Position numbers and translations under genes: made by a program
Assembly (NCBI GenBank): GCA_036172245.1
Contig: JAYWIR010000079.1
Coordinates: 62,001 to 126,000 of the forward strand
DNA length: 64,000 nucleotides
Source: Raillietiella orientalis
Taxonomy: Eukaryota
Direction: 5' to 3'
Part shown: positions 1-64,000 of the stretch, piece after piece
Numbering within the stretch: position 1 is the first letter of the stretch
How the letters are laid out: each line of letters opens with the position of its first letter
Notes under the pieces: generated by a model
What the model was told of the DNA's origin: nothing
The model's database searches: none
What the model saw: only the letters and a program-made list of their open reading frames with translations

Positions 1-3000
1 GATTTGATCTTTTCAATATTGCTAATGACCAAACTTCAACACTGAGAGCAAGTAATGCAAAGAATCACACAAGCTTTGAAATCTACTAGAATCGAAATCG
101 AAGTGGCAGTTAAGTTTTTCATGGCCATAATATTCTGAAGTTCGCGAAGATTGTTTGACTGGTCGCATGCATGATTATAAAGTGGGTTGTGGACTTTGTT
201 ACCACATTACAGAGAAATCTGGGTAACTCAGTTTTTCTTTATCTAATCTTTCCAAGGCACTCATCAGAGATGCAACTGAGAAGTGAGATTTCGGTTTAAC
301 ATAACAGCAGGCAAAATGAAACTATGACCTCTGACATTAAGCCTACCAGGGCGGAAAATATTCAACAGTCAAATTTGCATTCATGAACACGTAAACAGAT
401 TAGAACCGTAAGAATACAGAGATTTATAATTGCAACCTAAGGGATATCAAGAAGACTAAACAAAATTCAACAAAAAGGAAAACATATTATTATTCATTAA
501 TGTCCAACAAAAGTTCATCTATTGTTGGTCACTATGTCCTTTAATGAGTCTCAGAATAATAAACCGGCTCTAAAAAGAAATCATCTGATACCGATGGAAA
601 AGTTACGAAGAATTTTTTCCATTAAAAAAGAATTTAATATTTTATATTTTTGGATTGCCGCGTGTTTGCGGAAGGTGGGCAAAGAACATAGGAGAGTTTA
701 TTGATTTGAAGTCGATATTGATTCTTAAAGGGTCATGAATCCAATGAAGAATTTCTTTTTTTTTTCTTTCTTTCTTGTGAGAAAAGTGCTTCGATCACTG
801 ATTTTGTTCCAATACTGAAGATAGGAGGATTCTTCAAATGGGAAAACATATATTTAGAATTTCTATCGGGAAAGTCTAATTATAGCGGTAGAAAAATACG
901 ACTATGCTTCTTTGGATTGCCAGAGAACGTGTTCAAAAAATCGTACCAAACATCACTAGAGTAGCAGTAACCTTACAAGATAGTATCGAGAGTCCCACTC
1001 CTCAGAAAACGATTTCGTCTTGCACATGATAATGCATTTTACCAAAGAAAACTTCGAAATGCCAAATTAAGATGCCTAGAATTCTGAAAATACTTAGATA
1101 AGGGCAACTATTATATTCGATCGAATTAACATGTTCTGGTTTCCGATAGTTCTGCTGATTATGAGATGAACGTAGCACTCCAGGGAATTGTTGGAGACTG
1201 TAGAAATTAGGAACTTCTTTGAGACATTCAGATGACAGCAAAGCAAATTCAGTACGGATGCAACGAAAAGTCTCCGTGGGAAGACACTGCTGTTTTGAAA
1301 TCGAAACAGATCAAAATGAACCATAACAAAAATCAAATGAGTCTCTTGCAGAAGCGAAGGATTATGTTAGTAGATGTATGATTGGTTTTGGTTCCTGTTT
1401 GCTTCATTGGATTCCCATTCTAACTTTCCAGCTCGGAATTTCAAAAAACTCAAATGTGTTGATGGAGATTGCAGAAAGCTGTCTAAACACCCAGAATGAA
1501 AAAGCCCATTTTTTCCCTCCCACCTATCGCGTTGCCTTCCTGGAAGACGTAAACTGCACATGAAATGTAATTCATCCAGAGTTCCTCCCCCAAGCATCTG
1601 ATTATTGTTCAGTTTAAAGAATCCATGGCCGAAGAATCCAAGAAATCCCTGCTTGTTTGGGAAAGGGAGAGAATTTTGTGGCTGACTGAATCAGTAGCAA
1701 AGTTCAGAGTGCTGAGCATGTAGAAAATTGCAGTAACCTTGTACTTAGCCTCCATTGCCTGCTCTTTTGTTACCATGGAATAGGGGGTAATTTTTTTGAA
1801 AATTAGGATTATTATCTAATTATGAAACGGAACGGCATTCCTCGGTGTTCAGCACACACCACAAATAATTGCCTGCAAATCAGTCAAAGAAAAGCTCTCA
1901 ACCCCGATCCGTAAGGTCGTGAAGTGTGTAGCATTTCGAATTTTGACTTCAGTAGATCGTAGGTTCTGCTTCCGATTCCCTATCTAATTCGGTATAAGCA
2001 ATCGAAAGACAGACGTTCATCTGCCCGTACTCTATTTGTTGGGTCAAATTCTTTCCATCTCTTTCGAGTTTCTACATCATGGAATTTGGAAGACAGCACT
2101 TTCATCCACTTGAACGAGGTGAAAACCACTCCAGAAATAAAGTCTCTCATTCCTTACCATGGTCCCTGCAAAACGCGATGCATGTGCGAACGTCATTGAC
2201 GTCTGCTTTCTGAATTGAAATTGCCAGCTAATTATCGTAACTCATGTCAGTTCGTCCAGCTAATTGGAATGCAGGGCCCCACATCTCAATTGGATAACTA
2301 GATCAATAGGCAACAAGTCCACGATCTCCCTTGGTGGTGATCGTCCCCCTTTAATGACTTTTCTTTGAGTGTTTTACTAGGGCAAACGTAGTCGACAGGG
2401 GGCCTTTAGATCAGTCACCGAACATTATGAATACTGTTGGTAATGCCTGGAATATTCTCAAGTTTTATGGTAAACTTACAGATCTACTGGTATCCACAAA
2501 TTCCTGTATTGTTCACTCTACATCCAAGAGGGGCTTGTTATCGAAGTTTCTTTGCCTGGATATAGTGCCATCGATTTTTTCTTTCAATGTGGCACATCCA
2601 GTGTTTGTGAAACGCGCGACCCTCTCAACAAATTGCTAAGGCACAAGGGCGCAAAGGTTACTCTCTTAAGTGGCGACCATATGCCAAATGGCTTTGGTCT
2701 GCATGTCTAGCACGCTACTGCTGTGCTTCAACTGTTCTGAAAGAACAGTTTCCGAGACCTTGTTTTCCAGAGAAAACCGCGTTTTCCTGGGAAATCTCCA
2801 GAGAAGCGCACAAGAAGGAAGCTGAGGAAACCTATCAAGATGCACGGTATCCGGAGATGGCCATCCTGCCCTCACCTCCCTTTGTCCATTCCATTCATTT
2901 TGGACTTTTCCCTTCCTGCCTGTACCCAGCGGAACACTCTCAATGTGCCTCCTGAAAGTTTCTCGAGGGCGAAATTCAGTAGGGCGTTTCCGCTTCCAGC

Positions 3001-4073
3001 TGCCACTTGCATCCCAGAGACTCCTTGTCTGCTCCTTGAAAAAGAGGTGGATTTTCTGGTGTGGATGGGGGACAGGAGAGGGACAGCGATTGATCCAGGC
3101 TAGCAGGGCACTTCCACGTGTCTGATATCTCCCGCTCAGAGCGACGACGTTGTCCTCCTGAGAAGCACAGGGAGCTCTGGTCTTCGGGCGAAGACGCCGT
3201 ATGATGCAGGCACTCACAGGAGGAGGTCGTCGCCACAAGTGACGCTATGAACCGAGGCCGACGACAAAGAGCCGCCCGCCGAGCAGGCGCGAATTACCAG
3301 TTGCCGGCAAGCGTTCTCCGCGATCCTCGCATAACTTCCTCGCACAGAAGGGGCTGCTGCCCCTCTGCATCTCTCCTTCGATGCTGCACTCCTTCGAGAG
3401 TTCAGCATCCGAACTGCTGAGACCAAACCGTGGGTTCCAAGAAAAACGCATCGGCGGACTCCAGTTCCGACGCGCGGTGAAATTCCTACCGAGTGCCGGC
3501 GCCTCCAACACCGTTCCGCACCCGCCCTGCTTGTTTTTCCTAAGGAAGGGGGCAGAAAATGGAAGAGCTCTTGGGAAACACAGCGGAAGAGGCGAATAGC
3601 GGAAGCTGAAGGGTGATGGGGAGAGGTGGGGACAAGGACCTCGGGATATCTGTGGATAAGTGGACGGAGATCCACTTTTCCTTTTTTTTTTCGCCTCCCC
3701 GCTTTCGTGCAGGAAGGCAAGAGTTCTTCGGAGACATCTGGCACGCTCCGGCGCTGCCTTGCGGCAGTGAGTCAGCCTGAGAGCTGTGCCAGACTTGTTA
3801 AGGAAAGAAGGGGTTCGAGAAAACGAGCCTTCTCTCCATTTCCACAACACCGCCGCCTCCAGCTAATGGACCCGAAACAAATTGCGAGCCACCCTTAAAT
3901 CGGGCGGATCTTTTCTGCATGCGGCCATCGTGAGCCATTGTCGTCGTCGTTGTCGTCGTGTCTCGGAAGCATCAACAGCCCCAAGAACGATTTCGAGAAG
4001 AGATCGAGTTGGCATCTGCGGCCGTCGTATGGAGCGAATGCTGCTGTCCCCGAGGAAAAGCGTCGACACTGGC

Positions 4074-4472
4074 ATGCAAAAGCAAGTGTTGCTGGCAGTG
4101 AAACTGATAACCAGATGCCTCCGGAAACACCCAGATTCCCGATTTATAAGCCCCGAGGAGATGGAAAGGTTCCAGGAGGCTCTGATCAAGGAAATCACCA
4201 TTTTCCTTACAAACTTTTGGCACGAGGACGATCCGAGGAGGGACTCCGAGATGAGGTGCCTCCGAATGAACTGCATTCTGGAAAGCATCATCCGTTGCGC
4301 CTGCATGTCGTGCAAACTCCACGACAAATTTGTACTCCGCCTCTACCCAAGGGAGTTAACTGTGTGGATCGACCCCGACAGAGTCAGGTTCCAGCGGGGG
4401 GAGCGCAGCCCCGTCTACTCGCTGGAGGAGTGTTCAGAGAGCTCCGTACCGCACGCACAAGAGGATCTTTGA
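4074..4472 (+). CDS. BTG/Tob (APRO) anti-proliferative family protein, divergent; domain uninterrupted by introns; in-frame upstream ATG at 4029 also possible
   Basis: Translation MQKQVLLAVKLITRCL...MERFQEALIKEITIFLTNFWHEDDPRRDSEMRCLRMN...LYPRELTVWIDPDRVRFQRGE follows the BTG/Tob layout: N-terminal M..E/Q..AV helix, Box A-like (HW.P..P..GS.YRCIRIN) and Box B-like (LP.ELTLWVDP..V..R.GE). The paralogue cannot be assigned and the 3' end is uncertain (see findings). Confidence 0.85.
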   Translation: MQKQVLLAVKLITRCLRKHPDSRFISPEEMERFQEALIKEITIFLTNFWHEDDPRRDSEMRCLRMNCILESIIRCACMSCKLHDKFVLRLYPRELTVWIDPDRVRFQRGERSPVYSLEECSESSVPHAQEDL

Positions 4473-7400
4473 TGAAGAAAACAGAGATGGGGAGAAGAAA
4501 GAGGATTTTGGGGATCCATCATTCCCGGAGGACGCCATCGCGGCCCGCTCGTGGACGGACCCCGCGTCGAAAGCGGCCGACCGCAGCCAAACTTCCCCGT
4601 CATTGGTGCATCGCCGGGACCGTCCAGGTTGTTTCTTTTTCTTCAGGGAGGGATTGGGTAGCGTAAGCGTAGGTGCCAGCGAGGACATGAGGATTGCGCT
4701 CCTTACAGAGCAGAAAGGGGAGAGGATAAGGATTCGGACTTGTTTTGGGAAGCCACCGCAGGCCGCGGTCTGAAGCTTGCTGGTGGGAGGCCGTTTGGTT
4801 CCGGACGGATGTCTCCCCTACCCATTGTGATTCCTTTCCCTTTCCTCCCTTCAGGAAGTGCGCGCGCGAGGAAGGGAAGGTCGGACAGGGCACATCACAG
4901 TCTTCTTCCTCAGGAGAGACAGCCTCCCGACCCGTCTCGGAGATGCCAGTTTCGTTTGGATAGTCCCAGGAGCTCGTTACCCTTTTTGATCTGGTCAAAA
5001 AGGAGAACAGGAACAGAGGTGCACCTCCAGGAAGATCTGCCAGCGTTGCGAGACCCACGCAGCTCCGGAGACCCCGCTAAGAACCGAATGTTTGCTCACA
5101 ATGGCTAGCCCGCCCAACGGTCCGCAGTGAGTTCGGCGGAAAGTCTTCAGGGACCATTGACCTGAGCTCCAGTGGTCAAAGATGGATCAACACGTTCTCC
5201 AGGATGGGATCATCTCCCAAAGCGAAAAGTGGGTGCAGTCGTATAGCATACTCTTCGTGGTTGCGTCCTCCGATCGTGTGTCGTATCAGTATTGCGTGGG
5301 TAATGTGATGTAAGACCGCGGATCACAGACACACAATACGTTGACGCTGCACGCGGTTATGACCCAGGCATACTCCTTTGATCCCCCTCACAGTAGCGCA
5401 GCCAGGTTAACAGCCTCGACCTCGAGGAAATGTTGAATAAAAGCAGCTGGATGCCTTAGAGGAGGAAGGACAAGACCGTAGGCTCTTCTCTAACCAGCCT
5501 CCCTCCGTCCAGAAATCGACGGGTGTGCCTCCTACACTTCCCTGACCTCCAGATGCCCTCATGACTTCCGCAAAGATTTTCCGTACCCTCCGTCCTCCGT
5601 CCCAGAGTGGAGAACTAACTTCCTCCCCAGTATGGTGTGTGAAGGATTCCGTCTCGACCATGTGGTCTTTTCTTGTCCTTAGCAATTTAGCACGCTCCGA
5701 AGTCCTTTCATAAGGTGGTTTGCCTCTCGATCAAGTCTACGGCGCCTCGGGCTTTGCGAATGGAATGAGAATGCAAGGAGGACGCCGTAGGAACACCCTT
5801 GCATGTCGTTCGGGCTGGAGCCCGCAGCCACTAGTCGGGAGTCTAGCGAGGAGTGCGCTCGTTCTCCTCGATAGACTCCGGCTTCGAATCGCGCCTTCCT
5901 CAGTAACTAATGGCTTCATTGCCATCTTCGCAGAAAACGATTTGCAATGACACGTGTGGGTGTGAGCGGCAGCGGTGTAGCACTGGCACACAAGGTGCTC
6001 GAGCTCGAGCGCAGGCAGGGAGAAGGGAACCACAGAGTGGACTTTGTAGTCAACTTGCTTTCGGGGATTAAATGTAGAAAGCAACTCACCGGAATCTGTT
6101 TACTCGTTCTTTTAGAACACATGCGCCTCCATGCGGAAGCTTTGTCCATCACGTACCAGATTTTTAGCCAGAGGCTTTAACCTACTCCCCATTTCAGGAA
6201 TTCTAATCTGATGAGTGGTATGAGTCCCTCCTGACCTTAGGTGAGAAGTTCCACTTGGCAGTCCATAATTTGGCTTTCCGGGAGCTGAGGGATACGATTC
6301 CTTCCCAATAGTAGGGGAGGGAAGAGGACAGAGGTGCGAAGGAATGGCAGTATCGACTCGATTCTGACGATCTAAGCTTTCCCTGGATACCTATCACTAA
6401 GAGAATAAAGGATCCGTGAGTTGTTGGTATGACTCCGGAATCATACCGACAATTGTTGCCCATACTGCCGGGTTCCTTAAAACAGTTCCCGTATAGAGGA
6501 CATTTACGTATCCTGAGAAGCCGTTTCTTCGTCTCGCGGTGCCTGGAAGACCCAGGTACACTTCGAAGATCAGTGAAGTGGACAGTGAGAAGAAGTGCTT
6601 GAAAAGTCGGACAGTCTGTAGAAGAGCGGAGCGCCATGACTAGGAGCACAAAAATTCTGACGGCGATGCTGCGTGCTCCTGAGCACACAACCTAGTCGAC
6701 TTCGTAAAGCGGGACAATCCCTGGAAAAACGGGTGTTAAAGCGCGGAACTCGCTTGGCACTTCCTTTCGTCGCTGCTTCTCTCTGCAAAGATCTGCTTCA
6801 ACGGCTGCCCCTCGTGTCTTCCCATTGCCACTAGGGAGCTTGTTGTGATGGCCATAGTATCGGAAACTCCTTGTTTCTGGGTGAGTAAACATACTCGCTC
6901 AATCTTGTTAATTACCATTAATTAACAAATCTTCCTTGACACTGTCCATCATTCCATCCGACTTGAAAGAGACCCACCCTCTAGTCTCTGCCTTTGAAGC
7001 GATAGAGCACAAGGCTTGAGGAGGGTTGGCTTTAAAAGTTACCCACACGGCATTCCCAGACAGCCTATACTCTGCCCCGGGTCATCGAACCAGCATATCG
7101 GAAAGAAATCCCGTGAGCTTTCGAGATGCTGTGTGCTTGCATCTTCCGCACAGAGCCATGGAAGCTTTCTTCCTGAGCGCTGCCTCCTCCTTGCCACTCG
7201 CTTACCTAGGGAGCGCGACCGAAATCTCTGTTGTTCGCTGCATCTGTTCCTCTTCTCGCCTAGATGCCTCAGTGCACCTGCGCCCAAGCTTGAATTTCCG
7301 CGCATTCGTATCTCGTATGCGCGCCCATCTTCTTTGGAAGCAGAGAGCAGGAAATGTATCCCAGATGAAAGCGCCATACGGTCGCAACCTTAGGAAGGAA

Positions 7401-10400
7401 CGGCTGATCCCAGAGAACGACTGTACAAAGCTGACGTAGTAGAACAGGGAAGCAAGCTCGGAATTCGTTATTGCTGGACCGATTCAAGCAGAGGTCGACG
7501 CTTCTTCGGCAAATCGCCACCTCGGCAGCTCTCGGAAGGGGGCAGGCTGCCATCTGAATGTGATGAGTGTTGAGGAACTTCGAAACGTAGAGGAACTCCC
7601 CGAGAACCACAGACGTCGACGCTTGCGGATGGAAGTACGGTTCGAGGACCATCGCGTCGCACAAGGTCCATCGGATCAAAGATTCCCCATGTTAATCATC
7701 CGCAATCAACAGGATACTTTATGGAAGAAGCAGCCCGTCTTCGGCAGTACTCATTTCCAACACTCTGACTGACCGTCTGCTTCCTCAGCTGAAGTTCCTT
7801 CCCAGACGACCACACTTTATGGGATCAATAGCTCCGTTAGCATTGTAACCCTGAAGGAAAAAAACAATCCGAAAAAGAAATGTGACCACCACAAAATAAG
7901 CGTGAAGCAAGGGCATTTACGGCAAACGCAATTAAACTGGCTTATAGGAGGCGAGACACGGCTACGGAGAACTGGTCAGTTTGCATTTAGAGAAAGCGTT
8001 TTTGTTTTTTTTCCCTAGTCTGTTTTACTTCTTCTTACTTGTACACTACAAAACGAACTACATTTCGCATTTGCAGCATACGAGTGCCTGAGTCCGCGTA
8101 CATCCCAGTGAACAGAGTTCTCAACAGTGAAAATCGCATCGTCTGCGTTTAAGATTAGTTGGGCACGCGGAGGATTCAGGCCAGAAGTATGGCACGGAGA
8201 TTTCCGCGCCGGGAACGCGCGGTCCTTGTTTGGAGGAGGGCACGAAAATGCCGTTCCTACGGAATTCACGATTCGATTCCTTAACTTCGTATGGCACTTT
8301 TTTTCCCCTCTCCCTCAATGAGTATTCCTGTGAGCAAGTTTCTTTGTTTTTTTGGATCGTCACGTTGCTACGAGGAAAATTTTCTGCGCAAATTTTGCAT
8401 TCCCAGTCTTGACTATACAGATTCACCATCTAATCAGATGCTAGTTGATGAGGCTGCTCCTCTACGGGTTTTCGCCTCCTGGCAGGAACGCATCGATTCC
8501 AACAAATACAAATTAAAAAATAGTGAAGTGCTACTGCTAGATACTGCCAAGATTGACAGTTTCCTTTCGATGTTAAAAAAATCACAAGCTGAACGATTAG
8601 CTTGAAGCTAAGCATTCTCTTTCGCTAACTGCCACAACAGGCTTTCGTAAATACCCTGCAGATATTGCCTTCAATTTTCTAAAGATTTGAAGAAAGAACA
8701 AAGTTTCCAAGGAAAAGGAAAAGCAGATGTTAAGCTTTCCAATTCATCATTTCTAAAAAACCTTTGATGAGATCTCTGGAAATCTCTTACAAGGTGGATG
8801 ATTGTCTCTTATATCATTCAGACTGCCTCACAGACACAGGCATCTAATCTTGTTCAGCTTATGTTATATGAAATGACACGGTTATGCATCACTTTGGATT
8901 TGCACATCATCGCTCATGTCGTGATTTGCTTTATTGCTTTTTATAGTTAATATGCACAATTCATCCTCAAGATCTTCCTTTCTTACTAGATTGCAAAAGA
9001 CTGTACGTAAGGTTCTGAATTCGAGATGACTAAAAGCATGCAGACTCACAGCAGATGAAGGTTCCATCCTTATTTTTTTATTTTATGTGGTTAAGTACAT
9101 GTAGGCAGGGATTTGGTTCCATGAATAGGCAGAAATAAAACAGTGACATGATCTGGAGAAAATGTGTCCTACTAGCCATAAGATGGCATTGCTTATTGTG
9201 TTGATGGAGTCGCAAGGTCACTGAGAGACTCGGCTGTTTGCATGCCTCAGCAAGTATGTGTCCCAATGCTGACAATTGTTGATCAGCATCATTTTTGAGT
9301 AACACCTCTGCAGAGTCCATGTTATTGTACTTCTGTAACGTTGCCTGGCTTGATGAAGCAAACGTGAAAAGCACCATCCACGTCTTCGAATCCACAACTG
9401 ATGCAAGCAGCATTCTCAGAACATTTCTGGACGTGACTAACGTTGTGAAGTCCGAAATGCATTTTAAGGGCTAAGAAGTTAAGTCGAAAAAGGTTCCACG
9501 AACACGGAGGTTTCCGGTGAATGTGTGTATCCATGTAACCGTCAAAAAAGAAAAAAAAAAACGAAAAATTTTCGACCCAGAGAGATGCGAGATTTGTTTA
9601 TCACATACGAACGATGAGATGACATGACTTTCGTACGCGTTTCTTTCAAAGATGGCTACTCATTAGAATAAGAGAAATAGTGGAAAAGGAAGGAACTATG
9701 CAAACAGGAAGTGAAATCACCTTCTGCAATATTTTCAATGAAATTCGGTTCAGCCTTGGAGAGTCTCATTATAAACAGATGCATGTCAAAAATGTCATCT
9801 TGAACATCTTTACATCAGTCGAAATCGTTTTCCTTCCATTCTGCTCCAGTAAACTCTTTTCCTAAACTGAGAAATTTTAGACGAAAATTCGGAGTGGGAA
9901 AACGAAGGAAGAAGTCTTCCTCGACCCACTTTTCCTACAGCTGAACTCATGAAGAATGAGTCAGAAGATCTACTTCCCTCGATACCTGGCAAACAGTGCT
10001 CAGCAGCGTCAGATGAACAGGAATTTCAGAAAATTTAGCACTGCCTTCGAGCAGTACTGGGAATTCTGCTTCACAGAATCAACGCTAGAAGCAAAAACGC
10101 TCTGTGGTTTAAAAGAGGCAGTCATGTGATAAGGGGGATCGGAATAGGCATGGAATACACATTAGGATTATAATACACCGGATCCTCGAGAAAAAAATTG
10201 CTTTTAACGCTCATCTGTAGGTGGAAATGATTTGACTTGTAAGGCACAGTTGAGATCTGTGAGCAGAAGATTAATGGATGCCACCACGAATAATTTCTGC
10301 CTACTCAAGTGTCGAATTTGTTAATTGAGCAGATAATTGCTGCAACAGGGACTGCTTAGCAAGGGATGATTGTGGTAGTTTCAGAAACAGAAAATCAAAA

Positions 10401-13400
10401 CTCTTTATGATGCCCGAAGATTGATGGCAATGGAAATGCATTACTAACTGTTATGAGAGTTTTCTGTCTACATCTTGACAGACGAAATGCTGCAAAAGAA
10501 AAGTGAAAAATGGATAAGCATAAGGACGGCACAAAGACTGAGAACGGCTTGCACATCCTGCATACTTGATAAATAATTCCAAGGAGAAGTAGTAGAGTTA
10601 GTCCAAAGAGTCTCATCCTTCCCATTTCTTTTTTTAATTCCATCAATTTATACAATCCATTGGGCAAAATTGCAAACTACCCTACCATATATATGCCGTT
10701 GGTTTGTTTCTGGATAGGTCAGACGAACACACGTACCATTCTAAGCAGTGGAAATATAGAAAGAATAGAGAGATACATTCATGAGTCATAGGGCAGAAGA
10801 TGAGTAAGTTTCATAGGGAGCTTGTATGATGATAAACTACGGGTATTACGGAGAGATCATCGGTGGCTGTGGTTTGCATGTGTTTTTATGTTTTCCAAAT
10901 GTCTGGTTTTGTAAAGGCATCCAAATCCTTCCCAGTTTATTAAAATTGTAGTAAATACGACCTAATTTTGCAATATTTATTAAATGAATAATAGACATGT
11001 GGTTACTAAATGGAGCAAAGTGGTATTGTATGTATGAACAGTGTGCAAAAAAAGAGGGAAAAGTGAGAGAATGATTTACCCTACTTAATTGTTACATGTG
11101 ATATGCATGAAAATTAAATGTCTTCCATCTTGATGGAATATTAATAAAACAAAAAGCCTATTTTTTTTTAAATCTTTGGGAGCTGCTTGCAATTTTCGGG
11201 TTACAAGTGAAGTATTATATAAAGGTGTACAGATTTCACTGATATGTTGCACTGCGCATAGTCATATAATATATAATCCATGTTATAAACTGTATTCATA
11301 AATCTAAATTTTTTCATAAAGGAATCAAATAAAAAAAAATTGCCTAAGACATGGAGACTTAATACCATGAAAAAACTCGCTAATAATCTTGACACCAGAT
11401 CTACTTTTGTTAATTAAAGCATTTTTTCTTCCAGTTATTTTGGAAAAATTTTCAAGTACTTGGACTGATTGCTAATTCACAGGCAGATCTTGCACGTTTA
11501 TTTGCGGACTCAAATAGAACTCTACAATCTAATACAAGAACACAAAACAATATATATTTTATGCCCGAAAATATATTTACATACCATAAAAGTGAAAACT
11601 GCAGATTTGTTCTCCGTTTTACGGCTGTTAATCACTTCCATATGCTGTTGTGAACATTAGAAATGCTTCAAGGATATCAGGTGAAATGGATGTTTACATG
11701 TTTAGACACGATTCTTGAGCACTTAATGGAAACAAAAAAAGTCGTGTTGAAATTGCTTCATCTGACCTTGGGGATAAAATGCAGGTTAGTACCACAAAGT
11801 ACAGAGAGCACGGTACCAATTCACAGCTGATTCACAGCGTTTTTGCGAAACACTTGTCTTTCAAATTGAAAAAGAAATCCAGCCTGGTCCCTTCCTCTTT
11901 TCGTGAAGATTTGAATACGGATGTTCCTTCTGGGTATCCGGGCACTTTTCCTAGCTCGCTGAGCATCTCAGAAAGATGGAACGAGCATCGACTTATCCCG
12001 AATCTTATCGTTCACACTTTCCGACTTCCAGAAACATACCGACGCTTTCAGCAAAACATGGCTTCCAGTTCATGGCTATGTGGGATAAATTATCACACTA
12101 ACAAATCCTCTGATGAGGTCAAATGATCTCTGTACTTAGACACTTTGTTTGGATGAGTCCTCCTCCTAGGAACCCCCCTTTCTCCCCCCACTCCCACCCC
12201 CCCCAAAAAAAAAACTGGCAGAAATGTAACCGCAGTGAAATTTCAAATGGCTGTGATCCATGCAGATAGAACACTACCCTTCCTTCTGTGCGCTAATTAC
12301 AAGGGATTCTCATGCATTAGATGCTCCAAATTCAATTTACCCTTTTTCCATTTAAAGAAATTCTCAAGTCGATGAGTAAAAAAACCCTTGCAATCCCTGA
12401 GGCAAAAAGTTTTCGTAGGGTGCGACCGGACATTGAATTTTGAGGATTACATCGTCAGAACCTACAGAGTACATGATGTGAGATCAACTAGAACTTCGAA
12501 GCATGATTTTCAATTATTGGTGCTTTTAACATAGGCTGGAGGAAAGTGCCTCTTCTAATAGTTCATACGGACGTTATTTGTTTCAATGATACAATTCAGT
12601 GAGCATGTACAATTCAGTCTTCCCTGCAAAAGAACACCGGAACTCCCGATAGCATCGAGTTTAATGGCAAGAGAAGCCGAACCTCGAACTTGCTAACTCT
12701 TAGCAGAGATTGTAACCGCCATTCTAGGAAAGCTTTTCGTTCTCTCTCCCTTGCTTATCACAAGGTATTTATAAAGTGAACTTGTAAAAGGATGAAGAGG
12801 AAACTTTGGTTGCCAGTAAATACGACAGATGCTTCACATCGATTCATAGCACCGAAATGAAATGAGAGTCCAAAACTCTTTGGGTAATTTTAAGCAGTCC
12901 TTTAACATGACTCTTGATTTACCAGAAGTGCCTTTACAGAAAGTCACTGAAACTTGGAAAGCCAAATACAAGGAATCTGAACAAAAAAGGACTTTGAGAC
13001 ATCAATGTTTGGAAGTGGTTTGAACAAACAGGAAAAGCAGTCGTAGTTCCAAAAGGGAAACCGACCTCTGACTTTTAGGTTCCAGTGTTTTTAAGATTCG
13101 TCTCATAAACGAACTTCAAGCTTCTAGCCCTCATTTCACTTTTCGTTTGCCAGAGTATGCGATTCAAAGATTTTTTTCTTCATTATAAAAAACTGCTGTT
13201 CATAGGAGATTATAAAAAACGGTAAAATACTTGGAATGCTAAAAGGGTTATCTCAAAACATACAATTCTCACACTGAAACCAGTTTTTAAATTTCTAAAA
13301 AAATATTACTCTACATTGCTCTGTATAAAATAGGAAAGTTACATCAAACTGATGTTGAATTAGGAAGACTGAGATTACTCAGATTCCTTAAAATAACAGA

Positions 13401-14156
13401 TGTTTCTCGATCTTAATTATGGCTAACATTCGAAGGTCAGGTCTTGAACTGTTATCGATGATTTTTATGTAGCTTTATCTAATAGTGATGACTTTTTTGT
13501 CTACAATGAAAATTTCACTCTCAATAAATATACCCAAAAGTCTCAGTTGTTTTTTCTTAATTTTCATTATGAAACTAAACTTCACGAATCATGAGATGGA
13601 AATTCAGTTTTGATTCATGCTTGCATATTGTGCATGCGTATTGTCTTGAAACTTTTCTGGCGTGTTTTTAGATACGGATATTTTTAACTTGGCATCCCAA
13701 ATTCTGTAGTCACTTAAAAAAAAATTGTGATTTGTGATCTATGCAAATGTTTTTGCACGAAAAACGAGTGTGTTCGATTCACGCGCGCGTGGTACATGTT
13801 CCGTATCCTAAACTTATATGGTGTATGAGGTGTATATGTGGATATGATAATGTACACGTAATGTCTGCGTCTGGTTAATTACAATTTTAATTTTAAATAA
13901 TGTAGTAGAAGCAAATAAGCGGTCACCCAGTTTTTCGAAAATTAACGGTACATTTAATGGGAATCTTAGCCAAAAATGTAATTGTGGGTCGAAAACCGAC
14001 CATTTATGGCGGTTATAATTTATGCATAGGGTAAAGTCTAGTCTGTATTGTGAAGAGTGAAACAAAATTTTTCAGGTGATCAGTTTTTTCATAGAATATT
14101 TTTCTTTTAATATTCACAGTTTCTTTGTGGCTTTTGAAAAGAGTACATGTAGAAAA

Positions 14157-17100
14157 ATGGAACCCAGTAATCCAAATTTGAATCCTATGTGGCCTTTCCA
14201 TCCTTATGGAGTGTATCAGTCATACAGGTAAGTACAAAAGTAAAATAAACAGAGGTGGAAATCGTTTTCTTAATAATCATTATTAATGAATAAGTTTCGG
14301 TTTTTTAAATGGTAACTGTTGCTTTCCTATGATACATTTGGAAAATTAAACTTTCTTATTTTTTAGCCCAAGCCAGTATGCTACTTTTCAAGCTTACAAC
14401 CCTTATGGTTACTATGTAAGTATTTTATTACTGATATAGTCGTAGGCTATGAATGTTATTTTAGTGAAGTACATAAACATTAGAATCTGGCATGCTAGAA
14501 CCATGGCATGAATGATAAAGCAAGTTTCTAGTATGAGTTAAAATTTGCTGAATATAATGTCCCATCACTAACAGAAAGTTTTAGCATTGTTGATTAGGAT
14601 GATTGCTCAACATATATGTTTCTATGAGATGTGTATCCTTATTGTGTGTATATTCATAAAATGTGGATCATATTGGCAGTTCATGTTCATTATTTTAAAT
14701 TAGAAAATAGGCATAGATGTTAACAAAACTTGTTTTACAAATACTGTGTCTAGCAGAAACTTTTGAGAACTACATTCCAGTTTTTATTATTTAGTTGAAA
14801 GGAGTCACAAATGATTTATGGCTCAGAGATCTCATTCCACTGTAAGATTTTGATAATGAAATCAATGTTTCTCCATCATGAACTACTATGAGTTTATTGT
14901 GTAGCTGCAAGCAATGATTGGATTTATAGAAATTTATATTTTCTTCACAATCCCATACAGGATATTCTGTTCTGTGGTATAAACAAATATGTTGCATAAG
15001 TTACAAGCAAAGGAACTTGTTTTGTCATGCATTGAGATAGTAATGTATTTGAAAATCTCCTAAAATTGTTATATCAGATCATAGTAGTGAAAGTCAGGGG
15101 GCCTTAATTTCTCAAAATTCTGCTTTGTTTCTAAAAGCTTGCACAATTATATTTTGCACAAAGAACTCAGGTCTGGTTTTGTGGTATTATTTCCCTGCCA
15201 AAGAGTGCTCTTATCTTATTGAAGATTCAGTTTATTATTTCGATAATTTTTATCCATTCCATTCCAGCCACAAAAAAAAAATTATGTAAAAGCCTTTGCA
15301 GGACAACCTTTGCAGTAAAAGAGCAGTATTCGGAGAACTTATGTTGTTTTTTGTCTCTTTCCAGCTTTTTCAAAATTAGAAGAATATTTCTTTAACTGCT
15401 TGTATCCAGAATTTTTTTCTTTGTTTTTCTGTGTATCACATTAACTGATTTTAAACTAAATGTGATTAAATTGCAAGATTGAATCAGATTCTGTTGAAGG
15501 AAAATGTTTGGAATTTGGCTTATTGTAACATGCAGCTCAGTGTGTATTTTAATCTAGAACAAACTCTTCAAATGGAGTACTAGTTATTTATGTAAAGTTC
15601 CTTCAATACAGAGGACACTGTTTTTGAGTGGTTCCTCAATTATTGAATTAACTGAGTTAATTACAAATTAAACCATTTTTATTGCATTTTGTTTTGTAGG
15701 TTCGAATGAATGCTTTTAAATTAAATTTTTCAAAGCTCATGTGGAGTGAATAGACAATATAATGATAGATATTTCTTATGATTCCATAGCTCGAGTTTCA
15801 TCAGACATAACTTTATAAATCCTCTGAATTTATTGGTTTCTTGAAAAATGAGATCCTTTCATTGAAAACTAACTAAATTGTAGTTAATAGAATTTTTGAA
15901 AAAAAATACAATTAGAGTTTTTCATTGCAACATAATCAGCATAAAAAGTTTACTTTAGAAATGAATGAATGTATTACTTCATTTCCAAATCTACGTTCAC
16001 TTGTTTTAAAAATCAATATTGCTGAGTGATTTTTGGTTTTCACCATACTTTACTACGAACTTTAAGAAATATCAAATGAAAGAATGCATAATTTTCAAAA
16101 TGTTTTCATCATTAGTTATGGTTTGACGAAGATAATGATTAAAAACTATTTTGTAACTTGGAAATTTTGATAGCTAGCAATACATTTTATTGCAGCTTGT
16201 CTTTGGAAAACCATTAGCAAGACTCATAAAGTTCATGATAAAAATATGTTGTTAACTGAATTGTATTGAAAACAAATGTGGGTGTTAGTATCTCAGTAAA
16301 CCACTATCTTCAGTTGTGACCATTATTGTATGCATTATGAGTGTGTTATTTAAAAAAAATTCCAACACAGAGTACATTTTTAAACAAGAAATGAATGGAA
16401 TGGGATGTGCAAAGCATGCATGTTATCTGTTTTTTGTATGAATCATTCATTTGATTTATACTTTACATCTATAATTCAAAGGCTTTATGTTTTAAAACTT
16501 GATATTTTGATTTAAAGTTGTACAGATACTGCCATCAACCATTTTTTTTTTAATTGGCGTTAATTCTTAGAATTCGACCATCTTGAAATCAGTTAATAGT
16601 TGTATTGAAACTTTCATGTACTTTGCTAGTTCCATATGAGATGATGGTTTTTAATGATACTGAGTAATTTATCTTTTAAGAGTAAATAATTGTGTTGTGT
16701 GTTTTAACTTTTTTTTTTTCCGGATTATAAGGAAAAAAGCAAAATTACACATCCATGATGTGTATAACTGGTAATATGATTTTAGCAACTTCCTCAAACT
16801 TACATGGATCCAGTTTATTCATATCAACAAATGCCAATTCATTACTCTATGAGTGGTTATGAGGTTACAGAATCAGCAGGTACAAAATTATAAAAAAAAA
16901 AATCTATTTCTAATTTAAATGACACTCAAGACTTTTTTACTGTAACTTTTATTACATAAATATCAACAAACTTTAAAGGAATACTTAAATAACTCTCATT
17001 GATTAATCTTAAAATTCTGCTATGTTGTAAAAGTCTTGAAGATATTTCAGCATGTTTGAGGTGTTTGGACTTGTTGAAGATTTATAATGACCCATTGTAA

Positions 17101-19951
17101 ATCTTTATAGTTGCCTTTATAGTTGGTTTAAAAAGATACCTTAAAATTTCGTGGTTTACTTTTGGATTGCTTATGTTTTGAATCATAATGCTTGCGAAAA
17201 CGTGATTTTGAAATGTTAGAAAGAATATTGCTTTTGTTATAATATCCATGTTCGATGAGTTTTTTCTAGGATTTCTTTTGAAATTAAATATTTGGCATGT
17301 GACACGTATTTTGTTTTTTGGCATTCTTTGTTTTTAGCTAATTGTTATGCTACAAACAATGTTCAGAAAAATGAAGATGGAAATGAGTTTCCACCACTGC
17401 CTCCTGGACCACCTCCAAATCCCCCTCCCCCACCACCTCAGCATTCTGAAGCATCTGAAACAAATGCTACTTCTCAAGTAAATTCTTCATATGTAGAAAA
17501 TAGTAAGAAAGTATGCAAATTGGCAATGTGCACTTGTTGAGTTTGAGATATGTTAGCAAGGGTTTCTGCAGAAGATGTTCTATATAAATCTTTTTCCAGG
17601 TGAATCTGGAATCTATAAAACTTCTGCAAACTCAAATCTTTCTGTTTCCTCTAATGCTGCCCATAACAATTTAGGATCCATGTATTTCCAAATTCAAAAT
17701 AAAAAAAAGAAGAAAAAGAAAGTCAAACCATTAAATTTTCTAATGGCCGATTCCAATTCTTCAGCAAAACCCAACATGACTGGAAACTTGCAAGTAGCAG
17801 GAACTGCAACAGCCCCACCTGAACCAGCTGTTCATGCCAGCACAGAGGGATCCACCTTGCCTTTCATTGCTCAACCAACCAATTGGCCTGAAAGTCTAAA
17901 GTATGTTATTTATGTCAGTGCATGTTCATACTTAAATATGCAACTTCAGGAGTTACATCAGCAGGTGTTTTTCTAGTTGTACTCAGTCAGAAGATAAAGA
18001 TAAGCTAGAAATTATTCTTAAAGGCAAGTTAACTAATGCTATTAATGAGGGAAAATTGTGGATCAAGGATTGGAATGCAGAACCCTTACCTAGGTAGGTT
18101 ATTTCGAGATTCAAGTAGAAATTTTAATTGTTCCGTAGTTTTTTGCTTGGAGGAAAATCATCTTCACCAGCAGTATCTCATGACTTTCCCCCAAAATTTC
18201 AGTTCATGATTTCTAAGCGGCCCTCATTAAATCGATTTCGAGGATTTGGAAGGAATCTGTAAGAATATGTTTTTTTTTTTTAAAAAAAAAAAAAAAAATG
18301 AGTTCCTGCTTTAGGTTTACACGCTCTCATTCTGTCACTTCATCTGGTAGTGAAGGAAGCAGGGATAGTCGCTCCAGATCAGCAAGTCCAAAAAACAGAG
18401 AAAAGAAAAAAAAAGATAGCAGGTAGTGAATGAATCTTTTATTTTGTGACTTATTGTGAACTAGTGAGGAGTCAGAGTCAGTGAAGGTCTCAGGAAACAA
18501 AATCAAGCAAAGATTAGGAATCAAAGGTAGTCAGAAAAAAAAGAAGCTTCGTAAGAAGAATATGTAAGCTAGCTCCACCCTGTAATTCCTACTCATTGAA
18601 AGTAGGGGAGAACCAGCTCCTTTTTACAATCTGACATCGAAAATGACTGTAGATGAAGAACTAGGGAGTTCAGAGAAATTGCAGAAAAGAGCTGCACGGT
18701 TCAGTTTCGATGACAACAAGAGACTATCAAATTTTTATGACACAAATGTGTCAGTGCGCCAAACTGATGATTTAGAATGCATGGATTGGTCGTCTTATCA
18801 TATAATGGGTACTTGTATGACCCTGGAAAAGCCTTATTTGCGGCTAACAAATGTATGATTGGAATGCAAAAAGTAAAGTTAGTGATAGTGATGTTTTGAT
18901 TAGGAGCCAGATCCTGGCACTGTAAGACCTTTATCAGTTCTAAAAGCTGCCCTGCCAATTGTCTGCAACAACTGGAAGCAAAAACAAGATTATGCATATG
19001 CATGTGATCAGCTAAAATCTATTCGCCAAGATTTGACGGTAAGTCTCTGCATTACAAGTGTTCATGGGGCTCATAAAGGATTTTAGGTACAAGGCATTCG
19101 AGACAAATTTACAGTTCTGGTTTATGAAAGCCATGCACGCATTGCCTTAGAAAGTGGTGATAGAGAAGAATTCAATCAGTGCCAAGCACAGTTACAGGCT
19201 TTGTATTATGATGTCGGAAGTAAACATCGTTTAGAATTTACTGCCTATCGCATTTTGTATTGCATTTTCACAAAGAATACACTAGGTAGGAATCTGCTTC
19301 TGTGACTGGTAATTAACAAGTTTTGTTATAGATCTAAATACTATTTTGGCATCCCTGCATCAAGATGAAAAACTGCACCGCTGTGTTCAGCATGCCTTAC
19401 ACTTACGTTCAGCTTGGGCACTTTCCAATTATCATACTTTTTTTCAATTATACCTTCAGGCACCAGAGATGTCAGCATATCTTATAGATTGGTTTCTAAG
19501 TCGAGAACGAAAGATGGCCCTGAAGATCATGATAAAGTCGTACGTATTGTTGAGGTGAAAAATTGAGGGTGTATGTGAATGAATGTATCTAATTCTCTTT
19601 ATTGAAAGGTAAGAATAAGGCACTTCAGTGGAACTTAGGGTACAAGTATTATGGGATTCATTGATTCATATGTAGGGCTTGAAATCATGTTTTCATGTGG
19701 GACCATTCTTATTTATTCTTGTGCAGTGTATTGTGATTTAAAACACAGCATGCATCCACTAGCAACTGATGTAGTGTCTATTCTGCAGCTTTCGTCAGCA
19801 CTTACCTGTTAGATACGTGCAAACAGAATTAGCGTTTCCCAGTGTCCCAGACTGCTTGAAATTCCTAGATGAGGTCAGCATTACCTTTGCTGATGACCAG
19901 CACATCTCAATTGACTGCAAAGCCTCCTTAGGGGCTTTGCAGTCCTTCTAA
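14157..19951 (+). CDS. LENG8: LENG8/THP3-like SAC3/GANP (PCI) domain protein, 14 coding exons, ~700 aa
   Basis: Exons 14157-14227, 14367-14415, 16786-16879, 17338-17502, 17600-17900, 17950-18093, 18139-18258, 18315-18422, 18465-18563, 18606-18852, 18904-19038, 19087-19285, 19332-19539, 19789-19951. All introns are GT-AG and phases are consistent (2103 nt). Motifs: WPESLKSYISRCF...[80 protein letters not shown]. The first three (Y/P/Q-rich) exons are less certain than the rest. Confidence 0.95.
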
Positions 19952-19977
19952 TGAATCACAGACTTTTAAAAGTTTAT

Positions 19978-20053
19978 TTATATATATAAGCGTCCACACA
20001 CACACACATATATATATATGTATATGTATATGTATGTATAGATATATAGAGAG
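19978..20053. repeat. Compound (TA)/(CA)/(TATG) microsatellite in the LENG8 3' UTR
   Basis: tatatatataa...cacacacacacacatatatatatatgtatatgtatatgtatgtatagatatatagaga. Confidence 0.8.
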
Positions 20054-20644
20054 GGAGTTGTATTTCTGCAACAGTAATATGCAATCAAGTATACCTGTTG
20101 AAGCGATTTAACTACTGGACAAGCAAGAAGACCAAAGAAAAAGAGCTGGATCGTATTTTTCAAGTTCTGAGCATTTACTGCATTTTGAGCAGCCTCCTTT
20201 TGTAATTCATCTGTTTGGAATGGTATCAAACATAACCATCAAGAAGAGAAATAAGGAAGGAAAAGCTGTGCGAAGAAAAATGCGTCGTTCTCTAAAGAAT
20301 GAAGTCTTAGATCATTTGGTGTGCAAGCTATTCAACTGAATATCAATATTGTACGAGCAATGAAAAAATTTTTCCTGCCACGGATTTATTTAGTCGCAGA
20401 AATGAAGAAACCATCAAGAGATTAATTCATAACATCCTCATTCGTTCCTGCCATTTGTCTAGAAGGCATATGATTGGAATAATGGATTCAGAATGGAGTC
20501 TGCAGTTGATTCGGAAAAAAGTATTTTTAAATTATGGTAAGATGCATCTCTGTATACTATTAATAGTCAGTTGTGACCTTTACCATCGACATCCTTCCAT
20601 GCTTATAACTGTTATGTATATTTCATTTGATAAATCTATGTGAC

Positions 20645-20650
20645 AATAAA
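20645..20650 (+). terminator. Candidate polyadenylation signal of LENG8
   Basis: AATAAA ~700 nt after the stop codon, followed by T/GT-rich sequence (ttttattttatgtgtacg). Confidence 0.45.
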
Positions 20651-21229
20651 ATTTTATTTTATGTGTACGTAAATTTTGTTTATTTGAAAGCGCGATATTT
20701 TCGAGTCTACATTGTAGTATGGTAATTTGTAAATTACTGTGTATGAGTAGCCCTGCAATGGTGGACGGTATTGAAATCGTTTTTAACCGAAATTGAAGTT
20801 AGCTGAGGTCACGACTATCGAATTGTAATGACTGTAAAGAATACCGATTACGGGGCAACAAATAAAGTTCATCCCGTGAAACTTTATTGCCACCTATCAA
20901 AGTAGGTACCCATTTTATACAAAATGGTGACGACTTTTACACGAAATTAATCATGCTCTATTATCGAATGTTACTAAAATCAAGCAAACAAATGCATAGC
21001 CTATGAACTAGGCGAATGCATAGCAATATTGTGAATTTCTTTGGAAAAAATGTGATGCAGCAAACGGATTTGTTTCTGTTAATCTTTTGTGTATTTTTTC
21101 CTCCTTCGCATTTAAGCTTGTTTTTAGTGAGCTTGTGAACGCGTTGAAATACTAATGAGCAGCTTTAATGTTTCGATGAGTAGGTATTCTAATAATTACT
21201 CCTGAATGGGTACCAGGATGAACTGAAGC

Positions 21230-21490
21230 TTTTTGTAAAAATTGGAAAAGCTGCTAATAGAATAAACTGCTAATGATTGCCACTGGAAGTTTTTTATTCT
21301 GTGGCAGCTTTTTCTCTCTCAGAAAAAGTGCCGTTAAGGATATAAGATTGTGTTCTATACTGTTTCAGTATTTCAAATATATGAGAATGGTGTTTCACCC
21401 AAATCAGGATTTTGGTGATTCCTAAAGTTTCTAGTAAAAGTTTTGAACGACTTTTCCTATAGTTTAGAGATTTAACTTTCATTCTTCAAG
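21230..21490 (-). mobile_element. Decayed non-LTR retrotransposon (CR1/L2-like) reverse-transcriptase fragment
   Basis: Minus-strand KLLLETLGITKILIWV...RTQSYILNGTFSE resembles the LL.KL...GI...LL.W...L..R.Q.V..NG..S segment that precedes the GVPQG motif; flanked by stop codons. Confidence 0.35.
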
Positions 21491-24400
21491 GATTGAAATA
21501 TCAATTAACTTTATAATCATCTTTTTGATAAACAGTTTTCAGATGAAAACCATGTTACTAAAGAGATTCAATATACCCTGGCTTGAATGGTTTTCCTTTA
21601 ACATGCCCTTCCTTTTTGTCTTACCTCTCAGTTGAATTTGGCTCCTAATCATTTCTCCCGATTCCTTTCTTCTTTTTTTTTTATTTACCCTGTCCTTTTT
21701 ATCAGTCAAAGCTCTCAACGAGAGCACCAATCTCAGCTACTGATCAGTGACCTTTAGATCATATGATACATTCGTCATTTGTGTTGTAAGCTCAGCATAG
21801 AAGTGTATATGAGTTATTGGAGATTGTATATAGACTTCAGGTTTTCGTTTTGCAAAAATAAATAAAAGCATTTTCGACTTAAACGAATATATTACCACTA
21901 ATTGGTGCGTAAAGAAACATTGTTTTCAAAAGGATGAACAAAAAGAAAGAAAGAAACTGCCCTTAAACCTTCAGAAAAACTTTAAAATTAAAAGTATCAT
22001 GCATTTGACTCTCATTTTTCGGTATGAAGACAAAGGTGTGCTCAGCGTCTTACGTATACTTTCAGTCTATTTTTCATACTTTTAACAATTTTGTACCCTG
22101 TGACTGGATCTCGCTTCATTTTGTTATATATAACCTTTGGATTTTCACATTGGACCGTAGACATAACACCGCGATGAACTCGTAAATGCTTTTCAAAACA
22201 CTATTTTGGAAGCAGTACACCGTTTCTGTGATCAGAAGTGTATTAATATTACTTGAAGTTCATTGATAGTTGCTTTTGAAGTCATCAGCCAATATGCATG
22301 CTGGACCAAGCGCTCTTCGAATCAACAAAGCAATAGAGTTGAAAAATAATTCAATGAAAAGATGTAATTTGCTTTCATAGCTTAATTTCATCCTTTTCCT
22401 TTAGTGTCAGTAGAGTACATCAATTGCTAAATACTCTGAGACCTACATGTAGTTCTAAATTGTTTCTACACGTTCAAGTATCTTTGCTCGAGAAGGAGGT
22501 AACTCCTGATACCAGAGCACGTGCCAAGTTTGTGTACCAATCGTTCTTTGATCTGTCCATCAAAAATCGGAAGTAATTCTAATTGTCATTTGCTTTAGAG
22601 ACCTGCTGCAAAATTAGAAATCACTATAAAGTTTAACTGCAGAGATATCAATATAATGTTTTTACGATCGTAATCCAAAAGCTTTGATTCCCTGCACTTG
22701 ATCAATGTGGATCGAAATGTAGAAAACATCGGAGCAAAAGAATCTTGCGGTGATCAACTCGACTAGATGCCTCTTTCACTGTATAGAACTCTAATTTTCA
22801 TCCAATCGCAATTGCCATCTATAATTAAAGCTCATTTTCAGAATCCTAGAAAGGTTGTTTCTGATTATATTTTATTTTGCTAAAGGCTCTGGGTTAAATT
22901 ATACTCGTGAATTTCAAATACCCTTCTCCATAAGGAATAATTCCAAGCATCATTTCAAAGAATCATTTTAAATTCATAAAGAATTTTCAGTTTATTTAAG
23001 TTTCTATGATGTTTCAAAAAGTATTATTAAAATTGCACTCAAGATGTATCGTTCACACAAAAAACAACTGCAAAAGTCACTTTATAGGATCTTATTTAAT
23101 TGTTAACTCAAAATATTTCTGCAACATATTCATATCTGAACTCGTTATGCATTCATATCTGGACTAAACACATACTGATTGATGGAAAATATTTCAAGAG
23201 AAAATCAAAATTAACTTCAGTATTTAGAGTTACAGAGTATATGATGAGCAGATCTTTTGACCTCATACATAAAATCCATGTGATCTATAAGAATGGGTGT
23301 CTTCAAGAATAAGGGAACAAACGTTTAAGGTCAATGATTAATCTATGATTAGTTCATAAACATCTAATACAATAACTCATATTGCTGTTCATGAACAAGG
23401 TGGATTACGAATGATTATCACCAAGAGTGAATCATACGTTTTTGTACGAATAGTTGGATGCTCTTGGTATGAAATACCAATTTATTAAGAGCCCATGGTA
23501 CAAGTCACGATTTGCTTGTGCATATTTAGATAGTTTCGTCCAATTTTAAATGAAATACATATTCAGTTGAGGATACAAGCATTTGATGCCACGAATCATG
23601 AAATGGATGCTATGTACTGCTGCAAACATCAACAACTTTGGTATTCCATGAGGAAACGCATCTCACTCATAAGGCATTAAATTGCTTATTAGAATTGAAT
23701 AGGGGGAACGAATTTGTTTTTGTTTTCCAGGTAGATTTCATTTATGCTGATCAGCATATAAGATCCATAATTTAATCGAATGAGATGATTGCATAATCAG
23801 TCATGAGGATTTTTTTCAAGAGAAATAAGCTCGAGAAACTTAAAAACAAGAGAGAACGAAGCACGGTCACTTGCAATCGGCAGTAACAGAGAGAGGAAAG
23901 GTATAGGTAATTCCCAACACGTCTGCTCAAAACGCACAATTCAAGTGATCTTTGTGCATTGCAAGCATTTAAAACAGCATTTGTAAGCAGGTAAAAGGAA
24001 AAAAGACCACGAATTTTAAACCACCAGTTTAACTGTTTTCATTCCAGTAGTTCTGATAATTCGTGCATGCACCTATAATTTTTTCCCATTGATTGCTTAT
24101 ATAGTTTTTAACCAAACGCAACATGATTTTATATCGTCATCTATTATTAACACAAAGTTTAATATCGTATAAGAAAGTTATTAGAAGGCAATGTAACTGA
24201 ATCTAAAATCATGAACACAGATGACAACGTTAACAGACTACAAGCTAATCTTAACGAAGAGTGCACGTTTCAAAGTAGGTAGGTTAACGATTTTTTTTGC
24301 ATCCCCTGTTAATTCCACCAATTCATTTTCATTGGTGATGGATGCATTAGAATTTAAAGGCAGAAGACATCGAATTAGCCTGAACAAACTCTCCAGCCTG

Positions 24401-25812
24401 ATTATCCAGGGTGATCAAAGTAAGTGCATCGCCTTATGGTTTTACAATTTTCCTCACACTAAATCTTTTCAGCCTGCTCTTTTATTCCAACTATCTGGGT
24501 TACATCCAAAATGATTTCGTGTGAGGACGTATTCAATGTGTGTTTTTTTCCCTCAAGAGGTCAAATATAGTCAAATATGTTTCTATTTAGACGTACTTCC
24601 AGAAAGAATCAGATTTATGCATTACTGTGTACATTACATTTAGCTCTGGATCGTCTGGATAAATTGTCTTCTCTAGTCCTTTCTACATCAATCAACAAAT
24701 ACACGCTTCATCCAGTTTCTCATTTACTTTGAATACCACATCGGTTATAAATTCTAATATCCTCGTTTAGCATAGTTCATTTTCCATTTTTCTCTGCCTT
24801 CCATTCCCGCCCGATTGCCTTCTGTTTCTACATCGCTGTTGTAAGCGAACTGCTTTATATTTACTTTATTCCATTTCGTTCCTCCAGATATTTCTAGATT
24901 AGACTTGTGTTAACTACTTCATTAGATTTACAAAAGCTGTTTAATAAGCCCTAATAAATAGACGTCACACTTCAAAAAAAAATTGAGCCAATACAAATCA
25001 GTGCGTAGCTGAATGCTTAAGAAAGGTAAGAAAATAAGTGCAAATGATAGCTGTTTGTAATGTTCAAAAATTTATATTCGCTGTGTTAATTCAGCTGTGT
25101 GTTTCAAAGATTTTAAAAATGGCTGCGTGCTACTACTACCAACTCATAATTATGCTACAAAAATAAGTAAATACATTTTAGACGGTGTGGTTTGCTCGCT
25201 GATATATGGATTACCTTTCTAATTCTCAAATAATTTTAGACTACATCTAAAAGGAAACTTTATTGAAGGATTCAGTCATGATTTTGTTAGTAAATTGCCT
25301 TCTTGGATGGTCGGAAAGTAACAGAAGCTTTGGAATACTTGGAAACTAACGCTTACAAGACTTACGTAATAAATTGTAGAGATTGAGTTCTAATTGTCCA
25401 TGGACATATGTACAAAACAGATCACTACATTTTGAAAAATCAAAATTCTTCCCATGCCTAATTTCGTTAAGATGGATCATGCTGATGATTTCACTCTCAA
25501 CGAGCTCCGCATTCTTGAGCGCACAGCGTGACCTTTTCTTATTTTATTTGTATTTTGTCTTTATGGCCGTATCAATAGGTCTTATTCATTATGACTAATG
25601 CACACGATAATGCATTCCTACATAACTTTCTGAGGCCGCTACATCAAATTTATCCATTATTTATTGCTCAGTGCATTTGCGACTACAATGGGATTTCGAC
25701 TGGATATTCCCTTACCCGCGCACAAGTTTTCTTTTTCGGTTCGTTGATTGTGTCATGGTAGCTTATGTGCAGGCTTGCGTAAAGTATTGATGAAACAATT
25801 GTTGTGTGTAGC

Positions 25813-28800
25813 ATGATAATGATGGATGAAGAACATGGTTTGAAAGAATGTGAAGCTTATGTTCAGAAACATCATATACAACATATACTGAAAGATTGCA
25901 TCGTCCAACTTTGTGTGCTGAAACCAGAGAACCCTTTGGTTTTTATGAGGCAATATTTTCAGAAATTGGAGAAGGTATAAGTCGGAATGATCTGAGTATT
26001 TGCACGGATAAGTGAAATATAAAATATGTGTTGCAATCTTGTATAAACAAATGCTTAAGAACGTGTGCAATAATGTCTCAGAAAATAAAGTAAGATCGAA
26101 TTTTGATCCTCGTCGCGTTCTGTTTGGTATAACATAGGTTGTAACCATAAAGAAAGCCTTTCTTAAGGAAACCATTTTTGTGCTTGAAAAATTGCTCATC
26201 TAACTACCTTTCGCAGAAAAACCAAACAAAACCAAAGAAAACAAAAACCCCCAAAAGTTATATTACACAGTTTGCGGGTAAGAATAATGTAATGAAGCAG
26301 GGAATCGTTGTGTGTGCAAGAAAAGAAAATTTTAATAATTTGTTCTGTTGGATTCTCATATGAGTACGTGTTTCCGTATGCACGTACACGAATAACGCAC
26401 ATTAATGCATCGTGTTTATAAGAATCTCAAAACTGACTTTTAAAATCGTTTGCATTTTAAGTGATAAAAATAATTGTCAAATGAAATATTCGAAAAGAAG
26501 TTGTGATGTTATAGAATCTTATAAATGTTAAGGCAGAAGATTTCTAATCAGACTAAATGACATTAAGTTCTTATTCCAACTGAATGCATAAAGTAAGTGT
26601 TGGTGTGTTATCTTTCAGCCCTTTGACAATTTGTTGGACGTATTACTTTGAACCTAGATTTGTATGACCAATTCTGAGGATAATAGTATAAGTTTTTTTC
26701 ATATGAGATCCGAAGATTTCTGCACAAGGTCATGAAACCAGCTGTAACTTAATGGGAAAATTAGTACGAAAATTCTGTTGCTTTATTATGTCCAGCCCTT
26801 TGTTAAGTGAAATGTTTTTAGAGTACTGTCATCATGCAGACCAATTTCTGTTCAGAAATGTCTTCTTCATAAAATCAGGAAAAAATAAATATCCAGGATT
26901 TAGATAAGTTGATTCACAAAATGGGAGATATTCTTGATTGGTCATAGGGGTATCATGATTAGAATAGCTTGCATTCTTGTTAATTGTTTTATATATCTTT
27001 TAAAGAAGTTATAAATTGTGCCCATATTGTGCATCTTATAGACATTTAAAGTTTCACAATCTGACAGTTAAATACCTGAATTCAATTTATTATGTGGGAA
27101 GCATAGAAAAGCAATTTTTGGCATCCTATCAAAAAATGACTTGTCATCTTATGATAAAGGCAATTAGGAAATTTTTTAATAAAATCATTCTTTGTTGTGA
27201 ACTTTCAAAGAATTATTATTCTTTTCACAATATAGAACCACTTTGCATTTGCATTTGTATGCTTACCCAATAAAATTTTATTAAGGCATAAAATTTGTAC
27301 TTTGTGAAGTCTTGACCATACTTGAAGTTTACAATCTTACTGAAAACATAATCAGATTGCAATCTATGTTTTTAATCCAATTGAGGTTTTTGAAGTGTGT
27401 CTAAAAGTGAGTTTGTGAGCTTTCGATGGAAACAGAATTAGGGATTTTCTTTTGTTTACAACTTTTGAAAATCATGGTTTCAATATTTTGTAATTCAATC
27501 AGTATTCTTGCAAAACATTGTTGCACACCTCACTAAAAATTCAAAATCTAAACTTTTACTTTTTTGATGATTCATTCTAGATTGCTGTTGGTTTTTGCCC
27601 TTTACTATGCAGCCCATCTCCCTACTATAGTTTCTGTTTTAAAATCAGTACGAGAGTTTTAGTCTCAAAGTGAATATCCTTGGTTGTTATTTAGTCTATT
27701 ATTTAGTCCTTGTTGTTCTGGAAGTCCACATTTTGTATCTTGAAAGTATTTCCTTTAATGCCCTAGAGAAGATTCATAGATCTTGGATCTGTTTCAACCA
27801 TAAAAAAATAAGGCTGTTTAAAAACACAGTTTTTGTAATTGTCATGTTGTGATAGGTGTCTAAATGTTACTGTTCAAAATACTCTTTAAGGCTGTAAATT
27901 TGTAATATTTATTCATTATTTGTGTATTTAAATTTTTTTTTAAATTGCCTATTCGTGTGTGTAAGGTGTGTGTGGTTTAATGATTCGAGATTTGTTAATA
28001 TTTAATTATTCCTTTATATAATATAGTTGCATTTATTTGCACTGGTCTGTAAGCTATGTGCCAGGCCATTCAATTCGAACTGTGTAAAAGAAAGTGGAGC
28101 TATTGCATCAGGAAATGTCAAAACGATTTTCATTTTTTTGGCAAAACGTTTTAATTTGTTCCAGTATTTGGAGCGACGTTTAATAGATGTGCAGTTGTGT
28201 TTTTTTTCTTCTCACTTTTAAGTCAGATTTGTTTGAAGTTTTGCAAAATACGCAAAAAGCTATTAAAATGAAGTGTACTTAACTTTTCAAGTAACAAAGA
28301 AAGTACATGTTCTATTTAATGTGACAGTTAATTTCACTTGCAGTTAAGTTTCAAGTGTGCCTAAATCCACGTTTGTTAATTTGGGAAGACTCAAAACCGT
28401 AAAAATGTCAATATAGTACGAATGCAAGTAGTGTTTCCGCCTTCATCGAGTAAAATGTTTTGTTAAAAGTAGCGGTTTTCGCCCGTAAGCTTATGTAGGA
28501 CATCATGATTGCGTATCTTTAATGAAGGTTTTTGCCATTTGCAGTCGAAAAAGTGACCAGGGGTCACATGTGCGTGTTGTGCATTAGATGTACGAGTAAG
28601 AAAAAAAAAAAAAAAAACAGAATTGCTGTATTCAAAAAGAAATTTAGTTCCTTTCTTAACGGGTCAACATCATTATTGCAATTACGATGTGTATTTAACA
28701 TGTGTGTTTGCAGTTGTAGTTGTCCTCTGTGTGTCTCTGCAGTATATAGTAACGAGTTGAAAGACAGATGGATGCATTACTTTAACGGGCAGGTTCCCCT

Positions 28801-31800
28801 AATTGCGAAGAATATCCGTTAGACGTTATGCAATTTTCAACATTTACCTGGAAATTAGTGCTTATGCCCACATTAGGAATGGTGTAATGACGAAGCTTTC
28901 AGAAATATTTGAATACAAACACAGAGCATCAGAAAGTGTTTTGCATGGTAAATTCGTATGCCTTAGACATTTAGGGTCTTTTCGTTCAAAGACGACAACG
29001 TAATTTTTTGCAGGACCGTATCAGTAGAGGGAAATGTAGAACAAAGGGGAGTACTGTTCCGTCGAAGTAGCAAATTGCCTTCTCGTTTCGTTGTCTAATT
29101 AGAATTCTCTATGTTGTTGTTTCAGCATTTCCATTCAAATGAAATCTAGCAAAATATATCCATAAGACTGCAAATAAGGTTTATTATTATTTTTTTTTGC
29201 CAAGTCTCATCGCTATATTCTTTTTGATTCGTTATGTTTTCCGTATTTTAGTGGGGGGGGGGGGGGAATCACTTTTCAATGATCAACAAACTTTGTTGAT
29301 AATCTTAATGCATTTGCTTCCAGTGCTGAAAGCACGCTTCTCTTCAGTATCAATGGTCATGAAAGCAAAGCTATAGGATGGATTTTTGAATTTAACACTG
29401 AATTCGTCCTACTCCGCCCAAAACCTTTTGGGGGGGGGGGGGGCATGTTTTTTCTTTCTTTTTTCGTTTTTTGTAAAAAAGGCCACAAATAGTTGGTTCG
29501 TTAACGATGAGGTCAACAAGAGTTTTGTTTCTAAGTGCTTATTTAAGTTTTCGATTGCTTCAAAATTTTTTCATGACCCAGTGGAATACAGTTTTCCAGG
29601 AATGTGTTTCGTTTTGAACTCTGTTTTTGTAAGGTTTTTTTTTCTTCTTCTTCCTCTTCCTCTTCGTCTTTTTGCAATGCTGATCCTGCGGTGCGGTTGT
29701 GCTGCAATGTCCACCCCGTTTTATAATTTTGTGCATATTTAGTGAATATTTTTTATTCTCGTTTTGGTTCGTATGACGACGGTGAGAGTCGGAGAATCTT
29801 TTATTCATCAGTATTTGAAGGCTGAGCTAAGAGATTAAAGCACAGCCTCAGCAAAGCTATGAAACCAGTATCCCGGTCAGTGGGTTTTTTGTTTGGTAGT
29901 GCAAACGGTGAGATGCCGAACAAGATTTACAGCTTTTGACAGCACTTTTTCCCTGCGAACGAGCGAGTTGCGAAGATAAATCCTACTTGGAGGAGGAAAA
30001 TGAACGCATCGTCTGGTTAATGATTTGAAATGGCTGCGCAGGCAAACTGCTCTGCGAGGTCTTGATATCGAATTTTTCCATGGAGTCTATTGTTCATGTG
30101 CGGAAGCTGCTCCGTGTGCTCTCAATTAAAGTACTTTTGTGTTCCTCGGAACTGTTCGTGACGGTGCTTTGATATGAAACAAAATGCTATGCATACCTTG
30201 AGAAATTCCAGGTTTTGCACTTCTTTGCCATGAATTACCATTTAGTAGCTTCGCATCCGTTAGTTATTTGAGTGAATGGGTAATAAGGTTAGCTTCGGAC
30301 ATCCAAATGTTTTTCGGAATATCATTGACAGAGAAAGAAATGCGTTTTCCAGGGGCTCTCTCTCTAAATCCAACGCTCCTTCTGTCCATAAGGTGAGTTT
30401 TGTTTCCATGAAAGCTAAGCATATGTGTACACTTCACGCAATATAGTGCCCATATGTAAAAAGCTGTTTTGTATAATACGTGCGTGAAACAACCTGCGGA
30501 TGTACACACGCGTGTGTGTGTATATCTTAATTATTAATGAAATTGTAAAAAATTCAGGGGGTGGGGAGGGGACAGGGATTTGCTGATTTGATGATGTTTC
30601 TTGTAAGCAGCTTTCAGTTGTAGGTCAAAGTTGTCAGACGTTTCTCCGCATTCTGTACAGCGCAGGCTGAACACGGTGTTATTGGGCATGCCGTTCAGAG
30701 ATTTCTTTGAAAAAAAAACAACAAACAAAATGATGTCGATTTTTATTTATTTCATTAAATTGATTTCGAGATTATAGATTAGACTGCACGATCAAGTTTA
30801 TTATTTGCATATGAATTTAGTAGGCTTTCGCTTTTTCATCCTGTAGTCATGCTGTGTTTCATTTTTTTCACTGATTCTGATCGTCAGTGATCAAAATGAT
30901 CATAATGAGTAAGGAATTATAACTTTCGAAAGCGATTGTAGTAGTATCGAGTCATACTGTTCGTAGTAGTAGTAGTAGTAGTAGTAGTAGTGTGTCAATT
31001 TTTGTGCGCATGAACTCTTCCTAGTAAATGCGTTTATTCACGAGTATGATTGCTAAGTGGATTAAAAGTTTGCCTTTTTTTTTTTTCTATTGCCCGAGTC
31101 GATTTCCAGATTTCTTTGAAGAGTTTATATTTCCTTACAGTCTACCGAATTACATGATATTGATGACTATGCAGTTCAGAATGTTCAAGATTTAATTCGC
31201 GATGAAAAATGAAATTTTCATCTTTCGTTTGTCCTTTTGGAAAATGGAAGTATTAGTCGGAATGACCTCAATATGAAAAGATAATTTTAAAGTATATGTC
31301 AAGAATTGCAATTAATTTCGCTCCATGCATGCTTTTTCTTTTTCTTTAATGTAAAAAGAAAGAATCGTAAAATGAATAATGGAACAAGTGAACTAATAGA
31401 TGGACACAAAAATAAATGGGAACAATATTGAAGACTGTGTACATAGAATCACAATACAGTATTTTATCTTCTCGAATGAACAGTGTTGAACGTTGCATTA
31501 TTTTTCTATCTCCCCCGCTCCCCCCCCCTTTCTATCAAGGTAGGAGTGAATGGAAAGTGTATGTGCACGTAAAAGTGTTCATTTGATAGTTCTTGTGCAG
31601 TCTGTGATTTTTCATGCTGCATATCCTTGACTTCCGTGTTCGTGTTTCCAAAGAAATTCTAAAGAATTTGTGAATCATCAGCCAATGCGTGACAAAAGTT
31701 GGGATTTTTTCTTGTAATTTTATGTTAATTACATGGCAGTATTTGCAATCATGCAAAAATGAGATAATATTTGTTTGTGTGATCGAAACTGTAATGCATA

Positions 31801-34009
31801 TTTCTGTCCACCTTTTTTTTTTTTTTTTTTTTAATCGTGTATCAAATTCTTTTTCATTAGAATTATACCAAGAATTAGCGCATGCAGATTTTTTTTTTAA
31901 AATGTGATTGATGCAAACACTGTGTGTGGTAGAAGGAAATAATAATTCAGTGTTTGTAATGCTCGATGAGTAAGCGTGCAGTGTGTGAATCGCAATTTCT
32001 GCAATTGTGTTTTTCTCGCAGTAAGCAAAGGAAAATGTTGGCATTTTTCCAATTTTGTGCATTAATGGTATTATGACGACCAATTATTATTAGTGGCAAT
32101 TGTATTTTAAGGAAAAAGTTTGCTTCTTTTGAAGTTTTCTCAGCACTTTGCATGCAAAATACTAGCTAGCCTACGAAAGCATGCATCATCCAAGTGTTCT
32201 GTAGTTTTATACATTCAAGTAACATATGAATATGAAAGTATCTGATAGTTCATGGAGACAATTATCAGCAATTTTACTAATATGTATAAGCATATACCCC
32301 CCGTATTGCGACTGTGTCTTAGTGTGACTAATTTAAACAGTTATATTTTGAGAGTTACTTTTACAGAAAAGTACCAGCAGCTATGGTTTCACTGATTACG
32401 CAGTGCTTTTGCAAATGTTTTACGTAATTGGTGAATGTCATTGCTTGCTTTCTGTGTCTTGTATTTTAATTCATTTCGCAAACATTTCTGATTGAATTTT
32501 AATTTCTGCATAGATTTTTAAGATTTTACATTTTCTAACCGTTATATTTTTGAAACTGTGGATTTGTAACGCAAAATCTCCACAATCATGGTGAGTGCAC
32601 TTTTTTTTTTTCTTTTCGTCGAAGTTTCAAGTTGTCACGATGTAGAAAGTAATAAATCGGTTCTTAAGCATGATTCCATTGTATTCATGTTTTTATGATA
32701 GTAAACAGTACCTGTGTAGTGGTACCACGACGTTAGGTTGGAATTTTTTATTATTGCATATTCTTTACATGATTTCAATTTTTGTAGCCAATTTGTGTAG
32801 CATTCAAAGTCTTTAGATAGTCATGGATATAATTTATTTAGTAATGTGCAATGCTTTCAAGGATCAAAATTGATGAGGTATTAGGAGTAGTTGTGTTAAT
32901 GAATCATTTCAGGAGGCATCTGTCGCATCAAAACTTTCAACATCTGCCGAAGATGCTGATGATTTAAGTCCAGTGCCAGCTCAGGTGCATCAGTCCTCAT
33001 GGAGACGGGGAGGAATTTCTGCAGAGCCAATGACAGAAGAAGATGCTGCAACATATGTAAAAAAAGTACATTACTCTATTTTGTTCCTTTTCAGGTTTTG
33101 AATTTTGGTATCCCTTTTAGGTTGTTCCCAAAGATTACAAAACCATGCAAGCATTAGCAAAGGCAATCGACAAGAATGTTTTATTTTCTCATCTAGATGA
33201 AAATGAAATGTCAGATATATTTGATGCCATGTTTCCAGCAAATTTTGTACAAGGTGAAACTATTATTGAGCAAGGAGAAGAAGGGGATAATTTTTACATT
33301 ATAGATCAAGGGGAAGTAGAGGTAAGTAATGTTTCATAATATCATCAGGATTGTAATCTGTTCACAGGTATTTGTAAATGGGAATTTAGTCACTACTATA
33401 AGTGAAGGAGGTAGTTTTGGTGAGTTGGCTCTGATCTATGGAACTCCTCGGGCTGCAACAGTTAAAGCTAAAACAAACTGCAAACTTTGGGCAATTGACA
33501 GAGACACATATCGTCACATTCTGATGCGGAGTACTATCTGCAAGCGCAAACTCTATGAAGCATTTCTTTCTCGTGTGTCTATACTTGGTATGAAGGGATT
33601 AATGCTGATGTGTATTAAAGTTTTTTACTTAGAAAATTTGGATAAATGGGAGCGATTAACCATAGCTGATGCTTTGGAACCTGTGTCCTTCAAAGATGGT
33701 GAAGTGATTGTGAAACAGGGTGATCCAGGAAGTGATTTCTTTATCATTTTGGATGGGACTGTCACTGTTCTACAACAGCGAGCAGAGGGAGAAGAGCCAA
33801 TTGAAGTTGGAAAACTTGGTCCATCTGATTACTTTGGAGAAATTGCTTTGATGCTTGATCGTCCTCGAGCTGCAACTGTTGTTGCTAAAGGCCCATTGAA
33901 ATGTTTAAAATTAGACCGTGCTAGATTTGAGCGTGTACTAGGCCCATGTGTGGATATTCTCAAGAGAAATATCCAAAAATACAATAGTTATGTCTCATTG
34001 TCTGTGTGA
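25813..34009 (+). CDS. Pka-R1: cAMP-dependent protein kinase type I regulatory subunit (PRKAR1/Pka-R1/kin-2 orthologue), 5 coding exons, ~370 aa
   Basis: Exons 25813-25974 (D/D domain [23 protein letters not shown] with both RI-type cysteines), 32913-33065 (pseudosubstrate RRGGISAE), 33121-33321, 33368-33587 ([15 protein letters not shown]), 33633-34009 ([15 protein letters not shown]; ends YNSYVSLSV*). Phases are consistent (1113 nt). Confidence 0.97.
29253..29443 (+). repeat. Two G14 homopolymer tracts (G-quadruplex-capable) in PKA-R intron 1
   Basis: G14 at 29253-29266 and G14 at 29430-29443. Confidence 0.8.
30276..30392 (+). CDS. Pka-R1: Putative alternative first coding exon of PKA-R encoding an N-myristoylation motif ([39 protein letters not shown])
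   Basis: In-frame TGA immediately before the ATG, 39 stop-free codons, and a consensus donor AAG|GTGAGT at 30393 in phase 0, matching the phase-0 acceptor at 32913. Confidence 0.7.
30963..30991. repeat. (GTA)9 microsatellite
   Basis: Perfect gta tandem repeat read directly. Confidence 0.9.
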
Positions 34010-34482
34010 ATGGCAATGCATGATAAGTAATGTTGCCCACTGGCTGGGCTGTGATTTTGTTGTGCCTCCATGTTCTGTATTCTCTGTGGCAGCTTGTAAT
34101 GCACTGTAGCTTTGAGAATGTCTTTGATCTGATTACTGTGTAGCAGATCAAGAATATGACAATAAAGTCTCAGCTTGAGTGCATTCAGTATTTGGAAGTA
34201 CTGTTTTTATGATGTAGAAATATGACAATGCTTGTTCTACAGGTGCAGTTGTTTTTATAAATAGAATAGCAGTTTAGCCATTAAAGCGTATTAAATTATA
34301 GAATCACAATAGCCACTTGTATAAGTATGTGTAATGTTTTTCCAACTTTGTGTAATTTATGTACATAAAAAAAAAATAGCCTCCTGTATAATTTCAAAAG
34401 TATAATTTAAAGATTAAAGATACAGGCATTTTTGTTTTCATTTACGTATTCTTTATTCTTGTTGTCTAAACTAAAGTGAAAC

Positions 34483-34488
34483 AATAAA
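34483..34488 (+). terminator. Candidate polyadenylation signal of PKA-R
   Basis: AATAAA ~470 nt after the stop codon with T-rich downstream sequence. Confidence 0.4.
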
Positions 34489-35643
34489 ATTATTAACATG
34501 AGTTTTCTTGTAAAATTCATTTTAAGTACCATGATTTGTTTTTATTGTAATGATTTATGTTTTGTACTGATTTTCTATTTCTGAAGAATTATTTTGATTT
34601 CTCCATTTCTTAAGTCAGTAGACGTCCAACATTTCATTCTGTTAAAATTGTGGTAATTGCACAACGAAATGCATAGTTTTTCTCGAATACATTTCGTATT
34701 CTTTAAACAAGAATGCACTACAAAGCTATATTTGTCAGTTGTGTACAAAAGCAGGTCTTAAATGCACTTGCAGATCTATTTCCGAAAAATGCCACCATCT
34801 CAACTTACAAGCATACCATTTAAAAATAGCTTTAGTAGAATTAGTGATTCCTTCTATGAGGTCATAACGAATGAGGCTAATAAGAACAGTAATCACCTAC
34901 TGTAGTTTCAAAAATATGTTTGACGCACAGTTTTCAATAGCAACATTTGCAGCGCTTGGATTTCTTGTAAGCAGATGTCGTGCGTGAATTCATCACGGAA
35001 AATTACATATTTTGTTAACGGCTTCCTGAAAACCGGGAATGTTTGCTGAGTATGGTGAAACTGTTTTTCCATTTCATTTCCCCGCATACGTAGGGGAATG
35101 CAATGCGATATTTAACACTCGTTATCCACCTACATACGATGCGTCAGAACGGAAAAAAAGTGTCTCTTGTAAAAAATTTTTTACATCAATTCCGGAGGTG
35201 TTATGCTCATTCTTTTTGATTCCCCCCTCCCCCTCCCCCTCCCCCCCCCCCCCAATGTATATCGGACATAGTCACCCGCAAGCAAAAGGAGCACGCAAAC
35301 ACTAAACTAGATTAAGCCACGAATTGTTTGCGTTTCGCCAGAATTTGCTTCCTAATTACATTTGTGCTATTAAAATTGCTTTCGACAGAACTTTGGAAAA
35401 AGTGTCCAATTTGAGAGAGCAGTGCATGCCGATTTGCACCGTAAGTCCTTGTGGTGTTCTTTGTTTCACAGTTTTTTTAATTTTATTTTGGAGGGGAATT
35501 TTTTTTTTTTTTTTCCGAGTGCAAATTCGCATATAGATTGCAGTAAATAATTTTTAGACAAATCCGGGAAATTTTAAAGTAAACGCGTAGGAATCGACTC
35601 GAGTCCTCGAAGAATTCGTGATTCGTTTACGTTGTCGGGAAGC

Positions 35644-35645
<2 letters not shown>

Positions 35646-35700
<55 letters not shown>
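35646..35700. repeat. (GA)n microsatellite (~22 perfect units) continuing into a purine-rich tract
   Basis: Read directly; it accounts for the spurious ERERER / LSLSLS ORFs. Confidence 0.95.
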
Positions 35701-35702
<2 letters not shown>

Positions 35703-38700
35703 AAGAAAAGAAAAGAAAAAAAAGGAAAGCGAGGAAGGGAATCCCCATTTGCATGGAAGAAGAAGGCCTGCTTGTAGTCGCACTATGTAATGTGAAGTGG
35801 CCATGCGTGGATATAATTCTGTCAATTAATCGATTTCGTACGTCGATTTGTCTTGCGTGCTGAATCTGCCAATCTGCCTCTGGTTCGTTGACTTGTTGTT
35901 TCGATACTCTTTACAAGGAAAATAATAGGCCTCGTTGAAGACCTGCGTTGGCCTACCAGGTCTTAAAGTAACAGCAGTTATTGTGTGATGCTGCCTTGTA
36001 GGAGTTGGCAAAAGTCCCATCTATCACACAAACATGCACGTAACGCAGCTTCATTTTCAGATAACGATTGCCAAACGATTTTGCTATGCATTCTAAAAAG
36101 GAACAAGAAAAAGTTTCCGTTTAAAACGGCCGGGTCTCTAATTCATCTAATTCATGGTATGCTTCAGCGAAAATTTGATCCAAATGAATAGATGCAGCAT
36201 CAAAAATTTACGAATGATAAATTATTGTAAGCTTTCTGCAGAGTGTGCGTGTTTTCTTTTTGGAGCTGTATAGAGTAAGCTAGATAAAAATGAACAAGTG
36301 CGAAAAGTTTCTCCTGTGCTTATGTTTCCATTCATTCCAGTCTTCCTTGCGGAACATGAAAAATGAAATGCAATGAAAAAAGGCGACCGCAATTTTTTGT
36401 TTTTTTTGTTTTAAAAAAAAAATGGTTTTCCTTTCTTGCTTGCGTTCTCTTTGCCACACCTGCACCGTCGTTGCGAATCTTCATGTGGCCGTTTTATAGC
36501 ACGCTTTCAGCTCGAACCCATATTAGTTCACATGGATCGAAAAGAAATGCAGCCACCCCTGAAAGGATCTCGAGACTTGGGAGGAAAACAACGGTTTACG
36601 AACGACAGTAAGCTTATTCTAATTTGCTTCCTACGTAGGGCAATAGCTCTGGTTTTCCTTAGTGACTTCAAAGCGGATAGTGGTGCATGCAATAGTGTCA
36701 TGACTGTACAGTATGCAAAGTAAACACCCATGAAAAACATTTCTTGCATGTTTATTCCTATGTTTATGTTTGTGTGTGTGTGTGTGTTTTTTTCAATCAG
36801 ATCCTTGGAGAGCATGTCAAGTTTGTGGTAAAAAAAAAAAAACAGTAAACAGACCTCGAAATTAACCGGAATCCTCCTCTTTCATTCCTATTCATCACTC
36901 AACACTTTTACCATTTGCCTATTGAAAGTGAAATAATGAGGCATGAAAATCTGGAGACTGACAATTCAGCCTCACAAGAAATTCAACTCTTAACTTGTGA
37001 ATGGAACGACAGGAACGTTTCGCCACTCGTGAAAACATTGCGATTGATGTGTTTTTATCTTTGAATGCAGTGTGTTTTTTTTTTTTTCATGTAGAAAACG
37101 TAGTGTTTGGTGTGTGGGGGGGGGGGATGCATAATAAAAATCGTGTGTGGCACACCAGATGGCCAGACGGGAGGGTTGTAGTTTGTGTGTGACTGGATAA
37201 CAAAAGTTTGCCAACGTTAACGTGCATGCCTAACCAAACCTACCAAATCCAAATACATAATTAAATTCTGGCAGCCATGGATTTCGATGGCTGCTAATGA
37301 GAAAGGATTGTATTGCATTCGTTTCCAGAATCCTAAGCATGTGGATTTTTTAAAATTTCGACTAACATTTGGCCGTCGATAAAATTCGATTCACACGGTT
37401 TCACACAGGAGGTTCACGAGTACTTTTTATCGGAATGTTTAACATCATGTAATATCTGCTTTCGTATGTTGCTGTTTTCAAGTACTTTCATCTATCTATA
37501 AACTGCCTTGAAAAAAAAAAAAAGCAACAACAAAAAATTCTGCTGATTTCGTTTCCTTTGGCCGTTTTCCGGTTTCGCATTGAATCGTACCAAGCCACTT
37601 ACTGCCGTGATATGTAAACATGCGGTCATAGTAATTGCATATGTATGAAAAGCAGGAATTCATTCGGAAGGCCGACCTTTGATTTGTTTGGCTAATACTT
37701 TTAAGAAATAAAGGCACACTTGCACGGATCGAATTGTGCAATATCTGTATTGCGCAGCATTACTCTGTGCAAATCTAGAACTCCTGATCCTTTTCCACCC
37801 CTTCTTCCATCTGTGAATTCATCTCGACGCACAGACGGAAACGGAACAAAAATTTGCGGTCCTAGAGGGCGTAGGGAGCAGACATCCATTTTGTTCTCAC
37901 CAGCACAATGTTATGTACGCAGCCGTCTTGGGTCCATGTCGGTAAAGATTTGTTCCGAATCTTCAACGGTGGCCACTGAGAAGTGTACAACCGAATGTAA
38001 AGATACGTGGAGCTGTATGCATCGAATGCTTCATTTTTAACCCTACCAATGCTGTTTCAACCGGTGACACCTGGATGCCCCTGTGGACTCGGAAGATGAG
38101 AAACTACATTTAAGCTCAGAACGAAGGAAATGAATTTAGATCGAATAGAATCAGCATTTCACTATTAACGCTCGGTGTGAAGCATCATCTCTCATTCAAA
38201 TGCAATAAAGGTCCTGTTTTTTTTTTTTTTTTTTTTTTGAAAAAAAAGAAAGAAAGAAAAAGAACAAAAGAAAGGAGAAAGAGAAAATAAAGTGGAGAGG
38301 CTGTTTCCCTGCATGTACCAGTCTGATACCTACCGTTGTGAAAGGATTCAGGACTGTTCTTTTAATCCATTATCCAAAGTTGATGTTATGCTAATGTCAG
38401 CCATTTGCTAATAGACGGGTACAAGATAGCGGAAATCTTCAATCATCTGTTAGTCAGAAGAAGCAAAGTCATTATGCAGCATTGAAACCTTACCCATTTA
38501 AATTCAATCTCAACTAGGTTCGTGCATTTCATCTCAGTACTCAATACTTAGGTATTCAGCGTTTGGTCTTTTCCCATGCCTTTTGGTATGTTGATGCAAA
38601 ATACAGAACCGGACATATTCAACGTTGCTTGTCTTGCGAAACTGTCCCGGGGATTTAGTATGATTTCAATTCAAGCACGAGGTATTATTTGGGAATTTGT

Positions 38701-41700
38701 CTTGATTATTTTTAAATGTCAGTAAACCTTGGACGGCCTAAAACAGTTTTCTCTGTGTGAATTACGGCCTTCTGGGCGAGCGGCTTGTTCTTTGAAAGTG
38801 CAAGGTATTCTTCTGGCTACCTTATGTACAGTGGGAACGCCTCCATTCCACCGAAACAGGCGCTCTCGTGGCTTAGTGTCTCGATGTCTCCCTTCAACTC
38901 GATATAATTATGATGTGTGGAGCATTACTTACTCTTCAGTCATCAGCGAAATGTCCAGTTTTTCACCATGGAAAATTTCCAAGCTAGAATCATCAAAACT
39001 CCTATGTATTTTACACTGAAGGCTTGTGCGGAAACTAGTCTCTTTTATTTTATTTTTTTTTTCAAGAAATTAAGTTTCTAGTATTAATGACTTCAAGACC
39101 TTTGAATTAGTACTGCGAAGCAGAATAACAAAGATACTGCACTCAAAGAGAAATCCGGATTGTGGAAAAGAAGGGCAGAACGTCACGGCCATGAGTACAT
39201 GGTTCTGAAAGATGCAGTCACAGTAGGTGCAGATAGAATTTACGTAGAACTTTTGTCAACCGCTAGGATAGCTTCAGAATCAGATTTGATTACATTTGAA
39301 ATACATTAGTGTATCGAAATTTAAGTGGTTGGAGACCTGTTTATGTCAGAATTTGTCACTTTTTTGACCATTAACAGTCTCCACGGGCGTTATAGCAAGA
39401 ACACCTCTTAAGCTTATCGTGTGAAGGTTCTCTGAATGACACTTAGGATGCCGAAACCCTTCAGCTTCGGATGCTCATGAAAAGAGATTATGGAAGTCCA
39501 TCGGAAAGAGCAATAAGGGTTTTTCCTCCTCTTGTGAGACCACACTTCTGCTAAACTTGTTCCTTTGACGATGCGATGAAGATCTTCACCTGGGAAAGAA
39601 ACAACATTAGCAGTCTATGAGTGGTTCCACAATCACTTGATAAATTGCAGGCCGGAATTCAGCTCATCCACGCATATTGAACATCGGTGGAGTTTTGTAC
39701 TTTTTTTTTTTCCTCGCGAAGCAGGCAGTTCACCACCTATTTGCAGCTTATAAATGAACAAAAGGTCAAAAATGTCGCATACGAAAGCATAAAATCAAAC
39801 ATTTCTAGTAGTGGATAAAAATTTGAAATGCGTCCTCGTGAAATGGGAAGAGCTGAAAAAGGCAATTTTCCATTCGTGGAGAGTTAGAAGCATCTTCTAT
39901 GGTTCCTTTGTTCCCAAGGTAGCACCAGCATCTGCGATGCCACGGATGCTTGTGTTAACGATCTGCTATCGAAGATCTAAAATATTCCTGTGGAACTTGA
40001 CGAATCCAGTTGCTTCATTTTTTTAGTTTCTTGCAAAGATGTCTGGAAAATGTTCTTAACTTTTGAGAAGTGAGACACCATACAAATAATTAGGCAAGTT
40101 TCAGCTCAAAAGTAGACAGATTTAACCATAATTGAGCAAAACAATAATTAGAGAGAGAATTTCTTAGTCAAGTCTCCGGAAAAGCTTTCAGGAATGCCAA
40201 ACTTCTGAGTTTTACTCAGCCTGCAAAACAAATTTCAGTACCATCAAAAAAAGCCCATATCTTGTCAATTGGAAAACTTGCAGAAAAAAAAAAAGACAGA
40301 AAGAAAGAAGAAGTTAATAGTATCTCTTCATGTCAATTAATTAGTACAATAAAGCAAGTAATGCAGGCAAATACTGATCTTTCAATGTAGTAGTTTATGT
40401 AACATATTTCTGGGGTCAAAGAAAGGAAAGATACTTAGGTTCTGAGTGATTAGTGTACAGGTTTATAAGCAGTCCTTTTGAAATCGTTGTGCTAATGCTC
40501 AAATGTACATCTCAGTAATTATGCTACATGTCTTTGTAATTATGGGAAGGAAAATGACACGTGTCCTATTTAAATTCATACAAAAATCGCATTTTTCTCA
40601 ATTTATGGAGTACAATTTTGTAAAGTGAGTGGATTTGCAAAATCTGCTAAACATATGTATTTATAATCGACGAAAAAAAAAAAAAAAAAAGAGGGGGGTG
40701 GGGATGGGTGGGGGTGGAACACACAAAAAAAAAACCTTGTTCTTTTATGAAGTATTAGTTTGGCTTCTCTGGAATCAGGTCATCCCAGTCTCGATTTGTG
40801 AAGAGCATACAGGAGTCATCAATGATTGCTCTGGGAATAAATCGTGTAAGCAAATAGGTTGCGTGTAGCCGAAATTGTCTGTTTGATTGAGGTTCATTAT
40901 AATCCATGTAAAACCACCTTTGTGGGTTCGCCAAACATTGAATATCTTCTTAAAATAATAATGGATTTGTGAATAGCACTCATACTCTTAGCATTCATTA
41001 GTAGAATTTTCCAAGAAATTGCATGTTTCAATTAAAATGAAAACTGCATTCAAAACCTTATTTTGCCTGTCCCTAAGAAAAACCAATGAATGATGCATTG
41101 CTTTTTCAATTCGTACGTTTGAAATTTGTATTCCCGCACTGTACATTAAGTATGTAATAAACTGTTGTTATCAATATGTTATAAATTGCAATTTGCCTAA
41201 AGGGCAAACCAATTTTCATGTACGCCCATTCTTTCATATTCTTCAAACACAAAAACGCCATGGAGTGTCTACGAACAAACACAACTATAGTTTCAAAGTT
41301 TGAATGTATAGACGGAGTTTTGGGTTCATAGTACTCAAAAATTCCACGTAGCAAAATGAGATGAGACTATCAGAGTTTCCTTTCTGTTATCAGCTCAAAC
41401 AGTCATTTTTTTCTCCATAAAAACATAAAATAAGAATAATTCTGTAATATTCACTGCTTTGCATTTTTTCCACCCGGAGGTTTTGTTGCAAATGATGGTA
41501 TGATGGTTGAATAGGAAGAGAGAAAGACACCTCGACTTCACAGCATTTGATATCTGTGTATTGCTTTCAGCAAAGTGTCAAAACTTACTCTTTGAGTGGG
41601 GTTCATTTGTATCCATGAGGTGAAAAAAAAAACAGATACTTGCTAGCTTGTTTTGATTTTTATTTTTCATCGATTGCTTGTATCTGGTATTTGAGAGAGA

Positions 41701-43112
41701 GTGAAAGAGAAGAAAATTACGTTCATGTCGTTTCTCAGGTTGCCGAAGATCCCCAAGAGAACGTATGTTGGGGGTTTTCTTTCACGTTCAGGTATTCCAT
41801 TTCAATTCAGTCATTTCGATTCCTCTCTGGAATCCTCGACTTCACTTCTGCTGAACAGTTTAGGGCTTATGTGGAGTAACAGTCTTTAGCGTAAAATTTT
41901 ATTTGTACGTCGATGCCAAAAAAAGCAAATTCAGAATTCAATTCATAGTGCATATTCACATTGTATTGCAATTGTTTTTTTTTTTTTTCGTCGCTAATGA
42001 CATCCATGTATTGTTTTTGTGATTTCCTATGGCTTGTTAAAAGATTTCTGGAAGCTTACACAGCGGATATACTTAATGTACAAGCTTTCAACGATTTATG
42101 GAGTTTGTCACTTTAATTTTTATTGCCAAGGTTTCTCCAGAGAGAAATAAGCAGTCGGAATGCTTATCATCTAACAGTACATGCAGCTTCCAGTCGCTCA
42201 CACCTACATGAAATTTTTTCCCGAAGAAAGGATGGCTTCAGTCCGAACATCCGATAAAATAGTACACTTTTTCTTTCCAAATCAATAAACTTCATACAAA
42301 ACCCAAGAGTCTTTTACTGAGTCAAAAAAATTGTTGTTGCACGATTAGGTTGACCTTAATAGGTATTGGGTAGTAATTGTGAGAAAACATCATATAGTCA
42401 GATTGTGATCTTGTAATGCAAAAAGGTTTGTGATTTGCGAACCAACTCACAACCCAATCGTGTGGTATATTGCTTTGCATTACGTCAAACGTGGCGGTTG
42501 TCCACTCATCTAATTCCGTTTTCGTACTTCGGTACGTACAGTTTTCTTAGCAGTAATACGAATTCCATTTTCATTTCAAAAAAATGGCAGTCGTTTATGA
42601 TGATCATTTGGAAACATGATTTCGAACTCTCCCCAGTTCGGGACAGCGTTTCGGGTTTTATTGCACCCCATCCCAGCTTGTCCGGAAAGAAATCTGTCCA
42701 CGTGAGCTTCAGTTTTATTCAGTGAAAGCATCACTCTGAGAGGAATAAATCATCAGTTGCATTCTAGATCACTCAGATGTACCGTTTCCTTTTATGCAAA
42801 AGAAAAAATAAGAAACATTCCGAATGGCTTGTAAACTTGTTAGGTGTGCACAAAATACTGCCGCAGTCTTATACAACAGTAACCAGTAATCTAATGCACG
42901 TATCTTTGTACAAAGTTTTCTGTGTACCTTTCAAAAGAATGTGTCACTCGATTTGTGTAGGAGTATATTCAGTTGCGGGGTCCATAGTTTAGAAACAAAG
43001 GAAAAAAAAAAAAAAGTCTGCGATAATCATAAACAGTCGTCCACTTGCTACATATCTGGTGTGATAGTGGACACGGTGTGATGGTTCTCTTCAAATCAAG
43101 AGATTCGCAATA

Positions 43113-43822
43113 CAGGTAATCCTTGTATAACGCGGAGGTCAGGTTCCAAAAATATCGCGTGTTATAGAAATCGCGTTATATACAGGTTCAGGTTTTATAC
43201 AAAGTATAGAGTTGTTATGTTCCGTAGTTTTTTTTTTTTTTTTTCAATTATAAAAACAACAATGACATAAAAAAATATATTTTATTCGTTCAAGAATTCA
43301 TGTATACATAGCATAAGATTATTAAAATTGGGACTTGTACATAAATGTCATTGTACATAATGCATACATTGCAAAATTAAAGAAATGAATATTGTCATCA
43401 TCATCATCATCACTGTGTTCAGAAAAAGCATTTCGTAGATGTTCTTTGTTTACCGCATCATTTGTGTAATTCTCACTGGATGCTTCAGCTGGTTTTCTTA
43501 CCAAAAAGTCGGTAATAAGACCTTGCTTGCCCCTTGGCAGCAATTTTAAATTGAGTTCATAATGTGGAGCCAAATTCGGTTGTCTTTTGAATTTTCCCTA
43601 GCTCTCGGTTGAGGGATCATTATCCGTAAAATAACTTTCTAACTTTTGTGCCAAATTCAATCCTTCTGCTAATTTCTTTAAACTCTTTAACGGACTCGGC
43701 CCAACCAGAATCTTCAGTAGAACTTTCCTCACCATTTGTTTGCCATCTTCTATTAATTGAACCAGTTCGTAGATATTTGTAGACCGCGTCGTATAAGCAC
43801 GGCATTATACGAGGGTCACCTG
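43113..43822 (-). mobile_element. Internally deleted pogo/Tigger-like (Tc1/mariner superfamily) DNA transposon, ~710 bp
   Basis: Left TIR CAGGTAATCCTTGTATAACGCGG is preceded by TA. The right TIR (reverse complement) is CAGGTGACCCTCGTATAATGCCG, 18/23 identical, with a TT flank (possibly a mutated TA). Subterminal CGCGTTATA-type repeats are present. A minus-strand remnant (NLAPHYELNLK...KQGLITDFL...SDDDDDD) resembles pogo/Tigger transposase C-termini. Confidence 0.75.
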
Positions 43823-44872
43823 TTTTTCCTTTACCGACCGGAAAAAGGTCGGGTGGGAATCAAAGCAATCGAACCTTAAGTCAAGTGATCTACCGATCTC
43901 TATCTGCTCCTAGAAATTTTACACCAAGAATGCTTTCCACTCCAGTGCGGGGATGTCAAAAAGTGGTTCATCTTGCTCAAACACGATATCCGTTTGTAGC
44001 AGTTCTTGAAGCTTGCTTGTGCAGCAGAGGTGGTTGCAAAGTCGCAACCCACATTTCAGACACTGAGACGAAAAAGAAAGATCTAGTCATGTGCTTAAGC
44101 AACAGGTCGAGAGACGCGTTTAAAACTCTGCTTGAATCGGCAGTTGACTTGCTCGTATAGGTCAAACGTTGGATCATCCGAACAAATCACCTGCTGTAAA
44201 AAATTCTCTGTTTTCTTCTGCTATCTGATGCGTGTACTGGAAAGAGCATCTTTTTGGTATTTCACTTTGCCTATATACAATTTAAGATGCCCGTCAGGCT
44301 CCTCAATGATGCTCAAGTGGGGTATCTGCAGCTCCCATGATACACAGAGGTTAGATTTCCTGGGACTATACTAGTAAGGTTTTCTGATTCTGACATGAGT
44401 TCGGCAAACTGGGCTTCAAATCCTACTAAGCCTTGCGGTCCTCCAAGCACCATTCATCCCTTTGCGAGCCTGTGGCAACGGGTAGCTTGTGGTCCATTGT
44501 TTGATCTCGCCTCGTGGAGCCACCGTCTGTGCATCGTGCTCGAAGTTTCACTGCATACGAATTATATCATGTGTGTTAATTTGAAGCTGGTTGCAACTGG
44601 ACCTTTTTTTGTTAGCAGAGGAAAAGCTCCTTCTTCTTTTTTCTTTGGTACACTTGTAAGACCACTTGCAAGTAGCTACCGTCTTCCCCAAACAGTTCCG
44701 CTCCGTGAGATTATTCTCTGTACACTTCGTTCTGTAGTGTAAGTTTCTGATATTTTTTAGATTTCGTTTGTTAAGCTTAATCGGTTCCTCTGATGTGTTG
44801 CAATATCGGAAATGAACAGAATTTTGTAACTGTAATCAGTATTGTGTTTGCTTACTGTTCTGTGTTTTGTAG

Positions 44873-47800
44873 ATGATGGAGTTTATTTTTCTTAACGGAC
44901 TGTTTCCTGCGTTGTTATTACTTACTTCAGATGTACAGAGAAAAGCAGTTAGTACCTTGTCGGAAGGACAGTCAAGTAACTTGTTCATTCAAGGAGTGAA
45001 TGGATTTGAAAGAGGACAACACCAGTTACGGGATACTATCACTAAGAGTCCAAAGCATTCTTTGTCCAAGAAAAATGTTAACAAAGAAAAAGGCACTGAA
45101 ATGCTTTCAAAACCCAATATTATCTTAATCATAACCGACGATCAAGATGTAGAACTAGGTAAGACAAATGCATTTTGTGATCTATATAGTTAGAATGCCA
45201 TTTTATCTTGACGATTCCTTGCATTTTATGAAGAGTATGCTCCATTTATAGCGGAGACTCATATGCGCTATTCTTCATTCTTTCTTTGATTAACATCCCC
45301 TTTTTTCTTGGCTTCTGCTTCTTGGCTCATGACAATTATAGCATGATGGAAGTCAAGTAAAACCTCTTCGTTGCAAACCACCATTATAATCGTTATCAAA
45401 ACATCACTGCCCATGAGTATCGGAATAATCGTGATTTCTCTGTCGCAGAGTTCAATCTCTAAAGTTGAAAAAAAAAAAAAAAAAAAAATGCCATAAGGAT
45501 TTGCAAATCGAAACATTCGAATGCATCGTTGCCTATCATGTGCAGCAATTTTCTTTCCCCATGCACTTGACGATCTTCGAGTGTTTGTAAAAATAAAAAA
45601 AAGTGAAAGTTTTCTTATTAAAAAGATTTAGACAGAGTTTTGCAGTGCTGGATGTATTTGGTCAGTTGGTATGCCAGAAGATATTCGTAATCAAATTACA
45701 TCAAACTCTAATTCTGTATTCCTGTGGTCGAACAGTGGTTTACCTAATAACGGCAATTCAGGGAAAAGAAGGTTGGAGGAATCTTGAAAGATCTGAGCAG
45801 TGAAGTCGGTGAATGTTCTGTAAGATTGTGTCACACAAAAAGCATCCATCATAAGCGATTTACATCAGTATAGAAAAGTCTTCAGAATCATTAATGAAGG
45901 TTGTAGAAAGCAGTATTCTTAGATGTCATTCTGGTCGGCATAAGAAATACAATCATTATTCCGGTCATAGTATTCTCTAAGTCTCTAAGTCTGCTGTGCT
46001 TCTGGTGTCTGTGTACAATTTTGAGGTTGCACTCTTGTGTATCGCCGCGGAGGAACTCTTACCAGAATCCGAACACATCGCAGTACAATACTCTTGTCGA
46101 AGAGGCAAGAAAGAAAAGCCAAGAAAAGTTTGTTGCTTCATGGAAGAAGGGTATTAAATGATGTTCGTTCACTGAATAAGTCAAAAGTTATGGCATACTT
46201 TTTACCGAAGCATATGTGGTTTGTGGTTTGAAATAAAAAAAAAAAAAAAAAAAAAAGTTCAATGGAAATTCTCGTATCATGAGCTTGCCATACTCATCTC
46301 CTTTAGTTGCATTCTATTTTGTTTTCAGATCCTAATACCGTAAGTTTTCCTGATTTTTGTTGTATTGGTCAAGTCTATTCTATAAACAGTGGGTGCGCAA
46401 TATTTCAATTCTGTGATATTTTCTTTAATTTTTTAGTTTTCTGTTCTTAAACGAATGTGCTTCTTGTATTTCTGATATTTGTTTACTATCAGATATATAT
46501 TTTATTGTTAAGGCATGAATTTAATTCTGTTCTGCCTAAATAGATTTCGATAGCACCCAGTGCATCCAATTATTTTCTTTCTTGTCATTAAACTGGTTTA
46601 GTAGTAACTGGTATAAAGACCTGAGACATTTCAAATGTTATTTTTAGGATCACTGAATTTTATGCCTAAACTGCAGAAATCATTGCAGAACGAAGGAGCC
46701 TTTTTTCCCAATGCATACGTCACGACTCCGACGTGCTGCCCATCTCGAAGTTCGATTCTGACGGGCATGTATGTGCACAATCACAACGTCCATTCCAACA
46801 ACGAGAACTGCACAAGCCCTTTCTGGAGAGCTACCCACGAAACTAAAACATTCGCCACGTATTTGCAAGATGCAGGATACAGAACAGGTTAGATAGCATC
46901 AGCACCTCCACCCGTCTTCCCCGATTGCGGGTCTTCTGCGTAATGGTCTGGTTCCACGAGCCTTACTTCCTGCTTCCTTAAATTTGGACATGCATTCGCT
47001 GAATTCGGCGTTGAATTTTGATTCAGCGTCGTCAGTAATCTGTGTTCGGATACGGTATCGCATTTGCATAATGCCCATGTCCACGTTTTCGGTTTGCTTC
47101 CCAAATGAAGCTTCACTGTTGGCATCGTCAGCAATCAGTGGTTTGATGTTTCCAAAGACATCGATGGCTGATCTCGAAACGTATTTGACGGTAAGAAAGC
47201 CGAAGATGCACGCTCATCTTGACAGCGCGCGGTTTTTATGAGAATTCCGCGCTTTTCATTCAGGGAACGTCTTCGAGACGGAGCCAATTTTGCTCTAGTC
47301 TTGTAACCGGGAAGCTCATTTTAAAGATCAAGTTAAAGTTTGTGCGGCTTCCGTAGAACAAGTGAACAGCTTCCATGCTGTTGAAATTCCGTTTTTATCT
47401 TCCGCAGCAAGCGGCTCGTTCCTGTGTTCAGATTCATAAACTAAAGTGTATGAAATGAATAAAGGAAATGATCTTTCCTGCCGCAGATTTTATATTTCAT
47501 CGTCTGTTTCTGGAAGTATGAATCGCAGTACTTTATCTTGGATCCAGTTTTAATTTCTGATTTCATAACGTGTGTTTCAGTTATTCTTGTGAACTTTACT
47601 ACATTTTTTTTCCCCCTTTTTTATCGCGCATTTGTCAACTTCGCAGTTTCATGTTCCCGTTCGTCGTGTTTTTACTGTCTTTTGGGAAAATGCGTTCTTG
47701 TATTAATGGTCACAACGAAGTACCCAGATGTATGAACTGGACTTTGTTTTCAGTGAGCATTCTTTCGAAACGTCGTTTGGCCACATGGAAGATCATCCAG

Positions 47801-50800
47801 ATTTTCACCTCCAGAATAGTTATTTCCTAAATCTAGATTTTGTCAAATGCGTATTGTCAAAGCGAAAGAGCCTTAGAATACACTAAGGAGTTCTTTCCAG
47901 CTCTTACGCGACATATGAAACACAACACCAAAACAAAGTAAAACGGTTCGGCGTTTGAACAAAGACATACACTTTTTTTTTTAAAAGGAAAGCAATTATA
48001 CCTCGGAAATGGGGAATTCAGGATGATGCTAGGGCTGCTGAGTATTTCTTCAGTTCTTGGGCAAATCACAGACAAGCACACTTGTATATTTTCTTCGAGA
48101 GGTACACGAATGTTAATCTTCATGTTGGTGAGAATAATAATTCAAGTTTGCACAGCTTTACTTCCGCAATAGGGTAGTTACGCAAGCTTGTGATGCAAAG
48201 TGAAGCTGCAGAAGAATTTGCAAAACATTCTGTGCAATCTTTGCAGCATTGAGTTTTCTGTTTGCAGATTTATACACTGGTACAGGGTCCGAGATGTTTT
48301 AACATCACTGTTGCATAATTTCGAATTCCTCTTTACTTTTCGTCGTGAGCGAATCACTCTTCCATCCAGGTTAGCTCGGTGACGAATTTGTAATCCAGTC
48401 ACCGTTCTCCACTGATGACGGTGGAAGTGGTAATTGCGATTATTCTGGATGAATTAACGGAGCCTTTCTTCACTTACGAGTTCAGTCAAAAGAGAAGATT
48501 TTCGGATCTCTATCGGGGACAGGTTGCCTCATTTCAATTTGGTTTGCATGTGAGTGGAGAAATTTTGTCAATTCGAATCGGCCATATTTTCGTTTCTTCC
48601 CCACGTACTCATGAGCGTCTCGTTTCAAATCCTGAACGGAATTCCAACTGCGTATGCCATCTTCTCAAATTGGAATTCGGAAAATCTTCTCGATTGGCAA
48701 AAGGGAAAAAGGACTCCTTGAGGCTCGCCCGGTGTCGAGCAATACTTTTGATTCTCCCGACAATCATCTTGCTTCCAGAAGTGGAGCAACCTCTTTGAGT
48801 CCAGTTTTACTGTATCCGCACCGTTGAGATGATTCGTGATTTCGGTACCTCTTGTTCACCGGGACCCTGCTCTCTCGGTTTGCAGCTGTGGTTTCCGACA
48901 GCTCACCAACCATCATGATTCCTCTTTTTCCCCGTTTACGCAAAAGCTGGATCCCAGAGAATGATAATGCAGTCATCTAGGATGAACCATGGGGCGAGCA
49001 AATGTTAGGGTTTACTTTTATCCCGTGGCAAATGTCAGGATTGAGCATGGGTCAAGTCATTGAATGCATTTTTGCTTTTCGTTCTTTCCGAGAACTCTCT
49101 GCAGAAGAAGGATCGGATATTCTTTGTCAGTGAAACCAACGGAATCAGAAACTGTTCGTTGCTGCCGAAATCCGCAGATGCAGTCACTCGAAAAGTAATC
49201 TGAGCTTTCTTTATCCCTTCACCCGCCTTTTCTGATAACGTTGAGCTTGCCAGTAATTCTTTTACTGCCTTCATCAAGTTATCAAAAACTGACATCTTGT
49301 CGATAACTCTCGCCTCCTGTTTCTTTTACAGAGATTGGAAAGAGCTTCCTGATTGTTTGCCAAGAGAGTAAAAGCAAAACGAATACAACCCACAACCACA
49401 CTTTACGCTTTATTTCCCCCAGTCCTGTTTCTCGAAAGCTACTTGTTTCTTGACTTGAACTTAGTAGTGAGGATATACGTTTTCCCTCACCGAAAGTGAG
49501 GATGCGTTTTGCACTTTTCTAAAATGTTTCTAAAACAGTTCCTTCTAAGTGTGTGTGTTCCGTGAACGGCATGTGATTCTTTACTTTAGAAACAAGACAT
49601 TTTAAGTGAAGGTTAGTCCACACCTTCTTCCAAAATGAAACAGAGTTGGTCACCCATCCGTCTATTGCCAAATTTCTTCAGACCCCACTGTTCCACTCTT
49701 TGCTTGTAATCGATGATCTCTCATTTCTCCGACTGTGTGCATGAGATCCTGGGATATGGTCGTCTCTTGCCCCCTCTCTACTAGAGTTTACCGCCGACGT
49801 TTGCTAAGCATTTTCATCCATGTTTTGCATCAGATTTCACGTACGCACGTACGCATGAATTTGTAAAGAGGTCGGTACTAGCCTATATCGTTCACTTTAA
49901 AACGAGATTTTCGATGCTCCCGATAAGTGCACAGAATGGAGTAAGGGACTGAAACAGTGCGGTTTCAGACCAGATCGCGAAATTCAGTTCCATGCAAGAA
50001 GGCCGCCTCATAGCGTTTCAGCAGGAAAGTATAACCGCGCAACTTCGATGAAGCAAGGCGAGGTTTTCGCATGTTGAGTTGGCATCGGGCTGGGAGAAGA
50101 AACTTCGTACTAACCTGCAACTGCGTGGTGCGGATGGACTTTCTCTCGACGTGTGTGCAGTTTTGACGAAGTTTACGATTCCTTCGCGTGATCCCTCGTC
50201 TCGCCACTCAACTTGCCGTGGATGATCGTGGAGTTCTCTGTTCTTTTGGCAAGGCTTCCGTAACCGGACGTTCACGGTGCGCTGCGACGTTTCGGTTCCC
50301 GTACCTCCTAATTCCGGTCTCCAGAAAGCCCATAAGCTCGCTCAGGACTTTGACTGCCGAAAGCCTGCTCTGTAGAGTTCTCCGCGGAATCCGATGTTCC
50401 CAAACTTTCAAGCAAGAATACTGTCGTACTCAATGCTCGTCTTTTTCACATTTAGAACATAGCATAAGTATCAGATTTCCCACGATCGAATTACGAAACT
50501 CTGTGATGAGATGCGCCAGGCACCATGGACCAAAGTTCGCTTCGTTTGTAAATCTTTTCGATGCTTCTACCTGATGACAGCTCAGCAAGCTTGCAAGCTC
50601 GAATAAACCGGCGACGTTCCATAGACTCCAGTGATTTCTTTGTGAAATACAAAGTTATCATTCAAGCTCATTGATCTTCACGACTTTGCCGATTTGAAGC
50701 GGAATCGATATCTCTGAATTTCAAAGTATTGAAAGCACCTGGATGAAGGGGATTCTTCATCCACACCGTTCTGTGAGAGACCGATTCAGTTTTATCCGAA

Positions 50801-53800
50801 CTCTCATGCACACAAGAGAGAAGCGTAATCACATTGATCTTGCAGTTTTATAAATTAGAGTTGGATGTGGGATCGATCCGAATCTTTGTATCACTTTGCA
50901 GACCTTTAACTGTAACACTGTGTAAATGCTTTGATTTGCGTGTTGCGAGAGTCTCATTCCCTTAAAGAGTTGTGGAACACTTTGAATGTTGATCCACTGG
51001 TTGATCTATAGCGAGTCCAAATTCGTTTTTTCCTTACAACTATGCTGAACACGAACAGTGTTCAGCTGTTCGTTTTTATTTTCAAACAGCTAGGAAGTAT
51101 GTGCTGTAATGAAATATGGAAGACAAGATCGGAAGCAACATTTTTGTTTTTGCTACAAATAGAGCGTTTCACCTCACCTGTCAGTACAATTTGCCCACGG
51201 CGAGGAATGCTGATTCACAGTTTCGAGAGGAATCCATGTATTACATCTGAACCGCGTAAAGCGTGCTTTGCCTTACAAAGTATTGGAACAAAACTTTCAT
51301 AGTTTACAAACCTGAGAGATGCTAGCGAACAGGGCTCAAATCAGGCATTCTCATTGGGGATCGAAGGTGTGAGGGTTTTAGACTTGGGACGGGATCGTCA
51401 ACCTGTGTACGGTTTTTATATGGAGTCTTAGCGCTGAGATGTACGTTAAAGCATTGCGTACCACATCACACTGATCTAATGGGAAAACCCATCGAAACCG
51501 AATGCAGCATCGTTCGTTAATTTAGAAATGGCCTAATTTTGAAATAGGAAATCTAGACAAGAAATCGCAAAGCGGGAGAAAATTGTCTGGGATTTTTCTT
51601 AGACTCTGAAACTAAACGCTTTTGTGGGAGAAAAAGGTGCTGAGGTAGATAGATACCTTGCTGATAAGTCTGTACAAGTGTTTGGCAGCATCGTTAGGAA
51701 GGAATCCACCTGCCCCTGAGATCCGATGAAAAGAGTCGTGAATGTGCATTTAATGATTCATATTTTCGGTCGATTATCAGTTCATTTTAAATGAGGGAAC
51801 AGAGACGGAAATGATGGTTATTTCCAGGTGTTACTGATTAGATTGTCTAAGGGAATGTTAGGTATTATTGTTATACTGAGTGTTTAAAAGTGATGTGCTG
51901 ATGCATTATTCGCACGATCAAATGGAACTTTAGTCCTGGGCGTGTGTTAATTCCACTGACGTTAGAATCCACATACAGCAAGGCAATAGATATATGCAGA
52001 TAGTGATCCCACGTGCTCACCTTATGGAAAGTCGTTTCTTTCGGTGAGAGCTTGGATTGCGTTCCATTACCCATTTGGTGCAGTACTTGTAAGCGTACAG
52101 ATATGCGTACTTCTATGTATTCATAAGCCCGTTCTCACTCATTCATCCCCTCTAACTTTTTGTTAATTGAGTACAAAATTGTGATGAGCTTTTGTTCCAC
52201 CAGCATATTTTGGGAAGTACCTGAATAAATACGATGGCAGCTACATACCTCCAGGATGGTCGGAATGGTACGGGCTGCTGATGAATTCCAGGTTCTATAA
52301 TTACACGCTGAATATCAACGGCAGAAAAGTCAGGCACCGATTCGACTACGAAAAGGTACAGATGCTGGGTTTGTCTGTAGTGGATGAGTACTGAGATGTA
52401 CGCTAAAGCGATGCGCACATCACACGGATCTAATAGGAGAAAGCATCGAAACCGAAAGCAGCTTCGTTCGTTAATTTAGACATAGCCTTAATTTTGAAAT
52501 ACGAAAGCGGTCTGAAGTGATGAATTTGCATGCTTCACAAGAATGCTCGATCTGCTCAGCCTATTCTGTCTTGCTCCACCTGGGTCTCAGGTTGCCTGGT
52601 GCAAATTCGAAATTTCGCGTGAGCAGTGTGCTCCTTGCTCCGTCCTCGAAGCGGCCCTGTGCGGAAAAGGTTCTGGGTTTCGGGAATGGCGGGGGAAGGG
52701 AACAACGCGTTCCGGGCTTCCGACGTCACACATTGTGTCGTTTCTCCCCCGCGCGCGAGCCTCGAGATGCATCCCGGACGGGAAGGTCGAGGGGGAGCTG
52801 CGACGCGAAAACAAGCGGCACAAAAAGCTCTCTCGCTTGGTTGCGAGCTTTCGGAAAAGTTTCGTGAGGGGACTCCGTGCGAGACCAAGGAGCAAAAAGT
52901 TGCAGGTTCGGCGGTGCTCCTTGCCCTACCGACCTCATTCCCAACAGTCTTGCCATTCCCGCACTCGCGTCTTCCGTCACGCGGCCCCGGGAACCCTCAC
53001 GTTGCGCGAGGAATCCTGACGCTTGAGCGGCTGGGAAGGAGATCGTGGATGCTGCCTCGCGAAATTCTCGCCGCGTCGGCCTGGCTCTGTTCCGCGTCCG
53101 TAGCTCGGATCTTACGAAATGGGGACTTTTGGGAGGGGGAAAGGAGGTTGAGAAGAAAGGGGACGGGTGGGGAAGAATGCTGCCATCGTGTTTTGTTGCT
53201 TTATGACTCGTCCTGCTCCCATATCCAGGATTACTACCCGGATTTGATCGTCAACGACTCCATATCCTTCATGCAGAAGCACAGGCAGCGCCACTCGGAC
53301 GTGCCCATCATGATGGTTTTGAGCTTCCCTTCGCCCCATGGACCCGAAGACTCGGCCCCTCAGTATTCGCATCTTTTCCACAACATCACTACGCATCGGT
53401 AACCACCTTCAGTCTTACGGTTTTGCGGGCAGAAGAAGCCTCGCTCGAGGAGAGGTTTATCGTGTCTTCCGCACCTTTCCGTTTTCCAGGATCCCATCTT
53501 ACGACTACGCCCCAAATCCCGACAAGCAGTGGATTCTGCGCACGACGGAACGCATGGAGCCGCTCCACAGGAAGTTCACGGACATATTGATGACCAAGAG
53601 GCTGCAGACTCTCCAGAGCGTGGACGTGGCAGTGGAAAAGGTTCGTGCTGCTGCCGAGTCGGCAGTTTTCAATTTGCCTCCCGGCCTTTCCCTCCCTCTC
53701 CCGGGGGCTGTGTGAAAAACGCAATCTCGTCCCCGCCATGTCTTTCTTTTCTTTTCCCTTCTCGCCGCAGCTTTGTGCGGAGCTCCGGAACCTGGGCCTT

Positions 53801-56800
53801 CTGAACAGCACCTTCGTCTTCTACACTTCCGACCACGGTTACCACCTGGGGCAGTTCGGCTTGCTCAAGGGCAAGTCCTACCCGTTCGAGTTCGACGTCA
53901 AGGTGCCGTTCATCGTGAGAGGACCAGGAGTGAGACCGGGATCTGTGTACAGTACTTTGTTACAAGTCATTCTCTGTTCGGGATTTTATTGGACGGTGGT
54001 GCTTTCAGGATCCGCAACATCGTCCTGAATCTGGACTTGGCTCCCACCTTCCTCAGCATAGCTGGCGTTCCCAACCCGAGTCACATGGACGGGAAATCCA
54101 TATTGAACGTCCTGCTGCAGAGGTGAACCAGGGAAACGCGAACGCTGTATAATAAGGGCGGTCTCCTCCTTCTCGATCCTTGAGGGAGTCTCCGGAAGCA
54201 TGGAGACAATCGTTCCTCATAGAGCGAGGCAAGATACTTCCCCGTGACAGCGATCAGGAGCCCAGGAAGGACTCCTGGAGCTCCTCCAAAGTGGCCGAGG
54301 CGGAGTGCCAGAGTCCCGAGCACAGAAGTCCGTGTAGGTCGGCACAGGGGTTCGAGTGTACTTTCGTCAACGGAAGGTCAGTGTCATCCGGCTCTTCCAT
54401 GAGTCGCCACCTCTGCCCTCCCATTCTCCCGCCTTCCGCGCGTCCGGAAGAAAGGCAGACGCGTGGTTCTCCCATTTCCCCCTCGCTTTTCTCGTCCCTC
54501 TTTCATTCCTTTCGCTTTCCCATCTGGCGAGGGCTTACGACTCCAGGCTACGGAAGGAACTCGATTCGGTGTCCAAGGAGGTTCCTGCTACGTTGCCAGC
54601 GTGACTCACGAGGAAGAGCAGACACCACGCAATGCGGAAGTGCGCGAAAGCGTTTACGACTTCGGGACACATGTGCGTGCGCGTGTGCACGAGCACGTAC
54701 CATTCGCATTGTTCTCAGCGTAATGCTTGTCTGAGCGCAACGAGGTGGTCGAGCATTTCATCGTTTGGGCTTGCCGCCGCTGGCGTCGCAGGGACTCCCA
54801 AAATGTAGTCGGAGCTACAAGTGGTCAATCTTTGGAAACCTGTCTGTTGCTTCAAGGCGAGGTAGATCTCTTGCGGATGAGAACGCGCTCAGCTCAGACT
54901 CATGAAGTGAACGTCATCGAACAATGAAGTCAGGACTCACAAACGCGCACCTCCTTAGCCTTGTTCGTCAGTAGAATGAACCTGTGCAGGGAGGAAGAGG
55001 AAGATTTCTACCGAGCACTCGACGAAGAAGGGTTCTTCGCGCGAATTTTCGAATGCCCCGTGCGATGCAGGCATGGAAACCGGAGAGGATGCAAGGAGAG
55101 AGATGTGTCCACATCTCTCCGCTGAATAGAAATGGAAACATCCACATCTATCGGCTGGTCAAAACAGGCACAAGGCTTTAATCGCGTGCGTCGACTTTTC
55201 CGTTCAGTGAAGCATTCTGGAATCAAATGTGCTTTTGTATTTCCATGTCTTAGCTGCCTTTCGTGCAGGGACCAATTTTCTTGTGAATTTTACAGGGTTA
55301 GTACATCCCGCGATCGAGAATTCGTAACATCTTTTAGCGAACATCATTCCTAATGGCAAGGAACTTGCTTGAGGAAACCAGAGACTGCTCTGTGAAGGTC
55401 AGCTCCATGCTTATGATTTCGAGTAGCACAAATTGTCGGGACAAAAGAAATGAACACACTCCGAGACAAAAAATGTGCTTTTTGATTCACGGAAATATGA
55501 TGATGCATGCGAACGGGTTTCTGTGGACACTAATCAGATGTGAGTATGTGGTGGCTAGATTTTCCAGCTTTGCCGCCAGCGAAGCCTTGGTCTGCAGCTG
55601 CTGCAGAGGCTATCTCCGTTTTCCATTGATGTTGTGATGGGAGTTGGGTACTTCCAGACTTTCTCTTGATATCTTCGTCTTCGCGGTCTTAGCTCCCATT
55701 GCCTGTTCACAAGACCCACTTCTAGGAAATCCCTTTTCGTCTGCCCATCGTTTTTGGGTAGTTGCAAAGAAGTATTGAAAGCATGCTGGAGATAACTCAC
55801 TATACACAGAGGCGTTCTTTTGGTGTGATTGCAGCTTAGGCATGCTTGTCGCCCTGTCATGACATAGGTTGGCATCAGAGTAGAGTTCCTTCATTTTTGC
55901 AGTATTCAGGGAATTCTGGAGTCGAGAAGGCGAGCTGATGCTTCAGTTTGTATCAGGGTCTTGGACCTTTATTCAGATTCTGCCTCAGATCAGAGACCAC
56001 CATACAGTTACTGGGATGTGAGGTCGCACAATCAGACTTTAGACTTTTATTATTTGTATCTTTTGTTGAAGATAATCCTAGAAAAGAAACATAGGTAGCA
56101 TTGGAGGATTTTAGAAGGTACAGGGTGTGCAACATGCTAGGAAAGATTGAGGTAGCTGGGAAGCACATGCTAATGCGTGATTTTCCAGGAGTGTTTTCCT
56201 TCCCTTTAGATTTCCATATCGTTATGCCGGTCAGGGATGTTGGTTTTCCATGTTGATGAATCATCACCACCTATAACGAGAAAGTGAAGGGCATTGTTAG
56301 TGATGTGTATATACTCTTGAATACATCTTTATTCTTTCTGCATATGTACCCAGATGTTTGCTGCTTGCTCTTCGTAATTTTCTTATTCAGCAGATCGCTT
56401 ATAGTTGAGAGTTCGGACGTTTCCACAAGTTGTAAATTAAATGTACATAATTTTTCCTCCGCTACATTAATTTAGCCATTTTTTAGTAGTCCTTTAGGGA
56501 ATACCGAGATGACGAACTTTTATAGAATAAAACTCCGAATGATTTGATAGTAATGTGGGATACTCAGTAGTTGTAATTTTTCTGATAAGTTAATCATGAG
56601 AAAGTTATTAAACAGTACTGTTAATGAAGTGACATTTCATTGAACATGACTTCGCTGTACATGAACAGATTTTAGGATAATCATTCCTCCTGAAGTCTGA
56701 GTTCAGTGTTGCCTATATTCGAAACGATGAGATTCCAGAATTTTTCATCTTAAAGCTATGTATAAGGTGAAAAAAGAGTGACATCGAAAACCTGTGGTGA

Positions 56801-59800
56801 ACTCCGGCAGTCATTTGAGTGAGATGTCACTCTTCTATCTCAGTGGGTGAAAGCGCATCTGCAGATCTCAAAATGTTACCACCCCAACTTCTCGCATCCG
56901 TGAACACGCAAGGCGCAGCTATGGAAAATCCAATGAATGCCTTTGAATATGTGTTTTTTTTGTCGGTGAAGCAAACATCTTTGATCATTCCTCAGTTTTC
57001 TGTTTCAGTTCCCGAAGTAGCTTTGTTGTTTCAGGAAAGTACTCGTAAGCTGTTTCTTTAGGATGCCATGTCGTCACCAATTCTTTAGGGAAGCAGTCTT
57101 CTTATGGTTTATTTCGTGATAATTCCCTTCTGTCTAAGCAAGTTTGCTTTACCAAACAGAAGTTTCTTTTTGGGGTTCGTCTTCTCCGGCGACTGAAGCG
57201 TCACGATGAGCAAATGTCTCGTTTTCTTGGTGTTTGAATTCTCAGACCGGTGAAGCAACTCGGCAGAAATGAGTAACGCAAAGGGGTGTAGCCTTGGACG
57301 TTAAAACACAGCTAATTGCTGCTGGCAACTACATATCGTTTGCGTGACTTTGTAAGCCTTGCAGCAGTTCGTTTTCTCATGTGTTGGTGGTGTGTGGTTG
57401 TTTCCGATGTCTTTCTAAACTGTACTCTTCGAAGGACACATCAAGTCGAATTCAAGCCTTATGAAGTTACACAAGGAATTCCTTCCCATTCTATCTGACT
57501 TTCGTTTCCAACCCTTCCGATAACGCCTTCATCCACACCTTCTCCTTTACGAGATATTCTGTATGGATATATAAATGATAACCTGTTCATGCAATCTGCA
57601 AGTTATGAATTGTATGGTGTTAAAGTTTTCTTGTCAAATTTTCAAGGAGAAATGTGTTTGTTAACAGAACAGTAATCCTGTTTGTTTACTGTCAACTAGG
57701 TGGAGATTTAGAAGATGCCACGCTCCTGATGAATTACAAACGAAAAAGTGTCCGTGTTCTGAAAAAAAGTCCGATTTCAATGTTGGTGCAAAAGAGAGGC
57801 AGAAACAAAAACTATTTGTTAAAGAATATATGGGCATCGGTAGGTTTCATGCTTTTTAAAATCAGTATCCTCCTCATCTGGAATGAGATCTTAAACGAAC
57901 ACATCCGGAATCAAAGGATTAAAGATGTTTGCTAAACCGATAAAAATACGCATTCAAAGGAATTCGTTGAGTTCTCAGATCTGTATCATCTTTCTGTTCA
58001 GGATCGAGCATTATTTTAATTGGGATTCTTTGTTTTCAAAGATTGGTGGAACCTCAACAGACCCAAGTTTATAGGTGCGCACAATTCCCAAAGGTCAGTT
58101 TCGGAAATAGACTACCGTGCCATGATGGATTCATCTACTGTCGAAGCTGATCCGGAGGTTACTGAAATCAATAAGAAAATGTATGAATTGCAAGATGAAT
58201 TAACTGTGGGTAGACTAATGTTTCAACGCAATGAGCATCAGGAATTTTCCTCAGGACATCGAATGCAATGTCTCGGATATGACATTCCTTGCATCACCGT
58301 CCAACAGAAAGTTGCATGAAGACGAACTAGGGCATCGAAGAGCAGATCCGGAAACGTCAAACTCAGAACATCCGAAAATGTACGCACTCAACGAGAGAAA
58401 CTGGAGGCACAGTCGTCAGTATATTCGTGATCAGATTCGGCAAATCAAGTCGCAGCTGAAGGAACTGAGAGTAAGTAGATTAAGCGTATGGAACAGTCAC
58501 TCGACTCCCACGCCCTCCTTTCGTTGTACCACGTTATTTAGCCTCTCCAGATTTCATTTTACATACTAGGTAAATGAGTTCGTAAACTGCTGTTTATCGC
58601 ATAGCAACTTGACTGCTTTCAGCAATGAAACGGTACAGAGAGACAGAATGATGAAATGATTTTTGAGCTTTTGTCCTTTTGAAAAAAGACGGTAGTAACT
58701 TAGCTTGTACATGCTAGGGCACTTTCGCTGTACGCTTTGCAATGCAGCACGTGACCAGTGCGCAGCCGTTTCATTTGCTTGTTTCGGTCAAAAGATGAGT
58801 ATGCGTTCGGTTCTGTGTACCGATTGTAATTCTCAATCTTACTTCCTCCGTTTTCGACCGCTGCGATCCTCCCCATTTGTTTCGACACATCAAGTCTCGA
58901 GATTTGCTTTCTTTCGATTTTTAATTTCCGTTTCGGCGGTCGCGTCCGTGTCACGGAGGCTTCTTATGTGAAGGTTGCGAAAAGCTTGATTTTTCAAGGT
59001 TTGTTTGCACTCTGCCTGTGGTGACGTAGCTTATAGACTGTCGCCACGATCCAGTACCTGGGTAAATGGGATCAGTCTTTGCGGTTGATCTTTCAAAATT
59101 CCAGTGATTGGATCTTCGATCAGGTGCTTCCCTGCGTTCTGTACCATAGACTGAGGTGATGCTTTCGTGGGTTGAGGAAATCTGGATTTCCTAGCTCCTT
59201 GTTCATCCTCACGTTAGGAGCAAAAAATCGCTGATGCACTTGAGACTCGTTATTTATTGTGTACATGATGAATTCTGCGCACTCGCTGTACATCTTCGTC
59301 ATCCGTTTCTCATCGGGAAACGAGCATTCTCGTGGAGAAAATGCTGTACTTTGGTGCATGCGTGACCCAAGTACAAGAAATTAAACCTTGCAGTTAGGTT
59401 ACTAGTTTTACATGGATGCTTTGCCTGAGAATCCTGCTTGCGTGAGATGTGCTCCTTATTGGCAAAATTATGAACCAGGAGTGGACTTATTCGTTTGCAT
59501 TCCGTCGTTGCTTCTTACACAAGAGTGATTTCGTAGTTCTTGAGATTGGATTTTGAATCTGCACACGAGTCGTGTGGGAGATTTCCAGTTACTTCCGTTT
59601 CGTCTGCGGTTGTGGAAAACACTCAGTGGGGTGGTTGTGAATACTTGCGAAGCATAGGGAAAGTAGTGCTAAGGATTTATTTCGATTGGTGCAGCAAAGT
59701 ATGGGAGACAGGGTTCTTCGAAATATTCCCGGTTCTTTCGATTTTCCCGATGTCATCATTACCAGAAGTAGTCCATCACTGTGACACGGGATGGACGGTT

Positions 59801-62601
59801 AGGTAGCGATCGATTCCTTGTAGGGCTTGAGAGGTCGTCATCTCTACATTCAACCCCCGCGTACTGCGTTGGTAGGGAGTTTTTCCTGGAGTTAGGGAGG
59901 TTGGCGCTCTTCCTCATCTGGGGAATGTCCAAGGGGGTGCTTGGCTGCATACCAAGCACTTCATCTCAGCACGCAGCCAGGGGCACGGTCCAAATTACCG
60001 GAGAAATCAGAGTATTTGGTAAAGTTCTTAAACATCATAATGCATATTTTTAGAGGAGGCTCATTAGATTTGGAACTATGTTTACAGGTTATCGCCGACT
60101 GATACAATTAGCGATTCATCATGTTTGAGTTTTTGCTTATAAAACAGATAACAGCCGACGCATTCTGTGCAGCGGCTGAAACCCAACTTCTGCGTGCTAA
60201 CGGATCTTGAAGCTTGATATAATAATTCTATCTATAAAGAGTCCGGGTTTTCTGATTGGCAGCAACGTGAAGATGGAGATGATCCCGTTTTGTTCCTTGA
60301 TGAGGTACACACGATGAATAGGAATCAGATTCTCAGTGATCCGTTCCATTGCGTTTGGAACCCCGTTGTTGGCATACAGTAGTCTCAGTAATCAGTAGTA
60401 CTTTCATCATGCGGTCATGACAGGCCTCCACATCAGATCTTATTGATTGAATCATGGGTGTTCTCTTACAAGGGCCAATATTCGTGACTTCTCCAATGAC
60501 CCACTGTGTGAGGGGGAGGGGTTAACTACAAAGTACACGCTGAAACATTTGAAATAGTTTGGAAGATATACCGAGGTTGCACCAATGAGCAGATGAGGTC
60601 TTTTTATGATACACTCGTGTACCAAAGAAGAGAAGGTGGTAAGTCGACGTATCATCACAAGTACGAAACAGTGGGAACTTGTCTTGTAAATCGCCTAAGC
60701 GATTTACCTTTGCCTTTTATCTTGAAAATCCTCTGGTTAGTTCAATGTGAAGCAGGTCCTACAGACTTGTGCCTCTTAACCGCAATCATTCTGGTGCACT
60801 TGAATCCAGTGAGTGCTTTTTTGTTGAAGATGCATGTGTGTGTTTGGTAGTGTTATTATTTGGTTGAGTGTAGAAATTACACTTCACTTCCTAATTCGGG
60901 TGCATTGTTCAGGTGATTTTAAATTCCTTTGCTCCCAGTTGCTGTGAGTATATTCTTATTAACGTTGTCATACTAGCGTGTGATACCAAACATGGTGATT
61001 TCTGGAATGTTTGAAATAGATGAAGTATGCAATGATGATAGTGACTGGTCTCTTCGAAAATTATTTTTAGCGAATATTTTCTGTTTTTTTTTTTTTTTTT
61101 TTTTTTTTTAACTAGAAAATTCGCAGGTATCTTCAAGAGAGACACTCCCTACGGTCCGGGTCCGATGGAATCGCACAGGATGATTTCATGCTCGAGAAGA
61201 ACAATCTCATTGACCCTTCATTATTGGATCGCGGTAAACATGTGATGCTTTTCAGGTTACATGACCTAATTGAGAACTTTCCAGCAGGTCAAGAATCCGG
61301 CGACGTCGGCGTCAGAAGTTTACATGGCGTATTACACAATGCATCACAGCATGCGAGCAGGAACACGAACGATGACAAACCCGTGACTGATGTCGACTGC
61401 CCTTGCAATCCAGAAGCAGAAGAAAGGTTGTGGATATAAGTTATGTTTATTCCAAAAATACAGAACACTCACGAGGAAGACATCCTTTCTTAGAAAGTTT
61501 GCATTTACAATTTTAGATCTTTCATGACCCCCTCGCCACCAAAGAAACATTGGGATGAGAACACTTCCAGACGAATGTTTCGTAGAAGAATGCGCGAACA
61601 GAGGGTTGAAAAAAAGGAAAAGAAGTGGAAGAAGAAGATTCACAATAGTTGGGGGAATGAGATGTGCGTGACCGAAAAAGTAAACTGCTTCAGTCATGAC
61701 AACGACCATTGGAGAACTCCACCTTTCTGGAACGGTATTGTATTTAATTGATTTGCCTCCTCGACTCTTCTCCTTGCTCCCCTCATTTCGCATCAAAGGG
61801 AGGCTGCTTTTGAACTTCACTAGCTTCGAATATGAAGAGGAAGAAGAAAAGTAGAATTAATGCTTGCTTTAAAGTCGATGTAAATTCGAGTTCTGATTTA
61901 TTAATGATTCGGTAGCCTCCGTGTACCCGGAAGAAGCGGCAACTGTGCAGCAAGCACATCACCGTGGTGCCGCGTTACAGTGAAGAGCAATACGTTGCCT
62001 GCCTAACTTTCGGGTTTTCTATTCAAAGTGGACGGCACACTCCTGGCTCTAAAATATCTTTGGATACTGCGCCTCTTGTAAACTTTTGAATTTACATTTT
62101 GATTTTCCTTATACCTGTGCATGCCTGTGAATTTTGTGGTGTTGTAGTCTGTTTCATATTTGGAATGAGAATTGCATCTTTTTTGCTTTTATGCATGTGT
62201 TCATGCCAAAAGTGTGTTTATTACAAAAAGTAGTGTATTTATTTCCTAAAGTAGCACATGGATAATTATACTTATTCAGATGGACCGTTCTGTGTATGTA
62301 TCAATTCAAATAACAATTCTTTTTGGTGCTTAAGAACCATCAATCAGATCCATAATTTCGTGTATTGTGAGTTCACTACAGGTTTTCGAATGTATTTTGA
62401 TTTGCTCGTGGGTAAGCAAAGCCTTTATCCCAATAACATAGTAAGGAGCCTTTCGTAGATCCGTATCAGCTTCGCAACGTAATCGGCTCACTTTCTGAGG
62501 AAAGGGTGGCTTTTCTGCAACTGGAGCTGGAGAAACTGAAAAATTGCAAAGGCAGCCTGGAATGCAATAGCTCGGGATCAAAAGCTGAAGAACCATTATA
62601 G
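44873..62601 (+). CDS. Sulf1: Extracellular heparan-sulfate 6-O-endosulfatase (Sulf1/SULF/sul-1 family), 16 coding exons, ~917 aa
   Basis: Exons 44873-45158, 46648-46887, 52204-52355, 53229-53398, 53490-53640, 53771-53946, 54009-54122, 54185-54376, 57700-57839, 58042-58205, 58255-58470, 61116-61233, 61285-61426, 61517-61734, 62280-62411, 62459-62601 (2754 nt, phases consistent). Motifs: [28 protein letters not shown] (formylglycine site), [42 protein letters not shown], a basic hydrophilic domain, [34 protein letters not shown]. Boundaries of the hydrophilic-domain exons are less certain. Confidence 0.95.
51434..51551 (+). repeat. Copy 1 of a ~117-bp diverged direct repeat (Sulf intron 2)
   Basis: ctgagatgtacgttaaagc...catcgaaaccgaatgcagcatcgttcgttaatttaga...taattttgaaata aligns along its length to 52391-52506. 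Confidence 0.9.
52391..52506 (+). repeat. Copy 2 of the ~117-bp diverged direct repeat (Sulf intron 3)
   Basis: ctgagatgtacgctaaagc...catcgaaaccgaaagcagcttcgttcgttaatttaga...taattttgaaata. Confidence 0.9.
55610..56270 (-). mobile_element. Decayed non-LTR retrotransposon reverse-transcriptase fragment in Sulf intron 8
   Basis: Colinear degenerate RT motifs across frameshifts: [20 protein letters not shown] (cf. I.P..K.KG....NYRPISL), [10 protein letters not shown] (cf. F.DL.KAFD), KELYSDA (cf. I..LY), [10 protein letters not shown] (cf. LSP.LFN.F). Confidence 0.5.
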
Positions 62602-64000
62602 TCACCGTTCCTCTCTACAGTAAGCTTTGACTCTTTATCTCTTTGATCCACGTGTGATTACCTCGTTTGTTTGTTTGCAAGCTTATGACATGATATCGTT
62701 TCGAACCCAACGAGTTCCGTTGATTTTTTCAAAGCCTTAGTTTTCCAAGTCCCGGTAAGCAGAAGGAATCACATTCGGATGCTTGGTGTGAAATTTTCCC
62801 CTTGGGGTCAGTTTTCCAGTAAAGACAACAGCGTCCGCTCGCGAAAACCTCCGCAAAGCGATGGAATCAGAGAAAGATTCTGCGAACGCTTTCGCTCACT
62901 GTTTGACGTAAAGTGAAGGAATCTTCCAAAAGTTGCACTTACATCATCATAGGATGAGTATGTGCGGTGCTACTGCGTATGGGTCCTAGCAGTACAACAT
63001 CCTCGCGAAACGCTCCTTGGACTCTGGCCATCTCCAAGACAGGATTTCGATTCCCCAGTTTTTTTGCTTCCATGCCTCGTCCGGTGGCTCCTTAAAATCC
63101 TGGCGCAGAGTCCTTCTTGTTCCTCGCGTATCGGCTGGCCAGCATCGAGCTGTCAAAGGCGAAAACCCTTATTCAGTACATACTGCTCCACTGACTGTTG
63201 CATGCCGATAACGAATTCTCACGATAAGCGCAAACGGAGCAGCGTTTTAACCCTCGTCGGAAAGTCTGAAACTTCATCTCAGTGGTCGATCGGCCAACTC
63301 TTTTCCGTTTCGAGATTTCGTTGCCTGATTTCAAACGGAAAATGTCAGAAACAGGCCCGTGCGAGTCTCGGAGTAAAAACAGACAAACAAACAAATCACT
63401 GCAGACAGCTTTTGGATTTTGGATTCTGGATGTTCATCCGGGAAAAGCCGTTGATGCATCTTTTCCGGAACCAGGCAGTACTCAAAGTTTCAGAAGCAGT
63501 ACCGGCTTTTCGGGCACATTAAATCTTTGAAGAACAATTACCAGCGTTAAACGCTGGAATCTACGAGCAGCTTCGATTCTATTGTACATATAATCGTACT
63601 ATGCTGCTTGATTTGCATACATGAAATGCTACTCAAAAATCTTTTCCCTTTGTGATCCCCTGCTTAAAATTCTTTTCCGGTGCATACAGTTCCAATGTGC
63701 CCTCTTCCTTTTTAGCGCAAGCTGAAACTGTTTGCCTTTAGACTCCATGAGAGGGAAAGTAGGCGTTTCTATTGCTTTCCCTATTTCTTTCCCCCATTCT
63801 TGCAAACCGTCGGTCCGAAAAAATCGCGGTTCTCGGATTTTCAGTGTTCCACTAGAGTCTGACATTGCTTGCTCTCTCAAACGGCTATTAAAAAATTGGC
63901 ATAAGCAATTTTTTGTGTGTGTTTTAGAAAACCACTAATTTATTTCCTACAGCAAGGCTTCGACAAGAGCAAGAAAATTCGCAGCGGTTTCACCAAATAG

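Follow-up and report, generated by a model that had tools for sequence, protein, structure and literature searches.

A candidate alternative first exon encoding a predicted N-myristoylation signal in place of the D/D domain in a type-I PKA regulatory-subunit gene

Positions 30276–30392 of the window (the whole 64,000-nucleotide stretch of Raillietiella orientalis DNA that was analysed) are probably a genuine alternative first coding exon in the gene for a type-I PKA regulatory subunit, and are here called exon 1b. From the genomic sequence we infer that exon 1b is transcribed and spliced, with a second promoter inside intron 1 driving its transcription and the donor at 30393 being joined to the exon 2 acceptor at 32913. 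At 355 residues, the predicted protein would be shorter than the canonical one (370 residues). It would retain the linker, the inhibitor site (RRGGIS) and the two cAMP-binding domains, whilst the 54-residue D/D exon would be exchanged for a 39-residue, probably disordered, basic peptide starting MGNKVS. We also infer myristoylation, a monomer state and membrane targeting of this isoform: the initiator Met would be removed and Gly2 N-myristoylated, and a subunit without the D/D domain would be unable to dimerise or to dock on AKAP helices, so that an R:C heterodimer would be expected. The myristate, together with the net-positive peptide, may then provide a weak, possibly phosphorylation-tunable, association with membranes, with SRGS as a putative phospho-switch.

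The gene is identified as that of a type-I PKA regulatory subunit, as evidenced by the RIIa (D/D) domain, the RRGGIS site and the two cyclic-nucleotide-binding domains, all of which are present (Table 1). Its top named matches are type-I R subunits with 70–77% identity; the best relatives are only ~77% identical, and no closer one was found. Exon 1a encodes the whole D/D domain (Pfam PF02197, E 3.4e-12, residues 20–54), and the tandem cyclic-nucleotide-binding domains were matched by PF00027 in two stretches (E 3.9e-35). Type I inhibitor sites are given as R-R-x-G/A and type II sites as R-R-x-S in the passage concerned of PMC1769443, and RRGGIS in exon 2 fits the first rule and not the second. 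The RIIa domain was matched solely in exon 1a, and a transcript that starts with exon 1b would for this reason lack the D/D domain, as the preliminary description had proposed; the 6.9-kb intron that it placed between the D/D exon and exon 2, with the candidate exon inside, was also recovered (Table 1). The acceptor sequence aatcatttcag precedes exon 2, to which exons 1a and 1b would both be spliced; each of the two ends in phase 0, matching exon 2 at 32913.

Table 1. Features of the PKA regulatory-subunit gene and of the candidate exon within its first intron (window positions; a slash marks the exon–intron boundary).
Feature	Position	Strand	Details
Exon 1a (canonical first coding exon)	25813..25974	+	54 codons; donor GAGAAG/gtataa, phase 0
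Intron 1, canonical transcript	25975..32912	+	6938 nt; contains candidate exon 1b
Possible alternative promoter / 5' leader	29600..30275	+	Local GC maximum of the intron, 0.41–0.44; CpG o/e about 0.9–1.0
In-frame TGA	30273..30275	+	Directly 5' of ATG 30276
Candidate exon 1b, coding part	30276..30392	+	ATG + 38 codons; 39 stop-free; N-terminus MGNKVS
Splice donor GTGAGT	30393..30398	+	CATAAG/gtgagt, phase 0
Exon 2	32913..33065	+	Linker and type-I pseudosubstrate inhibitor site RRGGIS (33003–33020)
Exon 3	33121..33321	+	Start of cAMP-binding domain A
Exon 4	33368..33587	+	Remainder of cAMP-binding domain A
Exon 5	33633..34009	+	cAMP-binding domain B and stop codon TGA (34007–34009)

The geometry of the candidate exon is as originally described, with 39 stop-free codons, an upstream in-frame TGA and a phase-0 donor in frame with exon 2. 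The donor at 30393 (AAG/GTGAGT) agrees with the consensus at 9/9 positions, and is no further from it than the gene's own four real donors. The PROSITE-type N-myristoyltransferase pattern asks for Gly2, followed by an allowed residue at position 3, a small one (S, T, A, G, C or N) at 6 and anything but Pro at 7. The N-terminus of exon 1b (G2 N3 K4 V5 S6 F7) fits this pattern, and the match to the N-myristoyltransferase consensus that had been claimed for it therefore holds for MGNKVSF. The 39-residue peptide matched no Pfam family; it is net positive, with seven Lys/Arg against two Asp/Glu, and contains no Cys. The open frame runs on to a stop 54 nt past the donor. The context of the start codon is weak (T at -3), and four upstream ATGs (30174, 30184, 30189 and 30230) lie within ~100 nt of it, a burden for translation that would be relieved only by a transcription start, or an acceptor, close to ATG 30276.

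The strongest competitor to a genuine exon is a chance open frame, in which ATG-GGT, 39 open codons and an in-phase consensus GTGAGT have come together by accident in an untranscribed or unspliced part of the intron. The two strands of the window together hold 1588 ATG-ORFs with a length of 10 aa or more; the myristoylation pattern occurs in 12 of them, a phase-0 GTRAG donor in 81, and both features in one, namely exon 1b. The number expected with both is about 0.61 in 128 kb and, under these loose rules, about 0.03 on the intron 1 strand. GTRAGT occurs at 26 sites on the + strand of the window and at three sites in intron 1; five of the 26 have a phase-0 ATG-ORF of at least 39 codons, one of which falls within confirmed exon 3. 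Requiring GTRAGT and the myristoylation pattern as well as a length of 39 codons or more brings the joint expectation well below 0.001 by our own arithmetic, with the pattern at 12/1588. A looser donor rule does favour chance to some degree, giving 13 ATG...GT candidates in intron 1, two of them with at least 39 codons, so that exon 1b is accompanied by another long ATG-ORF. This second long candidate (31416–31568, MGTILKT...) was rejected, having a weak donor (CAC/GTAAAA) and failing the myristoylation pattern. Codon usage gave no coding signal either, as a model trained on only 370 codons did not distinguish exon 1b from open intronic frames taken at random: of 7626 null windows, 40% equalled or exceeded its score. 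The weak start context and the upstream ATGs are likewise what a chance frame may show, and the preliminary description came from a scan for exactly such coincidences. Against this, the coincidence falls on MGN..S, a motif also carried at the N-terminus by annotated D/D-less RI isoforms of distant arthropods, and this disfavours the chance reading. A chance origin of exon 1b is unlikely.

A class of D/D-less MG isoforms is already annotated in arthropods, albeit uncharacterised, and the window exon probably adds to it. Among 172 retrieved RI proteins, 126 are D/D-less, Met-initiated and equipped with the inhibitor site, of which 13 fit the myristoylation pattern and nine start with MGN. These N-termini occur in isoform X2 of the odonate Ischnura elegans (XP_046404424.1, MGNRVSCKK...), isoform X3 of the copepod Tigriopus californicus (XP_059099364.1, MGNRNSTK...) and the sciarid fly Pseudolycoriella hygida (MGNASGS...). 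The preliminary description had put forward insect isoforms with MGN at the start and a (V/I)DR motif further along; such isoforms do exist in four Drosophila species, D. immigrans, D. kikkawai (KAH8322235.1), D. birchii and D. jambulina (MGNQLSVN..., N-terminus MGNQLSVNSIQDAVIDRF), and in Glossina fuscipes (KAL9904260.1, MGNSLSVN..., N-terminus MGNSLSVNQLQGALVDRL). N-termini of the form MG[ANS]..T were found in isoform X2 of the scorpion Centruroides vittatus (XP_067128547.1, MGALMTR...) and in contigs clustering with chelicerate proteins, with MGNLATR... and MGSLMTR... in transcript contigs whose 90% cluster also contains proteins of scorpions, spiders and horseshoe crabs.

As predicted for exon 1b, the alternative N-terminus of these arthropod isoforms replaces RIIa, starts with MG (mostly MGN) and has a small residue at position 6. 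The geometry is also alike, in that all of the listed MG isoforms join the linker just before E-A/Q, at the canonical-exon boundary, the same phase-0 boundary as that used by the D/D exon. Outside the alternative N-terminus, the protein does not differ from the canonical isoform encoded by that gene, as seen in Ischnura (X1/X2/X3). The arthropod isoforms are known as database models or transcript contigs. Contigs P0172 (360 aa on 1175 nt) and P0174 (365 aa on 2674 nt) are shorter than several typical introns allow, and are therefore probably spliced transcripts. The MG isoform is not universal, being absent from many arthropods for which more than one RI isoform is annotated (e.g., Euwallacea X1–X5). 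The literature searched yielded no paper characterising the annotated arthropod MG(N) isoforms, and none describing a metazoan PKA R subunit that is myristoylated.

Beyond its first six residues, the exon 1b peptide is not demonstrably homologous to the other MG exons by sequence comparison, something that counts towards a chance frame. The closest peptide is that of Ischnura, in which five of the first six residues match (MGN(K/R)VS shared). Further along, ERNAFSRGS in the window and EKNQFSESS in Ischnura gave a nominal p of 0.0097, which was lost on correction for eight comparisons, and the other seven pairwise comparisons gave p values of 0.16–0.85. The (I/V)DR match between the window and Drosophila was not significant (p = 0.16). 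With a profile made from the other MG exons, 3034 of 5000 shuffles reached the score of the window peptide, and BLASTP of the peptide against P0150, P0133 and P0064 gave no alignment. Residues 1–40 of the 56-aa read-through ORF had two word-sharing candidates in a 5.8-billion-sequence collection, none of which scored, and in a metagenome scan none of the 596 pattern stretches matched by the 56-aa ORF was confirmed. A phmmer search returned two repetitive proteins with four weak stretches each, judged spurious, from 1.84 billion representatives clustered at 50%, a clustering that would hide alternative N-termini.

It is quite improbable, in our assessment, that the exon is real and the protein reading wrong, with some other downstream structure, or a regulatory or low-translation leader, and no functional lipid anchor. 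The alternative structures considered were extra small exons preceding exon 2, comparable to the long extensions of Drosophila and Glossina, and a weaker phase-0 donor after codon 4 (AAG/GTTAGC). The dipteran MGN isoforms have 81–176 residues before the linker, far above 39, which would suit additional exons; however, when 20 alternative N-termini, dipteran extensions included, were compared with the window by tblastn, no second conserved block came up in 30393–32912, and in the odonate, copepod, sciarid and chelicerate-type forms the N-terminal segment is single and short (17–41 residues), resembling the 39 of the window. A match of IRSSC to VRTSC just upstream of exon 2 was discarded, being out of phase with any acceptor there and owing its score to the exon 2 part of the alignment. 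The donor after codon 4 is far weaker than that at 30393. The upstream ATGs and the T at -3 do argue for poor translation, and myristate alone binds membranes weakly, with no Cys in the window peptide for palmitoylation; the Ischnura form differs here in having Cys at position 7, a possible palmitoylation site. An origin of the ORF as part of a mobile element or nested gene with no relation to the PKA gene, as the long intron and a GC content slightly above the surroundings might allow, is hardly credible given a peptide with no Pfam family and only two repetitive, weak matches among the 1.84 billion representatives, no second copy of 29000–30999 in the window, no metagenome relative found, and a frame that stops so soon after the donor.

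For exon 1b read as an alternative first exon, several known systems offer comparison. Drosophila Pka-R1 belongs to the same gene family as the window gene and likewise has N-terminal diversity arising from the 5' end. The Pka-R1 forms described by Kalderon and Rubin in 1988 were reportedly N-terminally truncated, with no lipid-anchor signal described. Splice variants of Drosophila Pka-R1 with alternative 5' exons are cited in the relevant part of PMC1769443. The single R-subunit gene of C. elegans, kin-2, gives isoforms without the D/D domain, as the window gene would (Pastok et al., 2013, PMID 22975687, via PMC9692727, PMC3771449), and the passages on these isoforms infer that they are unable to form tetramers or bind AKAPs (PMC9692727, PMC3771449); in the same passages, myristoylation is mentioned for the catalytic subunit kin-1 only. 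The nearest tested analogue of the mechanism proposed for exon 1b is PKAr1 of Toxoplasma gondii (PMC6152992), which has no AKAP-docking domain, needs Gly2 for peripheral localisation (G2A tested), tethers the catalytic subunit to membranes and is dually acylated, at Gly2 and Cys5/Cys7. The authors of that study set this arrangement against anchoring by AKAPs, "as is the case in metazoans". The signal of PKAr1 is the constitutive N-terminus of a protist gene, whereas that of the window is a candidate alternative exon. Dual acylation calls for Gly2 and a nearby Cys, and the 39 residues of exon 1b hold no Cys; the likeness to PKAr1 is therefore one of mechanism only, and not of membership.

In the textbook account, placement of PKA in metazoans relies on AKAPs, which bind the D/D dimer of the R subunit. 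It is possible, and is suggested here only tentatively, that arthropods share an ancient second placement, in which an intron 1 promoter of the single RI gene would yield an N-myristoylated, D/D-less R subunit and an AKAP-independent, lipid-anchored R:C heterodimer, with a basic, serine-rich tail acting as an electrostatic phospho-switch, and with exon 1b orthologous to MGN exons from horseshoe-crab/scorpion-like contigs to Drosophila. If this is true, a conserved isoform with a myristoyl anchor instead of the D/D domain would represent a second, AKAP-independent way of positioning PKA, with a 1:1 holoenzyme. To our knowledge, apicomplexan parasites are so far the only organisms with experimental proof of such an arrangement. 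Since Drosophila species have equivalent annotated isoforms, the idea is directly testable in a genetic model. The value for the window itself is smaller, being a probable missing isoform for the annotation of an arthropod-like genome that is apparently unannotated.

The region directly upstream of exon 1b is a possible, weak candidate for the alternative promoter or 5' leader, as suggested by its base composition (Table 1). The CpG count of 29901–30300 ties for 10th–13th among 390 windows, and the peak is real without being unique.

The host gene encodes a type-I PKA regulatory (R) subunit on the plus strand, and the candidate alternative first exon (exon 1b) lies in its 6938-nt intron 1, the three downstream introns measuring 42–55 nt. 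Over 30100–30600, the sequence reads TGA at 30273–75, then ATG at 30276 and 39 codons without a stop, ending in CATAAG before a gtgagt donor at 30393. With phase 0 at the ends of exons 1a and 1b and at the start of exon 2, either first exon can lead into exon 2 in one common frame; the predicted length is 355 residues with exon 1b, against 370 for the canonical product. Pfam places the RIIa (D/D) domain entirely within exon 1a (E 3.4e-12) and gives no match in the 39-residue exon-1b peptide. An mRNA that starts with exon 1b would thus specify an R subunit that lacks the RIIa domain; that subunit would also begin with a Gly2 N-myristoylation consensus. The preliminary description had claimed an open, phase-0 first exon sharing the frame of exon 2, loss of the D/D domain and this Gly2 consensus, and these observations hold, the peptide fitting the myristoylation-type pattern. 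Separately, the intron between exons 4 and 5 (33588–33632) has 45 nt, a multiple of three, and no stop, leaving a read-through frame open over 33326–34009; its retention would lengthen the stretch that separates the two cAMP-binding domains by 15 residues.

Exons of the PKA regulatory subunit gene (coding part for exon 1b)
Feature	Position	Strand	Content
Exon 1a	25813-25974	+	RIIa (D/D) domain
Candidate exon 1b	30276-30392	+	39-residue peptide, start MGNKVS
Exon 2	32913-33065	+	linker and RRGGIS
Exon 3	33121-33321	+	
Exon 4	33368-33587	+	
Exon 5	33633-34009	+	

The myristoylation-type pattern (PROSITE form: G, not EDRKHPFYW, x, x, STAGCN, not P) was fitted by 12 of the 1588 ATG-ORFs of at least 10 residues counted on both strands of the window, and 81 had an in-phase GTRAG donor; exon 1b alone combined the two (1/1588). 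If pattern and donor are assumed independent, the expectation is ~0.61 such ORFs per 128 kb and ~0.03 for the intron 1 strand. The strict hexamer GTRAGT occurs at 26 sites on the plus strand; at five of them the donor is in phase with an ATG-ORF of 39 or more codons, and one of these five falls within the confirmed exon 3 of the PKA gene. Under a loose donor rule intron 1 holds 13 ATG...GT candidates, of which one other has at least 39 codons (31416–31568, start MGTILKT), with a poor donor (CAC before GTAAAA) and no fit to the myristoylation-type pattern. Open-frame length with "a GT" is therefore not rare there, and exon 1b is distinguished by its consensus donor and MGN..S start.

The comparative set of 172 proteins came from a search with the exon 4–5 read-through (120 listed of 2181 matches, of near lengths), one with exon 2 (41 matches) and a cluster look-up (20 more members). 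Among the matches listed, 29 of the 172 possess both the D/D motif and the inhibitor site, and 126 are D/D-less with a Met start and the inhibitor site, part of these being fragmentary or read-through models. An MG start was found in 15 of the 126 listed, the myristoylation pattern in 13 and an MGN start in nine, counts that are biased, since look-ups of clusters chosen for their MG proteins supplied four of the 13.

D/D-less type-I R isoforms beginning MG in other arthropods
Protein	N-terminus
Ischnura elegans X2	MGNRVSCKK...
Tigriopus californicus X3	MGNRNSTK...
Pseudolycoriella hygida	MGNASGS...
Glossina fuscipes	MGNSLSVNQLQGALVDRL...
Drosophila immigrans, kikkawai, birchii, jambulina	MGNQLSVNSIQDAVIDRF...
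Contig P0174, clusters with scorpion, spider and horseshoe-crab proteins	MGNLATR...
Centruroides vittatus X2 and two further contigs	MG(A/S)LMTR

In all MG forms listed, the alternative segment joins the linker at the usual D/D-exon junction, and Ischnura X1, X2 and X3 are identical from there onward. One of the contigs with an MG form (P0172) encodes 360 aa on 1175 nt, so it is probably a spliced transcript. The MG form is absent from the annotated Euwallacea X1–X5; the exon type is found in several distant arthropod lineages, not in every annotated one. Given this distribution and a chance expectation of ~0.03 or less, exon 1b is likely to be genuine. A snake (Crotalus) RI-beta isoform model (P0076, P0176) is also D/D-less and begins MGKALPGG..., which does not fit the myristoylation pattern, having Lys at position 3.

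Similarity within the peptide itself is a different matter. BLASTP of the peptide against the proteins of Drosophila, Glossina and Ischnura gave no alignment. A profile of the N-termini of ten other MG forms scored it at 3.5 bits vs 4.2 +/- 1.6 for shuffles holding MGNKVS fixed, and 3034 of 5000 shuffles scored at least as high. Among pairwise local alignments from residue 7 onward with eight comparators, that between the peptide and Ischnura (ERNAFSRGS against EKNQFSESS) reached a nominal p of 0.0097; the other seven gave p 0.16–0.85, including 0.16 for the IIDR/VIDR match with Drosophila. Thus the class, as judged from these sequences, appears to be defined by position, D/D loss and an MG(N)xx(S/T) start rather than by conservation along the peptide body, and its MG exons may reflect either descent from one ancestral exon or repeated recruitment of an NMT signal. 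The earlier interpretation stands in part: D/D loss, the Gly2 consensus and MGN isoforms elsewhere are upheld, the insect forms with a downstream (V/I)DR that it mentions being found in Drosophila and Glossina, but similarity of the (I/V)DR motif or peptide body to that of exon 1b is not significant. In these dipteran proteins (P0150, P0146, P0133), a conserved amphipathic SIQDAVIDRF(R/K)SVAL follows MGN at residues about 8–23, only partly kept in the exon-1b peptide. We take this stretch to resemble the AKAP helices that bind D/D domains; if so, an R isoform held at the membrane by its lipid could also act as a docking partner for canonical R dimers.

No match to the peptide was found by word-based search of a 5.8-billion-sequence protein collection, and no contig encoding a relative in the metagenome search. 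In the conserved C-terminal half the best relatives among the matches listed are 70–77% identical, and therefore there is no close annotated relative among those matches in the collections searched; in the exon-2 search the linker was closest to insect linkers. The source species is probably an arthropod.

Codon usage did not separate exon 1b from random open intronic frames (log-odds -6.3 vs -7.5 +/- 7.2, with 40% of 7626 null windows scoring at least as high and real exon windows averaging +13.5), the 370 codons of the gene itself serving as a small, self-scored training set. A coding signal is often lacking in first exons that are short and disordered. The start has T at -3, and four ATGs within about 100 nt upstream would impede translation if transcription began far upstream. 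A 13-codon uORF in another frame (30230–30271) stops 4 nt short of the exon-1b ATG, relevant only with a transcription start upstream of 30230. The GC maximum of intron 1 (0.41–0.44), with undepleted CpG, lies directly upstream of exon 1b and weakly suggests a promoter there, a similar profile also being present at other places in the window. When 26600–27800 was compared with 27800–31400 and 32800–34400, CpG observed/expected was ~1 around exon 1a and around exon 1b, 0–0.35 in part of intron 1 and 0.1–0.4 over exons 2–5, a pattern that would be consistent with germline methylation of the gene body sparing two promoter zones.

The D/D domain serves dimerisation and AKAP docking, and RI deleted at its N-terminus forms R:C heterodimers. 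The exon-1b product may be myristoylated at Gly2. The peptide is net positive (7 Lys/Arg, 2 Asp/Glu, no Cys), which would help membrane affinity, and phosphorylation of its serines might tune this. That exon 1b is both genuine and a real NMT substrate giving a D/D-less R subunit is, taken jointly, somewhat less likely but still probable. A full-text literature search found no description of a myristoylated metazoan PKA R subunit. In the excerpts of the literature examined, the sole parallel with an experimental test is Toxoplasma PKAr1, which is without a docking domain and whose first 15 residues direct peripheral localisation of GFP, depending on Gly2 (shown with G2A) and on Cys (PMC6152992), whereas the exon-1b peptide has no Cys. 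Excerpts also describe D/D-less R isoforms from the single C. elegans gene kin-2 (PMC9692727, PMC3771449, citing Pastok 2013) and alternative 5' variants of Drosophila Pka-R1 (PMC1769443, citing Kalderon and Rubin 1988). Exon 1b is best filed in an annotated, experimentally uncharacterised isoform class; it is of moderate interest alone, and of greater interest if the class represents an ancient AKAP-independent anchoring mode.

Elsewhere in the window, both strands of a 6-kb block at 2000–8000 (GC 0.50–0.55) contain long open frames that overlap, and those ORFs tested gave no Pfam match; for the block, a repeat, a foreign insert and a GC-rich gene are candidates. Next downstream on the plus strand is a sulfatase gene (44873–60000, e.g. 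53594–54126), with exon-like frames that match the Pfam families Sulfatase (E 7.8e-10) and SGSH_C (E 9e-08). Part of this gene falls in a GC-rich block at ~52–56 kb (GC 0.51–0.53), the PKA locus being AT-rich.
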